Shown one piece after another: positions 1 to 64,000 of a stretch of 64,000 nucleotides of DNA. The notes beneath the pieces are model-generated. The model did no database searches. It worked only from the letters and a program-made list of their open reading frames with translations, and had not been told where the DNA came from. Source of the stretch: Lytechinus pictus (lineage: Eukaryota); NCBI RefSeq assembly GCF_037042905.1, contig NC_087245.1, positions 19,222,001-19,286,000 of the forward strand, read 5' to 3'. The position numbers and the translations under genes are program-made. Numbering within the stretch: the first letter of the stretch is position 1; every line of letters starts with the position of its first letter.

Positions 1-380
1 TATCATATTTGTACTTGACTACCTGTGTAAAATAGTACAGGTTAATGGGTGTTGCATTTCCTTGAAGTGAGAGCCATTTGCCTTCAGAAAATTACCCTTA
101 AAAAAATATAATATAATAAAATAAAACTAAAGATGTTTCGAATATTAATGAAGTAAAGAACAGACAAACTGTATCGACTTGGTACATGAGAGTCGATTTT
201 TTTAGTATTCATTATTATGAGTAAAACATATGAAATAAATTTGAACATATGATTTTTCTGTCAGCAGAACAAGTTCAATCTTGGATCCTGTGTTTGATGT
301 GGACACACCAGGAGAAGCCTGTACCAAGCAGGAAGAAACTGAGCAGGAGAATGGTGGGTGACATCTGTCCACAACGTGGG

Positions 381-413
381 TCAGTCTTCCTCGTCATCAT
401 CCTCAGGCACGTC
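381..413 (-). pseudogene. Orphaned C-terminal codons (DV-PEDDDEED*) of the minus-strand ORF, left of the insertion
   Basis: Removing 414-19046 restores one open frame ...LEDWTDVADVPEDDDEED-TGA(383-381). Confidence 0.35.
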
Positions 414-441
414 TATGGCGCGCCATTTGTTTCATAAAGGC

Positions 442-1377
442 GATAAACTCAGTTTATCGCCGAAAAACCTAGTTTATCAATCGAAAAACCTAGTTTTTCA
501 ATTGAAAAACTAAGTTTTTCGCCGATAAACTTAGTTTTTCGCCGATAAACTAAGTTTATCACTTGAAAAACTAAGATTATCAAGAAAAACTAAGTTTATC
601 GCCGAAAAACTTAGTTTTTCGATTGAAAAACTAGGTTTTTCTTGATAAACTTAGTTTTTCAATTGAAAAACTAAGTTTATCGTCGAAAAACTAAGTTTTT
701 CACTGATAAACTAAGTTTTTCAATGAAAAACTAGGTTTTTCAATGAAAAACTAGGTTTTTCAATGAAAAACTAGGTTTTTCAAGTGAAAAACTTAGTTTT
801 TCTCGATAAACTTAGTTTTTCAAGCGATAAACTCAGTTTTTCATTTGATAAACAGAGTTATTTGATAAACTAAGTTTTTCAAGTGATAAACTAAGTTTTT
901 CGAATTGAAAAACCTAGTTTATCGAATTGAAAAACCTAGTTTATCGAAATTGAAAAACCTAGTTTATCACTTGAAAAACCTAGTTTATCGCCGATAAACT
1001 AAGTTTTTCAAATCTGATAAACTAGGTTTTTCAATTTCGATAAACTAGGTTTTTCAATTCGATAAACTAGGTTTATCGCCTTTATGGGACAAATGGCGTT
1101 CCATAAGGACGCCATTTGTCCCATAAAGGCGATAAACTCAGTTTATCGCCGAAAAACCTAGTTTATCGAAATTGAAAAACTAGGTTTTTCGATTCGATAA
1201 ACTAGGTTTTTCGATTTGAAAAACTAGGTTTTTCAAGTGATAAACTAGGTTTTTCAATTTCGATAAACTAGGTTTTTCGATTCGAAAAACTAGGTTTTTC
1301 GATTCGATAAACTAGGTTTTTCGATTCGATAAACTAAGTTTTTCGATTCGATAAACTAGGTTTTTCAATTTCGATAA
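442..1377. repeat. Left terminal array of 17-bp palindromes GAWAAAC-NNN-GTTTWTC with 2-5 nt spacers
   Basis: Roughly 40 units with ~20-21 bp period, interrupted at ~1078-1130 by two back-to-back terminus-like motifs. Confidence 0.95.
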
Positions 1378-2727
1378 TCAGGGTTATTTACTGTAAGCCA
1401 GTAGTGGGCGCCATTCGACCCTGGACATGGAGAATATTGGAAGGCTCTAAGTTTGATTTTGAGTTTTTCCCCCCTTTTTACCGGACCGGAGAACAAGATA
1501 TGATTCTGTATATTTAATAGAAAAGATTATGAGCAAGATTCAAGAAATTAGCCAGCGACCTTATTTGTTGAGGGATAGGAATCCTAACGTTAACCAAATC
1601 TTCGTCGGTGACTCGAGCCGGTGCAATGAACAATGTGAGTGGGTCATACGGTACCAGCGCCTGAGCAGAGCAGCCCGGGGCGTCGTCGGGCGAAAGTTCG
1701 GTCGAAAACGTTGCTACAGCTACTGTCGGTGAGCCGAAACAGCCAAGCCGGAGTCCGCAGAATTGGTAAAGCCTATGGATAAGATTATAGAAAAACTAGA
1801 CCTACGGTACTGAATACTAAATATCACTACCATGAGAAAGGGTATGGCCATGGATGAATTTCGTTAGTCATTGACTGCAAGGGCAATGCTCGCCAAAAAA
1901 AGCTTAAGTTAAGACAGATCTGACACAAATAATTCTGGATCTATAACTTAGAGTTTCACGATAGAAAAATGAGCTTGCTCATATATGGCGTTGAGAAAAA
2001 AAAGATGAGAAAGTGCTACAGCTAGGTGGTGAGAAATGCGATTCAAGAGTTGGGTTTCTCAAAGCATTGACCTGTCAAAGGAAGAGTCAGAGACAGAGAA
2101 AATGTTCAAATACTAATGCCCACACGGCCACAGGTTGCCAAGCCCAAGAAGATCTACATGTACACATGGTCATGGAAGTGAGCAGAATGTCGGCCGTGGT
2201 CACGACCCAATCATAATGCATTTTGGGGCCATGATGGATTGAGATCGTGTTTTGACCTCATAGTCATATCAGCAAAAAAGCATGTTTACATTCAACGACC
2301 CGTGATTGTGAAGGCCAGACAGCCCCTCGTCATAGCGTCCATTTTGTTACGGATCTGCCAGCATCGCTCAAAAAGCGCTTCTTGTTCGAGCAACAGGTAT
2401 ATCGTTTGAGGAAAAGTGAGAACAAATCTACGAGCATCAGGCTTATTGGTACAAATCTCCAGCTACATAGTACATGTAGAGTACAAAGAGAAGGGATCAT
2501 CTTCACCATGGCATGCAGTGATTAATTGAGATAATTGGTCGATATTATCAGAATAATTCCATAACAAAGGATTACGAGAAAGTTTGACAGTGAAGTCTGC
2601 GATTCTCAAATTATTTATTATTTCACTCGTGTTCCTGTGATGAGAAAGAAAAGGAATCCACTTATTCATCTACAAAGTTATTTTACAAGAATAATCATCA
2701 AAATCATCAATACATTGTGTTTATCAA

Positions 2728-5230
2728 TAGGAGTGTGCTATAAATGGGTGATTTTTGGTTTTACTGTGCCAACAGTTTTTGTCTCGCCTGCATATAAAAC
2801 GAGACTATAGGCGCCGTTTTCCGATGGCGTCGGCGTCAACATCAAATCTTAACCCAAGGTTAAGTTTTTGAAATGACATAACTTCAAAAAGTATATGGAC
2901 CTAGTTCATGAAACTTGGACATAAGGTTAATCAAGTATTACTGAACATCCTGCCTGAGTATCAGGTCACATGACCAAGGTCAAAGGTCATTTAGGGTCAA
3001 TGAACTTTGGCAGGTTGGGGATATTTGTTGAATTACCATCATAACTTTGAAAATTTATGGATCTACAATGTAGTTCATGAAACTTGGGCATTAGGTTAAT
3101 CAAGTACCACCAAATATCCTGTGCGAGTTTCAGGTCACATGAACATGGTCAAAGGTCATTTAAGGCCAATGAACTTTGGCCGTGTTGGGGGGTATTTGTT
3201 GAATTACCATCCTAGCTCTGAAAGTTTATGGATCTAGTTCATAAAACTTGGGATATAAGAGTAATCAAGTATTACTGAACATCCCCTGTGAGTTTCAGGA
3301 CACAAAACTAAGGTCAAAAGTCAGTTTAAGGTCAATAAACTTAGGCCATGTTGGGGTAATTGTTGAATTGCCATCATTACTTTGAAAGCTTATGGATAGA
3401 GTGAATGAAATGTGGACATGGGTGTAGTTGACAAGTTTTATTCACCGTCCAAATGTCATTTATAGTCAATGAACGTGGTATAATGTCATTATATGAATGG
3501 TGTTTTTGTGAATGATTATTTTATAGTAGTTTTCAAAGTTAGCACTGCTGCTATATTAAATCGCGTAATGCAGGCTAGACTGCCAGAAGCACTCCACTTG
3601 TTTCGTATTCCTTTAACCTTATCTCAACATGAAATGACAATATTATTTGTCTCTGGTCACGGTGGTCCGAGAAAAAAGTGTGCCGGGCCCAAATCTAAAG
3701 TGGCCGCCAAAATCCCCCCAAATCACAGTTTTGGCCACAACTTCTTTCTTGGTGGTCATTTTATCTGGTTTTGGTGTCTATTCATGTTTTTTTGGGGGGC
3801 AGGCAATTTGTTTTTCCTAAAATTAGTTCTTTTAAACCATTATTTGTAAAGTTAAGAGGTGATTTAACTTAAATTTGCAAATTTTTTGACCCTTTTTTAA
3901 GCAAAATTAGGTTCCATCGTCTTGTGGTTCTTGGATATTAGATGACACCAGTTGACCAGTAGTAAGCAGCTTCATATAGCTATATTGCTTTTATTCCTCT
4001 AAATTGAGTTTAAGACGGATATTTGCGAAATACATCTTATCAAATAAGAAAATGTAATTTACGGTATCCATAGGGGTGGCACGGTGTACAATATATGGTA
4101 CATACTGTACACTGCATACATATCCATGCATTGACCACCATGGCATACAACTAGGACTTTATATATATACCAGTGGCATGCATGTAGTAGTGAGCTTCTG
4201 ATGTTTAGAATTAGATTGTGACTTGTGAATTTGATTGCTTGTTAGCTGATGAACATGATGTAACCCGATGATGAACATAAATTGCATGTAAACATCATGT
4301 AGTGTACGTACATACATGTACATCATATTTTCAGCCACATCTTCATTTGGCAGCTTGTTTTTACCTGGTATTCTAATCCTATATTATGGAGTCAGGTATA
4401 CCACATGTGGTAATGCTGGTCAATGGCTTTCAGGATTCCATGCAAGTTACCATTGGATGGCAAAGTTACCATAATCAGAAAGCCAGTGTAAGTGCCATAA
4501 TAGGGGGGGGGGTGACTTTAATCCATTGTTAAAGATATTTTCCTCCCCCCCCCCCCCCTGAATGAGCATAATTGACAAAATATGTCTTCAATCTGAGACA
4601 AAACATACAGTATCTTCAATTTCTCAATAAATCATTTAGTATCACACTATAGTTTATATACAGACCTTGTCATGATGGTCAATGCATGAATATACATGAA
4701 TGCAGTGTAGTATGTACAATACAATGTATACTGTATAGCCCCTATGGATAATACAATTTTTTTTTTCAATAATATATTTTTCGCAAATATCCGTAAAAAC
4801 CAAAGTAGAAGAATAAGAGCAAATAGCTATTTGAAATTATTTGCTATTATGGAACTGGTATCGTCCAATATCCAAGAACCACAAGAAACCTAATTTGGGG
4901 CTGAAAAGGGTATTGTATGTGTAAATGTAGGTAAAATCACCTTTTAACTCCAAAATTAATGGTTTTTAAGTAATCATTTCAGGTTAAACAAATTGCCTGC
5001 TCCCCCCCCCAAAAAAAACCCAACATATTATATGTGGGCAAAACTTTGATGGGGGGGGGGGGGGGGTTGGCAGCCATTTTGGATTTTGGCCTGGCACACT
5101 TTTTTCTCGGACCCGAGGCAAAAAATATTTGTCATTTCATGTTGAGATACATTACAAGGAATAGATCAAAACTGTTGCCATATTAAAATGTCAAAAAAAG
5201 TATTTTTGATCCATGTATAGCCCACTCCTA
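2728..5230. mobile_element. Non-autonomous DNA transposon with long diverged TIRs (TAG...CTA termini, Academ-like), interrupted by a HINE
   Basis: TAGGAGTGTGCTATAAATGG vs CCATGTATAGCCCACTCCTA. Inverted matches continue inward (3620-3690 vs 5090-5150; 3920-3950 vs 4855-4885; 4065 vs 4740). No clean TSD seen. Confidence 0.65.
2781..3600 (+). mobile_element. Helentron-associated non-autonomous element (HINE/DINE-1-like) with ~120-bp internal tandem repeats, copy 1
   Basis: 5' subTIR GTCTCGCCTGCAT, short GAGAC inverted repeat, GGC-rich linker, tandem units, then 3' subTIR ATGCAGGCTAGAC and end CCACTTG. Inserted in a T run without a TSD. Confidence 0.75.
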
Positions 5231-6797
5231 TGATCAAAGGGGTTTTGCTACTGAAGATTTTAAAGGCAAAGTTTTAAATGTTAAAGGAAACTTAGATGAT
5301 GAAAAATTGTCTGAGATTTTCTTATTTTTATGTCACGACCTGTCCTTTGGTAAATAGGAATTGTGTTGATATCTCAACATGTCTCTCTTTCGTTTAAGTT
5401 GAAACTGATAACTGACAATTTATATTTCATACATATTATTTAATTTTTGGTTTCTTACAAGAAACAAAAAATAAGGTATTGTTTTATGACTTTCATATGA
5501 AAGATCTGCCATTATCATAATATTACTACACATGTATTTGTTATTTACACGACTGTTTCCAAGTTGTTGGGGCTCCTGGCTGGTTCCATTATCAATTGGC
5601 CTCATGAAGATGAAAGTGGTTAGGGTATTTGAATGAAAATACATATAAATCAAGGATTTTGACAGGATACACTTTTCCAATAATTTTATGGTGCATATTA
5701 TTTATGTAGACATATGGTGCTATTCATTAAGCGGCTTAAACATGTACCATCGTTATCCTTGAGAAATTATGTTCAATGGAAAACAAATATTTCTCTTTTT
5801 TGCTTTTGTTATTGTTTCTGTGTTTCTCAGAGTAGTCAGGATAGTGATGTATGTCTTAAACAAATCCCCGAAGGATTGATGAAAAAAAAGCTGTACTTTA
5901 CAATACATTTTTGTTTGTAAAAGCATCATCCTTTTTGTAAGAACTCATACATCTGGTGTAAGGAAACATTAAGAGCTATAGCTTGATGTATGTAGCCACT
6001 TCTTCAATTATTTTGTTTGTGTTTATACTTTGATAATAACTAATCTATTCCAAGTCCATTGTGAATTGAACATCTTGGCCTATAGGGTATTATAGAGCTC
6101 AATACTGCCCTGGTTACTGTACATGATTGTATATTGTCTTTGTAGACGTTTTTTGATAAATACTAGGAAAAGCTATTAGGAGACTAGGAGTGGTTTTTTC
6201 TTTTGTTTTTGTTGTAAAGTTGTACTTTGTTATGTTTTCTTTCACAATTCATTGAATGCGAAGTTTTTGATGGAAAGTATGTGATTGGTCAGGATCAACA
6301 CTTCAAGAAAAAATCTATAGGTTTTTATTATCTATTGAGATACATGTTGGGTTCGTTTTATAACCATTGATTTGTAAAGATGTTCAGACAGAACTTAGAA
6401 AGTTTACAGAGAATTCATTTTAAAACCACTCCATGCTTTATTATCATTATTGTGTTTTTTTTTTCAGAGTGTGACTTGTTACTTATGGCAATGTTGTTTT
6501 TGTAAAACAAAAGAACAATTTGTTCTCTCATTTAAGTATTTTTTAAAGGAACAAAGCTAAAATAGAAGCTTGATATTATTTATCTTTTCTGTATAATGAC
6601 TCATTGCATTAATTTACACCTGGCATAAGAAGTAAATTTGAGATAATTTTGTCTCCACAGTGTCTTTTTTAATTCTCTATCTCTATCCTTAACTTGAGTT
6701 TTTTTAATACTGCCATGTATGCTTGTAGTGGCAATGTATATGTAGCTTCTAGTAAAACCTTTCAACATGTAACTTTTTGTGACTGAAAGTGATTTTT

Positions 6798-8147
6798 GTC
6801 TCACCTGCGAAGCATAGTGAGACCTTATGCGCCGCTTTTCCGACGGCGTCAACACCAAATCTTAACCGAAGTTTAAGTTTTTTAAATGACAGTATAACGT
6901 AGAAAGTATAAGGACCTAGTTCATTAAACTTTGCCATAAAGTTAATCAAGTATTGCTGAACATCCTGCTTGAATTTTGAGTCACATGACCAAGGTCAAAG
7001 GTCATTTAGGGTCAATAAACTTTGGCCAAATTGGGGGTATTTGTTGAATTACCATCATAACTTTAAAAGTTTATGGATCTGATTCATGAAACTTGGACAT
7101 AAGAGTAATCTTGTGCCACTACACATCCTGTGTGAATTTCAGGTCACATGATCAAGGTCAAAGGTCATTTAAGGTCAATGAACTTTGGCCAAATTGGGGT
7201 ATTTGTTGAATTACCATCATAACTTTGAATGTTTATTGGTCTGGTTCATAAAACTTGGACATAAGAGTAATCAAGTATCACTGAACATCCTGTGCGAATT
7301 TCAGGTCACATGACCAAGTTCAAAGGTCAATGAACTAAGGCCATAATCTATTGAATTACCATAATAACTTCGAAAGTTTTTGGATCTGATTCAAGAAACT
7401 TGGACATAAGAGTAATCATGTACCACTACACATCCTGTGCGAATTTCACGTCACATGACCAAAGTCAAAGGTCATTTAGGGTCAATAAACTTTGGCCAAA
7501 TTTGGGGTATTGTTGAATTACCATCATAACTTTGAAAGTTTTTTGGTCTAGTTCATAAAACTTGGACATAAGAGTAATCAAGTATCACTGAACATCCTGT
7601 GCAAATTTCAGGTCACATGACCAAGTTCAAAGGTTAATGAACTTAGGCCATAATCTATTGAATTACCATAACTTCTGAAGTTTTTGGATCTGTTTCAAGA
7701 AACTTAGACATAAGAGTAATCATGTACCACTACACATCCTGTGCGAATTTCACGTCACATGACCAAAGTCAAAGGTCATTTAGAGTCAATGAACTTTGGC
7801 CATATGGGGGTATCTGTTGAATTACCATCATAACTTTGAGAGCTTTATGGATCTGATTCATGAAACTTGGACATACATGTAAGAGTAACCAAATATCACT
7901 GAATGTCTTGTGTGAGGTACAGGTCACATGACCTCTCAAAGTTTATAGATATAGTGTATAAAATGTGGATATAGGGGTAATCAAGTATCTCTGACAAGTT
8001 TTAGATCACATGATCAAGGTCAAATGTCAATGAACGTAGTATTGTATCATTATACATGAATGGTGTTTTTGTGAATAATTATTTCATAGTATGTTTCAGA
8101 GTGTGAATCGTTTGATGCGAGTGAGACTGCCAGAGGCGCTCCACTTG
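6798..8147 (+). mobile_element. HINE/DINE-1-like element, copy 2 (about 9-10 internal ~120-bp repeats)
   Basis: Same ends (GTCTCACCTGC ... GTGAGACTGCCAGAGGCGCTCCACTTG) and same internal unit (GAAACTTGGACATAAGAGTAATC...GGTCACATGACCAAGGTCAAAGGTCA). Confidence 0.8.
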
Positions 8148-8738
8148 TTTTTTCATGGAATGATTACCAAGATATTGACTGATTATGTTGATTTATTAAT
8201 AATTTATTGAAAAATATGAATGTTTGATTGATCACATTACACATTGATTATGAGTAGACTTATTGATAAATTGTTTAATAAATGATTGATATGTAAAACT
8301 TGATGCACCACTCCCGATTTTCATTATTTATCATTAAATCAACATTGTGCTCTTGACTTTCTTACGCACATGTAATAGCAATCTGTCTGTCAACAGGAGG
8401 GGAGGGAGGGGGCTAAATGTTCTCTTAACCCTTATTCCATCAACCTAATTCTCCCACTAAGTGCCATCTCACTCCCTATTATCCCGACCCCCATGAAGAT
8501 CCACATGATAAAGTTAAAATGCTGCCCAGAAAAGTACAATTTGTGTTCACTCATGCATTGAAGTTCAATTTAATAATTTATGAAATTTACTTGAACAACC
8601 AAACTGGTCATGATTGATCATTAATTCATCACAACACCCTTAATTTTTCAGGTTTCAATTAAAGGATTTGCCTCTCAGAACTGGCAGAAATTGTAAGGCT
8701 AATTCATGCCCAGCCTTATTTTCATACCCTTTCTTTAA

Positions 8739-9303
8739 AGAACAAGTCCATCCCAACAAATAGTGGATTGAATAAAAAGAGAAATATCAAACAAGTATAA
8801 CACTGAAAATTTCATCAAAATCGGATGTAAAAAAAGAAAGTTTTGACATTTTAAATCTTTGCTTAATTTCACAAAACAGTTATGCACATGCTGGTCAGTA
8901 TGCAAATGAGGAGACTGATGACATAATCCACTCACTATTTCTTTTGTATTTTATTATGTGAAATATGGAATATTCTATTTTTCTCCTCTTTGTCAAGTGA
9001 AACAACGATTAATTCCTCCCTGAACATGTAGAATTAGCATTATTTAATACTATATTGTTCAGACATGTTGGTCCTTATTGTCAAATCTATAAAAAAATAA
9101 AATATTGTATAATTCAAACAATATAAAACAAAAGAAATAGTGAGGGGCATCATCGGCCGTCTCATTTGAGTTGTGCATAACACTGTGTTGTGAAAAATAA
9201 GCAAAACTTTAAAATGTCATAACTTTCTTATTTTACATCCGATTTTGATGAAATCTTCAGCGTTTAGCAAGTTTGATTTTTCTCTATTTACTCAAATCAA
9301 CAT
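8739..9303. mobile_element. Kolobok-type MITE (TTAA target), right end lost
   Basis: TTAA|AGAACAAGTCCATCCCAAC start with an internally inverted arm. Same family as 20658-21213 and 51650-51850. Confidence 0.7.
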
Positions 9304-10049
9304 AGTGGGGAGTGCTCGCTAAACACTTATGGGTGTCTTTGAAGGTTGACTTTATTGGCTATCCCCCCCCCCCCCCAAAGTGATATATTTTTTTGTTTGG
9401 CAGCCATTTCAAAAGTATATAGTTTTTTTTTGGACGCACTGACTGTACAGGAGCTTCCATCAAATAGATATTACTATTGTATCAATGTCAGGGTCGTATG
9501 TAGGGGGTGCAAAAAGGGAAAAGGGGCGCGGATAAAGAAATTGAAAAAAATGAAAAGGTAAAAGAATAACAGTGCTGAAAAGGGATACCTCTTGTTATTA
9601 CCATGGTAATGTAGTTTCCAACACATTTAGGAAATTAATCTTGCATGTCTTTATGCAGGGATGAATATTCATGCCACTTTTTGATTGATGTTAATCATAC
9701 TAATTCTCTAAAAATTCCAACAAACAGAAATATTCCTTTTTTAACGCAAATCTTGCTGCCGGTTTGCATTTTGATATTTTACTTTTCATTAATTCTCACA
9801 AATAGTTCTGAAATACATTATTCTCTGGTTCTATTGTCAAAGCTTTTCAATACGCGCTGATTTGATAAGGGAGATATAAATCATCTTCATAGATTTCTAC
9901 TAGTAATCATTGAAATGTCCTTTTTGGGTGAGAATATAATATAAAGTCAAGTCATATAAAATATAATCTCAAGCATGGTAAAAAATAATATGACATATAC
10001 TTAGTACTACATGTAGTTTCTATGTATGAAATCACAGATGAAATAATCG

Positions 10050-10850
10050 TGAAGATGATGATCAAGATGTGGTGATGAGGATAATGATGTGGGTGAAGAT
10101 GATAATTATAGACTGGTGATGGTGATGAGGTGGGTGGTGATGATGAGGATAGTGATAGTAATGGTGTCGATGATGGTGATGATGAAGCCATATGAAACAT
10201 AAATAATAAGAGAAAGAAAAGAGAGAAGATTTTCAGTATTATGTCAGAATCTATCAAAACGTAAAATTATGTAATAAAAATATAGAAAAGTTTGCTTGCT
10301 CACAATTAAAAAAAAAAAATACTGGCACAATCTGCCATATCTTGTCCCTCTCAAAATCTTTGGCTCATTACGCCAATGATAATTTATTTGGTGGTGATAA
10401 TGAAAGTAATTATATTAATAATGATGGTGATTATGATGGTCATGATAGTGACGATGATCATGATGGTGTGGTGATGGCAATGATATTGATGAAGTTGATG
10501 ATGATCACTCCCTTTTCATCTCCAACCATTTTCACATCTCCAGCTTTCATCTCAATCCTTCCTCTCATCTCTAACCTCTCCTCATGTCAACCCTTCCACA
10601 TCGTTTCCATCCACCTCATCTCCCTGCTCGTCTCTTGTAACCCACTCATCTCTAAACTTTATCATCTCCATCCCTCCCACATCATCTCCATCCATCCTTG
10701 CATCATCCCCATTCCTCCTCTCATCATCTCCATCCACTCGTCGTCCCCACCCTTAACTCCATCACTCATCATCATGGCCATCCCACCTTTCATCATCTCC
10801 ACCACCCCCCCCCCCCCCCCATTTAATCTTCATCTCTCCAATCATTTCCA
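10050..10850. repeat. Degenerate (GAT)n / (CAT,CCT)n low-complexity tracts
   Basis: GATGATGGT-type runs at 10050-10190 and 10395-10505, then a CATC/CCT-rich run. These explain the spurious ORFs 9952-10257 and 10342-10866. Confidence 0.8.
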
Positions 10851-10861
10851 TCTGATTACCA

Positions 10862-11025
10862 GGTGACCCAACATTTGCTCCTGCGATAATTGCCCCAGGA
10901 TTAATTCTGTCTTCGAGGGTCAGGGTTGCAATAGGGTTTCATGGTAGGTTTATAGGGGTTGAAGCTGAATAGTGTGTGGAATTTACAGCGGAGCAATTGT
11001 CGCCAGAGCAAATGTCATGGAACTC
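10862..11025. mobile_element. Short MITE with ACATTTGCTC...GAGCAAATGT inverted ends
   Basis: ACATTTGCTCCTGCGATAATTGC vs GCAATTGTCGCCAGAGCAAATGT. A related remnant lies at ~54930-55062. Confidence 0.55.
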
Positions 11026-11255
11026 ATTACCACATCTCTCATTAAAGGTTGAATATTAAGCGGGATAAAGAATACTTCATAGTGAAATAACCCAATATTC
11101 AAAATACTTCTTTGGAGTAAAGTGGTTTTATTAAGTAACAATAAGATAAACTTAATCAGATGTACAGTTACATTGTAACACATATTGAACTGAGGTGTAT
11201 ATAAAATACATGTATATTATATCCCACAAAAATCAAATCCTGGTTCAAAACTTAA

Positions 11256-11832
11256 AGGGATGGTCCGGGCTGAAAATATTTATATCTTAATACATAGAGT
11301 ATAATTCACTGAGCAAAATGCCGAAAATTTCATCAAAATCGGATAACAAATAATAAAGTTATTGAAGTTTAAAGTTTAGCAATATTTTGTGAAAAAAGTT
11401 GTCATGAATATTCATTAGGTGGGCTGATGATGTCACATCTCCACTTTCTGTTGTCTTATGTTATTACATAAAATCATATTTTTTTCATTATTTCATACTT
11501 GTCTGAATGTCCCCCTTATAATGAAATAAGTTGCAGCAATAAATATTTAATGCACTATTCAGTTGACAATCCAATTTTTCTAGTTCTTGGAGGAAAAAAA
11601 ATTGAATAAACCTAATTTCATATAATAAAATACAAAAGAACAAGTGGAGATGTGACATCATCAGCCCACCCAATGAATATTCATGACGACTGTTTTCACA
11701 AAATATTGCTAAACTTCAAAATTCAATAACTTTGTTATTTGTTATCCGATTTTGATGAAATTTTCTGCATTTTGCTCAGTGAATTCTACTCTATTTATTA
11801 AGCTACACATACTTTCAGCCCAGGCCATCCCC
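11256..11832. mobile_element. Kolobok-type palindromic MITE
   Basis: TTAA|AGGGATGGTCCGGGCTGAA ... TTCAGCCCAGGCCATCCCC|TTAG, with ~200-bp inverted arms. Confidence 0.8.
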
Positions 11833-12384
11833 TTAGATAGCATTACATTACCAGATACATTATTATGATGATGAATATGACAATAGCATAGTAATATCAT
11901 AATTCCAGTTGGGAACAATATCCTCTGTTTTGGTGTCTATGTAAAGCTAACAATAAGGACAATCTTAAAATTACAATAGTGGCCAATTCAATTAACATTT
12001 ATCAAACAATTGCACTTTGTTTCAGGAATATACATCCTGTTATAAATTACTAAATTCATATTTGGTTACCATGTCAATTACATAAACCCCAACTTACCTG
12101 GAGGGATTTTCAGCCATCCCTCATCATTGTTTGTCATAAACAAAAACTGGCCATACAGGGTTTGCGATTCAGGCGGCCTCAAAATAGTTGGAATGATAAG
12201 AATGATATAGAGTACTGACAATATTATAGCGATATCAAATATTTTGAAGCTCTGCAGTCTGCACCTCTTTTGCTACTGAAACAAATCAAACCATTTCAAT
12301 CTTCACTTTGTCTTCAATTTAGAAGCAAATAATTTTTTTAAATATATTAAAGTTAAGATAATTGCAACTCATTCAATCTTAACA

Positions 12385-12834
12385 TGAAAGTTCACTTGGA
12401 CAAAACAAGTCTGCTATGCAGGTGAGACAAAAAAATTGGTGAAGGTTTGAGGAAAATCTGTTAAATATTAAAAAATGTATTAGAATTCTAAGCTTAGCCT
12501 TTGGATTTGTGGCGTCACACACACGAGCAGCTGCCAAATAAAGTTATGTAATATAAAATGCATGAATTTCATTTTTTAATGGTTCCAGAGGACATATTTT
12601 TGTTATTTTGTGTTTTCTTTTCATGTTTGGGTGTAAAATGATTGGTCCTTTGATATAGAAAAAAAAAATTCATTATGTAGAAATGCTGCCCGAATATGAC
12701 GTTACAACTCAAATAATTGAAATTCAAATAACTTTTTAATTCTTTGATGGATTTTCCTCAAAACTTAGGCAATATTTTTATTATTTTTTTCTTCTGTTTT
12801 AACAATAAACTTTTTGTCAGCGTGAACTTCCCCT
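12385..12834. mobile_element. Diverged Kolobok-type MITE
   Basis: AAGTTCACTTGGACAAAA vs TTTTGTCAGCGTGAACTTCCCT|TTAA. Confidence 0.55.
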
Positions 12835-12902
12835 TTAAACCCACTTGAACGATACTTGGTATCATTTGGAAGATTTATAAAACAGATATTACACATGAAT
12901 TA

Positions 12903-13482
12903 AACCTAAATAGACTGGGCTATTTCGATGCCTAAGAAGACTGTGGGGGGGGGGGCTGATTCAGCCCCCCTCCTTATGATCTCGGCCGTTGATCGCGACG
13001 AAACTTGGCACCCGCGTTACCAATGGCATAATATACAAAACTACAGGATCAAACTCTGTGAAAAATCTCATTGCTAATTAATTATGCTAATTTATGCATG
13101 AAATCAGAATTTTGCTTTAATTAACTAAATAATGCCCCTAAAATGCTAATTTTTGGTACACAGACACTTTATATTAATCTGTTCAAATGTACTAACAAAA
13201 AATTTCAAAATCACATTAATTTTTTCATGTATTTAACTGTTTTCAAAATTTCTTATGTATTTCTTTGTTTTTTATTGTTTTTTCAATGGAAATTGTCGGG
13301 GACTTTATTTGGACCATAAATAAGATGGAATTAATTGATTTCAATCAGTAAATGGAAAAATTATACATTTATGAATTTCGGCTAAGAACTCTATTTGCAT
13401 TGGATTTGTACACAAATTTACGTTTTTGTGCAATTTTGGGTCTGCATGCACTTATGAAATGATGCGTAATTTTGGAACCCCC
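12903..13482. mobile_element. Truncated piggyBac-like non-autonomous element (same family as 57069-58627, opposite orientation)
   Basis: ACCTAAATAGACTGGGCTATTTCG is the reverse complement of the 58600-58628 end. Internal segments match 57230-57600 in inverted orientation. Confidence 0.65.
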
Positions 13483-13798
13483 CGTATCCAAAATATCCGT
13501 GAGTAGATGTCTGGGGGGGGGGGGGGGGGTAAATGTCCAGGGGGTAGATGTCCGGGGGCTAGATGTCCGGGGGGTAAATGTCCGGGGGGTAAATGTCCGG
13601 GGGTAAATGTCCGGGGGTAGATGTCCGGGGGGTAAATGTCCGGGGGTAATTGTCCGGGGGGTAGATGTCCGGGGGGTAAATGTTCAGGGGTAGATGTCCT
13701 AGGGGGTAGATGTCCTAAGGGGGTGGATGTCCGGGGGGTGGATGTCCGGGTGGTGGATGTCCGGGGGGTGGATGCCCAGGGGTAGATGTTCGGATACG
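13483..13798. repeat. G-rich 13-16-bp tandem array (GGGGGTARATGTCC)n bounded by CGTATCC...GGATACG inverted ends (foldback-like MITE)
   Basis: About 20 units seen directly, with short terminal inverted repeats at 13483 and 13798. Confidence 0.8.
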
Positions 13799-14990
13799 AT
13801 ACAATATATATATTAAAAAAGTTAATTTTTCATTCAATTCGATTGTTCTTTCTTTCTTTTAAAGAATTTGGAAATACATGTACCAAAAATAAGAGTTGAA
13901 CTTTGATATACCTGCATGAACTGCATAAAAAATTATTTATTGTATCTATGAAGCTGTATTACCTCATCGATCAAAGGACTGCCCAAGTCATTGGAATTCG
14001 GTACTCTTTCTTTTAATGAAAGAAATGGAAAATCCGTCTTGTTGAATATGAAACCTCTTCTCGTCCATGGTGTAGGTTGGTACCAGCCCAAGTGCTTGTA
14101 TCCTCCAGGAGACCCGTTGTTTACAACTTTTAAATGGAAGTTTCATTAAAGCTGCGACAGTAACAAGTAAACAAATGAGAGACGTGTTTTTTATATCGAA
14201 AAGCAAGTTTTTAGATTTTGATAAGGCAAGTTAAGTTTTTCAATTTTAGTAGAATACATTTCTTTTTTCAATGACATATTCTTTCATATTGAGAAACTAA
14301 GTGTTTCAATTTTGATTATAATCATGATTACATTCTATGTCAGTTGTGCATCCCCATCCTGCTCCTACAAACTTAGAAAACACTAAAAATTTGTAATTAT
14401 GTATACGAACAAAAATAAACAATGAAGACAATTTCCTACAAAACTGTAAACTTCATCATGATAACGTCAATACTGAGAATTGTTCACCCCTGTGCATTTT
14501 GTGTATTTTTTGTAGCCTTGCACAATTTGCAGATATGACCCATATGCCCCTATAAAACATACCTTTGTTAAGTCAGGTGGCTTGTTGACGAAAAGGAACT
14601 ATTACGGATGGCAAATTCCTCTTGGGATTGTATAAGTACAACAATCAACTGAGCTGGCCTCCGAAGAACCAATGTAACTGTGTTTATTCAATCTAGGAGG
14701 TTAAAAGAAAAAGAGGGAAAAAACATCCTCAGTTTCATGACCATAAATATATCACTGAAATTGTAGTTTACATAACTTTCTATATCATCATGAACCTACA
14801 TGTAATGCATATTTGACTCTACAGTCTGAATTAAATGGACTTGACAAATAAATTGAATATTGTTGGTAAAAATAATCTTCTATGTCTGAACAGGTGTCTG
14901 CAGCAGTTAATAAATGATGCATATTTGTTGCATTAAACTCTGCCAAAGACAAATCTAAACGTCTGAAAGAACACTAATGTTTGCATTTCA

Positions 14991-15184
14991 ACTGGGCGTT
15001 GTGGCGTGCGCCTGTAATCCAAGCTACATGTACGTGGGGAAGTTACAATTTGATGCAGAAGTTCGAGGTTCGAATCCTGGTCACGTCTTTCGGATGGTGA
15101 CGTTAAAGGTCGGTCCCAGACGTAAATAATCATATCTGATTGATACACGTCTGACAAAACTCAAATACACACACACACACACAC
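14991..15184 (+). mobile_element. SINE with 7SL/Alu-domain-like head, B-box, Deu/Nin-domain-like segment and (CA)n tail, copy 1
   Basis: Head ACTGGGCGTTGTGGCGTGCGCCTGTAATCCAAGCTAC, B-box GGTTCGAATCC, body GTCTTTCGGATGGTGACGTTAAAGGTCGGTCCC, (CA)n tail. Confidence 0.7.
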
Positions 15185-15186
15185 TA

Positions 15187-15371
15187 ACTGGGCGTTGTGG
15201 CGTGCGCCTGTAATCCAAGCTATGTGAGGAAGTTACAAATTGATGCAGAGGTTCGAGGTTCGAGCCCTGGTCACGTCTTTTGGATGGTGATGTTAAAGGT
15301 CGGTCCCAGACGTAAATAATCATATCTGATTGATACACGTCTGACAAAAACTCAAATACACACACACACAC
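15187..15371 (+). mobile_element. Same 7SL-headed SINE, copy 2 (head-to-tail with copy 1)
   Basis: Near-identical to copy 1 apart from a few substitutions and small indels. B-box GGTTCGAGCCC, (CA)n tail. Confidence 0.7.
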
Positions 15372-15541
15372 TATCTGTGCAGTTTCCACATATAAAAACA
15401 AAACATTCTAATGCTAGGTGCATAATTTATCCTTTTTCTGAAATAATTGTTTTTCCTAATTTTGGAAATCCTTTTCTCTCACAAAACCTTACTTTTGGTT
15501 AAAACAATATCTGCTATCAAAAATATCAACTAATTCAAATA

Positions 15542-16644
15542 GTCACTCTCAATGGGACGGTTCGCCGATGAATATTCATTAGATTGTGGTCGTGTGCACG
15601 TGTGTGTGTACAATACCGAGTGTAAAAAACAAAGAAAGTTTTCAAATGGTGTGTGTGTGTATAACACAACGCAGGAGTTTATTTTACAGAGAATGAGTAG
15701 TATAGTGCAGAAAATTAAAGTGTACAATGAAGTTTTACAGAGGAGGAAATAATATAAATACATATGGAAGACAATGCAAGATGAGGTGAGGCAAGTACAG
15801 TGATTTTTTTTTCTCAAAAGTATTAGTAGTAGAGGAAATCATGGGGAAAAAATATATTATAGAGGACAATGTAACATGAGATGAGGCAAGTCTGCAATGA
15901 GGTTTTTTTTTCAAAGGAGGAGATAATACAAATATATATCTAGAGGACAATGTAAGATGAGATGAGGCAATTAAGTGTACAGTGAGGTTTTAACAAAGAA
16001 TGTATAACTAGGATAAGATAAAAAGAGGACAATGTAAGATGAGCTGTGGTAAGTGTACAGTGAGGTTTTTTCAAAAGAGGAGATGATAAAAAAATACCGG
16101 TATGTAGAGGACAATGTAAGATGAGGCACGTGTACATTGAGGTTTTATCAAATAATGTATAATGATGATGTAGACTGTAGAGGACAATGTAAGATGAGCT
16201 CTCACTGTACACTTGCCTTGAGCCCTTGATCATCTCATCTTACATTGTCCTCCATATTTGTATTATCTCCTCTTGAAAAAACCCTCACTGCACACAAGTT
16301 TGCCTTATCTCATCTTACATTGTCCTCAATAATATATTTGTATTATTTCCTCTACTAATACTTTTGAAAAAACAACATCACTGTACTTGCCTTACCTCAT
16401 CTTGCACTGTCCTCCATATATTTATATTATTTCCTCTTCTGTAAAACTTCATTGTACGCTTTTATTTTCTGCACTATACTACTCATTCTCTGTTAAATAA
16501 ACTCCTATCCCTACGTTGTTTTATACACACTCACCATTTGAAAACTCTCGTTATTTACACTCGGTATAGTATACACACACACACACACACCCATGCACGT
16601 GATCCAATGAATATTCATCGGCGAACCGTCCCATTGAGAGTGAC
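15542..16644. mobile_element. ~1.1-kb near-palindromic foldback/MITE with internal GAGGACAATGTAAGATGAG repeats
   Basis: GTCACTCTCAATGGGACGGTTCGCCGATGAATATTCATT is exactly inverted at 16606-16644. The arms run ~400 bp toward a centre near 16200. Confidence 0.85.
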
Positions 16645-17004
16645 GTAGGAGCTGGACATTTCATCGCCCTTTGTTGTCATCAAAAGTGGCTACCAGAAAA
16701 TACAAGCATTGAACCTAGCCGCTTGTAATGGGCACTTAATACATGCGTTAAAACTTTCACTTGACTCGTGCACTTTCCGTTCCAAATTTTCACATTTGTA
16801 TGTTACATATATATAGATCCTATTTATCTCATACTTTACTCACTTTCTTGGTGGAAAGTACCATGACTCAGAAAGTCAGGAATGAAACATAATGGTGTAA
16901 TTTGCCTGAAAAACTACAGCGAAACAGCTAAAATCATGCCTGCTGCACATGCCTGCTGGCCTGAAGCAGGCCTGGGCCCAGGAGTCCAAAGTGCATTTAA
17001 ACAT

Positions 17005-17485
17005 AGACATGGGACTAGGGTAGATTGTGGTCTCAATAACAAAATAAACAGAAATTATGCACTTACCATGATTATATGGATGAAGCCAGGTCAATCGTGT
17101 GGCAGTATCCTGACATCGAGGTACAGACTGGAATCTCAAAAAAACGAAAAGTTATCTCCTGCTACCCCAGTCTCGATCAGCCATTTTGTTATGAATTTTG
17201 AAAAAAATTAGGAGATGTATCACGAGGTATTCTGTCCCGTGAGTATGGGTAAATACACGGTGAGCTCTGACCTGGGACTCACTGGGAGAACTTCTCGTTT
17301 TTTTGAGGTTCCAACTTCCAGTCCGTGCCTCGATGTCAGGATACTACATGTACCACTCGATAGACCTTCATCCATCGTGGTAAGTGCATAATTTCTGTTT
17401 TCACAATTTATCTTGCTAGATTAATAGATATAGCGAACATAATCTACCCTTGTCCTGTGAGTATGGGTAAATACACGGTGAGCTC
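17005..17485. mobile_element. Diverged inverted-repeat element (MITE remnant)
   Basis: 17047-17160 is inverted at 17284-17401. A 33-bp direct repeat GTCC(C/T)GTGAGTATGGGTAAATACACGGTGAGCTC occurs at ~17234 and ~17452. Confidence 0.6.
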
Positions 17486-18180
17486 CTGGGCGCCGGCCCG
17501 CGAAGCATGCCGGCGCTCCCGGGCCTGGGTATGATCAATGATTGATACTTTCACTGTGTTGAAAATGAAATACATCTTCCGTGCTTTTTTCTTCTTGCTG
17601 TGCTGGATAACCTCAATGGTAACACTTAACAGGCACTCGCGCTCATGCCTAAGTTACAACATTAGCATCGAGTCACCATGGACAAAAGTTCTTCTTACTT
17701 AGGTCTTAGCTATCAATATCATACTCAAAGCAGCAGAATCGTAATCGTACCCAGGCAGCAGGGAGAATCCACACCGCGGCCGGGCAGCTTCGCGGGTGTG
17801 GGCTCTCTGCCTCTGGGTTAGCAACCAAGCGGCACGGAAAGCATCGAACCATCATCTTCTCCGTTGTTCTCCCCCGATATTCGGGGCAGGGATCAGCGGT
17901 ATCCGCTGCTCAGGTTGGGGTGTCAGGTTTGTTAACACCATGAAAGCCGACAACCATGGCTGCCGTTGTATTATAAAAAAATATATAATTGGAACTTACC
18001 TTGGCTTTAGTTTCAGTTATCCAGCAGTACAGTTGGCGTTGATGAATTTGACGTCCAAAACTAACTTCAGACGTGGTAAAAGTGGTAAAATACTGTGTTT
18101 CTTGTAATAATCGCAATGGCAGCTTTGTTTGCCGTGTAAATGCATGCAGTACGTGCGCGCGCGCGCCCGCTCACAAATTC

Positions 18181-19012
18181 GATAAACTGAGTTTTTCAAT
18201 TTCGATAAACTAGGTTTTTCAATTCGAAAAACTTAGTTTATCGAAATCGAAAAACCTAGTTTATCGGCGAAAAACTAAGTTTATCGGCGATAAACTAGGT
18301 TTTTCGATTCGATAAACTTAGTTTTTCGATTTCGATAAACTAGGTTTTTCAATTCGAAAAACTTAGTTTATCGAAATTGAAAAACCTAGTTTATCGGCGA
18401 AAAACCTAGTTTATCGCCTTTATGAGACAAATGGCGTTCTTAGAAAAACTCAGTTTATCACTTGAAAAACCTAGTTTATCGCCTTTATGGGACAAATGGC
18501 GTTCTTAGAAAAACTCAGTTTATCAGATTCGAAAAACTTAGTTTATCAGAATTGAAAAACTAAGTTTATCACTTGAAAAACCTAGTTTTTCGCCGATAAA
18601 CTAAGTTTATCACTTGAAAAACTCAGTTTATCTAGAAAAACTCAGTTTATCAGTCGAAAAACTAAGTTTTTCAAGAAACTCTGCTTTTCACTTGAAAAAC
18701 CTAGTTTTTCATTGAAAAACTTAGTTTTTCATTGAAAAACTTAGTTTATCGGTGAAAAACTTAGTTTTTCGCCGATAAACTTAGTTTTTCAATTGATAAA
18801 CTAGGTTTATCAAAAAAACCTAGTTTTTCAATTGAAAATCTAAGTTTTTCGGCGATAAACTTAGTTTTTCTTGATAAACTTAGTTTTTCAAGTGATAAAC
18901 TTAGTTTATCGGCGAAAAACTAAGTTTATCGGCGAAAAACTTAGTTTTTCAATTGAAAAACTAGGTTTTTCGATTGATAAACTAGGTTTTTCGGCGATAA
19001 ACTGAGTTTATC
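18181..19012. repeat. Right terminal array of the same 17-bp palindromes
   Basis: Roughly 38 units, with internal terminus-like motifs CGCCTTTATG(A/G)GACAAATGGCGTTCTTA ending at 18442 and 18507. Confidence 0.95.
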
Positions 19013-19040
19013 GCCTTTATGAAACAGATGGCGCGCCATA

Positions 19041-21772
19041 CACGTCCGCAACATCAGTCCAGTCTTCAAGTCCCAACTTCACTTCAAATCGAGGACACAA
19101 TGTTGCAGTATTTTCAAAGCACTGATAGTCATGGTGACAACATAACTGTAGATAAATTTTTCTCCAGCTTGTCCCCCATTGTCCCACACTGTAAAAGTTA
19201 CCTCAATGCCAGCTCCATTGCTATGAGGTTAAATTTCGGTCGTCTGAACATTGAACATACTACTATAGGAATTAAAGTTTTTGTGTCATCTAACTCCAAG
19301 TCGATTCTTATTGATGTTATAAACATATCACAATTTAAGAATCCAAATATGTTTCGTAGATTAAAAAAAAAGTTAACGGAAAATGCTCTATAACTTGCTA
19401 TGCTCCACCGCTAAAAAGAGAGCTGATATCTTATTCCCTCTGACCATGGAGCTAATAGCTCTATGCTCCGACATCACTCAATACTCTTTCGATTGTAACA
19501 TAAAAGATGCAATGTCAGTTATGCAGCATCACCAACAAATTAAAAGCGGTGTATATATGATTACATCTGAATTACTTATGATAAATCCATATGAAATAAA
19601 TCATTTGCAGGAAATCTACAACTTTAATGACTGATATCGTATTATAAACAACGACACCATTAAATGTGTTATTCTAATTTCCACTTGAATTTTTCACTTT
19701 GACATCTCCATAGGCAGCGGAAGCGGGGACAGGTCCCCCCCCCCCCCCTAAATTTTTAGTTGATAAATTTTTTTTTTATTTTTTGGCTTCCACCGCCAAT
19801 GTACATCTCCCATTGTTACAGTTGCAAGTCAGTCTCAATTTGCAGAAATTACGATTGTGAAGGATTATGATCTTCCTCTTTTGTAGATCTGGAAAATATC
19901 GTCTGAGCATGTTCACCATTTATTAAAAATATATTTATTTCTTAAATTATACTTGAATTTAAATTCAGGATTTGTTCACAGATAAGAGAAGTTGAGCATT
20001 TTGCACATCACAGAAATTTGGTTCATGCAAATACATGTATTAACATGATCACTAGTAATGCACTATCAAATATCAATACATGAAACCAGTTACTGTGAAA
20101 ATAAAAATGATGGGTACTGGACGGAACGTTTCTGGACTAATGTTTTATTTTGGAAACAGAGATCTAGGATTGTTTGAAATATGACAAAATGTTCGAAACA
20201 AAATTTCATCTCTAAACAGAATGGCAATGACACTCCTGTTGCCTGTTTCATAGAGAGGTACAACTATCATAACTTTGTCTTTAATATGGCGCAACATCCA
20301 ATTATAATTGTGGTTTCCATGGTAGTTGCCATAATGTTAAAGTACTTTTGAAATGGGCCCCTGGACATGAAGAATACTGACAAAAGAAAGTTGATTGTGA
20401 AATAAAAAGAATACATTCATCTTCAAGAAATTTTTTGACGCCCCATGCATTTTTTGTTGTTTATATATCTCGTATTATTTTTTTCTGTAATAAATTAATG
20501 AGCATCACTTTTTTTTCAACAACAAATATAATGTAGATTGCTGAAGAACCTAAAATATATTTGGAGCTGAACTAAACTCAAAATAAAGATGTCGACAAAA
20601 TGAAGTCCAGTGTTGCTCTTATTTATTGGGCCAGACCTCACTTGGCATTGCTTTTAAAAAACAAGTCCACCCCAACAAAAAAGTTGATTTGAATAAAAGA
20701 GAAATATCCAACAAGCATAACACTGAAAATATCATCAAATTCAGATGTAAAATAAGAAAGTTATGACATTTTAAAGTTTCGCTTAATTTTCACAAAACAG
20801 TTATATACACATCCTGATCGGTATGCAAATGAGGAGACTGATAACGTCATTCGCTCACTATTTATTTTGTATTTTATTTATATGAATATGAAATGTAATT
20901 TTCTTCTCATTGTCAAGAGAAACAACAATTAATTCCTCCCTGAACATGTAGAATTAGCATTGGTTTAATCAAGTTGGTCATTATTGTCAAATAAATGAAA
21001 TATTGTATTTTTCAAACAATAAAAAAAAAGAAATAGTAAGGGACATCAACTGTCTCATTTACATATCACTGAGGTGTGCATATCACTCTTTTGTGAAAAT
21101 AAGCGAAACTTTAAAATGTCATAACTTTCTTATATCCGATTCTGCATGAATCATGCTAGTTTGACTTTTTTCTATTTATTCAAATTAACAGTTTTCTTGG
21201 GTGGATTTGACCTTTAAACAAATAATATACCGTATTCAAATATGTTCAGAAATAATTTCGTATAACCAATTTAACTAATAGAAACAGAGAGAATAGAAGA
21301 ATCAAGAAAAGTGGAAGAACTAAGGGTGAAAGGTGACCAATGAGCACGAGGTCATGAATGAAGAAGAATGTTCTGAATATAAATGAGAAGACAATAGAAA
21401 CATGTGGAGTTGTAATGGCATTAGAATCTGATATATAAACTAAGGAGTAAGGAATGAGATAAACTAAGGATTGAGATGAACAGGTGACAATGGCATAGAA
21501 ATGGGAAGTGAAGTATGGAAAGCAAAGTGTAAAATAAAAAGATTAATCATGACAAAATTCAATTACATTTAAATAGAACGATCAATTCCCGTATAGATAT
21601 GAGTGAATAACAAAGAATACTTGTGTCTGTCCAATGAGCAGTCCGTCAGATTGATGCTTCTTGGTGGAATTCAAGACAAGATTAATTTATACATAGGACA
21701 TAGATACACGAAAATCCTTAAAAATTACTTCTTGCCACGCCTGAAGCAGGCTTCTTTGCCTTGGGTTTTCAT
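19041..21772 (-). CDS. Putative small spliced ORF (97 aa before the insertion) of unknown identity; last exon split by the 18.6-kb transposon
   Basis: Exons 21772-21729, 21659-21621, 19888-19853 and 19188-19041, continuing at 407-381. All introns are GT-AG phase 2, giving MKTQGKEACFRRGKKSINLTDCSLDRHKSTKEEDHNPSQSVGQWGTSWRKIYLQLCCHHDYQCFENTATLCPRFEVKLGLEDWTDVADV|PEDDDEED*. No family recognised. Confidence 0.35.
19709..19801. mobile_element. Tiny hAT-like MITE
   Basis: CATAGGCAGCGGAAGC...GCTTCCACCGCCAATG with 8-bp TSD GACATCTC/TACATCTC (1 mismatch). Confidence 0.65.
20658..21213. mobile_element. Kolobok-type MITE, full length
   Basis: TTAA at 20654-20657 and 21214-21217. CAAGTCCACCC...GGGTGGATTTG TIR. 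Homologous to 8739-9303. Confidence 0.8.
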
Positions 21773-21804
21773 GGGTACATTGGACGGTTTTTGCCTGCTG
21801 GACG

Positions 21805-21929
21805 GGATCCGTGCACGGCTTTATTGCCGTGCCGTGGGGCAGTGGAAACTGGAAAACAGCACGGCGTGCCGTATGCCGTGCCGGAATGCCGTGCACGGTC
21901 GCCGTGCCGGATGCGGTGTAAACGGGCCT
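21805..21929. repeat. CpG-rich GCCGTGC repeat cluster ending in GTGTAAACGGGCCT|TAA (PIF/Harbinger-like terminus); overlaps the presumed divergent promoter region
   Basis: About 8 copies of CCGTGC/GCACGG. The terminus and TAA flank are typical of Harbinger ends. No partner TIR found in the window. Confidence 0.45.
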
Positions 21930-23807
21930 TAACTCGGGAGCTCCGTCGCCGGTAAGCGGCGGGGGAGGTAAAGATCCTTAACCAATTAAAAATGAGACTA
22001 GCGGTAGCGGGGCAAACCTGTTCATTTTTTTTGTTCAGTATTGATCTAGAGAATTATACAACAATTTGTACTAAATTAGCTTGCTATTTTACCCCCTAAT
22101 CTTGATAACGCCATCCATCAAGTTGTTAATTATTCCAAGACCAAGTCCAAGTGATTAAAAAATGACATATTTTGGGGTAAATTTTGGTTGTGTTATAAAA
22201 AGCGACTGACTAAACTAAGTCAAAGAGTAAAGTCATCACTCATGTCATGACACTGACACATTTGTTAATGTTGGGCTAGATTAAATTTAGGCATCCAAGC
22301 CTGGTTTAATGCAATTCTGTTGCACTGTAAGCCAAGTTCAAGATATTGTATGTGCGGATGGTTGTTTGTAGTATTGTACTTTGTATGGACAAGATGGCAG
22401 TTAATTTTTTATTGCTTTGTTTGAAACTGTCAGGTAATGGATTATGGCAGTGTGTCTCAAATTTGTGCATGGTCATTTATCTAAAAACTAGACCCTATTC
22501 AATATCTTTGAAATCTGACATCATACACCAAAAAAAGCAACCTAAATTACCCTTTGACATACATTTCTTAATGATGAAATAAGTATTCATGAAAATATTG
22601 ACAAAATATCAAAAAATTTGTCACCTTTTTTTCAGGCGTTAACACTCATTCGGAAAAAAAATCCTAAATTGAAATATGAACTTCTTAACAAGCATCAAAG
22701 TTGGTAATGGTATCATAAAAAATCTGAGTAAAACATGGTACTGACCTTACCAATTCTATAGCATTCTGTCATCCATATTCATAGATATATCTTACCTTAT
22801 GAGATTGAGTTTTCTTTGAAACTCCATGACTCTTTTGTCCGTGAAATAATGCCACACTTTTTTAAAACGATTAATTTTTTTTCTAGAACAGTGATTGGAA
22901 TATAATTTTGAGATCGCGATACCAATGAAACCCCTTGACTTGCTTCACTTTAAATCAGTAATTTTTTAGTCTACAACCTCGCCGTTACTTATGTGAATTG
23001 GTTTTTTATAAAATGTTAATATTTTTAAATTAATTTTAGCCTGATAAATAGTTATGAACCCATCAGTCATACATGTACAAGAAAGGGAAACACAAACATT
23101 CATAATATTTGTGAGATTTGAAGCATAAATTTTGAGAGCCATAACAAGAAACTGTGAAGCTTCTGATGAATGGAAGGCCAAATATTTGCAATTTATTGTC
23201 AAATCTCCAAGAGCTACATGTAAAATGAGGGAAGATTGCTGATGTTTAGGCCATCAGCTTGGTATTGCAATGGAAAGCAGTGCTATGTAATTTGTACTGG
23301 CAGTGCAGGTATGCAAATATTGGAGTCAATTACAGTATGTCACAAACTTGCTACACCTTTGTATGTTATTCATATGAAATTTCTTCATTTTCTATATTTG
23401 ATAGTAAATAATCTCTTGATTGAATCATTTGCAAGTGAAGTAACAGTAATGGCAATTCCACTTCTTGAATGAGGATTCCAACCATGTTTTATTTTATTGT
23501 AAGAAATAAATATTTGATATTTTTTAAGTGATGAAATACAATAGATTAAAAAAAAAGATTTGATGAGTGTGTGTCATCATCAACCCCTTCATTTGCTTAC
23601 TACCAAGGATGTGTATACAGTGTATCACCAATTTGTAAGTATAATATACCAAACTTTAAAATCCAGAAATATTATGTTTTGCATTTTGGCTTTTTATTCA
23701 AGCCAACATTTGGTTTGGGTGGACCTGACCTTTAAGACTTTCTAAGATGTGTTGTGTATAGTTGTATACAATATTAAATTATTTTGTTTTGTTTTGTCAT
23801 CCCTCAG

Positions 23808-23845
23808 GAGTGATATCATCAAGTGTTGACTAGGAGACCTCCATC
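23808..23845 (+). other. CFAP65: 5' UTR part of the first coding exon of CFAP65 (spliced from an upstream non-coding exon, possibly ending at 21951)
   Basis: Polypyrimidine tract plus CAG acceptor at 23805-23807. Candidate upstream donors G|GTAAGC (21952) and G|GTAAAG (21968) lie in the only CpG-rich patch upstream. Confidence 0.5.
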
Positions 23846-26800
23846 ATGCCAGTGGCAGTGCCCAGGAGATCCTCCTCTAATGTTCAACACAAGACAAACC
23901 ATTTTGGGATTGAGGTGGTCAAAGGGTTGACTTGGAAAGGTTGGGAGCCAGGTGGTGAATACACCAAGAATGTCATCTTAAAGAATGTACAGGTCAAGAC
24001 ACAGAAATTGAAATTCAGGTGAGAAAGGGGAGAAAGTGGGGGTTCAGCATTGTTTTATAGCTTTTAAATCATTTTATTTTCTGTAACTGTAATTTTCAGA
24101 TGTTTTAAATCTCCATATTTTCTTTTGCAACATCTTAGCTATCTAGAGCAACTCATAAGTTTTGGTTCATCCTCTGAAAAGTGGATGTCACTGTTCAATT
24201 TATTAACATATGAATGCACATTTCCGTTTAAGTTTTATGGTGTGGATGGTTAGGAATAGAAACATGATTTAGGGGGTTCAATTTATGATTTTACAATTAT
24301 TAAAAAGGGCAATTTTTGTGAATTTGGTTGGGATCCCTAACAAAATAAGGTTTAATTGCATTTTTTTTTATATAGGAAATATAATGTACATGTATGTATA
24401 AATATGAGAAATAGCACCTGACAATGAACCCAATCAAATTGAATGGGAAAGGACAAAGGGAAAAAGAAGATTGAATTCCGTCTCATTCAGAGATCATCCA
24501 GGCACATACGATTATTGTGTTACCAACATGTAGGCACAAATGCAGCATGTGCAACACATATGACCTTGGGATGGTTCAAAATTTAACTCGTCAAATTTCG
24601 TGAAAATTTCAAAAGTATTGATCAAATTTATTTTAGAGAATTGAAGACTCATCGTTACATGTAAGTTTGACAGTCTTTCAAAATTACCTGCTAAAGATTC
24701 TTGTGATCAATCCTATCAGAATTTAAAAAAATTGTTTTTGAAAAAATTGTTTCTCTTCAGCTCTCCAAACACCAGATTCTTTTCCACCCTCTACCCTGAG
24801 CCTATAGTGCTGAGTGCAGGGACCAGTTACAGTCTACCTGTTACATTCAGACCCCTTGAGAAGAACATCTATGTGGATAAGATTGAATTCCAAGCACAGG
24901 TATGGTAAATTGCATCATTTTTAAATAGTGATGATGATGATGATAGTAATGATGATGATGATGATGACTATTGATTTATTATTAATGTAAGAATACACAC
25001 TTCATGCAAAGCAATATCAAATATTATGTTTCTTAAATGCAATTTTAAGATACAAGTTATGATTTTCTGTATTTAGTCACATGATGATTTTTAATGACTG
25101 TTTAAGGATAAATTATTTGTGATTTTCCAGTAGTGGGTCAGTAGAGATTCAGCATATTCTGTAATGTTGCTTTTAGTTGTTCTTATCCCTATTTTCTTGA
25201 TGGAAGGGTGTGGTTATTACATGGGTGTGTGGGAATGATATTATTCTCATATTTTTTTCTTCACAAACATGAAAATAAACTCCTCTTTTCTTGATATTCA
25301 TTTTGGCATCATATGGCATCCTAGCTTCATTTTACATTACAGAATTAATACCGTAATCCATGTTTTTGTTTTCAGGATGGAGTATTTCAGGTACCCATGC
25401 AAGCTGTGCTTCCAAAGCATGAACTCTCCCTACCCAACCATCTTAACTTTGGCATGTGTGCCACAAAGGACTTCACCAAACTGACATTTGAGCTCTCAAA
25501 CACAAGGTACAGTAAGCAATCATTTACAATGGAACACTGAATAGTTAGAAAATATATCTAATCCAATGTGTGTTGTTTTTAGCAAGTGCATCTTTTGTTT
25601 TCTATCAGTTACATACTTTAAAATTAAACGTGTTAGTTACTCATTTAACCCAGGCATACAAGCAATGGTGTTTAATACCATAAATATGAAATGATTCAGT
25701 TCCAAAGATTGTTTTTCATTGGAACATCAAAACATTTTCATATTTGCTGGTGCTTTTCATAAAAACAATTGTAAGATTATTAATTTGGACCATTTAATAT
25801 TAGATTCATTTTGGTTTCAGAGCTGGACATTCCACTCATCATGCTATCTTAGATTTTTTAATGAATGTGTCTAAAGCAATTGAAAACAAAGAGATTATTA
25901 TTGGACTGTTCTTAGACTTTAAAAAAGCATTTGACTCCATAAATCACAAAATACTTTAAAAAAAACTTTCTCATTATGGAATCCGTGGTGTTACTTTAAA
26001 TTTATTTCACAGTTATTTGAGTGACCGTAAACAATTTACAATGTTCAATTCTATAAACTCTAATTATCAAACTGTTTCTTGCGGTATTCCGCAAGGATCA
26101 ATCCTCGGTCCCATACTTTTTTTGATTTACATCAATGATTTAAATTCAGTATCTCCACTATTAAATTGTTTGTTATTTGCAGACGACACCAATATATTTT
26201 ATAAACACAGTGATGTGGAATGTCTTACTCAAAACTTTAATTCTGAACTTTCAAAGGTTAGCAAATGGGTTGAAGCGAATAAATTACAACTTAATTATGA
26301 AAAGACCCATGTAATGCTGTTCAATGCTCCGAAAAATAGTGCAAAAGAAGTAAATATAAATATTAATGGCAACTTAATTCAACATGTAAATACTACACAA
26401 TTTTTAGGAATTAGTATAGACAAGGATTTAAAATGGAAGACACATGTTTATGAGGTTTTAAGGAAAGTTTCCAAAACAATAGGAATAATGAGTAAACTTA
26501 AAGACATTTTACCACAAAATATTCTTCTTACATTGTATAATTCATTGATTTTACCTTACATATCTTATTGCAATATTGTTTGGGGATCCTGCAAGCATCA
26601 CTTACTGAACCGCATCATTCTTCTTCAAAAGAGAGCAGTTCGTATAATATGCCATAAACCCTTTCTAAGTCATAGCAGACCTCTTTTCTTGAAATTAAAT
26701 ATACTCCCAATTTCTTTACTACATGATTTTCAATTATCTGTTTTTATGTATTCCTATTATAACAACCTTTTGCCTAATAATTTTGACAACATTTTTCAAA

Positions 26801-29800
26801 CCAATAGAGATATACATACATATAATACTAGAAACTCAGCTAATACTCGTGCAATATATGGCCATTATTCTTTCTCAAACAACATATTTTTATGTAGGGG
26901 TCCCATTATTTGGAATAAGATCCCTCAAAATATCAAGCAGTGCAAAACCCTTCAAAGCTTTAAAAGACATTTAAAAATACATTTCATGCAGAAAGTCTAA
27001 TACTATTATTAATACTGATATAGATACAATTGTATACTTTTGTTATGTTTGTTGTTCTGTATTTCCCTACTGCATTTGTTTTTTTAATTGTGTTGTTTTG
27101 TGTTAATTTCAGGATCACTAACTTATAAGTTCCTTGTAACTTTTCAGTGATCCTTCCACTATTCTTGAATATACTCATTTTTGTTATAATGTATTTTATT
27201 GAAATATTTATACTTCTTGATTAGTATGTTTTTTATGAAGATTGTGGTAAATAAAGTTTCAATTTCAATTTCAATTTCAATTCATAATAATCAATAATTA
27301 GAAAGTTATCTGAATCATTGTAGATGATACTGATTATCATGAAAGAGGTAATATCTTAACTAATTGTATTTCTTCTGTTCAATGAATATGTATATCGGTT
27401 AGGTGATTGAGACAAACTCCCTAGAAATTGATTCGTCTTGATCTTTGTTTAAAAACATGTTCATGAAGATTATGAAATATCCCGAAGACGCGGGATAATG
27501 TTTTGTACCCCTTTATGATTATTAAACAATAAATTCAATTCAGATTCAGATTAGATGAATTCTGAAAAAAAACTAAAAAAACAAAACAAAGTTTTGAAAG
27601 TGCTGCGTAATTTTATCATGTTTTGGAGCAATGATACATTCAGATTTATACTTCACCTTAGTGAAGGAAATAAGTGAATGAAAGTAACAATGTATGTTTT
27701 GAAATACAAACTAAGTTATTTAATTATTTTGTGAAAGAAACATGCAAGCCTACATCTAAAAAAAATAGAAGTAGCAGTAGGATAATCCTCATTAATGACA
27801 GCTGAATCGTATGTGCAAAAATGATTATATATGCAATGGAAATATGCATTGCCATATGTGTTTATGCATAGATATATTCGGATGTGTATTGCAAATTGGA
27901 GTAACAGGGATAGATATTCATACAGAGTCATCTGGATTCTGTTATTTAAGGTAATAGAAGCGAAGAAATTTAGTATGTTTCTTATGTTTTGATTTATACC
28001 ACAGTGAACTAGTTACAAATTATGCTTGGTCCGTGAGCTTACCTTTTGTGTTGGAGCCATCAACGGGAACACTGGAACCCAAATCAAAATGTACCATCAC
28101 AACAACATTCAAACCCACCTCTGCTGTCGTGTATGAGACAGTCGCTGAAGTGCATTATGGGTCGGATTCCCTGTCTTGTAAGAAGACGCTCAAGTTGGAA
28201 GGAATCGGTGAGTGTTGATGGTCAAATTGTGTTTCACAAAGATTGAAGAAAATAATAGATGTATGTTTATATTTGGGTTGTAGTCAATAACAGCAACAAC
28301 AACATTTTCACTTGTTGTATTTCATGAATGATACAATACTTTTAGACTTCTACTCTTTGGAACAATTGAAATGTGACTGTAGTACTGTAAGCAGTGTACT
28401 TCAGTAATGAAACAGAACTGTGTTCCTTTCTTGTTTGCTATGCAGTGCCACGAGAGCCTGATTTGGCAGAACCTGGCATGAATGAGAACAATATAGTGCA
28501 GTTTTCACTACTTGTAGGCATTTTCAAAAGATCTACAAAGTAATTACAAAATGGTTACAAAATGGCTAACCTGCTTTGAGATTTTCAATTTTTTTCTTTT
28601 CAATTTTTATTTTTTTTTGTCATTGTAGCGCTTCTTAAAAATGACTTCAAAGACTACAAAATGGATAAAACAGTCGAAAACTGCACAACTTTTTTACTCT
28701 GTAGTCAGAGTGTCAGACATAAACCAAATTTTCTTTTATATCTGTCTTTCAGGCAAGCTACCTCACTTGTTAGTGGCCCAGGCTGGCCGTCATCCACGAG
28801 CCATGGAGAACCTGAATATTGAGAGTGTGGTGTCATTTGGTGATGTATCTATTGGTTCTACTGCAGAGAAGTGGATTGAGTTACATAATCTTGCTCCGGT
28901 AAGAAGCTTATGGCTGGCGCTTGGAATTGGCGTATTATTGTCAAAATGTTTACCATTTTCTATGATTTCACTCTTTTTGAAAATAGGTGTATTGAGTAAG
29001 ATGTATATGTTTGTTTGTGGTGTAAATGAATTAATGAAGAAAATGTAAAAATTATGATGACTAATTCAGTGTGCTGAAACTTTCTTTTCATGATGGGTAT
29101 TTCTTTGCAGATAATATGTTGGTTCTTTTATTATTACTTATTTCCACCAAACATGTTGAAATATGTGTAAAAATTTAAAGTACAAATGTAAAATTACAAA
29201 ATAGAGGATAGCAAGAAAAACAATAATGTCTATTAAAGCATAATTGCTTTTCAGAGTTAAAAGTATTTGAGATTAAGTGAAGAACTGTTACAGGCAATTA
29301 TCAGTAATATAATTAAGTGCTTATAATTTATAGGAGAAAAGAAAACTAAGACAATTTGTGGTCTACATTTTGTTGGTTATATTGCAGGAAATTTTAGGAA
29401 ACAGACTAGGGCTCTATACATGTATAATCCATTTTACAATTGATTCTAATTGTACTTCCATTTCAAAACATGTACAAACAATTTACAAAGGATTGTAAAT
29501 ATTAATCCTTTAATACTTTTTGTTACAGGGTCCAAACTGCAGGTTGCTCTTCACAGATAGTACACTATATATGACGTAAACACACTTGACTTCTTTATCC
29601 TTTCTCCTTTACAGGTTAATTCTCCTTTCACTGTTGACCATCCCACTGCTACAACAAGAATTGACACTGTGTTTTCCTGTCAGCAAAAATCGGGAACAGT
29701 CCCTCCGGAGAGCATCAGCAGGATACCCGTAAGTTCACCCCTGGTCTCAGAATAGAACCGTCCATTATCTGACCGATGATGTGAGAGTATCGTTAATTCT

Positions 29801-32800
29801 TCTTCCCTTTCCTCATCAAATATTGACATACTTCCAGATCCATTGACTTAATGGTGAAGGTTTCTTGATACAGATCTTGAAAATAAGAATCATTTTAATT
29901 TGACATATGTAATTTTGTACTTATTAGAACATTAAATTTGAAATTTTAGTTAAGATTTAAAGCTGACCTATGAAGTGAGAGTGTCCCTATTCTACTTTCC
30001 TTTTCTTATCAAAGATTTATATGCTTGTAGATTTCCATGGTGCATTTAAATTTTTCCAGATCTTAAATATATGGATAACATTTTCTTTACAAATGTATTT
30101 TGTCCTGTTTGAAACATTGTCTTTGGCAAGTTTAGTTAAGGACGTTCCACAGTTATATTTGTGCGCATTAGGATCTGCGCATAGTTTACACTCTGCGCGC
30201 TGACGTCACAATGGATGAACAGGTATTAATTAGCTGCGGGTATGAGCTAATTTTTCTCATCTTCTGCACTTTAACTGCAGATCCGATGCGTTATTTCATG
30301 AAGCTAAAAAAATGAATTATTCCATGGACCATTCAAAAAAATATTCTCTACAATTTCAAAATACTTTACTCTGCAGTGCTGCCAAGAATCACGAATATTA
30401 GCCCGAGTTTGAATAAATGGTAGAGTGGTTTTGATTTTTTCTTCACATAGATACTAAGCATTCGGCCCATTTTTGGTGTTTTAAAAAGCACATTTGCTCT
30501 AATAAAAATGCTGATAGTTTAAAAACAAGCACATGAACCCCTATTTTTTAATGTTTGTACCTCTTAGGTATACCTTCCTCTACGACTCTGCCAATTTTGG
30601 TGAAAATGACATGGATTTTGAATAAAGTGCAGCATTTATTGAACGTTTGTAGTTTGTTACTGAAATTTACATTTTTTAGATTGGGATTTTGTTATCTTTT
30701 ACGCCATTTTTAAGAACTGACAGTGCTGTTAAACTTAAAATTGCAATCAAATAGCACTATTAATAGATTCTCCATTCTAACGATACAATTATTAACTCTC
30801 TTGCGAAATTTGATGACTTTTTCATGTATTTTGAATGAGTAATGGAGGTTTAAACTCATTGTAGTAATCTTGGGCGGTCTAAAAATGCCAAATTCTTTTG
30901 AATGCGCAATTCTTAAGAACATCAATTTGGGTGAACTTTGAAGCTCTATAGCAAAAAATCAAGCACATGGACCTATGTTGATTTTTGCATATTTCGAATA
31001 TTAAGGTTCTAAAGTATCTTTGTGCAAAGTTTGGTGAAAATGACATGGATTTCACTTTAACTGTGGAACGTCCTTAAGACATTCTCTTTCTCCTGAGCCG
31101 ATCCAAGTGTACATGAACAAATGCTCAAGTTTTGTTCAGTAGCCTCTAACTATCCAATTGTCTGCAAGAATGTTGGTGATGATTAGGGCAAGTTAACAAC
31201 TTTGCATGTATTATTTGAATTACCCACAGGTAAGCTTTACTCCAAACACAGTCAATGAGGAAAGTGTGGACTACCTTCATATCCAAGCTATTGGTAAAGT
31301 CAGCAAAACCATTGTCAAACTCCATGGTAGATGCAAAGGTAAAGTTCTTCTTATTTCAACTCTATTCGTGCTACCAATTTTTTGCATGTGTCCTAAATGA
31401 GTTTTTAAGAAGTAAAGATTAACATTGCAGAATTTTTCATCACCCAAAATGAGAAAAGACATATTACTGAGGAATCAATATTATTCCAAGGCACCATTTC
31501 TGGAGGAAGAAGAGTTTTCTAGTCATTTTTTGTTGAAGCAATATGTTCATAATTCATATATTTGGGTTGGATCCGTTGCTCATAGCATGGTAGGGCAACA
31601 ATTAGATATCAATAACTAAGAATCTTAAAACTTATTTTATTTTTATGTTCATGTATGCTTTGAACTTTAAGGGCCTGTGGTATCACTTGGTTCACAAGTG
31701 CTGAATTTTGGTCTACTAAATCTTGGTGACTCCGCAACAAGGACTCTGGATATCATCAACCAGTCTGATGTAGCAGCTTATTATCAGGTACAAACTTCTC
31801 ATATTTAAAAGATATCACAATAATAATCCATTCAAGCTAAAACTTGAATGGATTATTATCATGATATCATTTGGAACAAATATGTAGTACAAATTGTTAT
31901 GATAATGGCCTCTTGTATAATAGTGATGGTATCCTTGCTATGCTTAGATATAATTTTAGAGTCATAGCCAAGCCACAATTGACCAAAGAAACTAGTACTC
32001 AATATGCTCAAGCTTATTGGGAACCCATGTACACCTGGGTGGAGAATGTTAAATGTAGAGTAATGTTCACATTTAATTGGATTTCTTAACTTTATGGAGG
32101 TTTGATCTTTAGTCATCTTCGAATAGCAGTGTCTTATGACTTGCAGTTCATTAATAGGAACGATTTATCATAATGCAATTAAAGATTAATATCTGAAATA
32201 TAAGATTTTATATCAATATGTAACAAGACCATAATTCAGTTCATTCTAATACTGCAATATGAAGGAAAATCTTTCTTGCATTTCTTGCCACTTATTATTT
32301 TGATATAGTTGAAGCGAGTATTGAGGCGCATATTTCAGGCCTTTGATTTATAACATAGTTACTCTATCACATGTTATACTATATATTTAATTACCTGTTC
32401 TACATGTACAATATGTTTAATGCAAGGTATCATTATGCTAAATTATAAGTTTGTTTAATGTTGTATGTTCTCTTTCAGTTTATGATAGACGGTGAGCAGA
32501 GTGTGTTTGAGTTGAGTGTCCAGTGTGGTAAGGTAGAACCACATACCACTCAAACCCTGATCATCACATTCACACCTTCCTATCCAATCAACCATTACAG
32601 GAGAGTTACATGCCTTGTACAGAATCAGGTTAGTTCATCAAATGATCCAGGCAATATTTTGATTTTATTATTGTGAGCTTGAATACTTCAATATGACAAT
32701 AAGTAATAAGTCATAAGTAATTGTTAAAAAAAAGCATAACATGATGTGAAACAGCTGTGCAAATGAAAGATAAAACAATAGTTACAGTTGACAATCTTAT

Positions 32801-35800
32801 GACCCTTTTACTTGTATTTTTTTTTGGGATTGGGGTATAATGTTTGGTTTATTTGGCATTCTTACAAGATTTCTTGTGTGATACATATTTGAACTTAGAT
32901 TGTTTTATGAAATCATGGGCTCAATAATGTGTATTCATTTAACCTTCATTGTCATGATATTCTGATATTATCCTCTTTTCATGCAGTCTCAAAAATTATC
33001 ATTTGCTCATGAGATGCAGAAATACTGGTGAAACTAGTAATGTATTTTGATATAACCCTGAACAAAAGTCTGGAAGGGAAGGAATTCATACCTCTTAGAC
33101 TGTGTTGTACGATTTGGCGTTTGTTCAATTATATCTCTTTATTTTTCATGTCTTTCATTGAAACAGGATCCATTGTTTATAGACATGATTGGTACCTGTC
33201 ATACAGAGTTATGTAAACCAGCTGTTCTTCAACCCATCCATCTTACCAGGTATCATCAGCATGTGGCTGGTGGATTCTCACTCTTCCCTCCTGAGGTAAC
33301 ATATCCTTTTCATTTTCCTGTGAAATTCTGTTTTATTCTGAATTAAAGTACTATGTAGAATGGTAGGGGTGAGATGAAAGATGAGAAGATTAAGATTACC
33401 AGATAGCAGCCCTAGTCTTTTTTTTTTTTTGGGGGGGGGGTTCGACATCTACACAGACTTATTCAATACTTGGCCAGGATCTGGCACATTGCAGGGCCTC
33501 CTCATTTGCAGCCATTAGATCCTCTTGGTTGCACCAAATTTCAATGTTTGGGCAATGAATGTAATGCTGCTTGTTTTGAGCTGCTGCATGATCACATTTC
33601 AATGATGTCATCATCAGTCTTACATCAATCCAAACTGAAGTGATATTCAAACTGGATAAATCAACAGTTTTCCCTCTGAAAAGACCGCATTCTACTGTCT
33701 CTTTATATTGATGTGCTTTCTATTTTCATTCACAGCATTTGAATGAGATGGTGAAGGATGGAAAGCTTGCATTGGATTCTAATCGTTGCCTGACACACCC
33801 TTCGGCTGAAGCTGTGGATGATCTTGTACAGAAACCTATACCCCTCCCTCCCATGAAGGAGTATTTTGATGATGGCAGACATGGGGAATATACAGTAAGT
33901 TTCAGCCAGAAATCTAATCATTGTATTGCACCAAATTTCAGTAATTTCATATAAGAATTTGCAAGAGTTCTTTGTAATTTACAACATTTGTATTGTTCCA
34001 GCCAGTGTTATGTTATGTGGTGGGCATAAAAGAAGAATGATATTACTAAATTTATCAATCTACATATACCCATAATTTTTCAGCTTTTCAGCTTTGATTA
34101 CTTGTACCTCTTATGTCATACATGACTCAATAAATTGATTTGAAATTGAAAGACTTACTGTAGGTATGAATTCCCTTTTTATTCATGTTTTGGCAAGTAA
34201 GGCTGAGAAACTTCCTCTGATGCCCAATTAAGGTTGTGGACTATGTTAATGAATGCAAGATTAAAGGTTCCATTTTGGTTGACTGACTGTGAGGCATCAG
34301 TTACCATTCACTTCATACATACATGAATAAGTTTGGTAATACCTATGACTGAACTCTCTAAAAAATCCCTCAACAGCAACCTGTACATGTGACCATCGAT
34401 ACCACCCATGTTGACTTTGGGAACGTGCAGGACCTCCGCCGCCCTCTTCAGAAGACCCTCAATGTCACAAACCACACCAAGGGAAAGATCACGGTCACCT
34501 GGATGGGGGATGAAAACCACATCTATTCTATCACACCGGTATCATCTGATATCCCACCCCTCAAGATGACATCCTTCAGAGTGACATTCAAACCGGTAAT
34601 TGAGACACTCTTTGGCCCGTATTCTGAAGTCAGGTTTAACTTAGACCATGGTCTAACTCTGTACTAAAATTATGGGAAGCCACGAAATCAAAAATTCTGT
34701 TTATATCGTATATTTCTTATGTTTACTATTTTGTTTCCTTTGGCTTTCATAATGAAGAAAAATACTTCAGATATCATTCACAGACAATTATGGACAATTT
34801 AAGTGTCAAATGAGTTAATAAATTGGATGTCTACTGTCAGGGAATTGTGCCCCAATTGGCTCTCCATAGTTAAACCACAACTTTAAACCAGGGTTTAATT
34901 TAAACCTGAGTTCAGAATACAGCCTTTGGGTTTATATTTAGGAGGGGAGGGTAATTTATAAACCTTTGGATTGTTTGTAAGACCATTCGCATATCTACAG
35001 ACATGTACAATAAATACAGTAAACAATGTGGGGGGGGGGGGGGGCTTTTGTTAAGCTTTTCATGCAATTAAACATGGCTTTATGAAAACTTGAATATGAA
35101 GTGATACAGTGTGGACTTATTTCTCCTGATAATTTGACAAAGGATGGATGTATTTGTAAGAACCAGCAACATATTTTGTACTAAACATATGTTGAATGTG
35201 TTAACATTAACATATTTCAAATGATCTTTTTTTTTAATTGAATATGATTTAGAACCCCATTTTAAATCTGATTATGAAACTGATTTTGATTTTTGAATTG
35301 TTTTGATTTTCAGAATGCTCCTAATCAGTTTTTTGGTGCGGAATTAGAAGGCTATGCATTTTACAAGGTGAGTTGGAGTGTATGATATGTAATCAAATTG
35401 AATTTATCAAATTTTCTGTTAACCGCTTGAAACTTATTTTTAAATCAGCTTCTATTGATTCAGGTATACAAAAAATTATAACAAAATGTGGCAGAGGAAG
35501 AAAATACTGCTGTTGCTAGTGTCAAGATTCAATGCTTCAAGAAATCAATATTCCCATGTGTGATGGTGTGATTTCAGTAGCTAAAAATATATATTTTCAC
35601 TTATTATTTGATGTTAAGATTTATGAAAGAAGCTCTGGCTACATTTTGAGATAGTTATCTATGAGACAGTTTAACAAACTTACAGGTTTCCAAAGTTGAA
35701 TATTGGTTGGATTTGTCTTTTACTTGTGATGATCATGAGAGAGTTCAGCTAAATTTCCTCTTTTTTTTTTTTGGCCTCATCCTATAGAGCATGAGAGACT

Positions 35801-38800
35801 ACAGGCTTGTTCAAGATGAGACGTTCTGTCCACCATGGTGTCTGACTGTCGCTGCGGTTGGTCAGACATTCCAACCAAACAACGAGACCTTCCTGCCACG
35901 CTACACACTGGACACCAAGAAACTGGTTAGTTTAAAGGAGCTTAATTGATCAGTGTTTTGTTTTTACCAGTCAATGCTGGTAGGATTAGTGATAAGGTAC
36001 TCTGACATGCAATATGTATTTGTAAGTAAAGTTGGAAGTTACGTTTCTAGTTCATTGAATATTCCATGTTACATGATTAGCTTAGAGTATTATGTACTTC
36101 ATTCTGTATAAAGTAATTGATTGCTTGTTTCCTTTTGAATTTCTTATAACATCTAAATCCAAATGAAGTAAGCCAGTCTAGATTCATTAAGTGTTGTGTT
36201 ATGATTTTCTTGTCTAGTTCACAAAAGAAAGAATTGACCAATGTTTCCATTTTTTTTCTCCAATTGCTGCTTTTTTTATCAGGTTTTCCCTGCTGTTGAT
36301 ATTGGAGATTCCATCTACAAGACCATGTTGCTTAGCAACGCAGGGACAACACCCATCCATTTCACCATTCCAGATGACCCATCAGGGTGAGTATTGCTCT
36401 GTTGAAACTCTTAGAGTCACTTCTGTGCCTTTTGGCAAAGACCATGTGTAGAACTAGCATGCAAAGTAGAGTATCAATATTTCTGCTGGTTTATAATGAT
36501 CATTAACTTCGTCTGATATATAATGAAGTCATTCCAACTGGAAGTTCCAATTGGATCCAGTTGGAAACCAATTAGTTTCAACTGGTTCCAGTTGAAACCA
36601 GTTGCCTCCAATTGGTTTCAACTGGAACCGATTGAAACCAGTTGCCTCCAATTGGATTCAACTGGTTTTAATAGGGAAATTGGAACAACTGGAACCAATT
36701 GAAACCAGTTGCCAACTGGTTGCTTAATTGGTTTCAACTGGAACCAATTGCCAACTGGTTCCAGTTGCCCAATTGGTGTTAACTGGAACCAGTTGGCAAC
36801 TGGTTTCAATTGGTTCCAGTTGTTCCAATTTCCCTATTGAAACCAGTTTGCCAACTGGTTTCAATTGGTTTTGCTCTAATTGGTTTCAACTGGATTTTGG
36901 TCCTGGGATGTCATATTTAATATGTGTTCTTGCTTGTTGGACTCTGTAGATAATTGCATATATTGGGTAACCAGAAGCATATTCTTTTTTTTTTAATCGT
37001 ATGTGATATGATGTTTCCTTTTTTTACTCTGTAGAAACTTTCAGAATTTGGATCTCTTCTGATTACAAAACAAGAATCAATGCTATTGTTTTTATTGATG
37101 TAGAAATCAAATCGTAGTTACTTTGTAACTATGATTTGATGTCCAGTCTAGTGTTGTACAAGGTCTTGTATAATTTGTCAAGTAAAAATAAATGAATCTG
37201 AGATTTAATGAGCATTTGTAGTCGATACCTGGGTCCCGTAACACAAAGATTAGCGATTAATTGAACGCTTGATTTTACGATTGATTGTACATTGTAGTCA
37301 ATGGAACAATGGTAGAAATTTTTTCTACGATTATTGCTAAGTTTTGTGTTACGGGCTCCTGGTATGAGTGGGATACAATATTGAACTTCTATTAGAGAGG
37401 TAGTGATCTTCATTTATCTTCTTGTTAGTAGCCGTAGTACAGTACTTGGACCAACATAGAAAATTGATCTTTACTCATGTCTCCTTCCAGAACATTCAAA
37501 GTCAAGCCATCGTCCGGCTTGCTCAGGGACAAGCACCAGCTCTTTGTCTTCAAGGTCATACCAAAGGTCAAGGACAAGACCCTAAGACATCAATTCCGCT
37601 GCAGGCTCAATAATTCAGACAAGCACATCCAGGAAATTGACTGTCTTGGTTCATCAGAACAACCAAGGGTATTGCTTGATACTGAGGTATGTATTTGTAG
37701 TCACAAGGTCACCTTGATGAGTGCGATTGACTTCAATGGACATATTTTGCTATAGGCCTTTGTAACACAAAATTTAGCAATTGATTTTGGAAATGTTTTT
37801 GTCTTGCCTGCCTAGCAGAGCAAGACTACAGATGCCACTTTTCCAATGAGATTCAGTTGTTAAGATGTCATAACTATATATAGACCCATTTCATGAAACT
37901 TGGGCAGAAGGGTAATCAAGTGTCACTGGTAATTTTGCAGGAGTTTCAGGTCACATGATCTAGGACGAAGGGTCAATGAACTTTAGTATTTTAATATGGT
38001 AATGAATCTAAATTTATTCACCAAACCTTGTCTGACCTAGTAACAGCATAAACCATGCATTCATCTTTGTCTCAAAGGTATGCATGACATGTGAAACTAT
38101 CTAGATAACAAAGTAACAGGTGATTCATTGTCTGAACTAGCAGCAATAATTGATCATGCATTCATTGAGGTCTAGAGTCCCATTATAATTATATAAATTC
38201 CTGAAGGTGATGTACATATTTGATTATTCTGCATTTTTGCATATTTTGAGTAGACAGACCCCTATGAATGGAAGAATACTAACCATTGAAATTCTGAGAA
38301 CCAGGGGGTAGCTTGCCAACATTTTAGCCATTGTAGGCTTAACATTTGTATACACCTTTGTGAACTGGTCATTGTGAATTCAATTTATTCAAGTAATATT
38401 AAGTGTGTAATGAATTCCTAATTTGTATGATAAAAGATTCTCATCTCCTCTCTGGCTATTGGATGAAACCACTAAAGTATATTGTTGAACATCATGTTTA
38501 TGCATGAGATTTGGGAAGTTAAACCATGGCGTGGTGGTTTCTTCACTAACTGTCAAAAAGTTTGCCTAACATTTGCTGAGGTATTTAAGACAGGCCCTGC
38601 TTGCAAATCAGATGGAGGCAGTGAGCAAGCAAGGCCAGTATGAAGAGACACATAACAATATGTGACTAGTCATGTGATGATGATGTCACTACGTGGTGAT
38701 GTCACCACATCTACATAACAATAAACATGCACAACACACCACTCTACAACATATCATAACCCCAGCTAACCTTTATGCTGGCCTTGTTTATTATCTATTT

Positions 38801-41800
38801 ATGTCAGCCTTTTTTTCGGCTGGCATGAATAGGTGATTGTATGCTAGTGGGCTGCGTTTTCAACTCGTAAGCAATTTATGCTAATTAGATTTGACTCAAA
38901 GATTCAACTGTATACAGTGCATACACTTCAGTGTACTGTGCTGTGCATACATTTCAGTGTACAGCTTGAGAGAGGTAGGTTGTATTCGCTTTTTGTCTTG
39001 CATTTTGATCAGGGTTTCATTTCTACATGTTGAAATATTAAGAACAAAATAATTTTGTGATTTTTGTCTCACCTTCAAAGCAGAGGTGCTGGTGCTAGCG
39101 CTCTCGTCAACATTGAAACCTGAACATGCTGCTATATTTCATTTCAGGCCTTATACTGAAATAAGTCACCTCTCTTCTCCTGTGTGTCAGTGTGTGTGCG
39201 TTCGTTGTGTACAAAGTCAATGGGAGATGAAAGAAGTCACCGCCGCTGACGAAATAAACGGCAGTGAATGGAGTGGTGACTTAAACCAGGATATATTCCT
39301 CATTTCATAATGCAGGCGAGACTGCCAGATGTGTTCCGCTACTTTTAATGGCTGATTGCTTTGACTACAATGTAGAATCAATTTTCAACCATTGTGAAGA
39401 AAATGTAAATGTTGTCTATTTTGAGCTCTTGTTTTGATGATTTTCTAATTTTTCTTCGTAATTTTACAACACACTTCTTTGGGGAAAATTTATTTCTTCC
39501 CTACTTTTCAGCAAAATCATCCCTATTTTTCCACAAGAAAGGTTGGATGATCTGTGTTGACACACACATATCTCAAAGCATGCTTTCTAAGGTTTAGAAT
39601 TATCTAAAACAATTTATTTAGAAAATTGGTTCAGTCTCTAGCCCCCCCCCCCCCTCCTCCAGAAAAAGACCCAACAATATACTACCATTATTCCAGAGTC
39701 AATACCCATAACTTGGTCCATGCTGTTTGAGTAGAATTTCTGTTACTTGTTTTGTTCATTTATAGGGTGTTTTGTACTTCAAGAGTACGTGCATTGGTAC
39801 ATCATCACGGAGGAGTTATAAGGTCAAGAATACTTCTCGGATTGCTCTCAAGTATCAATGGAAGGTACCCCACGCCCAGAAGGATCGCCTCTCCGTGTAT
39901 CCAATCACCGGTATCATACTGCCCAATGAAACACAGGTATGATTGCAGTCCTTTTTATGTCAAAAAAAGATCATGAGTCTTTATATTCCATCTTTAAGTT
40001 GTTTAGGAAGAATGTATTTAAACATGTCATCCCCAAAGTTAAGTTCTTCAAATGCTATTATTATGACCCCCCCCAAAAAAAAAAAAACATTTGAAATGTG
40101 ATCATTGTTGTGTCATAGTTCATTGCATGTGATTATCAAAAAGATTAAGCATATTTCTCTTTTTTTCTCTGTTTTCTTTGCAATTCAAAAGCCCCACACC
40201 TGACAATAAATTTGATATCGCTTTGAAAAAGTTCTTCTACAATTCAATCTCATGCCCATATCTTACCTTTGTCTTGAACACCATCATATAATTATTTGCT
40301 TTTAGTTTGGTCCTATATTTTCTTGAACAAATCTATTTTCCCTATACTCATATGACAAGTTTGTACCAGCCTTTAAAAAAAAGATCATATGGAAATCTAT
40401 TTCTATTTACATTTTTATAATACACAGTTCTTGTATAGCGCATATCACATTTTATGAATAATGTTTCTATGCGCTCCCAAAGGACTTGGATATTATTACC
40501 CCAGCTGTAGCTTGGCAGCCGTAATTACTAAGATTACAGCGCACACGCATTTCAAGGAATAAATTCCTGCCAGGTACCCATTCACCTCACCTGGGTTGAG
40601 TGCAGCACAATGTGGATAAATTTCTTGCCAAAGGAAATTACGCCATGGCTGGGATTCAAACCCACGACCCTCTGTTTCAAAGTCCGAAGACTAATCCACT
40701 GGGCCACATCGCTCCACACGTATGATGTTTGAAATAATATTAGTCAGTTATAAATAGGTGTTAAAGAGAGAATTATGTAATGTATGAAAGTCAGATATTC
40801 ATTGATGAAGCAGTTTATCATCCATTTTATCCCTTCAGTCCCATGTATGGACTTTCACGCCCAGTGAGGAAATCAAGTACGTGATCAAGCCATCTATGTA
40901 TGTTGAAGACATCAATCACATTGGGTAAGTGAAGGAGATGAATCATGACAATATTCATATTTATCCACACTTTGCATTCTTTTCACTTATTAAGAAATCA
41001 TAGGGGAAGTTGTTCCGCAGTTTCTTAATGCTTGATTGAATTGAAGAGGAAGACTACTTCATTTTGAACTCTTGAAGTTGTACAATACCAAAGTGATAAT
41101 TTCACACAAGCATCTGTCCCTAAATACTATATTTTCATACAATAATGTTTGATTTGTCATGAATCTAGGGATCTGGCAAGACAGAAAACTAAAAAAAAAA
41201 TAGTATATCATATTATCCTGTGTCATCCTGTATTACTTTGTATTTTTCTGGATTTTTATACCTTTATTGTTTCCATGTATACAGGGATCTGACAAGACGG
41301 AAAGCATTCTTGCTTAGAGTTCTTGGAGAAGGATCTATTGGCAGAATCAAGGTAAGATACGAGTTAGAAGTTTGGCTTGATAATTTATTTTATTTTGTTG
41401 ATTGTGAGCAAAAAAAGGGAAATCAATATGATATGAATTTCGAAAGTGTCGAACAATTGAATGAAAGAGTATTGCTGATATATTATTCAATAGGTTTACA
41501 TGTTTGGGGTTGGGGTTTCCCCATGTAAGAACATTGGAAATCATTATGAAGTAGATAATCTACCCGCTAGACAATTAGATATACATGTGTATGTAAACAC
41601 CAATGGTTATTTCTTACCCGGGGGGGGGGGGGGGGGGGGGCTCAATGTTTGCCTGATGAAACATGAGTTATGCACTGGCATAGCAATGCACCTTGTTATT
41701 GCATAACCCATTCTTTGAAACCTTCTCTCCCCAGGTATGAATGCCATAAGTTACAGGTCTCTGGAGTCAGATACTATTAAAGAAATTCCACATTGTCAGT

Positions 41801-44800
41801 TTCATTCTCTTCATAACATTCCATTATGACAAGGAAATTGCATACTTTCTCATTATTGCATTCAGTGTGAAGATCCAGTGGTGGACCTGTCAGATGTGGT
41901 AGTCAACACAGCTGTTACCAGAGACATTGTCCTTCATAACAAAAGCAACTGCAGCCTCCACTATGAGCTTAGTGTGGAACAAACTATGCAGGGTAGCTAT
42001 GCAGAAGAGGCACAGCAAACAGATGATCTTGGTATGTATCACAAAGCACCTCAAGTTTATTTGTTGAAAGAAGTTGTATGTCATTTCAATGTTCTGAATG
42101 ATTCTCTCATATACTTTGACATGTAAATATTTTGTATGTACTTTGCGAATGTCAACATTTAATTTCAGTTTGCATGTACTCTGTAAATTCCAACTGTCAA
42201 TTTCTCCCTGAAGCACTCACACTCGACAGAACAAGGGACATCCTTCCTGCGCGATCAAGGCGTGTCATCAGGGCAACCATCCGCCCCGAGAGACGCCTTG
42301 GCTACACCTTCTTCGTCGGTTACCGTCTCCTCACGCCATCCATCCCAAACCTGGAAAGAACACAGAAGAAGGATGAAGAAAATGAGGGGAAGGAAGATGA
42401 GAAGAAGGATGGAGAGAAGAAGGAAGAAGAGGCAAAGAGTGTTTCTGAGAGCGAGGAGGGTCCGTTGGTTCCTGTCAGTGACACAGTGCATCAGCTTTGT
42501 GAGATGACAGCAGTAGGTGTGTACCCCACCCTCCAGATCACTGATGCCCGCTGCTATGGCAGTGCTGCTGGGATAAGCAAGGCAAGACTCTGGAGTCTTT
42601 TGTCGCTAGACAAGTAAGTGATTTTATCAGGAATGTTCACCAGTTATATGTTTGCAGAATTGTGAAATGCTTTTATTATTTTGTGACTATTCAACTTATG
42701 AAGCCTTATCAGATAAAATTGAAATTGATTCTTGAATAATGTGCTTAACAATATAGATTGTAATGCCCAAGTAAACTTTGTATTCTAAACTTATGATTTC
42801 TTATGCAGTAATTGAAAAACTTGTAATAGGAACCAAAAGTTAACTTGGAGCTCTTATTTTTCACTGTTCAAACATATTTTGCATAGATATTACAATATGA
42901 GACCTGAGAAACGACACCTTGTATTTTCATTCTATTCAGTTATCAGAAGGAGAATTTTCCAAATCTATAATTGTTATCCAATCACTATTAAGTTCTAATT
43001 CTGGTTTGAATAAAACTTGTACATAATATTTTTACATAAATGAGTAGTTTAGTCATAGGCATTAAGAAAAAAAAAAACTAACAATGCACTCCATTTTCTA
43101 TTTATCAGCTTGAACTCTTGTCTGGACTCGGATCCCTCTCCTGTAGAGCTCATCTTCTCTCGTGTTACAAAGCACAACATGCGTCGTAAGGCAGTGGTGT
43201 TAACACAAGCACTGCTTGATTTCAACTTCAGTGCTTCACCGGTAGGAGCTGAGCCTTGCATTGTTCATCTCATGTTGGAAAACACAGGCACAGTCAATGC
43301 AGACTGGTAAGTTGCATGCAAAAATACATTGAGGACAAATGTCATTTTGCATTGAAAAAGTTCAAAATAGGCCATTTAAATTGTTTTAGGGTGCCATACA
43401 AAATATAGGAACAAAAGTAGAAAAATAGACGCCATTCAGAAAATATAATTTTCCCTTATCATTCTTGTTTCATTGTATATTTTGAAAGTATTTTTTGTGT
43501 AGCATTAATGAGAAATTAAATTGTCAGTTGATTTCTTTAAATGCCATTTTATTTTCATTTCCAATGGGTATGTTGACATGAATCCATATTACTTGCAATA
43601 ATTATAAATAATTATTAGATGAATAGAATCATCTAAAAGGAATCCTGTATTTATACATCAAATGAACAGAAAATTAAGTTATTATTATGTATGTATGTAT
43701 ATATATATATTTTTTTTTTTTTTGGGGGGGGAGAGGAAAGGTAAGAGAAAAGAAAGTTAAAGTATGGTGGAGAATTGGACTCCAGCATGGTTAGTCCATT
43801 CTAATGTCAATGCTCATATTGTTTCACTACTTTGAGAATTTGGAAAACAATGTCGGGTATTGCTTAATTCACCTTCGATGGCACCATAAATGTATCCCCT
43901 TCATGAATGAAGTTTCATTTTTTAATTGTTTCTTTCTATTTTAGGGCTTACCTGTTTCCAACTGATCTCCAACTGGAGATGGAATACTGGGCAGAGACTG
44001 GAGAATTTGATCATGATGAACTTCATGAGGTATGCTACCATTTCAATGAAAATGAAAAGTTTTAGTAATGAAATAGAAAAAATAGGCAACGTCATCGGAT
44101 CACTCATTACATGTAAACAAATTTTTATTTGAAAGTGTGCAAAAACTGCATACTTAATGACTGTTATCATTCCATTTGGATTATTTTTTTAACATTTAAT
44201 ATACATTTAATATATTGACTTTTCTGTATTTGTGTATGTTTTGCTTCAAGATGAGGATCATGGATAACAAGTTGTTTACTGTAGAGCCAAGCAGCGGATC
44301 CTTGATGCCTGGTCAATGCCAGACCGTCACCCTGACCTACTGCCATGAGTTTGCAGGAACAGACAGACTTCCTGTCCTATTCAAGATCATGAGAGGCAGA
44401 GAAGTTTTGGTAAGTTGATTTTAAACAAAATTATCTAAACTGATATTTCCAATTGATTACCCCGTACATCTTTGAAGGGGACTACTGCATGGAAAAAATA
44501 ATCTTGCATGGAGGCGATACATAAGCATAGGCATTAATTTTGTCTAAAACCTCTGCCCCATTAGTTAGCAGTAGTTAGTAGAAGTCATAGAAGGAATGAT
44601 GGTAAATGTGATAGTAAAAGAACAATAGATGTATAAGTAGTAGTGGAAATATTCTGAATGATATTTGAAAGTGAAAAAACAGATTGTAATAATAATGCTC
44701 AATTCTTGTATAGCGCATCACACATAGCATAGCATGTCCCTATGCGCTTAAAGAAGAAATAGTGTAAGGTAAGAATAAAGTAATCAAGATATTTATATTG

Positions 44801-47800
44801 GACCATTAGTTCAAAGTTGGTATTTTATGCATTGAATAGATATGTTTTAAGGGATCTCCTGAACCTGCATAAATCACTCTGATATCTCATTGAATTAGGT
44901 AAAGCATTCCAGAGGACAGCAGAGGCATGAGTAAAAGCACGCTCACCATATGACTTTGTAAAGACAGAGGGAACAATGAATAATGCTTTTGAGCTTGATC
45001 TAAGATTTCGGGATGGCTGGTAATAGGATACTAAATCGAGTAAATAGGATGGGGCAATTTTATAAAAACAGTTGTGTGCAAAAACTAGAAGCTTGAATAC
45101 AATGCGGGAACGGAATTGTGCCATTTCAAAGAGACATTAGCGCCATATAACAACACACTATTAATGTTGTTATCCTCACAAGATATCACTTTTACACTGA
45201 TAAGAAACCTTCAGATATACAAGTCCCTCATCAGAGCTGCCAACCATTACGTTTTTGTCGTAATCATTACGTTTTTTCATTCAAATTACGGCATTATGGT
45301 TTTTCTTTTCAAATTACGTTTTTTGACAATTTTGATAATGTGTGTACATAATTGTATGTATGTGGAGTGCGTGTTGAGCCCGAGATGAGCCTGGTACTTG
45401 CGCGTGCGTAGTCGCCCACCGGCCGGTTTTCCAACGCACTTTAATAATTTGATAGCGTGCACGTACATATACGTTAGTTGAATATGTGAGCGGCATGCAT
45501 GGTACGAATTGCGATGTATAGCGACTGGTAAATACGTCTGTAAGGATGATGACGTCATCCAAGATGGCAACTTACGATGACAAACGAAAGGATCGAGGAT
45601 GATTATGTTTTGATCATCATTTGAAAGGAAATAACAGTAACTGCGGTCTATGGTACGATATTTCTGAATTTTATATTTTTTATCTTAAATTTGCATGTAA
45701 TGTCTTTCCTATAAAGTGATGTTTTATGTACAAAAAAACGATCCGAAAATCAGATTTCCGCCGAATGTTAGATCTAACGTTACTGCTAATACGTTGTCTT
45801 TACGCACGGGCCAACACTCTTCAGGTGAGTGGAGCCAACGTTTGTTCTTGCAGCGCAGAGCGAGGAGTACGATGGTAATTCCTCAAATGTAGTAAGAGAA
45901 GAGTCTATTTGTAATGGAGGGGGATTTGGAGGTTTGAGGGAAATTATTATTCCATTTGCAAAATTTTACAGAAATACTCATCATATATATTAAAGATTGA
46001 ATCATCAAAAGATATTTTTCATATACTTTAAAATTAATTGTAGTGATAAAGAAATGAAATTTTGTGGCTATTTTCTTGAATTGATTAATATCAATTCCCT
46101 TCGGATAACGGTACTGTCTGGTTAATTTTCATCAACTCGTATCAAACAAATACGATGAATTCGGCTTTGAAAAGACCTGGAAAGCTCTTCATTGTCCCCT
46201 GAAGTAATAATTCTGGGTGATATTCAACCTTTATTGATAGTTTCACATGATTTATACTAGAGAGATGTCCTACTGCCTTTGGAATTCATTAAAAAAGCCG
46301 GCACTTTAGCATTCAGTTTAGCAGGAATGGGAAGATTTCTTCCCCGGTTCTGGCGGCCTAGATGTCTGCTCTATAGTGCTGTCACTGCTGGGGATGATTG
46401 AGTGTGCGTGCAGTGTGATTGAGGCTGAGCTGTGCACATCGTGAAGTGATTTACGATGGGACTTTTGTGGAATGATTTCAACTTCTTATCTATACATGTA
46501 GATCTATTTGAATTTTAGATTAGATTGATTTTGAATAATTTTTCTATATTTGTGGAATGTTTACATGTACACTTCCATTTTATGACACTTTAATTTTAAA
46601 GGGTACTGTTTGGCAAAAACAATGTTACTTGGGAAGAGAAGTCTGAATTGATGTCAACTTTTTTTTTTATTTCTCTTAGTCTACAATTTGGTAGTTTTGT
46701 CAGGAAACTCAACATAAAACAATGAATTATTTTAGAAGTGGAAAGGAAGCCCCAGAAAAATGGAGCCCTAAAATGTCACCAGAACTGATTTTGGTGCCCC
46801 TTAAAGAATTTTTTCTAGACAGATAAGTGCCGGAGTAGGTTGCACTACAAAATGAAAGGCCTACTTGTCATTTTTAGAAAAATTTGCCTAGGTGCCCATT
46901 TGACTATAAAAGTGGCCTTCATGCCCTTTAGAATGGCCTTGATACCCCTTGAAATTTTGGGGCATCCAAGGCCACTTTGCCGGTTGCCCCAAGCTGAAAG
47001 TGCCCATTTAAAAATGGCCTTGCCCCTCTCAATTCTTAATTCAAGCCCTGCTACTGACTTAATTGAAGTTGGTAGATTATATCAAACGGCCCAAGACTAA
47101 GGGTCCAATTTGTAACACTCCGTTACTTAGCCCAGACTAGGCCTAGATAGAGATTAACTTTTTTGAAATTGTTCACTGCATACATACTTTTTGCATTGGA
47201 TGTTTGTCGCATGTGGTTTTAAGGTTCGTTTTAACACATTCCTTTTTTTTGTTGGAAATTCCTTTTTTTGGCCATAATGATTCCTTTTTTTGCTTGCACA
47301 AGGTTGGCAGCTCTGCCTCATGCTGGTTATGAAAGCTATATCAAACAAAGTTTGTCCTTAAAATGTGTTTGTGTTCATATCATGGCAAAGAATGAATTAT
47401 TTGTTTCATTAGTCTGAGTCAAATCCTTTTTAACCTCTCTTCTTGTAGCTTAACTTCACGGGTGTGACAGTGAGCCAGGACAGGCGCTACGTCCACTTCC
47501 CCAGCAACAAGCACATGTTCTCCCCCGTGCCTATAGGGGGCGTCATCAACCCTAAGCAGGTCTATGAGCTGTATAATGGAGGTGGTATGGAAGTCATGTA
47601 TCAGTTGGACCTCACTGCTCTGGAGCAAATCCAAGAGGTAAGGATGTGTCTGGGGTTGAGTGGTCTGGTGTGTTTGACATGAGAAGAGTATGTTGAGGGT
47701 TCAGTCTCCGATGTGGCGGTTTTGTCCTTCAGCAAGGCACCTCCTTTTGTACTAGAGGCATCATTAGAACCAACATAATTACAGATATATATTTTTTTTT

Positions 47801-50800
47801 AATTATCAATTTAAAAAAGGAATAAAAAATAATAGAGAGGTAGAAATTTGCTCTTTTTAAAAATTAATTTGAGAGACCTTTGTAGGATTCCTCCATTTCT
47901 TTGAATGATTTTCAGTTATGTAAATTGCTCCTATTCATGATTTACCTTCTTTTTTCCCCCTGTGCCATTCATGATATCTTGCTCCTGGAAGCCATGTCTC
48001 TGTCCTGCAACCAACTTAATATTGAATGTCCATTTATTTTTCTTGTCTCACAGGAAAACTTCAATCACAGGATCTTTGATTGCCTAAATCCAAAGGGTGT
48101 AATCCCAGCTGGTAGAACAGCCAAAGTGGAATGGATCTTCTCCCCACTGGAAGCTAAGACATATATGGTGAGTCAGAGCATGAGTGTGTGTGTGTTTATG
48201 TGTTTTTTTTTTCTTCTCTTCTTCAGATATGTATCAATTAGATATTATTTCGTATACATAGTAACTGATCATTAATGTCGCTGTCCACAAGACTTAGGTC
48301 TGCTAAGGTCCTGAAACATTTCACAACATTTTCTGATAGCAGGATTATAGGCACACATCATTATTTTTAACTTGGTTCCAAGACTGTTTAAATCATCAGC
48401 CATTTATCAATTTTTTGAGAAATAACCACTTGGAAAATCTTGAAAAATTGTTAGAGAGAATTTCTTAGCCTACATAGTAAGGATTGTTATATTTACAGTT
48501 GTGTTTAATTTTTTTTGTACAATGGAAACTGCTATATTGGATCTGTTCGCATGAAGAATAATAACTATAATAATGAGTTTTGATAGAATTTGTAATAAAC
48601 AGACTATAAATAATCTTCTTCACATGCAGAGGATATAGAGTATACCCTACTGAAATCTTTGAATATGAATCCTAATCTATGAAATTGGATCAAATCAGAA
48701 TTCATCACTAATGAAATGAACTTTAATGCCCCATTTTCTAGGTTGACGTCCCTATCCACATCATCGGCGGTGACACCGCCCTGATCACCTTCACTGGTGT
48801 AGGCTATGACAAGCGCAACCTGGGCACCACCATGCCCATGACCGATGGCACAGAACTCACCGGCGTTCCCTCCGTCCAGAGCATCCCTCTCAAGGAACAG
48901 CTCCTGTATGCCAGCGAGGAGAGAGTGGCCTTTGAGAATCTTCCACTGTTCAGCGAGCAGCGCAAGGTTGTGTACCTGACCAACCGATCACCAAGCCATA
49001 CCGTGTCCTTTGAGTGGTACGTCACATCTGAAGATGATTCACAGGTGAGATTGTTATGCTAGTCATACTTCATAATAATAATACTCAATATTTATAACAT
49101 GCTTTTCCCACATGGCCCAAAGGCTCACAATTTCAGTTAACTTATTCATACAAACAAAAATCAGAATGATATGTTAAATGAAGCCAGTTGCCTAAAACAA
49201 ACAAGTTTTAAGGGACTTCTTAAATTACTCAATTGTTAAGAATACAGAAATGATTGTAATCAACCTGATTTCCTACCAATTAGAATGATGCATTGGGGTC
49301 TTGCGTCTGAATTTTCTTTTGTAACTTTCAAGTACAACTCTTTTTGCTCATGTGACAAAGTCTGTGTACATAGGGTGATACATTATATCAATCTAAATCC
49401 ACTTATTTTCAACCTTAAATATCTTTTGTTCCCCCTAAACTTATGTCTTCAGGGACAGCAGCAATTATCATAAAAGCAAATATTTGGTCAAAGTGCTGTT
49501 ATACAACTTACTTTTATTTAACATTTTATGAATTTGTTCTTTAGTCATATAATTGTTTGATGGTTGTTCATATGTCCATGTCTTAGAACAATATCACAAA
49601 ATAATTTTATATGTCAGAGATTAACACATAAATGACCTTTTCCTATGTAATAAGTCTACATCATTATAGTTTATTGTAATTCGGGGAGACAGTTGTGATC
49701 ATTTGTTTTCTTCATATTCCTGAGGCTTCTTACGCTCAGTACAGTCTTTGCTGAGTAGCTTTGCCACATAATGTGAAAACCCATCACTTACTGAAAGTGG
49801 TTAATGCTGGGGTTTTCATGCCCTTTGAAAATAACACTTCTTTTTAATGATATATGAAAACGATAGATGGCTATTTCCCGCTAACATGATATTCCAATAT
49901 GCGTAAGTTAACAAATTTAAAGCCAGTGCCTTATGTTTGAAATTGTCTTAGCAATTTTATGGCGTTCAACCCGATGAAATTACATTAAAATGTGTGCTTT
50001 ATTGTAAATTAAAATCTTTTGCTCTTCTCAAGGTGTTGGACATCCAGCCACCCCAAGGAACCCTTCATCCAGGAGAAGGATGTATGTGTAAGGTAGTCTT
50101 CACAGCTATAGGAGAACCTTCATTCTATGACCTGGATGTCATCTGTGAGGTCAGTAAAATCATAACGTTTTAATCGGCTTTGGAATAGATTTTTGTTATT
50201 GACAATGATTTTTTGCTTGTAGGCCTACGTTGCAAATATATGTATTGAGTTTTCAACTTAAACAGATAATCATCAGTATATCTCGGGGAAAGTTTTGGAG
50301 TCAGCCAGTGAAACAGATTTTAAGATATACTTATTCAATCTAAAACACACTCTCATGGCAAGTTTTGCGCAAATTTATGGAATGTCTGAACTAGAGCTTC
50401 ATTATATGGATATTTCTTTATCATTGACATTAAGTGGAAATGTTCAGGAGAGTGAAAACACATGGGTGCCAGAACACTTTATCTTATGGTTAAGTCATCT
50501 TTCAATTTAGTACACTATTTATGTAGTTGGATGTAGAGGGGATTTTACTTTTAACCTATCTAGTCATTAGAATGAATTATACTCTCTTAAATTTGATATA
50601 TTGTACAAGGCCTTGTTCTCAAGAGATAGTCTTCATGTGATGTGCATAGGTTGAGTTCATTTGATGCAATCCAATTCAAAATACATGTGCACGGTTCTTT
50701 TTATGTGGTGCTGTAGAGGTGAAAGTTTATGACTTTAATCATCATCACCGTTATCATTTGAATCATTTGCCAGGGTCAGCATGTTACGTTCTCTTTTCAC

Positions 50801-53800
50801 TTTTGAAGCAATGACATTGGTAATCACTTTATTGTCTCATGCTATCCATCATCTAGGTTGCTGACGAGACAATCATGGCTGAATACAGGAAGGAGCTTGA
50901 AGACTGGGAGGCAGAGAAAGAGAGACAAAAATATGAGTTCACCATCACTGAGTTTAGAGACGACACTGAGACAGATGTAAGGAATAGAGCCTTTATTGTG
51001 ACTGTACGGGATGTATTTTTGATGTGCTGTATTTTCTCACTTGTCAGTCTTTGTTGGATTTCATGAAATTCATTAAAGACCAGTACTGACCGCACAGAAA
51101 CGTTGTTAGCGCTAACAGAGACACTGTTACAACCGTTAATGTGGCAGCAATGCCTAATGTTGCAACAATGCATTACGTACACATTGAAATAACTGTTTTG
51201 CTTCCCAATCCGAAAGATGTGACTGAGCTTACTGTTAGCGCTCTGTTAGGATAACAATTTTTCTGTCGGCCGGAACTGGTGATTGATTTTATTTTCATTA
51301 CTTAATGAATTAAAAAGTTTTGTTGGAAAAAATATGTATTCATTAGATATAGGGTCGGTCTCTCATATCTTACCTGGTCCTTGTTATTGCAGAATGTTCT
51401 CTTAGTTTGTATATTTTTTTGAATACCCTGATTCTTGATCCTAAACTTATTAACTTTAATGCAACTAGAAATCAAGACAAAACAATTAAGTTTTCCAAGT
51501 ATTTCTTGTTAGAATGCTGTTAATCACTGTTAAATGAATTTCGGTATAGATAGTTCGTTTAGATGTCATAACTGAGAGGACGGATCTTCATTTCATGAAT
51601 ATTAACTTTTTTCCAACAATCTGAAAAATGGGGGTAATGCTAGTATTAAAGGACAAGTACACCACAGAAAAATGTTGATTTGAATAAACGGAGAAAAATC
51701 AAATTAGCAAAACACTGAAAATTTCATCAAAATTGGATGTAAAATAAGTAAGTTATGACACTTTAAAGTTTTGCTTATTTTTTCGCAAAACAGTGATATG
51801 CACAACTCAAATGAGACAGTCGATGATGTCCCTCACTCACTATTTCTTGTATTTGGTCTGCCTTCCATTCTTGATCCTTCAATTTCTTCACAATATTATC
51901 AATGCCTAATTTACCTTTCACTAAACAGGGAAGCAGTGCAGGCCCTGAAGGCAGGAAACGTTTCAAGCGGGAAAGCACTAATTCACCAGTCCCTCCTGAG
52001 GAATTCAAGCGCTACCAGACCTTGCCACCAATTAAAAATGTCTTGAATGAGAAAGAACTTGAAGAGAAACATGCCCGTAAGTATTGCCTTTATAGTGTTA
52101 AAAGTGATCAGTGAAGTCTTAACCCTAAGAGGTTAGGGAGGAGGGCATGATTGCCTCCCTCAATGCTTCGTGCAATATTTTCAAAATGCAAAAGATAATG
52201 CTGCAAATTTTCATAATTTTTTTCTTTGAAGTCTCGCGCAACTTTTGAGACCAAATTTGCGACATACAGTTATAGCATCGCGAGGCCACATGACTTTTTA
52301 CAAGACAATGTCATGCCAAAATGAATAATTTTTATACTTTGAGTACAAAGTCTATGGGAGATGAAATTCATAAAAGGGTGATTATTTTTCATTTTAATTG
52401 GTCTGCAATAATTTCCATTGAAAAAACAAAGAAATACATAAGGAAAAAAATTGGTTTTCGCAATTTTCTTTGTGGAAGCCTTTGAATTAGATTACAAAGA
52501 TGACATCTGGATAAAAAGAGAAATTTGAAGTGAAATAATAATAATAATAGCTGTATTTATAAAGCGCCTTTTGCCCAAGGATACAAAGCGCTGCTATTAT
52601 TAACCCGGCTTTAGCTCGAGCTACCATCACCAGCGCTCAGTGCATGCAAGGAATTAATCCTGCCGGGTACCCATTCACCTGGTTCGAGTGCAGCACAGTG
52701 AGGATAAATTTCTTGCTGAAGGAAAACACGCCATGGTAAGGATGCGAACCCATGGGTGTTAAATATGTAAATAAAGTTTTTCATGAATAAATTTGCATAT
52801 TTTATTCGTAATGAATAAAAATAATTATTTTCAGACATTTTTTTTTAAATACTGGCTTGTAGTTTATGTGGTAAAGAATGTGCGTTCCAAATTTCGGCGT
52901 GATCATGTGAAAGGCGGCCAAGATCAGAAGGGGGGCCCATTATGGCCCCCAGTCCTCAATACACCTCAAATAGCCCTGTCCTTTTAGGGTTAAGTCCATT
53001 CTCTTAAGGGAGTTATGGTTATTCAAGTGCAGCGCATTTTGCCATGACAAACCTAAAAGCTTTACAAATATCTGGAATACTCTTTGAGTAATGTCCTTGA
53101 CCATTCTAATAATCCACCTTTTCCATTTTTAGGTGAACATTCTGCAAAAGATGGAAGTAAGCTATGGCCCAAACCTGAGAAACCGGACACGTTTGTGATG
53201 CACCTCGGGGTAACAGCAAGAACTCACACCATTGCTGAATTCCAGAGCAACTTCCCCAATGAGGTCCAGAAATTCTTCATCGACAGGTACTGTGAATATG
53301 GAAGTTAGAATTTAATTGAAGAAAAAAACTTGCAAGTCAATTTTAGGTACCAACTTCAATTGAAAGTCATGCATTTCATTGCAAATTTTAGGTACCAACT
53401 TCAATTGAAAGTCATGCATTTCATTGCAAATTTTAGGTACCAACTTCAATTGAAAATCATGCATTTCATTGCAAATTTTAGGTACCAACTTCAATTGAAA
53501 ATCATGCATTTCATTGCAAATTTTAGGTACCAACTTCAATTGAAAATCATGCATTTCATTGCAAATTTTAGGTACCAACTTCAATTGAAAATCATGCATT
53601 TCATTGCAAATTTGCATTGCCAAGTGTAAATTAACTTTTCAGCAACACCCCATATGGCACTTTTCTCTCTTTGATATTTTCCTGAGAATAATTTCAAATT
53701 TGCGAGGGAATATATTTCTTTTTACTCTGTCTGCATTCAAAGTATGTACAAAATTATATAATCCCTCTACTTCCCTTAAAAGACTTGGATGTTTATAAAT

Positions 53801-56800
53801 CTACATTCTTGGTGTTTGTGAAGCACTCTATTAATACCCAAATGTTATTAACATTCCTAAGACAGGCTTTCGTAAACATTTTCCCTCTATGAGAACAATT
53901 TTAGTAGTAATTGCTTTAAGTTTATTAGAATAAAAAATATTGACAAATTAAATGATTGATTGGTCATGATTTATAATTTTTTTTTTAGGGGTATGAGTGA
54001 GCGAATGGTGACAAGCGGTAAAGGAAAGCGATCACAGAGAGATGAATCAATGGAACCTGAAGATTGTGATGAGATGGAGGCTGGAGTTGTTGGTGAGGTC
54101 ATGAGCACCATCGTCAGGTATGAAAAAGAAACTGATTGTTCCTCTTTTGCCTTTACTGTTCTCCACTCCATTTTATATCCTCACCAGAATTTAATTTATT
54201 TTGAAACATGAAATCAAATACAAATGTACATACAAAATTCTTTTTTTTCCTCTCAACTGAGGACGGTTCACTATTTTCCTCAGTTGAAATTATAGTTTTT
54301 GTTCACCCTAGATATCTCCTTTCCTGTCTCAAATTATTGTATATTCATCAGTAAGGTGTTCCATCTTATATAAACTACATTTTATGTCACAAGTTTCCCT
54401 GAAGGACAACTCCTGGTGACTGGCAGGTTGTGCTCAAAGGAGTAAGGATGTATGTAAGGTGTTCTGGAGAGAATTTGATTTCCAGAGAACTTTCCTGTGG
54501 GAGTTGTCTTCTTGGGGAGTCTTCATGTTGTATGTTATGTTTCATGCACCTTCATTCTGTTCTGAAATATGTCATTGTTTCTTAAAAACTCAGAGCATTA
54601 CTTGATGATCATGATTTCCACGAGGCCTTGAGGGACATCCCCAATGAACCAATCCCTTACTTCACTCAGTTCGGAGACAGACCACTGTCTCTCTCCCGTA
54701 TGGAGGACCTTAAGATCACCTCTCCTCCTCCATCACAAGCTCAGGTAAATACCTTGACTCCTTTAAAGATTACCTGCCTCTTTTTAAACTTTCGCTATAA
54801 GAAATGGATCCTAATAAAATGATAAGATGCACATGCCCATAACTAGGCATTTTGTCCAATGTGTATATTTGCTTATGATGACAGATCATACATATGGATG
54901 CACTTAATTATTTTTATGAAAATTAATGAGGTGATAATTGCTCCAGGCTTTTTGTCTATGACGTATTAATAGGGTTTTATGTTAAGGTATCGTGTTGAAG
55001 TTAGTCATTTGATCAGTGTGTCAAATTCATAACGGGACATTTTTCGCCAGAGCAAATGTCATAAGCATGTATTCTAAAGTCTTGTTTAAGTATGGATAGC
55101 CAATTGTTACATAAATCACTAACAGTAGAGATATCATATTTCAAATCATTTGGCTCTCAAATCATTCATAATTGTCAAGAAAGTATAAATAGATTATTGT
55201 CTTCAACATTGAAGAATCAGGAAAGGGCACAGGTCAAACCCGACTTCACAATATCGAAAATATCCATACATCCTGGCTGTAGCCCCAGGTCATTAGAGCT
55301 GTTCCAAAGAATCAGGGGAGTGTTTCTTGACACGAATTGCCAGACACAGGAATTTTTTTTCTCAGCCAAATAAATTTGTTAGGTCTAGCAAAGAGTATTG
55401 ATGAAATGCTTCCCTGAAGGAGGGACTATGAGATCCATAAGTATAAGACAAAAGGTATTATTTATCATATGTATATATATTTGAAGTGTAAAAAAATCAC
55501 CTACTTCCAACAGCCACATGAAGCTATGGAGAGTCCCACTAAGACGGTCCAGATCGAGATGGAAAGTAGGGGAGTGCGTACACCAGAGAGCACAGCTTAT
55601 GGGGTGCCCAGCAGAACAATAATGCGTGATTCTGTTACTGAGCAACCTCCCTCTGCTCCCACTGGTGAAGATGTTGGTCTCATGCCTTCAAGGTATGTGC
55701 AATTAAATGCTCATGTATGACAAATGCAGCAACATTGTGTATTAATATATTAGGCCCGTGAAGGATACAGAATCATATTTTTTTGCTCTTTTGCTAATAG
55801 AAGTTTTCTGGTAGTTTCTGATAACGGCCATCGCACACCTTACGACTGGTCCACGATCCGATTTCAGTACAAATTGCATTTTGCTCATTTTCTGAAAATG
55901 TGAGTGAAAAGTCCCTTTTATTTGAGGTTTAAATTATCTATGATGACTGTAAAGATCAAATTAGTTCAAATCGTAGCCAGTCATACAATTGCTATGACAT
56001 CATAACGACAGGAGATTTTGTAAACAGATGTTCATACGATGATTTAAAACATTCCATATCTCAATATTAGCATCAAATTGCACTGCGTTCTATTCCAAAA
56101 TTGGGTCGCAGACCAGTCGTGAGGTGTGCAGTTGCCTTTAGGTGCATACTTGCTAAACCAACCACACTGATGGTTGTTTCCTTCCGGTACCCAATTAGTA
56201 CCTTGGTGAGAGTGGCAAAGTGTGGATAGGACGCTAGGCCATGGTGGGATTCAAACACATGACCCTCTGATTACAAGGCGAGAGTCGGAACCGCTATGGT
56301 GTATCAATGCATATTTAATCCTGTGGTATTACATCTGAATAAGGTTACAGGCGAGGATGGCGGGCAGTCCAAATACATGAGGTTGATTAATTATATTTCC
56401 ATTATTTTCTTTTCATATTTTCTCAAGGTCTGTACTCCAATCATCCCCTGGCATCCATACCGAGTATGACTATCAGATGAGCTTGCGTGAGGAGAAGGAA
56501 AGACTGCAAGAGCAGAATCTTAAGAGGTATGTAACCAGGGTAACAAATAAAACGTTTTTTATTGTTTTAAAATGTTTTAAATCGTTTTAAAACGTTTTTT
56601 TTCCAACGAAGGATGCAATTTTCTGTAAATCAATTAAATTATACACTAAATACGGTATGATTTAAGCTCTTGTTGTATTAAAAAAGACATGACCACAATT
56701 TTGTTAATGAATTTCCAACAGAAAAGTTCATATTTCTCCCAAAATTACTAAATCATGGAAATTGAATGCCTACAAAAAAAAAGATAGGTTGACATTTTAT

Positions 56801-59800
56801 TCCTAATACATGTAGTCCCGAGGTCTTGTCAATCAGGGGGGGGGGGGTGGCAAGAAGAGTTCGCACAATGGAAGAAATTGACCTCCATGGGGTTTCAAGC
56901 TTAATTTCATTAAATCAATACGCTTTATTGCATTTGAATCAATTTTAGTGCATGAAATACAAATTCAAATCTATAAATAAAGCCCTTGAACTGCTTATTA
57001 TTTAATTCAGGAATTCTGATTGATCAAATGTATATTTAAAAAAAATTCGCTATCGAATGTTTTTTTAACCCTATTAAGACTGCGGGGCTGATTCAGCCCT
57101 CCCTCGTCATTTTTTGCGATAAATCCACGGCGCAAAATTTTTTACCGCGTCGCTCAGACTTTCCTTTTTCGAGTCTCATGCAAATTTTGAGACCAAAATT
57201 GCGACCCCCTGGTATGCGGTTCCGAAATTACGCAACATTTTGTAAGTGCATGCAGACTCAAAATTGCTCAAAAACATGAATTCGTGTACAAATCCAATGC
57301 AAATAGTGTTTTTAGGCAAAATTCATAAATTTGTCATTATTTTTCCTTTTACCGTTTAAAATCAATTAATTTCACCTTGTTTATGGTCAAAATATAGTCG
57401 CTGACTATTTCCATTGAAAAAACAATAAAAATCATAAGAAAATAAATGTGATGTTGAAAATTTTTTAATGAACATTTGATCAGATTCCTATAGTCTCTGA
57501 ACCAAAAATGAGCATTTTGGGGGCATTTAGTTAATTGGAGCAAACTTTTGATGTTACGCATAAATTAGCAATGAGATTTTTGCAAAATTTGATTTATAGT
57601 TTTTGTCTCACCTGCATAGCAGAGTGAGACTATAGGCGGCGGCGGCGGCGTCAACACCAAATCTTAACCTGAGGTTAAGTTTTTGAAATGACAGCATAAC
57701 TTAGAAAGTATATGGACCTAGTTCATGAAACTTGGCCATAAGGTTAATCAAGTATTACTGAACATCCTGCCTGAGTTTCATGTCACGTGACTAAGGTCAA
57801 AGGTCATTTAGGGTCAATGAACTTAGACCATGTTGGGGGAATCAACATCAAAATCTTAACCTAAGGTTAAGTTTTTGAAATGTCATCATAACTTAGAAAA
57901 TATATGGACCTAGTTCATGAAACTTATACATAAGGTTAATCAAGTATCACTGAACATCCTGCATGAGTTTCACGTCACATGACTAGGGTCAATGAACTTT
58001 GGCCGAATTGGGGGTATCTGTTGTATCTGTTGAATTACCATCATAACTTTGAAAGTTTATGGATCTGATTCATGAAACTTGGACATAATAGTAATCAAGT
58101 ATTACTGAACATCCTGTGCAAGTTTCAGGTCACATGATCAAGGTCAAAGGTCATTTAGGGTCAATGAACTTTGGCCAAATTGGGGTATTTGTTGAATTAC
58201 AGCCATAAATTTGAAAGTGTGTTGGTCTAGTTCATAAAACTTGGACATAATAGTAATCAAGTATCACTGAACATCCTGTGCGAGTTTCAGGTCACATGAT
58301 CAAGGTCAAAGAACTTTGGCCACGTTGGGGGTATTTTTTGAATTGCCATCATATCTCTATAAGTGTATTGGTCTAGTTCATAAAACGTGGAAATAAGAGT
58401 AACCAAGTATCACTGAACATCTTGTGCGAGTTATAGTAGTTTTCAAAATCAGCACTGCTGCTATATTGAATCGCGTGATGCAGGTGAGACGGCCAGAGGC
58501 ATTCCACTTGTTAGATTATGCCATGGGTAATGCACGTGCCAATTTTCGTTGTGATCCCGCGATCGACGGCCCAGATCATAAGGGGCCCCCTCGATCTTAG
58601 GAAACGAAATAGCCCAGTCTATTTAGGTTACCGGTAATGTTTTTTGAACTTTTTTATATTTCTTGTGTACAGATTTTTTAGACTTTTTTTTTATTACTAA
58701 TGGAAATTTTTGGCATAATTTTCCAATCATTAACAAGTAAAAATAATGAAACAAATACAAATTTTGGCAAGAACTCACATTGGGTTTATACATGAAATCA
58801 AGTTTTTGAGCAATTCAGGATCCGATAATATGCACTTGTGGTGTATATCATAAGTGTATATCATAAATGCATACCCATGCATGCATCCCCAAAATAGTAT
58901 TGAACGATATGGCGTGGCTCTGTTGTTTCTATGGATTTATCATATAAATTTTTGAGGGGGCCATTAAGGTCCCCTCGAATTGTTAGGGTTAAGGTTTGCT
59001 AGCTGATTATCTTATACTGTTTAAAGTACTTTTCTTCATCTTTACGAAACACAAAGTTTTACCTGCTTTTGTGTGTACCTCAAGAGTATGATGTCAGGTT
59101 TACAGTCTATTTGTAAAATATTATTGTGCTTGTGCAACACTTCCATTTCATTCAAGCACTTCTATTACATGTACATGTATTTGAGCTCATTTTAAATAGT
59201 GTTTCTTTCCTTGTCCAAAAAGTGATCACAACACTCAGATATGTTTGTTAAAATGAGAATATTTTCAATATGGATTGATTTGCACAATTGAACAGGGAGA
59301 AGAGGAACATGACAAAGAGGAGAAAAGGAGTGGTGTTGAAAAAGAGTTATGTTAGAAGAAAATAATACACCACTTGAAAAATAAAATCTAAAATCACATC
59401 CAAGCAAATTTATAACACACAAGTCTATGCGGTGTTTTAAAACATGTTTCAAAACACAGTTTAAAACGCGCCAACCCTGTATGTAACCATTCTTTAAGTG
59501 AAAAAATGGCTTTTAAATAAATGAATGCATCCATGAAACAGTGTGAAAGTTTGATGCATTGAATGTTAACAATCTTAAGGCATACTCCCATTTTAAAAAG
59601 CTACCTTCTTTAGGTACCTATTAAATTTCAGGTGGTCTTGGAAGAAAACTTTTAGTCAGTGATTACCGTAATTGATTTCAGTGTCACAGTTATCATTAAA
59701 TTGTGTGTAAATCCCAGTTATTTGGAAACAACTCTCGATGATTACATTTACTTTTTTCTTTATCCTTAGGTTACCAGAATTTGCTAGCACTGTGGAAACG

Positions 59801-60106
59801 ACTCTTGAGAACACCCTCTTCAACATCATGATGGAGGCATTCGGAGGAGAAATCAACATGACTGCCAGACCCCGCCTAATAGCCCTACCCCCTCCACGTA
59901 CCCCACCCACAGCACCAGGTGCCAAACCCAAGCAAGCCTCTGTCATGGGGACATGCACCAGACCGGGGTCGGGGAAGACATCTAAAGGAGAAAGACCCAG
60001 CTCGGGAGGAAAGGAGCGGTTGGTTGACACGCCCAAGGTCTCGGTAGAGATGGTGGGATCAACAAGAAGAAGGGGGAGCTACACCTCGCAAGTCACTGCA
60101 AAGTAA
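23846..60106 (+). CDS. CFAP65: Cilia- and flagella-associated protein 65 (CFAP65/CCDC108), complete multi-exon CDS, ~1883 aa
   Basis: Manually spliced; all GT-AG with consistent phases. Coding exons: 23846-24018, 24761-24899, 25376-25506, 28005-28207, 28753-28898, 29615-29728, 31230-31338, 31672-31787, 32479-32628, 33167-33295, 33736-33894, 34377-34595, 35314-35367, 35788-35925, 36283-36386, 37491-37686, 39766-39936, 40839-40924, 41285-41351, 41866-42031, 42214-42613, 43109-43306, 43945-44029, 44251-44409, 47449-47637, 48054-48167, 48742-49044, 50033-50149, 50857-50976, 51929-52076, 53133-53286, 53989-54117, 54594-54744, 55514-55692, 56428-56526, 59770-60106 (sum 5652 nt incl. TAA). An in-frame TAG at 23831 precedes the ATG. 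The N-terminus FGIEVVKGLTWKGWEPGGEYTKNVILKNVQVKTQKLKFSSPNTRFFSTLYPEPIVLSAGTSYSLPVTFRPLE matches my recollection of CFAP65 (WKGWE..., ...FRPLE). Repeated ASH/PapD-like Ig-fold segments (vdFG, i.N, P..G.l.P, vtF.P) and the overall length also fit. Confidence 0.93.
24930..24968 (+). repeat. (GAT)n microsatellite
   Basis: Direct reading. Confidence 0.9.
25810..27284 (+). mobile_element. 5'-truncated CR1/L2-group LINE (RT C-terminal part, 3' UTR, (TTCAAT)n tail) in a CFAP65 intron
   Basis: FGFRAGHST, FLDFKKAFDSI, GIPQGSILGPILFLIYINDL, FADDT and FLGISIDKDLKW RT motifs (ORF 26017-27000). In-frame TAA near 25957. AATAAA followed by TTTCAATTTCAA tail. Confidence 0.92.
30140..31073. mobile_element. 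Kolobok-type non-autonomous DNA transposon, 934 bp
   Basis: Perfect 16-bp TIR GGACGTTCCACAGTTA / TAACTGTGGAACGTCC, with TTAA at 30136-30139 and 31074-31077. Confidence 0.88.
34614..34924. mobile_element. Harbinger-like MITE
   Basis: GGCCCGTATTCTGAAGTCAGGTTTAA vs TTAAACCTGAGTTCAGAATACAGCC. Confidence 0.7.
36532..36908. repeat. Array of short palindromic units (CCAGTTG / GAAACCAATTGGTTTC / CAACTGG), probable foldback MITE
   Basis: Dense direct and inverted copies read directly. They explain ORFs 36618-36809 and 36728-36949. Confidence 0.8.
37229..37342. mobile_element. Short Harbinger-like MITE
   Basis: CCCGTAACACAAAGATTAGC vs GCTAAGTTTTGTGTTACGGG. Confidence 0.65.
37801..39340 (+). mobile_element. 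Diverged HINE/DINE-1-like element with unrelated internal sequence
   Basis: 5' GTCTTGCCTGC..GCAAGACTA and one ~120-bp unit (37890-37985). 3' ATGCAGGCGAGACTGCCAGA at ~39310-39330. Confidence 0.55.
40417..40717 (-). mobile_element. tRNA-derived SINE with L2-type tail
   Basis: The minus strand starts GTGGAGCGATGTGGCCCAGTGG (A-box) ... GGTTTGAATCCC (B-box) and ends GCGCTATACAAGAACTGTGTATTAT. Confidence 0.85.
44688..45124 (-). mobile_element. 3' fragment of an L2-group LINE
   Basis: ORF2 C-terminus ...YQPSRNLRSSS...SYGERAFTHASAVLWNALP...FRRSLKTYLF*. Tail ATGCGCTATACAAGAATTGAGC(ATT)n. Confidence 0.85.
45232..47315. mobile_element. 2.1-kb hAT-like non-autonomous DNA transposon with a 6-bp TSD
   Basis: Perfect 14-bp TIR CAGAGCTGCCAACC / GGTTGGCAGCTCTG, with TSD CCTCAT at 45226-45231 and 47316-47321. 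Confidence 0.85.
48183..48293 (-). mobile_element. Old, diverged 3' half of a SINE related to 14991-15371
   Basis: The minus strand GTCTTGTGGACAGCGACATTAATGATCAGT...AAATAATATCTAATTGATACATATCTGA...(CA)n resembles the body and tail of the tandem SINE. Confidence 0.5.
51080..51279. mobile_element. Short MITE
   Basis: CCAGTACTGACCGCACAGAAACGTTGTTAGCGCTAACAGAG vs CTCTGTTAGGATAACAATTTTTCTGTCGGCCGGAACTGG. Confidence 0.55.
51650..51850. mobile_element. Partial Kolobok-type MITE
   Basis: TTAA|AGGACAAGTACACC start. Homologous to 20658-21213. Confidence 0.6.
52123..52989. mobile_element. piggyBac-like MITE containing a nested SINE
   Basis: TTAA|CCCTAAGAGG ... CCTTTTAGGG|TTAA. Confidence 0.75.
52535..52757 (-). 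mobile_element. 5'-truncated tRNA-SINE related to 40417-40717
   Basis: Shared core GGTACCCATTCACCT..GAGTGCAGCACA..GGATAAATTTCTTGC and an (ATT)n tail. Confidence 0.75.
53339..53611. repeat. 45-bp minisatellite, 6 near-perfect copies
   Basis: Unit AATTTTAGGTACCAACTTCAATTGAAA(A/G)TCATGCATTTCATTGCA. Confidence 0.95.
55825..56137. mobile_element. Harbinger-like MITE
   Basis: GGCCATCGCACACCTTACGACTGGTC vs GACCAGTCGTGAGGTGTGCAGTTGCC, with TAA/TTA flanks. Confidence 0.7.
56140..56297 (-). mobile_element. Diverged tRNA-SINE fragment
   Basis: Minus-strand TAGCGGTTCCGACTCTCGCCTTGTAATCAGAGGGTCATGTGTTTGAATCCCACCATGG is a tRNA-like head. Confidence 0.6.
57069..58627. mobile_element. piggyBac-like MITE interrupted by a HINE
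   Basis: TTAA|CCCTATTAAGACTG ... CAGTCTATTTAGG|TTAC. The sequence either side of 57605-58510 is contiguous in the 12903-13482 copy. Confidence 0.7.
57605..58510 (+). mobile_element. HINE/DINE-1-like element, best-preserved copy
   Basis: Perfect 13-bp subTIR GTCTCACCTGCAT / ATGCAGGTGAGAC, (GGC)n linker, tandem ~120-bp units and TT insertion site. Confidence 0.85.
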
Positions 60107-60877
60107 TAGAAGTGCTTTATTTCTAGAATTATTTTGGGTAACAGTGGAGCATGTACTGATCTATACACATGTTTCAATGTCTTTCATAGGAAAGTGTTTG
60201 ACAGTCATGACATCATTTACCTTGATCCGTCCTACAAAGCTTTCTCTGTTCAAATTCCATCGGAATATAGTCAAATACCTTGAGTTTTATGAAAAATATT
60301 CTAATGTGATAGGGAAAGAGTTATATTTCTATATTCATTAAATGTGTGTATAATTGTTAATGAAGCAAACTATACCTTGTACAGAAGGGCAATGTTTTAC
60401 TTCATAAACTGACCAAGTCATGGTTCTTTGAGAACAAAAAATTTCATGAAGGTCCAACATATAGGGGGTCGGACGTACATATTTTATAGAATTGCCCAGA
60501 AGTTGATATTGTGATCAAATTGACATGACAGATTATTAGAATTTGGTGACCGTGCTGCTTGTGCATTGTTTAAGATATTGACAACATTTCACTGCAGTGA
60601 ATAATGGATTTTTTTTTTCTTGTACAAACTATTTATTTGATTGTATAATTATGGGATTACTTATGTTTATGTATATAGATACTTAAAATCGAATAACCAC
60701 CCTACATGTATATACTGTAAATATCTATACATTGAGTTTTAGATTTTACAAATACTATGACAACCTTGATTAACTGCAGAGCCCTATTACCATGGTAGTT
60801 AACATAATGGCAAAGTTGCAAGTCCTTTATGAAACAGGCCCCTAGTTTAACTTGTTTTAATAAGCCAGTTCATGGTT

Positions 60878-60935
60878 CTACTCTACACATGATCTTATAC
60901 TCTACACATGATCTTATACTCTACACATGATCTTA
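60878..60935 (+). repeat. 19-bp tandem repeat x3 (TACTCTACACATGATCTTA)
   Basis: Direct reading; abuts the TTAA of the next MITE. Confidence 0.85.
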
Positions 60936-60936
60936 A

Positions 60937-61479
60937 AGGAGAATGAAACCAGCTGAATCCATATTAAAGAGAAAAATCAAAGAAACATATTGTTGAAAGT
61001 TTGAGGAAGATTGAATGAATAATAAGAAAGTTATGAGCATTTCAATATTGAGATCACTAATGCCATGTAGATCCTCCCATTGGCAATGCGACCAAGATCT
61101 GTGATGTCACACACGTACAACTCCCTCATTTTTATAGAGTCTATCACAAGGTGAGGTGTTCTCTTTATGAGTGGACAGGTACAGAGGTTTCACAACATTA
61201 TATCATTGATGAATCGTTTGTCATATGATTAGAATGAGCAAAAAGAGATGTTTTGGGGTATATTTTCAGCATCCAAAAGGGGAGAGTTGTTCATCTGTGA
61301 CATCATAGATCTTGGTCGCATTGCCAATGGGAGGATCTCCATAGCATTAGTGATCTTGACATTCAAATGCTCATAACTCTTCTATTGTTTGTCCTATTTT
61401 ACTCAAACTTTTGTTGATCTTATTCTTTGATTTTTCTGCTTTCACAAAAGCTAACTTGCTCCAAGAGTTTCATTCTCCT
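60937..61479. mobile_element. Kolobok-type palindromic MITE
   Basis: TTAA|AGGAGAATGAAAC ... GTTTCATTCTCCT|TTAA with long inverted arms. Confidence 0.85.
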
Positions 61480-61999
61480 TTAAGTGAAGGACCAAATTTC
61501 ATCTCTTTTATTCAATTTACATCCACGAGCGACTGGTATTTCACAATATGTCAAATACTTCATATCAATAAGTGTACTATTCCACCCATTCCAAGTTTGA
61601 ATGCATGCAGCACTACTTTGTCTTCTGCACTTTATCAACCCCCTTTGAATATTCAGAAGGGCAAAAAATACAATATTTGAAAGTTCATGTTTGATGACGA
61701 GTCATGTCTGTTGCGACAAGATACTGTGGTAAAAGTCCAATTTATCTCTGGTAAATATCCTTTTAGTGATTAACTTGTGGATTTTAGCTTATTTTACTTA
61801 TTTTCTTTCAAGTTGATGCACTGATTATACTTGGCATGTTCAGATTTGATGAGCCTGGATATGTTTAGTGAAATAGCCTAGATCTGAAATAAAGTTTTCT
61901 ACTTTAGGAGTTTCCCTAGCAACCTGTTTTATTGTACTTTTGTCCTAAACTATATAATAATCATTACAAACCCTGAATAAATGATTCAACTACACATGA

Positions 62000-63658
62000 T
62001 GTCAGGACTTCAATCGTGTTTTATTTCATCACAATACATCCTTAACATAAAAGTCCGGAAAAAAATCTGTGTTGATAAAAGGCTATTAATTAGGTTCTTC
62101 ATTTGGAGGCTTGTTACAAATCTAAATATGAGTGAAATATTTGTGAAAAAGTTTTCTCAAAATATGACTTTCAAAATGGCCGCCAAAGAATTAACTGTAT
62201 TTGGTACATGAAAAGTGGGAAACTAATAGTGAGCACCATAAATGCATGTAAAATATTGTTATTTGAAAATCACAATGGCCGCTACAGGCCCTTACGATAT
62301 TATGCAGAATGGGAACAAATCATTTTAACAGAATTTGGCTTTGCTTGGCCAAATGGTGATGTATGAATGAAATATTGTCTGAAAACATGAACAAAAGATA
62401 TCATATCTTTTTAGGTGATAAATACTGCATTTCAAAATGGCTGCATCTCCACTCAAATTCTATATTATACAATAAGGGCCTATGGTGGTCATTTTCAATT
62501 TTAAAATGCAGCATTTATCTCCTTAATTACACAACATTATGATATATCTAGTTAGAAACCATGGTTTTGTCAAGCAATGCCAAATTCTGTCAATTATATG
62601 TCCCAGCATGTTACAATGTACACAATGACTTTTAGGACCTATGGCAGCTATTTTGGATTTCAAAGTATAGCAATTACCTCCACGACCAATATGTGATATT
62701 ATGTTTAAGACAATATTTTCACATGTTACATTTTAGTTAGGGCTTGTAGAGGTTATTTTTTATGTCAAAATAAAGTATTTATCACCTATATGGCAGAAGA
62801 AATGCTATAATTAAAAAAAAAAAATGTTTTCAAATAACATTTTACTCATACAACAGGATTATAATGGATGTCATAGTCAAGCAAATTCTTACAAAAATAT
62901 GTCCCTTTTCACATTGTATATAATAACATGTGAATCAGACAATATTTTACTCGTAGATCACAATTACATGCATTTTTTGTTTCTTACTCGGGTGAAAATT
63001 AGTTTCTCCATTCGCATTGTACATGATAAATATAGGGTCTATGGTGGCCATTTTGAATTTCAAAATACAGTATTTATCACATAAATGGCACACTAAGAAT
63101 TATGTTTTAGTCAGTATTCCACTCGTTTATCTTAATAATATGCATTTTTGTTGGCCCCAGTCATTGCCATTGTTCATAATACTCTTTGGGCCAGTGGCGA
63201 CTATTTTAGATATCAAAATACAGCAATGTTCCTATATATGATATGATATATCTCGTTAGTAATTTGCAAATATTACTTTGTTCATACATCGCGATTTTTG
63301 CAGTTTAGTGCTCATTTTTTGTGGAAATTAGTTTTCCCTATTCATATTGTACAAAATAGAGTATGCAATGGCATATGGCGGCCATTTTTAATATCAGGAA
63401 AAAATATTTTGTCAAAAATTAATTTTTTCAGAAAGTATTTCACTCCTGCCACACAATTTTATGATTTTCATGGGTAATTTGCATATTTTGGCGGCCATAT
63501 TGGATTTTGCCAATTTGCGGAAAATGCTCAAGGTTACACGAGTGGCATCATCCAGATTCGTAATCAGCACCCTCGAATTGACAAGAAACCATCAAAAAAT
63601 ATTGTATATATAAAAAAACAAGGTTTGGTCAATTTTCTATGGGGCCTATCCTGGACTA
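62000..63658. mobile_element. Probable non-autonomous DNA transposon with dispersed AAAATGGCCGCC motifs; left boundary uncertain
   Basis: Multiple direct and inverted AAAATGGC(C/T)GC / GGCCATTTT motifs. The sequence switches family sharply after CCTATCCTGGACTA (63658). Confidence 0.45.
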
Positions 63659-63660
63659 TA

Positions 63661-64000
63661 AGGTAACTACCATGGTAATGCTGATCAATGGCCAATCAGA
63701 ATCCAGGATTGGATGGCAAAGTTACAATAAGCGTAACAAAATAGCCACAGTGTAAATGACATAATGTGGGGTTGACTATTTTCCTCTCTCCGCCCCCTGC
63801 ATGAGCATATTGCAAAACATGTCTTCAATTCCTGGGACAAAATATACAGTATCTTCAATTTCTGAGGCATAATTCAAGAGCTCATTTCTATAACACTATG
63901 CATTGTACTATACTGTATATATAGCCCCTATGGATAAATGACTTTTTTAAATTAATAAAATATATTTCGCAAAAATCCATAAAACATAAAGTAGAGGAAT
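63661..64000. mobile_element. Fragment of the 2728-5230 element family, running off the window
   Basis: Colinear similarity to 4395-4815 (TGGTAATGCTG..CAATGGC, TTGGATGGCAAAGTTAC, TACAGTATCTTCAATT, TATAGCCCCTATGGATAA). Confidence 0.75.

Follow-up and report, generated by a model that had tools for sequence, protein, structure and literature searches.

An 18.6-kb transposon-like element in the genome of the sea urchin Lytechinus pictus carries no transposase of its own. This raises the question of which class of transposon it belongs to and which enzyme moved it. We analyzed the element within a window, here meaning the whole 64,000-nucleotide stretch of DNA, and across the genome assembly (G000). 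Very probably it is a non-autonomous IS3EU/GingerRoot transposon, one of 19 recent copies, and the enzyme that moved it in trans likely came from the transposase lineage of a 66.7-kb element on contig C4.

Boundaries, target site and interior of the element

The element spans 18,627 bp, starting with TATGG at 414 and ending with CCATA at 19040 (window coordinates), and is bracketed by a perfect 6-bp target-site duplication (TSD), CACGTC. At the base composition of the window, such a 6-mer match is expected by chance with a probability of 4e-4. The terminal inverted repeats (TIRs) are about 0.9 kb long and consist of arrays of 20-23-bp units; over the outer 200 bp, the left and right TIRs mismatch at positions 14 and 163 only. 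These long tandem-repeat TIRs flank a non-coding middle, as in foldback elements. The following features were mapped:

408-413, unstranded: left TSD CACGTC, 6 bp, single copy in empty sites (sequence and empty-site comparison)
414-1380, plus strand: left foldback TIR, a TATGG terminus followed by an array of 20-23-bp units (repeat analysis)
About 1071-1137, within the plus-strand TIR: head-to-head pair of terminus-like motifs with no TSD of its own
1539-2737, plus strand: decayed coding-like stretch with 72% identity to a single further locus (G000:C17:20560641)
2776-8152, unstranded: old nested dispersed repeats around a family-specific block (5290-6780)
2776-3602 and 6786-8152: repeats with 163-bp units
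3606-5163: inverted-repeat element among the nested repeats
8159-14486, unstranded: sequence sharing 70-85% identity with both the arms and the interior of another large foldback family (G000:C10:32.998-33.009 Mb, C16:22.572-22.580 Mb, C13:1.199-1.206 Mb)
8720-9303 and 11253-11835: MITEs nested in that block
14000-14151, minus strand: exon of a spliced, apparently non-coding transcript (RNA splice joint)
14563-14950, minus strand: upstream exon of the same transcript, continuing past the mapped stretch (assembled RNA contig)
15542-16644, unstranded: nested inverted-repeat element, missing from related loci on C9 and C11
17578-18059, minus strand: subterminal segment sharing 80% identity with the C4 transposase gene at its 5' end, with a predicted promoter and first exon; its splice donor (18000/17999) is conserved
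18150-18155, unstranded: TACGTG, an empty target site, into which another family copy has inserted on C7
18176-19040, minus strand: right foldback TIR, sharing 95.9% identity with its counterpart in the C4 element
19041-19046, unstranded: right TSD CACGTC
19047-21930, unstranded: right part of the host, a multi-copy 7.2-kb TIR element with a 3-bp TAA duplication

The left part of the host element is formed by window 1-407, and this element is Harbinger-like, judged by its signature. An empty site with one CACGTC is present in all five of the examined paralogous copies of the flanking repeat, with all 18.6 kb missing; these copies are 98.4-99.1% identical to the window flanks. A flank frame spanning the empty site was considered as a host gene and rejected, given that it is part of the multi-copy 7.2-kb element, which is without a long frame. 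The window copy is ordinary passenger DNA within another repeat. The termini, the TSD and the two TIR mismatches described by the first-pass annotation are all borne out, and its claim that the flanks rejoin seamlessly, for which an empty site was the proposed check, agrees with the five paralogues.

Searches of the interior gave no sign of a transposase gene. The longest open reading frame encodes 218 aa of low complexity, no IS3EU core motif was found in the element, and tblastn with the exons of the C4 gene recovered a shared repeat tail only and no transposase remnant. A spliced transposase hidden in the interior was rejected on the same grounds and because Pfam was blank (two candidate frames). 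As a result, the element itself is filed as a non-autonomous derivative only. In fifteen segments, 68% of the interior has counterparts in 115 non-family loci (a biased locus set), at median identities of 70-90%. This is in line with the dozen older repeats noted earlier, and the reported absence of a transposase frame is confirmed. The piece at 1539-2737 is probably a LINE ORF1 remnant, a label for which Pfam gave no support. Rfam returned 43 matches, none at gathering score, which are mostly hairpins of the TIR arrays.

Copy family, target preference and age

The 35-nt end of the element has 61 exact matches in the genome, compared with none for a reversed control. Nineteen copies, 14.4-27.5 kb in size, have a collinear interior, and on C7 one is nested in another; smaller elements of the family, 0.5-2.5 kb long, are also present. 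When ends were paired and TSDs tabulated, as the first-pass annotation had proposed, a perfect 6-bp TSD was found in 26 of 31 paired elements; the C4 element is one of them, and among large family copies the figure is 16 of 18. The other five comprise one with a 5-bp TSD, one with a TSD displaced by five bases and three with 1-2 mismatches. The count leaves out the 19th large copy, which has damaged ends, and two unpaired ends. CG occurs within 18 of the 26 TSDs, compared with 6% of background hexamers; the GC content of the TSDs is 57%, and their consensus after symmetrising is nACGTn.

The copies are closely related. Substitutions among 17 compared copies average 0.80% over seven blocks, and the window copy diverges by 0.23% from its nearest copy. 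Together with the high identity of the host repeat to its empty copies, this upholds the earlier proposal of recent jumps by an element with an old interior. The same proposal had drawn youth from the identity of the TIRs, and this part fails. The same two mismatches occur in 16 of 17 copies, and the 17th has an early indel and keeps position 14; they are thus inherited left/right differences that date nothing, and their use as a clock was rejected for all copies compared.

Indels and nested inserts are common to copies on different contigs (C13/C23; C5a/C18c, which are 99.6% identical over 15.4 kb). It follows that the cargo moved together with the ends, as a single laden unit in the manner first suggested, and that derived versions jumped again. 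The largest inserts (7-9.4 kb) are each confined to one copy, so repeated movement is shown for a length of about 18-20 kb.

A candidate helper and its second gene

A genome search with the Pfam model rva_4 gave 89 matches, one of which lies 10 kb inside an apparently unpaired family end on C4; the other end was reached by walking left from this match. The resulting element (G000:C4:23224456-23291106) is 66,651 bp long, has the same ends as the window family and is flanked by the TSD AGCGCA. Its predicted transposase gene lies on the minus strand, where three GT-AG exons provide 498 open residues, or 566 aa with a fourth (first coding) exon that has a weak donor, GTTTGT. The last exon matches rva_4 with an E-value of 1.5e-63, the catalytic triad is D210-D267-E302 (DD34E), and the motifs WHLD, GGIDGFSR, RIRxDxG and HNQRIERLW match, by eye, the Repbase IS3EU rows of Data S3 (PMC10045372). 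In comparison with a sister element, the pN/pS is 0.15. The protein has a signal-peptide-like start, which is likely incidental since the N-termini of homologues align after it by eye. For six other rva_4 loci, termini were not found within 40-70 kb.

The C4 element shares more than its termini with the window family. In addition to the near-identical right TIR, the adjoining 480 bp with the conserved splice donor are 80% identical to those of the window copy, and, apart from the family copies, only the C4 element contains window 17560-18170 in full. Small elements of about 2 kb carry the C4 left TIR, with 5-13 substitutions per 420 bases in six of the seven of that size compared at the matching end. 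The left interiors of the C4 element and the window family are unrelated; this and the 80% subterminal identity indicate that the family did not arise simply by recent deletion from the C4 copy. The occurrence of near-identical TIRs beside 80%-identical subterminal DNA suggests exchange between TIR arrays.

The outer TIRs of the C4 element differ at 8 of 200 bases. No empty site was found for it, its flank being unique. Of its interior, 24.9 kb match other loci, with 17.4 kb falling under 90% identity and 2.7 kb reaching at least 95%. This suggests that a large part of the element is older than its insertion; possible later additions are a 6.1-kb satellite and, inside an intron, a broken retroelement. 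Judged by its sequence, the C4 element is the likely helper of the window family and a candidate source of the enzyme. Its intact frame is a candidate for the trans-acting transposase supposed by the first-pass annotation, and the spliced DDE gene to be sought between paired ends was found in it.

There is a smaller though appreciable chance that the enzyme came from elsewhere in the same superfamily, either from a relative missing from the assembly, in the other haplotype or in other individuals, or from a sister family, and that the C4 copy merely looks like the helper and is inert. The C4 element occurs as a single copy, is laden with nested repeats and is only 80% identical to the window copy in its subterminal DNA, and a partial transposase, related at 65% identity, is present in a sister family with TATGGCGCGCCGTTTG ends. 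Against this, both C4 genes are open, the small elements have stayed close to its left TIR, and no closer transposase was found among the best 30 of the 89 rva_4 matches.

The second gene of the C4 element is on the plus strand, convergent to the transposase gene. It consists of nine exons with 414 open residues and a weak UBX match, followed by exons annotated P0001. Alone, P0001 matches Pfam HECT with an E-value of 1.5e-4, under the cut-off, and has no HECT match in the PDB. A five-sequence profile matches HECT ligases over the length of P0001 (TOM1, E 1.2e-12), and the HECT Cys is invariant in all five sequences. Two HECT exons have a pN/pS of 0.11 against a copy on C10, showing purifying selection on the predicted HECT-ligase gene.

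Of 16 HECT-like loci, 12 have an rva_4 match in facing orientation within 4-21 kb, another has its match in the same orientation and the remaining three lack any. The 12 represent about three lineages, since two or more of them, and probably the majority, belong to a single family. One of these loci is a complete 12.5-kb element with TACGG ends, TIRs of 20-bp repeats, the TSD GATTGC and a transposase that is only 29% identical. Foldback ends together with the HECT gene are thus seen repeatedly in this genome, in IS3EU lineages that are distant from one another. The HECT gene is likely to be a regular component of these elements, as their second gene. A printed link between IS3EU and HECT was not found in literature outside the Repbase entries and the 2019 Kojima review. 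The Repbase labels _1p and _2p place a second protein on record for IS3EU there.

Transcript, class assignment and significance

RNA reads were mapped to 1400-14950 and are not assignable to a single copy. The splice joint 14151/14563 (CT..AC, minus strand) is present in all three RNA runs (2, 3 and 12 reads), and the spliced contig has a depth of 404 compared with 3.6 for an unspliced piece, in a run guessed to be RNA. The exons derive from other repeats and are found in 19 copies; no open frame was found in the modelled exons. The RNA likely arises by read-through from the retained transposase promoter. It is improbable that the cargo has been kept because this RNA serves the element or the host. 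The recurrence of the joint across runs, the depth of the contig and the spread of its exons would fit such a role, but the exons are frameless pieces of other repeats, their reads cannot be tied to one copy, and the C5b copy has lost the predicted promoter yet has a perfect TSD.

IS3EU and GingerRoot, which form one lineage (PMC10045372), are defined by TA..TA termini and a 6-bp TSD (PMC10045372, PMC12730594). The family has TA..TA termini within its TIRs and 6-bp TSDs, in paired elements and at empty sites. An IS3EU-type DDE transposase is lacking within the window element and present, as a DD34E rva_4 protein with motifs matched by eye, in the same-ended C4 element. The IS3EU assignment first proposed is therefore supported. 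The 8-10-bp TSD of Mutator-type foldbacks is not seen, nor are the AG-type termini and polymerase, integrase and capsid frames of Polintons. A mover from another superfamily with 6-bp TSDs (Polinton, Ginger2) or a Mutator-type foldback system is very improbable: the 6-bp TSD is shared by Polintons and Ginger2 (PMC6839031) and most foldbacks are ascribed to Mutator (PMC4079207), but the termini are neither AG.. nor TG..CA, the TSD is too short for Mutator, and rva_4 genes lie in two elements with these ends. Least credible, and refuted here, is the reading of the ends as independent MITEs around 18.6 kb of host DNA or segmental duplication, since, although an inner CCATA at 1105 makes 414-1105 resemble a mini-element and 0.5-2.5-kb elements exist, 414-1105 has no TSD, a single TSD brackets the entire unit in 16 of 18 copies with different flanks each time, and the empty sites lack the whole unit. 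None of the findings named in advance as contrary to the first-pass reading (TSD loss, independent MITE ends, no empty site, a MULE, P or hAT enzyme) was made.

The family resembles IS3EU/GingerRoot in its TA..TA ends, GC-rich 6-bp TSDs, DDE core motifs, second genes and captured DNA. Published GingerRoot elements are 3.9-12.9 kb long with TIRs of 100-150 bp and GC-rich TSDs (PMC6839031), and rust-fungus families have TAYGG..CCRTA ends and extra genes (PMC12730594). In contrast to published GingerRoot, TIRs here are 0.9-1.15 kb of tandem repeats, gene-less copies reach 14-28 kb, and a 66.7-kb gene-bearing copy has a spliced transposase and a HECT-ligase partner. The element size, foldback ends and HECT gene go beyond the IS3EU descriptions found in print, Repbase entries and the 2019 review aside. 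Sea-urchin TU elements have an 8-bp TSD. Foldback architecture is known in several superfamilies, with long modular TIRs whose tandem repeats are maybe extra transposase sites (PMC4079207), and thus does not tie TU to IS3EU, a link drawn in the first-pass annotation. Drosophila FB, Galileo and Tetris likewise have long modular tandem-repeat TIRs around a variable non-coding middle (PMC4079207); they are ascribed to Mutator or P, and Tetris has an 8-10-bp TSD, whereas here the TSD is 6 bp and the enzyme of IS3EU type. Pack-MULEs are also moved in trans with foreign DNA inside, but most of them measure 1-2 kb and stay under 7 kb (PMC6431247), whereas here about 18-20 kb of repeat debris, rather than host gene pieces, moved repeatedly. 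Polinton/Maverick elements share the 6-bp TSD, a size of 15-40 kb and long TIRs; they differ in termini, and the window element has no long polymerase- or capsid-type frames. Teratorn is larger, at 41-182 kb, but is a virus fusion (PMC6431247). The comparison also covered PMC9587614 and 10.1101/2021.09.26.461848.

On the preferred IS3EU reading, an integrase-like transposase would bind the 20-23-bp repeats of the TIRs and join the TA ends to a 6-bp staggered target, the repair of which would produce the TSD. A founder may have kept the right TIR and transposase promoter while losing both genes, picked up old repeats while immobile and then multiplied, with several copies serving as sources; the spliced non-coding RNA is likely driven by the promoter left behind. 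More tentatively, and with the odds against it, the C4 element might be a still competent giant IS3EU that itself jumped when several tens of kilobases long and whose transposase repeatedly moves 18-20-kb cargoes into CpG-centred targets, with its HECT protein removing a host restriction factor and the window family being a parasite kept compatible by TIR-array exchange.

IS3EU has a name in Repbase, but how it is built and how it works are described as largely unexplored (PMC11934779). Natural DNA transposition reportedly drops above about 6 kb (PMC6431247), and the host sea urchin is in use for transgenesis (PMC11361634). For an assay, the family offers a transposase frame that is open, ends to go with it, a preferred type of target and natural cargoes of close to 20 kb. 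In addition, the constrained HECT gene opens a way to test what ubiquitin ligases carried by transposons do. The analysis yields a named candidate helper whose ends match, which, if true, would provide an enzyme-and-ends pair for a barely studied group of transposons.

Sequences nested in the family copies

The window element contains a tandem repeat that, judged by its sequence, is possibly a 7SL-derived SINE.
Window 14990-15371: two tandem units, each ~190 bp, with a 5' part like metazoan SRP (7SL) RNA
The 5' parts match this RNA with E values of 3e-4 and 5e-5, under the gathering score, and both units end in CA repeats. SINEs derived from 7SL are unusual except in a few vertebrate groups.

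Further copies of the gene-less family also carry nested elements (handles and coordinates refer to the genome assembly, G000).
C4a copy (L031-L032): 7.0-kb TIR element
C23 copy (L063-L064): 9.4-kb TIR element
Second C13 copy: full LTR element containing a frame of 1917 aa
Neither TIR insert contains any 150-aa frame. On C13, two family copies were inserted 30 bp apart, each with a separate TSD (C13:20835055-20835086; L042), which may reflect local hopping or a hot spot.

Related families

Window 8159-14486 derives from the second large foldback family (loci L150, L158, L159 and L198-L199), which has GGACAGCCCGACC repeats at its ends and in which CCGTA is read at one end. A sister family with TATGGCGCGCCGTTTG termini and 6-bp TSDs comprises many copies of 0.2-6 kb; several short ones include a third, inner terminus without a TSD of its own.
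C8:1873963-1879114 (L117-L118): 5.2-kb sister-family copy retaining the last transposase exon

Transposase-bearing loci

In the 66.7-kb C4 element, the candidate helper, a satellite lies between the convergent transposase and HECT-ligase genes.
C4:23268096-23274231 (L102-L103): satellite of 23 copies of a 266-bp unit, 97% alike
Elsewhere on C4, the Pfam search with rva_4, the IS3EU-type transposase profile, identified a 35-kb tandem cluster of about 40 broken matches (C4:22364448-22399466).

A complete IS3EU element is located on C3.
C3:48363569-48376080 (L163-L164): 12.5-kb element with TACGG ends and foldback TIRs
It encodes a transposase and a HECT frame of 601 aa. A copy on C6 is 99% identical to it, and about ten more loci are similar. 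This element provides a system of smaller size for assays.

Follow-up and report, generated by a model that had tools for sequence, protein, structure and literature searches.

The window, as we call the whole analysed stretch of 64,000 nucleotides, contains an 18,627-bp element (414-19040) whose two ends are built from long arrays of a 17-bp near-palindrome, the first copies of which stand at a conserved distance from the tip. We interpret this element as a probable cut-and-paste DNA transposon copy with IS3EU-type ends and foldback-type arms, apparently without a transposase of its own. Judging from the sequence, we consider it rather probable that the palindromes are sites for an IS3EU-type transposase dimer supplied in trans, arranged as a terminal core that is fixed plus extra copies that grew by slippage. 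What is new is the conserved geometry of tip and palindromes, by which end recognition in the IS3EU superfamily becomes open to experimental test. IS3EU/GingerRoot elements are known mostly from sequence, and end recognition by their transposase is undescribed in the literature passages covered. A site that is conserved and keeps its distance from the tip offers a definite substrate with which binding and excision could first be assayed, and the unit motif could be used to find further families and the autonomous partner.

With regard to the repeat unit, the motif GAWAAAC-NNN-GTTTWTC has 75 exact matches in the window, against a mean of 0.01 in 100 shuffles, and the array reported in a preliminary description of this DNA is therefore real. 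The exact units are split between 442-1366 (40 units) and 18181-19012 (35 units), with none elsewhere in the window; the interior holds no exact unit, and the arrays are limited to the element ends. When degenerate copies are included, the left arm comprises 43 units and the right arm 38. The right array had previously been taken to start at 18508, which omitted 11 inner units. Among the 81 units found with at most 3 mismatches, the central triplet is CTA/TAG in 35, TAA/TTA in 34, TCA/TGA in 9 and another in 3, so that the six triplets already listed account for 78 of the 81. The unit centre measures 3 nt in all 75 exact units, in a search that allowed 0-9 nt, and the gap between neighbouring units varies from 2 to 6 nt. 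The half-sites of the 81 units are 98-100% conserved at non-W positions, which is an upper figure because the units were chosen by likeness. The left-arm period averages 21.0 bp (41 steps), in agreement with the ~20-21 bp proposed earlier, but it ranges from 17 to 23 bp and differs between the outer 16 steps (mean 20.2) and the remainder (21.5).

The boundaries of the element are well defined. Only one of the 17 symmetric registers tested (414/19040) yields a 6-bp direct repeat, CACGTC, corresponding to a target-site duplication, and in this register both ends start with TATGG (tips TATGG..CCATA); a 6-bp match at a given junction is expected by chance with a frequency of ~4e-4. Four runs were compared with 18950-24700; for X1 and X5 (organism A) and for X9 (organism B), contigs match the right flank starting precisely at 19041 and do not continue across the element end. 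Ahead of this point, the X5 contig includes 144 letters that do not fit the element end. These contigs probably represent the empty site, presumably joined there to the left flank. In the raw-read run X21, the depth near 19041 was too low to contribute. A contig of X9 holds an internal head between units, which indicates that the family is also present in organism B. Runs X1-X4 contain 0.61-0.65 of the sampled words of 11900-19600, and none of them is on record as RNA. The tips, the duplication and the probable empty site together bear out the proposal that the arrays are transposon ends.

Table 1. Features of the element, in window coordinates.
Feature	Position	Strand	Remark
Target-site duplication, left copy (CACGTC)	408..413	+	Sole 6-bp repeat among 17 registers
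Left terminal head, 28 bp, TATGG start	414..441	+	27/28 bases identical to right head
Outer left array, 31 palindromic units, first gaps 3, 4, 4 bp	442..1077	+	
Internal inverted head, TATGG start, 28 bp from its own first unit	1078..1105	-	
Degenerate internal head, 27 bp, shares TA overlap with inverted head	1104..1130	+	
Inner left array, 12 units, last degenerate, period 20-23 bp	1131..1388	+	
Interior, 16.8 kb, many nested repeats, no transposase detected	1389..18180	.	
Inner right array, 11 units	18181..18415	-	
Two degenerate internal heads (18416-18442, 18481-18507), two units between	18416..18507	-	
Outer right array, 25 units, mirrors left arm over outer ~16	18508..19012	-	
Right terminal head, + strand end CCATA	19013..19040	-	
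Target-site duplication, right copy (CACGTC)	19041..19046	+	Contigs of three runs stop fitting the element side here

Both arms are interrupted by internal heads (Table 1). Followed inward from the tip, the left arm consists of a head, 31 units, an inverted head, a degenerate head and 12 units; the right arm consists of a head, 25 units, a degenerate head, two units, a second degenerate head and 11 units. The pair at 1078-1130 is a head-to-head pair that breaks the left array, and no target duplication flanks the head-array-head block formed by 414-1105. We ruled out that the element combines two complete mini-elements, as the inner end of the right arm has no outward-facing head. The two arms mirror each other only in their outer part: units 1-8 from the tip are identical in unit and spacer, the first 16 positions comprise nine that are identical in both and five more that are identical in the unit only, and none of the 24 positions from 17 to 40, compared by index, is fully identical. 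Base by base, the identity is 340/350 from the tip and 37/50 in the next block. The order of variants, which had been considered conserved between the arms, is thus common to their outer ~16 units and not to the inner ones. The outer ~350 bp may have stayed alike through a recent common origin or conversion, with the inner array blocks drifting apart. The spacers occur as reverse-complement pairs, and exact 35-mers are common to the inner blocks in both orientations, which points to growth of the arrays by duplication and inversion.

Relatives were sought with a two-unit pattern that did not include the tip. It matched 63 loci in metagenome contigs, 43 of which hold arrays of at least 4 units; there were no matches in viral contigs and 12 short stretches in prokaryote genomes, 11 with two units and one with four. 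A TATGG-type tip lies beside an array end in 26 of the 43 array-bearing loci, ties being broken towards an offset of 28, and is lacking in 17. It is present at 30 of 86 array ends, compared with 294 of 8600 random places (3.4%). A wide occurrence of the array away from transposon termini was thus not seen. All 63 loci were used for the tip counts, the triplets and the NACGTN bias. For head spacing, unit centre, head identity and duplication counts, 14 loci (L014, L023-L026, L028, L033, L034, L037, L046, L050, L059-L061) were dropped by eye, being on plasmid-like or prokaryote-like contigs or short arrays in another context, which left 49 animal-like loci. This sample is narrow and was picked by the unit itself, with 42 of the 49 loci coming from one assembly prefix.

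The 49 loci contain 33 tip-like heads, for which no tie was broken towards 28. An offset of 28 bp for the first unit was observed in 20 of these heads, and one of 26-29 bp in 30; the 20 heads fall into four groups, and the counts are therefore not independent events. A first gap of 3 bp is shared by 23 of 30 metagenome heads and a second gap of 4 bp by 13 of 23, with later gaps scattering, and both true ends of the window element read 28/3/4 (first-unit offset, first gap, second gap). The unit centre is 3 nt in 210 of 222 exact pairs. Beyond this geometry the loci are diverged from the window element: their heads have just 13-17 of 28 bases in common with its head, their centre triplets differ, and blastn showed no further sequence in common. 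The positions before the heads show a NACGTN bias (A 25, C 25, G 24 and T 27 of 40 heads), with which CACGTC in the window agrees. L027 is a complete element of 492 bp with a 6/6 duplication of TACGTG, and is the only one of 23 loosely paired metagenome head pairs to exhibit a full 6-bp duplication.

Several of these loci resemble the window element in their arrangement. L001 (1-2780) and L038 (1-700) belong to a related family in which one sequence recurs inside both arms and a longer second repeat follows further in; its innermost degenerate unit resembles the left inner end in the window. Head-to-head joints similar to that at 1078-1130 occur within the arrays of L008 (~340-390), L044 (~1205-1260) and L062 (~270-320). 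In the plasmid-like L014 (950-1032) and L033 (3128-3188), the same 17-mer occurs as three or four direct 22-bp repeats adjoining what we take to be a replication-protein-like frame. These direct repeats are probably iterons whose likeness to the unit would be coincidental.

In the mechanism that we propose, the mobilising protein would come from an autonomous element located elsewhere and, as a symmetric dimer, would recognise two half-sites in each 17-bp unit. Positioning of the enzyme at the cut site would fall to the first two or three units, at 28, 48 and ~69 bp from the tip. The other ~35-40 units of each arm would stem from slippage, inversion and copying of whole head-plus-array blocks, and could provide additional loading sites without a fixed helical register. 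We infer a symmetric dimer at a transposon end from three features taken together, namely the fixed distance within the palindrome, the free distance between palindromes and the fixed register at the tip. The idea of dimeric transposase-binding sites, already present in the preliminary description, fits the 3-nt centre, the variable gaps and the tip-fixed first units in diverged relatives, and we keep it as a putative assignment. Against it stand the lack of a transposase in the searched interior frames and the fact that common descent alone could give conserved spacing. A broader proposal, which we put forward tentatively and regard as possible but doubtful, is that of an animal IS3EU lineage with one end-recognition code, consisting of a TATGG tip, a unit at +28/+48 (~+69) and a NACGTN target, the rest of the tip diverging. 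The inverted internal heads would then make each arm a ready-made mini-element (414-1105) and the source of short head-array-head elements in the other host.

The transposase-dimer reading has to be weighed against four others. One is that of the preliminary description, in which ~40 sites on one helical face zip the ends together and let the 19-kb element synapse. The mean left-arm period of 21.0 bp, the 76% of left-arm neighbours lying within 45 degrees of each other (at 10.5 bp/turn) and the modal period of 20-21 in other arrays (173 steps) agree with this, but the coherence of the phase along the left arm amounts to R = 0.10-0.14, and within the outer block the phase drifts through more than one full turn (the value for the right arm, R = 0.12-0.24, includes two false units inside heads). 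Moreover, the arms cease to mirror each other after ~16 units, and 22 of 169 exact junctions in the metagenome loci have abutting units (gap 0). The same arrays of GAWAAAC-N3-GTTTWTC fill elements of 0.5-0.7 kb (L027, L057), which lends no support to a special need for synapsis over ~19 kb. Placement on one face is thus not sustained, and we regard this full version as decidedly unlikely. The units could instead serve another protein, such as an accessory anti-silencing or chromatin factor or a host factor, or form a DNA-shape signal with A/T tracts every 10-11 bp that bend DNA or position nucleosomes. VANC/VANDAL provides a precedent for sites of an accessory anti-silencing protein. IS3EU elements carry second genes, according to the passages covered of PMC12730594. 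The AA/TT periodicity is also strong, peaking at 10.0-10.1 bp in the outer blocks (reached by 0 of 300 background windows) and at 10.85-11.0 bp in the inner blocks (reached by 0-3 of 300), but this follows from the unit itself. The confinement of the arrays to the element ends speaks against this pair of proposals, and a shape or chromatin role leaves the 28-bp tip offset and the 3-bp first gap in diverged relatives unexplained. We therefore consider another protein and a shape signal, taken jointly, to be unlikely.

It could also be that only the terminal units are needed and that the long arrays act as a brake or sink that binds transposase, or are neutral products of slippage. According to the covered part of PMC11707139, piggyBat is suppressed by a subterminal site, and its authors caution that arrays taken to be required could in fact inhibit; in the window, the inner blocks vary freely from one arm to the other, and copying has placed them in direct and inverted orientation. 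On the other hand, the conservation of the half-sites and the recurrence of long arrays in several families argue for use rather than decay, without telling helping from braking, and we give this possibility little credence. Finally, the units might extrude as hairpins or cruciforms that promote end cutting or recombination, as the preliminary description had also suggested. The unit is indeed a near-palindrome with a 3-nt loop, the single-stranded left-arm units fold with a median of -3.25 kcal/mol (40 units), and larger local inverted blocks are present. However, perfectly complementary 7-bp arms are observed in 27 of the 75 exact units, against 38 expected under independence, the other 48 being mismatched between the two W positions; in the metagenome loci the figures are 117 of 213 and 105.5 (not significant), and the p-values of these stem counts are unreliable because the units are not independent. 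The bases flanking the units pair in just 35 of 75, and the A/T-rich stems of seven pairs are short. Extrusion is thus disfavoured and appears very improbable.

Regarding the known systems, the passages covered of PMC12730594 and PMC10045372 describe the IS3EU signature as TAYGG..CCRTA tips with a 6-bp target duplication. The window element shares with IS3EU/GingerRoot its TATGG/CCATA termini, its 6-bp duplication, its size of several kb and its terminal inverted repeats of more than 30 bp, with tips identical over 340/350 bases. Its membership of IS3EU is probable, resting on the tips and the duplication, and transposase-less copies of IS3EU/GingerRoot elements are described in the parts covered of PMC12730594, PMC10045372 and PMC6839031. 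The Repbase rule for non-autonomous elements, in the excerpt covered, is that the first 11 bases align with a classified family (PMC4455052). The window element differs from the published descriptions, as far as these are covered, in its arms of ~0.9-1.0 kb made of palindrome arrays with nested heads, compared with TIRs of 100-150 bp in GingerRoot and "longer than 30 bp" in fungal IS3EU. It also differs in the NACGTN target bias, GingerRoot showing no nucleotide preference at the target other than GC richness in the passages covered of PMC6839031. Neither the GAWAAAC-N3-GTTTWTC unit nor IS3EU foldback arms were found in literature titles and the starts of abstracts; a Repbase or Dfam consensus may hold the family.

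The arms have the structure of the foldback class, with long TIRs containing tandem repeats that vary between the arms, a type that in sea urchins is represented by the TU elements. Long TIRs of short tandem repeats are likewise found, according to the passages covered, in Galileo (PMC3688188), in Tetris (PMC4079207) and in Muta1 of Aedes (PMC5225508), the latter with nine 12-bp repeats separated by 3-4 bp spacers. Those elements belong to the P or Mutator superfamilies, whereas in the window element each repeat is itself a near-palindrome. The duplications of Tetris and Muta1 measure 8-10 bp in the parts covered of PMC4079207 and PMC5225508, against 6 bp here. A Mutator-type foldback element of this kind was rejected, as the longest duplication at any of the 17 registers is 6 bp. 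The TIR repeats of Galileo hold extra sites for a transposase domain, the THAP domain, in the covered part of PMC3688188; extra transposase sites in repeat arrays of long TIRs are thus already established for Galileo, and Muta1 is structurally similar, as far as these sources are covered. The passages covered of PMC11707139 describe for piggyBac and piggyBat an imperfect palindrome near the tip that is bound by two domains of a transposase dimer, with the site repeating inward. They belong to another superfamily and have two or three sites rather than about forty, so the analogy is functional only. With regard to size, Polinton/Maverick elements measure 15-20 kb. They also have a 6-bp duplication (PMC10045372, PMC6839031), but in the passages covered of PMC6839031 Polinton ends start with AG and not with TA. 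A Polinton/Maverick was rejected on account of the TA termini and of an interior with no long reading frame and no polymerase or integrase Pfam match among its searched frames.

In the interior, the search for a transposase gave no convincing Pfam match among 135 frames of at least 38 aa outside eight masked repeat blocks, a search that short exons could escape; six read-through frames at the inner ends of the arms were negative as well. An Integrase_H2C2 match at 18052-18180 (E = 0.003) lies below the Pfam cut-off and was not counted, since ~0.4 such matches are expected by chance among 138 queries and IS3EU is reported to be without the HHCC motif in the passages covered of PMC10045372. A candidate minus-strand exon at 13936-14142 yielded no relative, its four matches in a representative library being long repetitive proteins with summed weak stretches. 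The region 1529-2500, starting ~140 bp inside the left arm, comprises broken, GC-richer frames that may suggest a LINE ORF1-like protein; the searches assigned them to no family and no relative, and gave no relative for the degenerate frame at 1876-2067 either. The stretch 17700-18180 is CpG-rich (observed/expected 1.01, compared with 0.47 for the interior) and contains a minus-strand splice-donor-like site near 17995-18000. It possibly represents an inward promoter with a first exon. Rfam gave no match in 1-22000. Nested repeats occupy 2810-3610, 6800-8150, 13524-13793, 14990-15371 and 15540-16640, and comprise a 145-162 bp tandem family, which also occurs at 57600-58500, a 15-bp G-rich array, a 190-bp dimer and an inverted pair.

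The right flank, 19041-20563, is covered by one unspliced contig of X1, a run whose RNA nature is a guess, at a depth of 214.6, compared with 81.4 at an exon of the CFAP65 region. A few X21 RNA reads lie at 18950-19525, in an orientation opposite to that of the reads on the CFAP65-region exon. The element may have landed in a minus-strand transcript. The flank frame at 19041-19190 has no relative among those searched, and we claim no disruption of a coding exon. Further along, Pfam matches mark exons of a plus-strand CFAP65-like gene at 42120-42617 and 47886-48275, and 23807-24018, which is covered by a longer contig, is presumably another exon of this gene. The CFAP65 domains mark the host as an animal. 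A frame of 346 aa with a reverse transcriptase domain is present at 25960-27000. Two other repeats were observed outside the element, namely an array of 10-bp palindrome-like units at 36543-36870 and a near-perfect 45-bp tandem repeat at 53339-53613.

Follow-up and report, generated by a model that had tools for sequence, protein, structure and literature searches.

SINEs derived from 7SL RNA are known, in the portions of the 2020-2026 literature cited here, from three independent origins, in supraprimates, hagfish, and shrew mole, all of them vertebrate, and the elements described there keep both ends of the Alu domain (PMC7245038, PMC10886601, PMC13023118). Alu, FLAM, B1, and Tu of supraprimates and Urop of the shrew mole carry the 7SL 5' Alu domain, with its A-box, at their 5' end; their 7SL 5' and 3' parts are joined across a deletion of ~183 nt, and they have a poly(A) end and L1 as partner (PMC13023118). 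Tu and GarnAlu also combine tRNA and 7SL sequence, but the Alu monomers in them are complete (PMC7245038). The hagfish element SINE1-1_EBu, or Ebu1-1, is likewise an independent 7SL-headed chimera, young, with a few thousand copies at most, a microsatellite tail, and a non-L1 partner (Kojima 2020, PMC7245038). It keeps 7SL nt 1-96 plus the 7SL 3' end (140 nt), takes both promoter boxes from 7SL, and has a bipartite RTE tail and target site duplications (TSDs) of ~17 bp (PMC7245038).

Two further systems are relevant: (i) the engineered minimal Alu domain SA46/AY46 (Moldovan et al., PMC11760393), in which 46 nt of the 5' Alu domain are enough for SRP9/14 binding and, without a B-box, for one round of retrotransposition in HeLa cells, the constructs being promoterless and relying on poly(A) and L1; and (ii) the DeuSINEs (AmnSINE1, EbuSINE1, SINE2-3_SP), which have tRNA or 5S heads and Deu/Nin domains of 70-330 nt (PMC4824008). 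SINE2-3_SP, which we compared by description, is a sea urchin Deu SINE with a CR1 partner (PMC3747384).

Here we describe a sea urchin element that is a young 7SL-headed SINE with a build of its own, probably the first such SINE in an invertebrate. In contrast to Ebu1-1, it keeps 47 nt of 7SL, to which are joined a foreign B-box, a Deu-like remnant, a stem-loop, and a (CA)n tail, and its TSDs are short or absent. Unlike Alu, B1, and Urop, it has no 7SL 3' part and no poly(A). Its 7SL piece is the same 46-47 nt as in SA46/AY46, but here the piece occurs in nature, joined to a B-box of other origin, in an element that has multiplied and is predicted to bind SRP9/14. It differs from the DeuSINEs in its 7SL head and in a Deu-like stretch of about 33 nt. 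A literature search, with Repbase/Dfam, subscription journals, and bioRxiv supplements outside its scope, returned no echinoderm 7SL-derived SINE. An 'Alu' was reportedly noted in amphioxus in 2006; no such element is listed in the 2020-2026 papers on 7SL SINEs cited here.

The window (the whole 64,000-nt stretch analysed) contains, at 14991-15371, two tandem SINE units of ~185-195 nt on the plus strand. Sequence and alignment thus bear out the head-to-tail pair of the preliminary description and place the starts of its units at 14991 and 15187. Copy A (14991-15186; profile E 5e-62) is full length and includes its (CA)n tail and a few bases duplicated before copy B, which is also full length by alignment and profile (15187-15371). 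The two are 8 substitutions apart. The head of copy A (14991-15043) corresponds to the 7SL 5' Alu domain (7SL nt 1-45), holds the A-box, and has a 6-nt insertion in its second loop that, among five aligned copies, is seen solely here; the head of copy B (15187-15233) is a 47-nt 7SL 5' Alu domain. Each head is followed by a B-box (15067-15077 in copy A, within a segment resembling a tRNA T arm that was scored by alignment; 15257-15267 in copy B, read from the sequence) and by a Deu/Nin-like remnant (15084-15116 and 15274-15306, the latter with two C-to-T changes). A 3' stem-loop, likely the LINE recognition element, lies at 15117-15153 and, with the same letters, at 15307-15343, where it has a predicted energy of -13 kcal/mol (z -6.1; 0/200 shuffles as stable). 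The (CA)n tail of copy B spans 15358-15371.

The features that had been listed for the pair (a GGCG..CGCC helix, UGUA, complementary loops, the B-box, a Deu-like motif, and the (CA)n tail) are all present in the sequence. The Rfam check that had been suggested agrees: in a 4.5-kb scan both heads match Metazoa_SRP (E 6.8e-5 and 1.2e-5), with scores of 29-32 bits, under the 70-bit gathering score because the head alone matches the model. ARAGORN found no tRNA gene in the window.

We then asked how far the 7SL likeness extends and from which gene it might come. Seven full 7SL genes (272-283 bits) are present in the host genome, and against them the head gives local scores of 63-67 (z 17-20). A tRNA origin of the head was rejected, as none of the 31 host tRNA sequences compared, all Lys or Thr, scored above 13. 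Nucleotides 1-47 of the SINE family majority align to nt 1-45 of the 7SL gene L037 with 41/47 columns identical, the first 31 nt without exception. The 7SL part had earlier been put at 37 nt; its 7SL identity stands, but it runs on to nt 47 and so closes the 5' Alu domain. L037 and the SINE have in common a U3-A pair in place of the C3-G pair of the other six 7SL genes. The closing helix thus stays intact, and a 7SL paralogue resembling L037 is, from the sequence, the likely donor. Because the head carries sea-urchin-specific 7SL letters and the body differs from that of Alu, the independent origin proposed in the preliminary description holds. 'Alu-like', as the element had been called, fits the 5' domain but not the rest: by its head sequence it is a SINE1, with a build unlike Alu. 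We also observed a SINE copy ~33 nt upstream of the 7SL start at each of L031, L035, and L036, the three clustered genes on contig C10; these copies were evidently duplicated together with the gene.

The family is dispersed and young. Exact 20-mers from the head and the tail gave 930 and 1,058 matches, respectively (reversed controls, 0), and a DNA search gave 1,893 first-look candidates. From the exact head also being present at 18 of 30 tail loci we estimate about 1,550 copies; a total based on flank density (6 matches in 252 kb) was dropped as biased by clustering. The 66 flank-distinct full-length matches have one uniform chimeric structure, unlike a plain 7SL retrocopy, as is expected of a SINE1 with a 7SL-derived head. 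Their median divergence from the majority is 1.7%, and six are without substitution. The 7SL head begins 26 of the 30 tail loci, and the other four are 5'-truncated. Several 5'-truncated copies (L081, L084, L087, L093, L097, and L099) start near the same point, the beginning of the Deu-like hairpin, a structure that may stall reverse transcription.

With 14 tandem or CA-preceded copies set aside, 52 solo copies were left, of which 10 have TSDs of at least 5 bp; in 500 shuffles the mean number was 1.4 and the maximum 5. The proposed TSD check thus succeeded above chance for a minority, the other 42 having no duplication. CA directly precedes 16 of the 52, against a background of 6%. SINEBase defines a SINE as an interspersed element of <1 kb with at least 100 copies, in which a stretch of 60 nt or more is 60% or more identical to 7SL, tRNA, or 5S (PMC3531059). 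The sea urchin element is ~185 nt long and interspersed in at least 100 copies, with a fixed 3' end, 5' truncation, TSDs, and a simple-repeat tail; a forced alignment to 7SL gives, nominally, 47/63 identical columns, but the real signal spans 47 nt (41/47).

We are fairly confident that these observations describe a young sea urchin SINE with a head from host 7SL and a B-box, Deu-like remnant, stem-loop, and (CA)n tail from elsewhere, likely working through Pol III, SRP9/14, and a LINE. In the first step, Pol III would read the A-box of the 7SL head together with the borrowed B-box, then run on into the flank. Both elements of an internal Pol III promoter are present (an A-box in the 7SL head and B-boxes at 15067 and 15257), and transcription from them is highly likely. 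The majority sequence has no T4 run; one occurs in 4/66 copies, and that at 15278 of copy B is a likely early Pol III stop.

At the 3' end, the stem-loop is followed by the (CA)n tail, which varies in length, and there is no poly(A). A LINE ORF2p would take the stem-loop and prime at CA-like targets. It is very probable that a LINE, of whatever clade, drives target-primed reverse transcription of the element through the stem-loop, perhaps in the style of CR1/L2. Few or short target duplications and CA-like targets fit a stringent LINE of the CR1/L2 type. The search for a LINE with the same tail, which had been proposed as a check, came back empty for both sets of loci inspected: none was indicated by the 61 tail matches preceded by unrelated sequence, of which 30 were inspected and had no same-strand open frame longer than 147 aa, and the tail was absent from 30 reverse transcriptase (RT) loci (6 clusters; from 150 scored among 12,239 candidates), for several of which the 1.5 kb covered reached barely past the stop codon.

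Between transcription and insertion, the head would fold as the 5' Alu domain, bind SRP9/14, and carry the RNA to ribosomes on which LINE protein is being made, in the manner of Alu. By this analogy, we lean slightly toward SRP9/14 binding that places the RNA at LINE-translating ribosomes. It is also conceivable, though we think it rather unlikely, that the head serves as A-box and start site only, with the Alu fold a passenger, SRP9/14 idle, and a stringent LINE reading the 3' stem-loop. We examined pairing in 65 copies (99 full-length matches, reduced to 66 flank-distinct ones, with one duplicate dropped). UGUA and all tested pairs (the closing helix except for its terminal pair, helix 3, helix 4, and two loop-loop pairs) are kept in 53 of them. 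Helices followed the Rfam structure line for Metazoa_SRP; for the loop-loop pairs we applied to the SINE heads a presumed numbering, for which a search of papers gave no source. The second loop has 9-11 nt or more in the SINE (17 in copy A), versus 8-9 in host 7SL.

Several results suit a head that acts as promoter alone. In so young a family, the head could be conserved without selection. No new two-sided (compensatory) pair change was found among the 65 copies, and the lone compensatory pair is also present in L037, so it may be inherited. Energy folding of the head did not support a three-way junction: z was about 0, and the predicted fold lacks the closing helix. For the 7SL gene L031, too, the helix is missing and the junction is not favoured. 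Nucleotides 43-50 are absent from 3 of 66 copies, and the 3' stem-loop is strong. Against this, the 7SL match stops where the domain does, far past the A-box, and the recurrent subfamily variation of the head falls outside the helices, toward the 3' side of the second loop (16% departure from the majority at nt 35-41, 1.4% at nt 2-34). Departure is 1.05% in the 3' stem-loop and 2.1-4.6% in most other segments; the sampling of copies by best score or exact motif inflates the conservation of head and tail. Moreover, an old copy that is 70% identical (described below) indicates that the head has been retained for long.

The remainder of the body raises the question of where the second promoter box came from. 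SINE nt 54-84, which contain the B-box, look like a tRNA variable loop plus T arm, with a score of 32 against the 3' half of tRNA-Lys (0/200 shuffles as good; Lys and Thr tRNAs sampled). In the 24 nt after this segment, 21 columns agree with the beginning of the Deu domain in AmnSINE1, by eye count against Fig. S4 of PMC7245038; in copy A these fall within 15084-15116. The Deu-like stretch of ~33 nt is far shorter than the known domains of 70-330 nt (PMC4824008) and is therefore best called a remnant. The Deu/Nin resemblance claimed in the preliminary description thus survives for the start of the domain, as a short remnant alone. We consider it probable that the element was born when the 5' end of 7SL replaced the tRNA 5' half of a tRNA-headed Deu/Nin SINE. 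The earlier proposal of a 7SL head grafted onto a tRNA/Nin SINE is right in that the element is a chimera, but the tRNA 3' half and the 7SL 3' flank (below) tie as B-box donors, and no tRNA-headed parent was seen. A pattern allowing variants of the Deu motif gave 65 matches, with no evident tRNA head in the 30 inspected; a search combining a tRNA A-box with the Deu motif gave one match, unrelated; and Rfam returned nothing for five odd loci from the parent search.

The B-box segment might instead come from the 7SL locus itself, by a DNA-level deletion that fused 7SL nt 1-45 to the 3' flank. The 3' flank of the 7SL genes L035/L036 shares 25/33 aligned columns with SINE nt 54-84 (score 31, 0/500 shuffles), and a perfect tRNA-type B-box lies 21-45 nt past the last templated base, downstream of the terminator, in six of the seven host 7SL genes, with none within the gene. 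The core hexamer has a background of 0.009 per 60 nt, and the spacer to the box varies among the six genes (L031-L036), three of which form one cluster. By analogy, this downstream box is likely an extragenic promoter element. Yeast U6 has an extragenic downstream promoter element of this kind. We nevertheless regard the 7SL flank as a doubtful donor: the tRNA-Lys 3' half scores equally well (32), with just Lys and Thr tRNAs sampled; the B-box itself makes up much of either score; the 300 nt next to L037, which is the best match to the head among the 7SL genes, lack such a box; and the Deu remnant lies directly next to the segment, as in a tRNA-headed Deu SINE.

An origin of nt 1-90 wholly from 7SL, as in Alu, with a B-box that evolved in place or at a deletion joint, is very improbable. 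A forced global alignment does give 64-65 identities over 92-93 columns. Past nt 47, however, when each of three SINE segments was set against 7SL nt 46-120, 221-299, and 46-299 of three genes, no match was better than shuffles, which scored as well in 62-494 of 500 across the 27 comparisons, so this origin is largely refuted. The sequences compared show a 7SL match that stops at the edge of the 5' Alu domain, with other 7SL parts undetectable.

By its sequence, then, the element looks like the 46-nt minimal Alu domain as it might occur in nature, with a borrowed B-box added. We put forward only tentatively the full combination: the first non-vertebrate 7SL SINE and a natural 'mini-Alu', in which the minimal SRP9/14-binding 46-47 nt were kept, a B-box was grafted on, and ribosome-hitching would be coupled to a stringent non-L1 LINE. 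A fourth origin of 7SL SINEs, in an echinoderm and with a different build, bears on the rarity of 7SL as a SINE founder and on which part of it counts. The sea urchin SINE retains just the 5' domain, the piece found sufficient but promoterless in the constructs described in PMC11760393. In a tractable model animal, it would allow a test of whether a SINE gains from SRP9/14 binding when its LINE recognizes a 3' stem-loop and not poly(A). The about 1,500 young insertions would also serve as population markers.

The tandem arrangement, in contrast, is not a feature of the family. The pair lies inside an 18.6-kb DNA transposon (414-19040) with terminal inverted repeats and TA..TA ends, flanked by a 6-bp target duplication (408-413 and 19041-19046) and containing subterminal arrays of 20-22-nt repeats and nested repeats. 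TA ends occur in every copy of this carrier seen and 6-bp target duplications in five of seven. TA..TA termini and a 6-bp TSD are marks of IS3EU/GingerRoot elements (PMC10045372), and by its ends the carrier is IS3EU-like; none of its open frames is evidently a transposase by eye. There are at least ten carrier copies at 96-99% identity. The ten top pair loci, the window included, all have the same two flanks, and ten 10-kb stretches around pair sites are 96-99% identical to the window over up to 8.9 kb. Since these ten pair loci have their flanks in common and all lie within one kind of large transposon, the pair is a transposon passenger: the tandem arrangement is real, but it belongs to the carrier and not to the SINE family. 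One subfamily copy would have inserted at the (CA)n tail of another inside the carrier, and the transposon would then have spread both through the genome. A second insertion spread by the carrier is thus likelier than an Alu-style dimer.

That the pair is a dimeric SINE retrotransposing as one unit, as Alu does, is hardly credible. The same A-B pair at ten loci would suit such a dimer, but all ten share their flanks and transposon; one carrier copy (L040/L060, contig C5) has a single unit, A-type at 8/8 substitution sites with a B-type 3' end, which represents either the state before the insertion of B or a recombinational collapse of the pair; the other tandem arrays (L014, L020, L022, L078/L079) have unrelated flanks and a different make-up; and 52 of the 66 sampled copies were scored solo. 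Finally, one-off 7SL retrocopies or primate Alu contamination, suggested at most by a weak match of the heads to the Alu-derived miRNA model mir-1268 (E 0.019), are refuted by the uniform chimera in 66 flank-distinct full-length matches, by a head with host 7SL letters on a body unlike 7SL, and by copies on about 20 large contigs and within sea urchin introns.

The rest of the window includes the CFAP65 gene (23846-60103, plus strand), whose 35 exon matches cover nearly all of residues 1-1886. The exon at 28752-28901 is identical in 50/50 residues to a Lytechinus variegatus record and 90% identical to a Diadema record; together with the exon matches across the window, this makes the host a Lytechinus-like sea urchin and agrees with the invertebrate deuterostome host named in the preliminary description. 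The carrier ends 4.8 kb upstream of the first CFAP65 coding exon. A CFAP65 intron holds, in antisense, the old decayed copy of the SINE family mentioned above (48222-48359, minus strand). It matches the profile from 48359 to 48222 over model positions 13-159 (E 7.6e-6; 92 identities, 39 mismatches, 15 gap columns) and includes part of the 7SL head, which scored better than 2000/2000 shuffles. A relative of the 3' half had been noted at 48183-48293; the relationship is correct, but the copy is on the minus strand, spans 48359-48222, and takes in part of the head. When this copy was used as a query for an old subfamily, it alone was returned.

Another CFAP65 intron feature is a LINE 3' fragment (25960-27270, plus strand) with a 346-aa open frame for the C-terminal part of RT. 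We rejected the window RT fragment (25960-27000) as partner LINE, as it ends in another tail, of short AATTTC-type repeats. Elsewhere in the genome, a 1.7-kb tandem repeat (12 matches) at C18:3150292-3170667 includes a 5'-truncated SINE tail, and a dense one-strand array of tRNA genes, mostly Lys, lies at C4:9700711-9735957.
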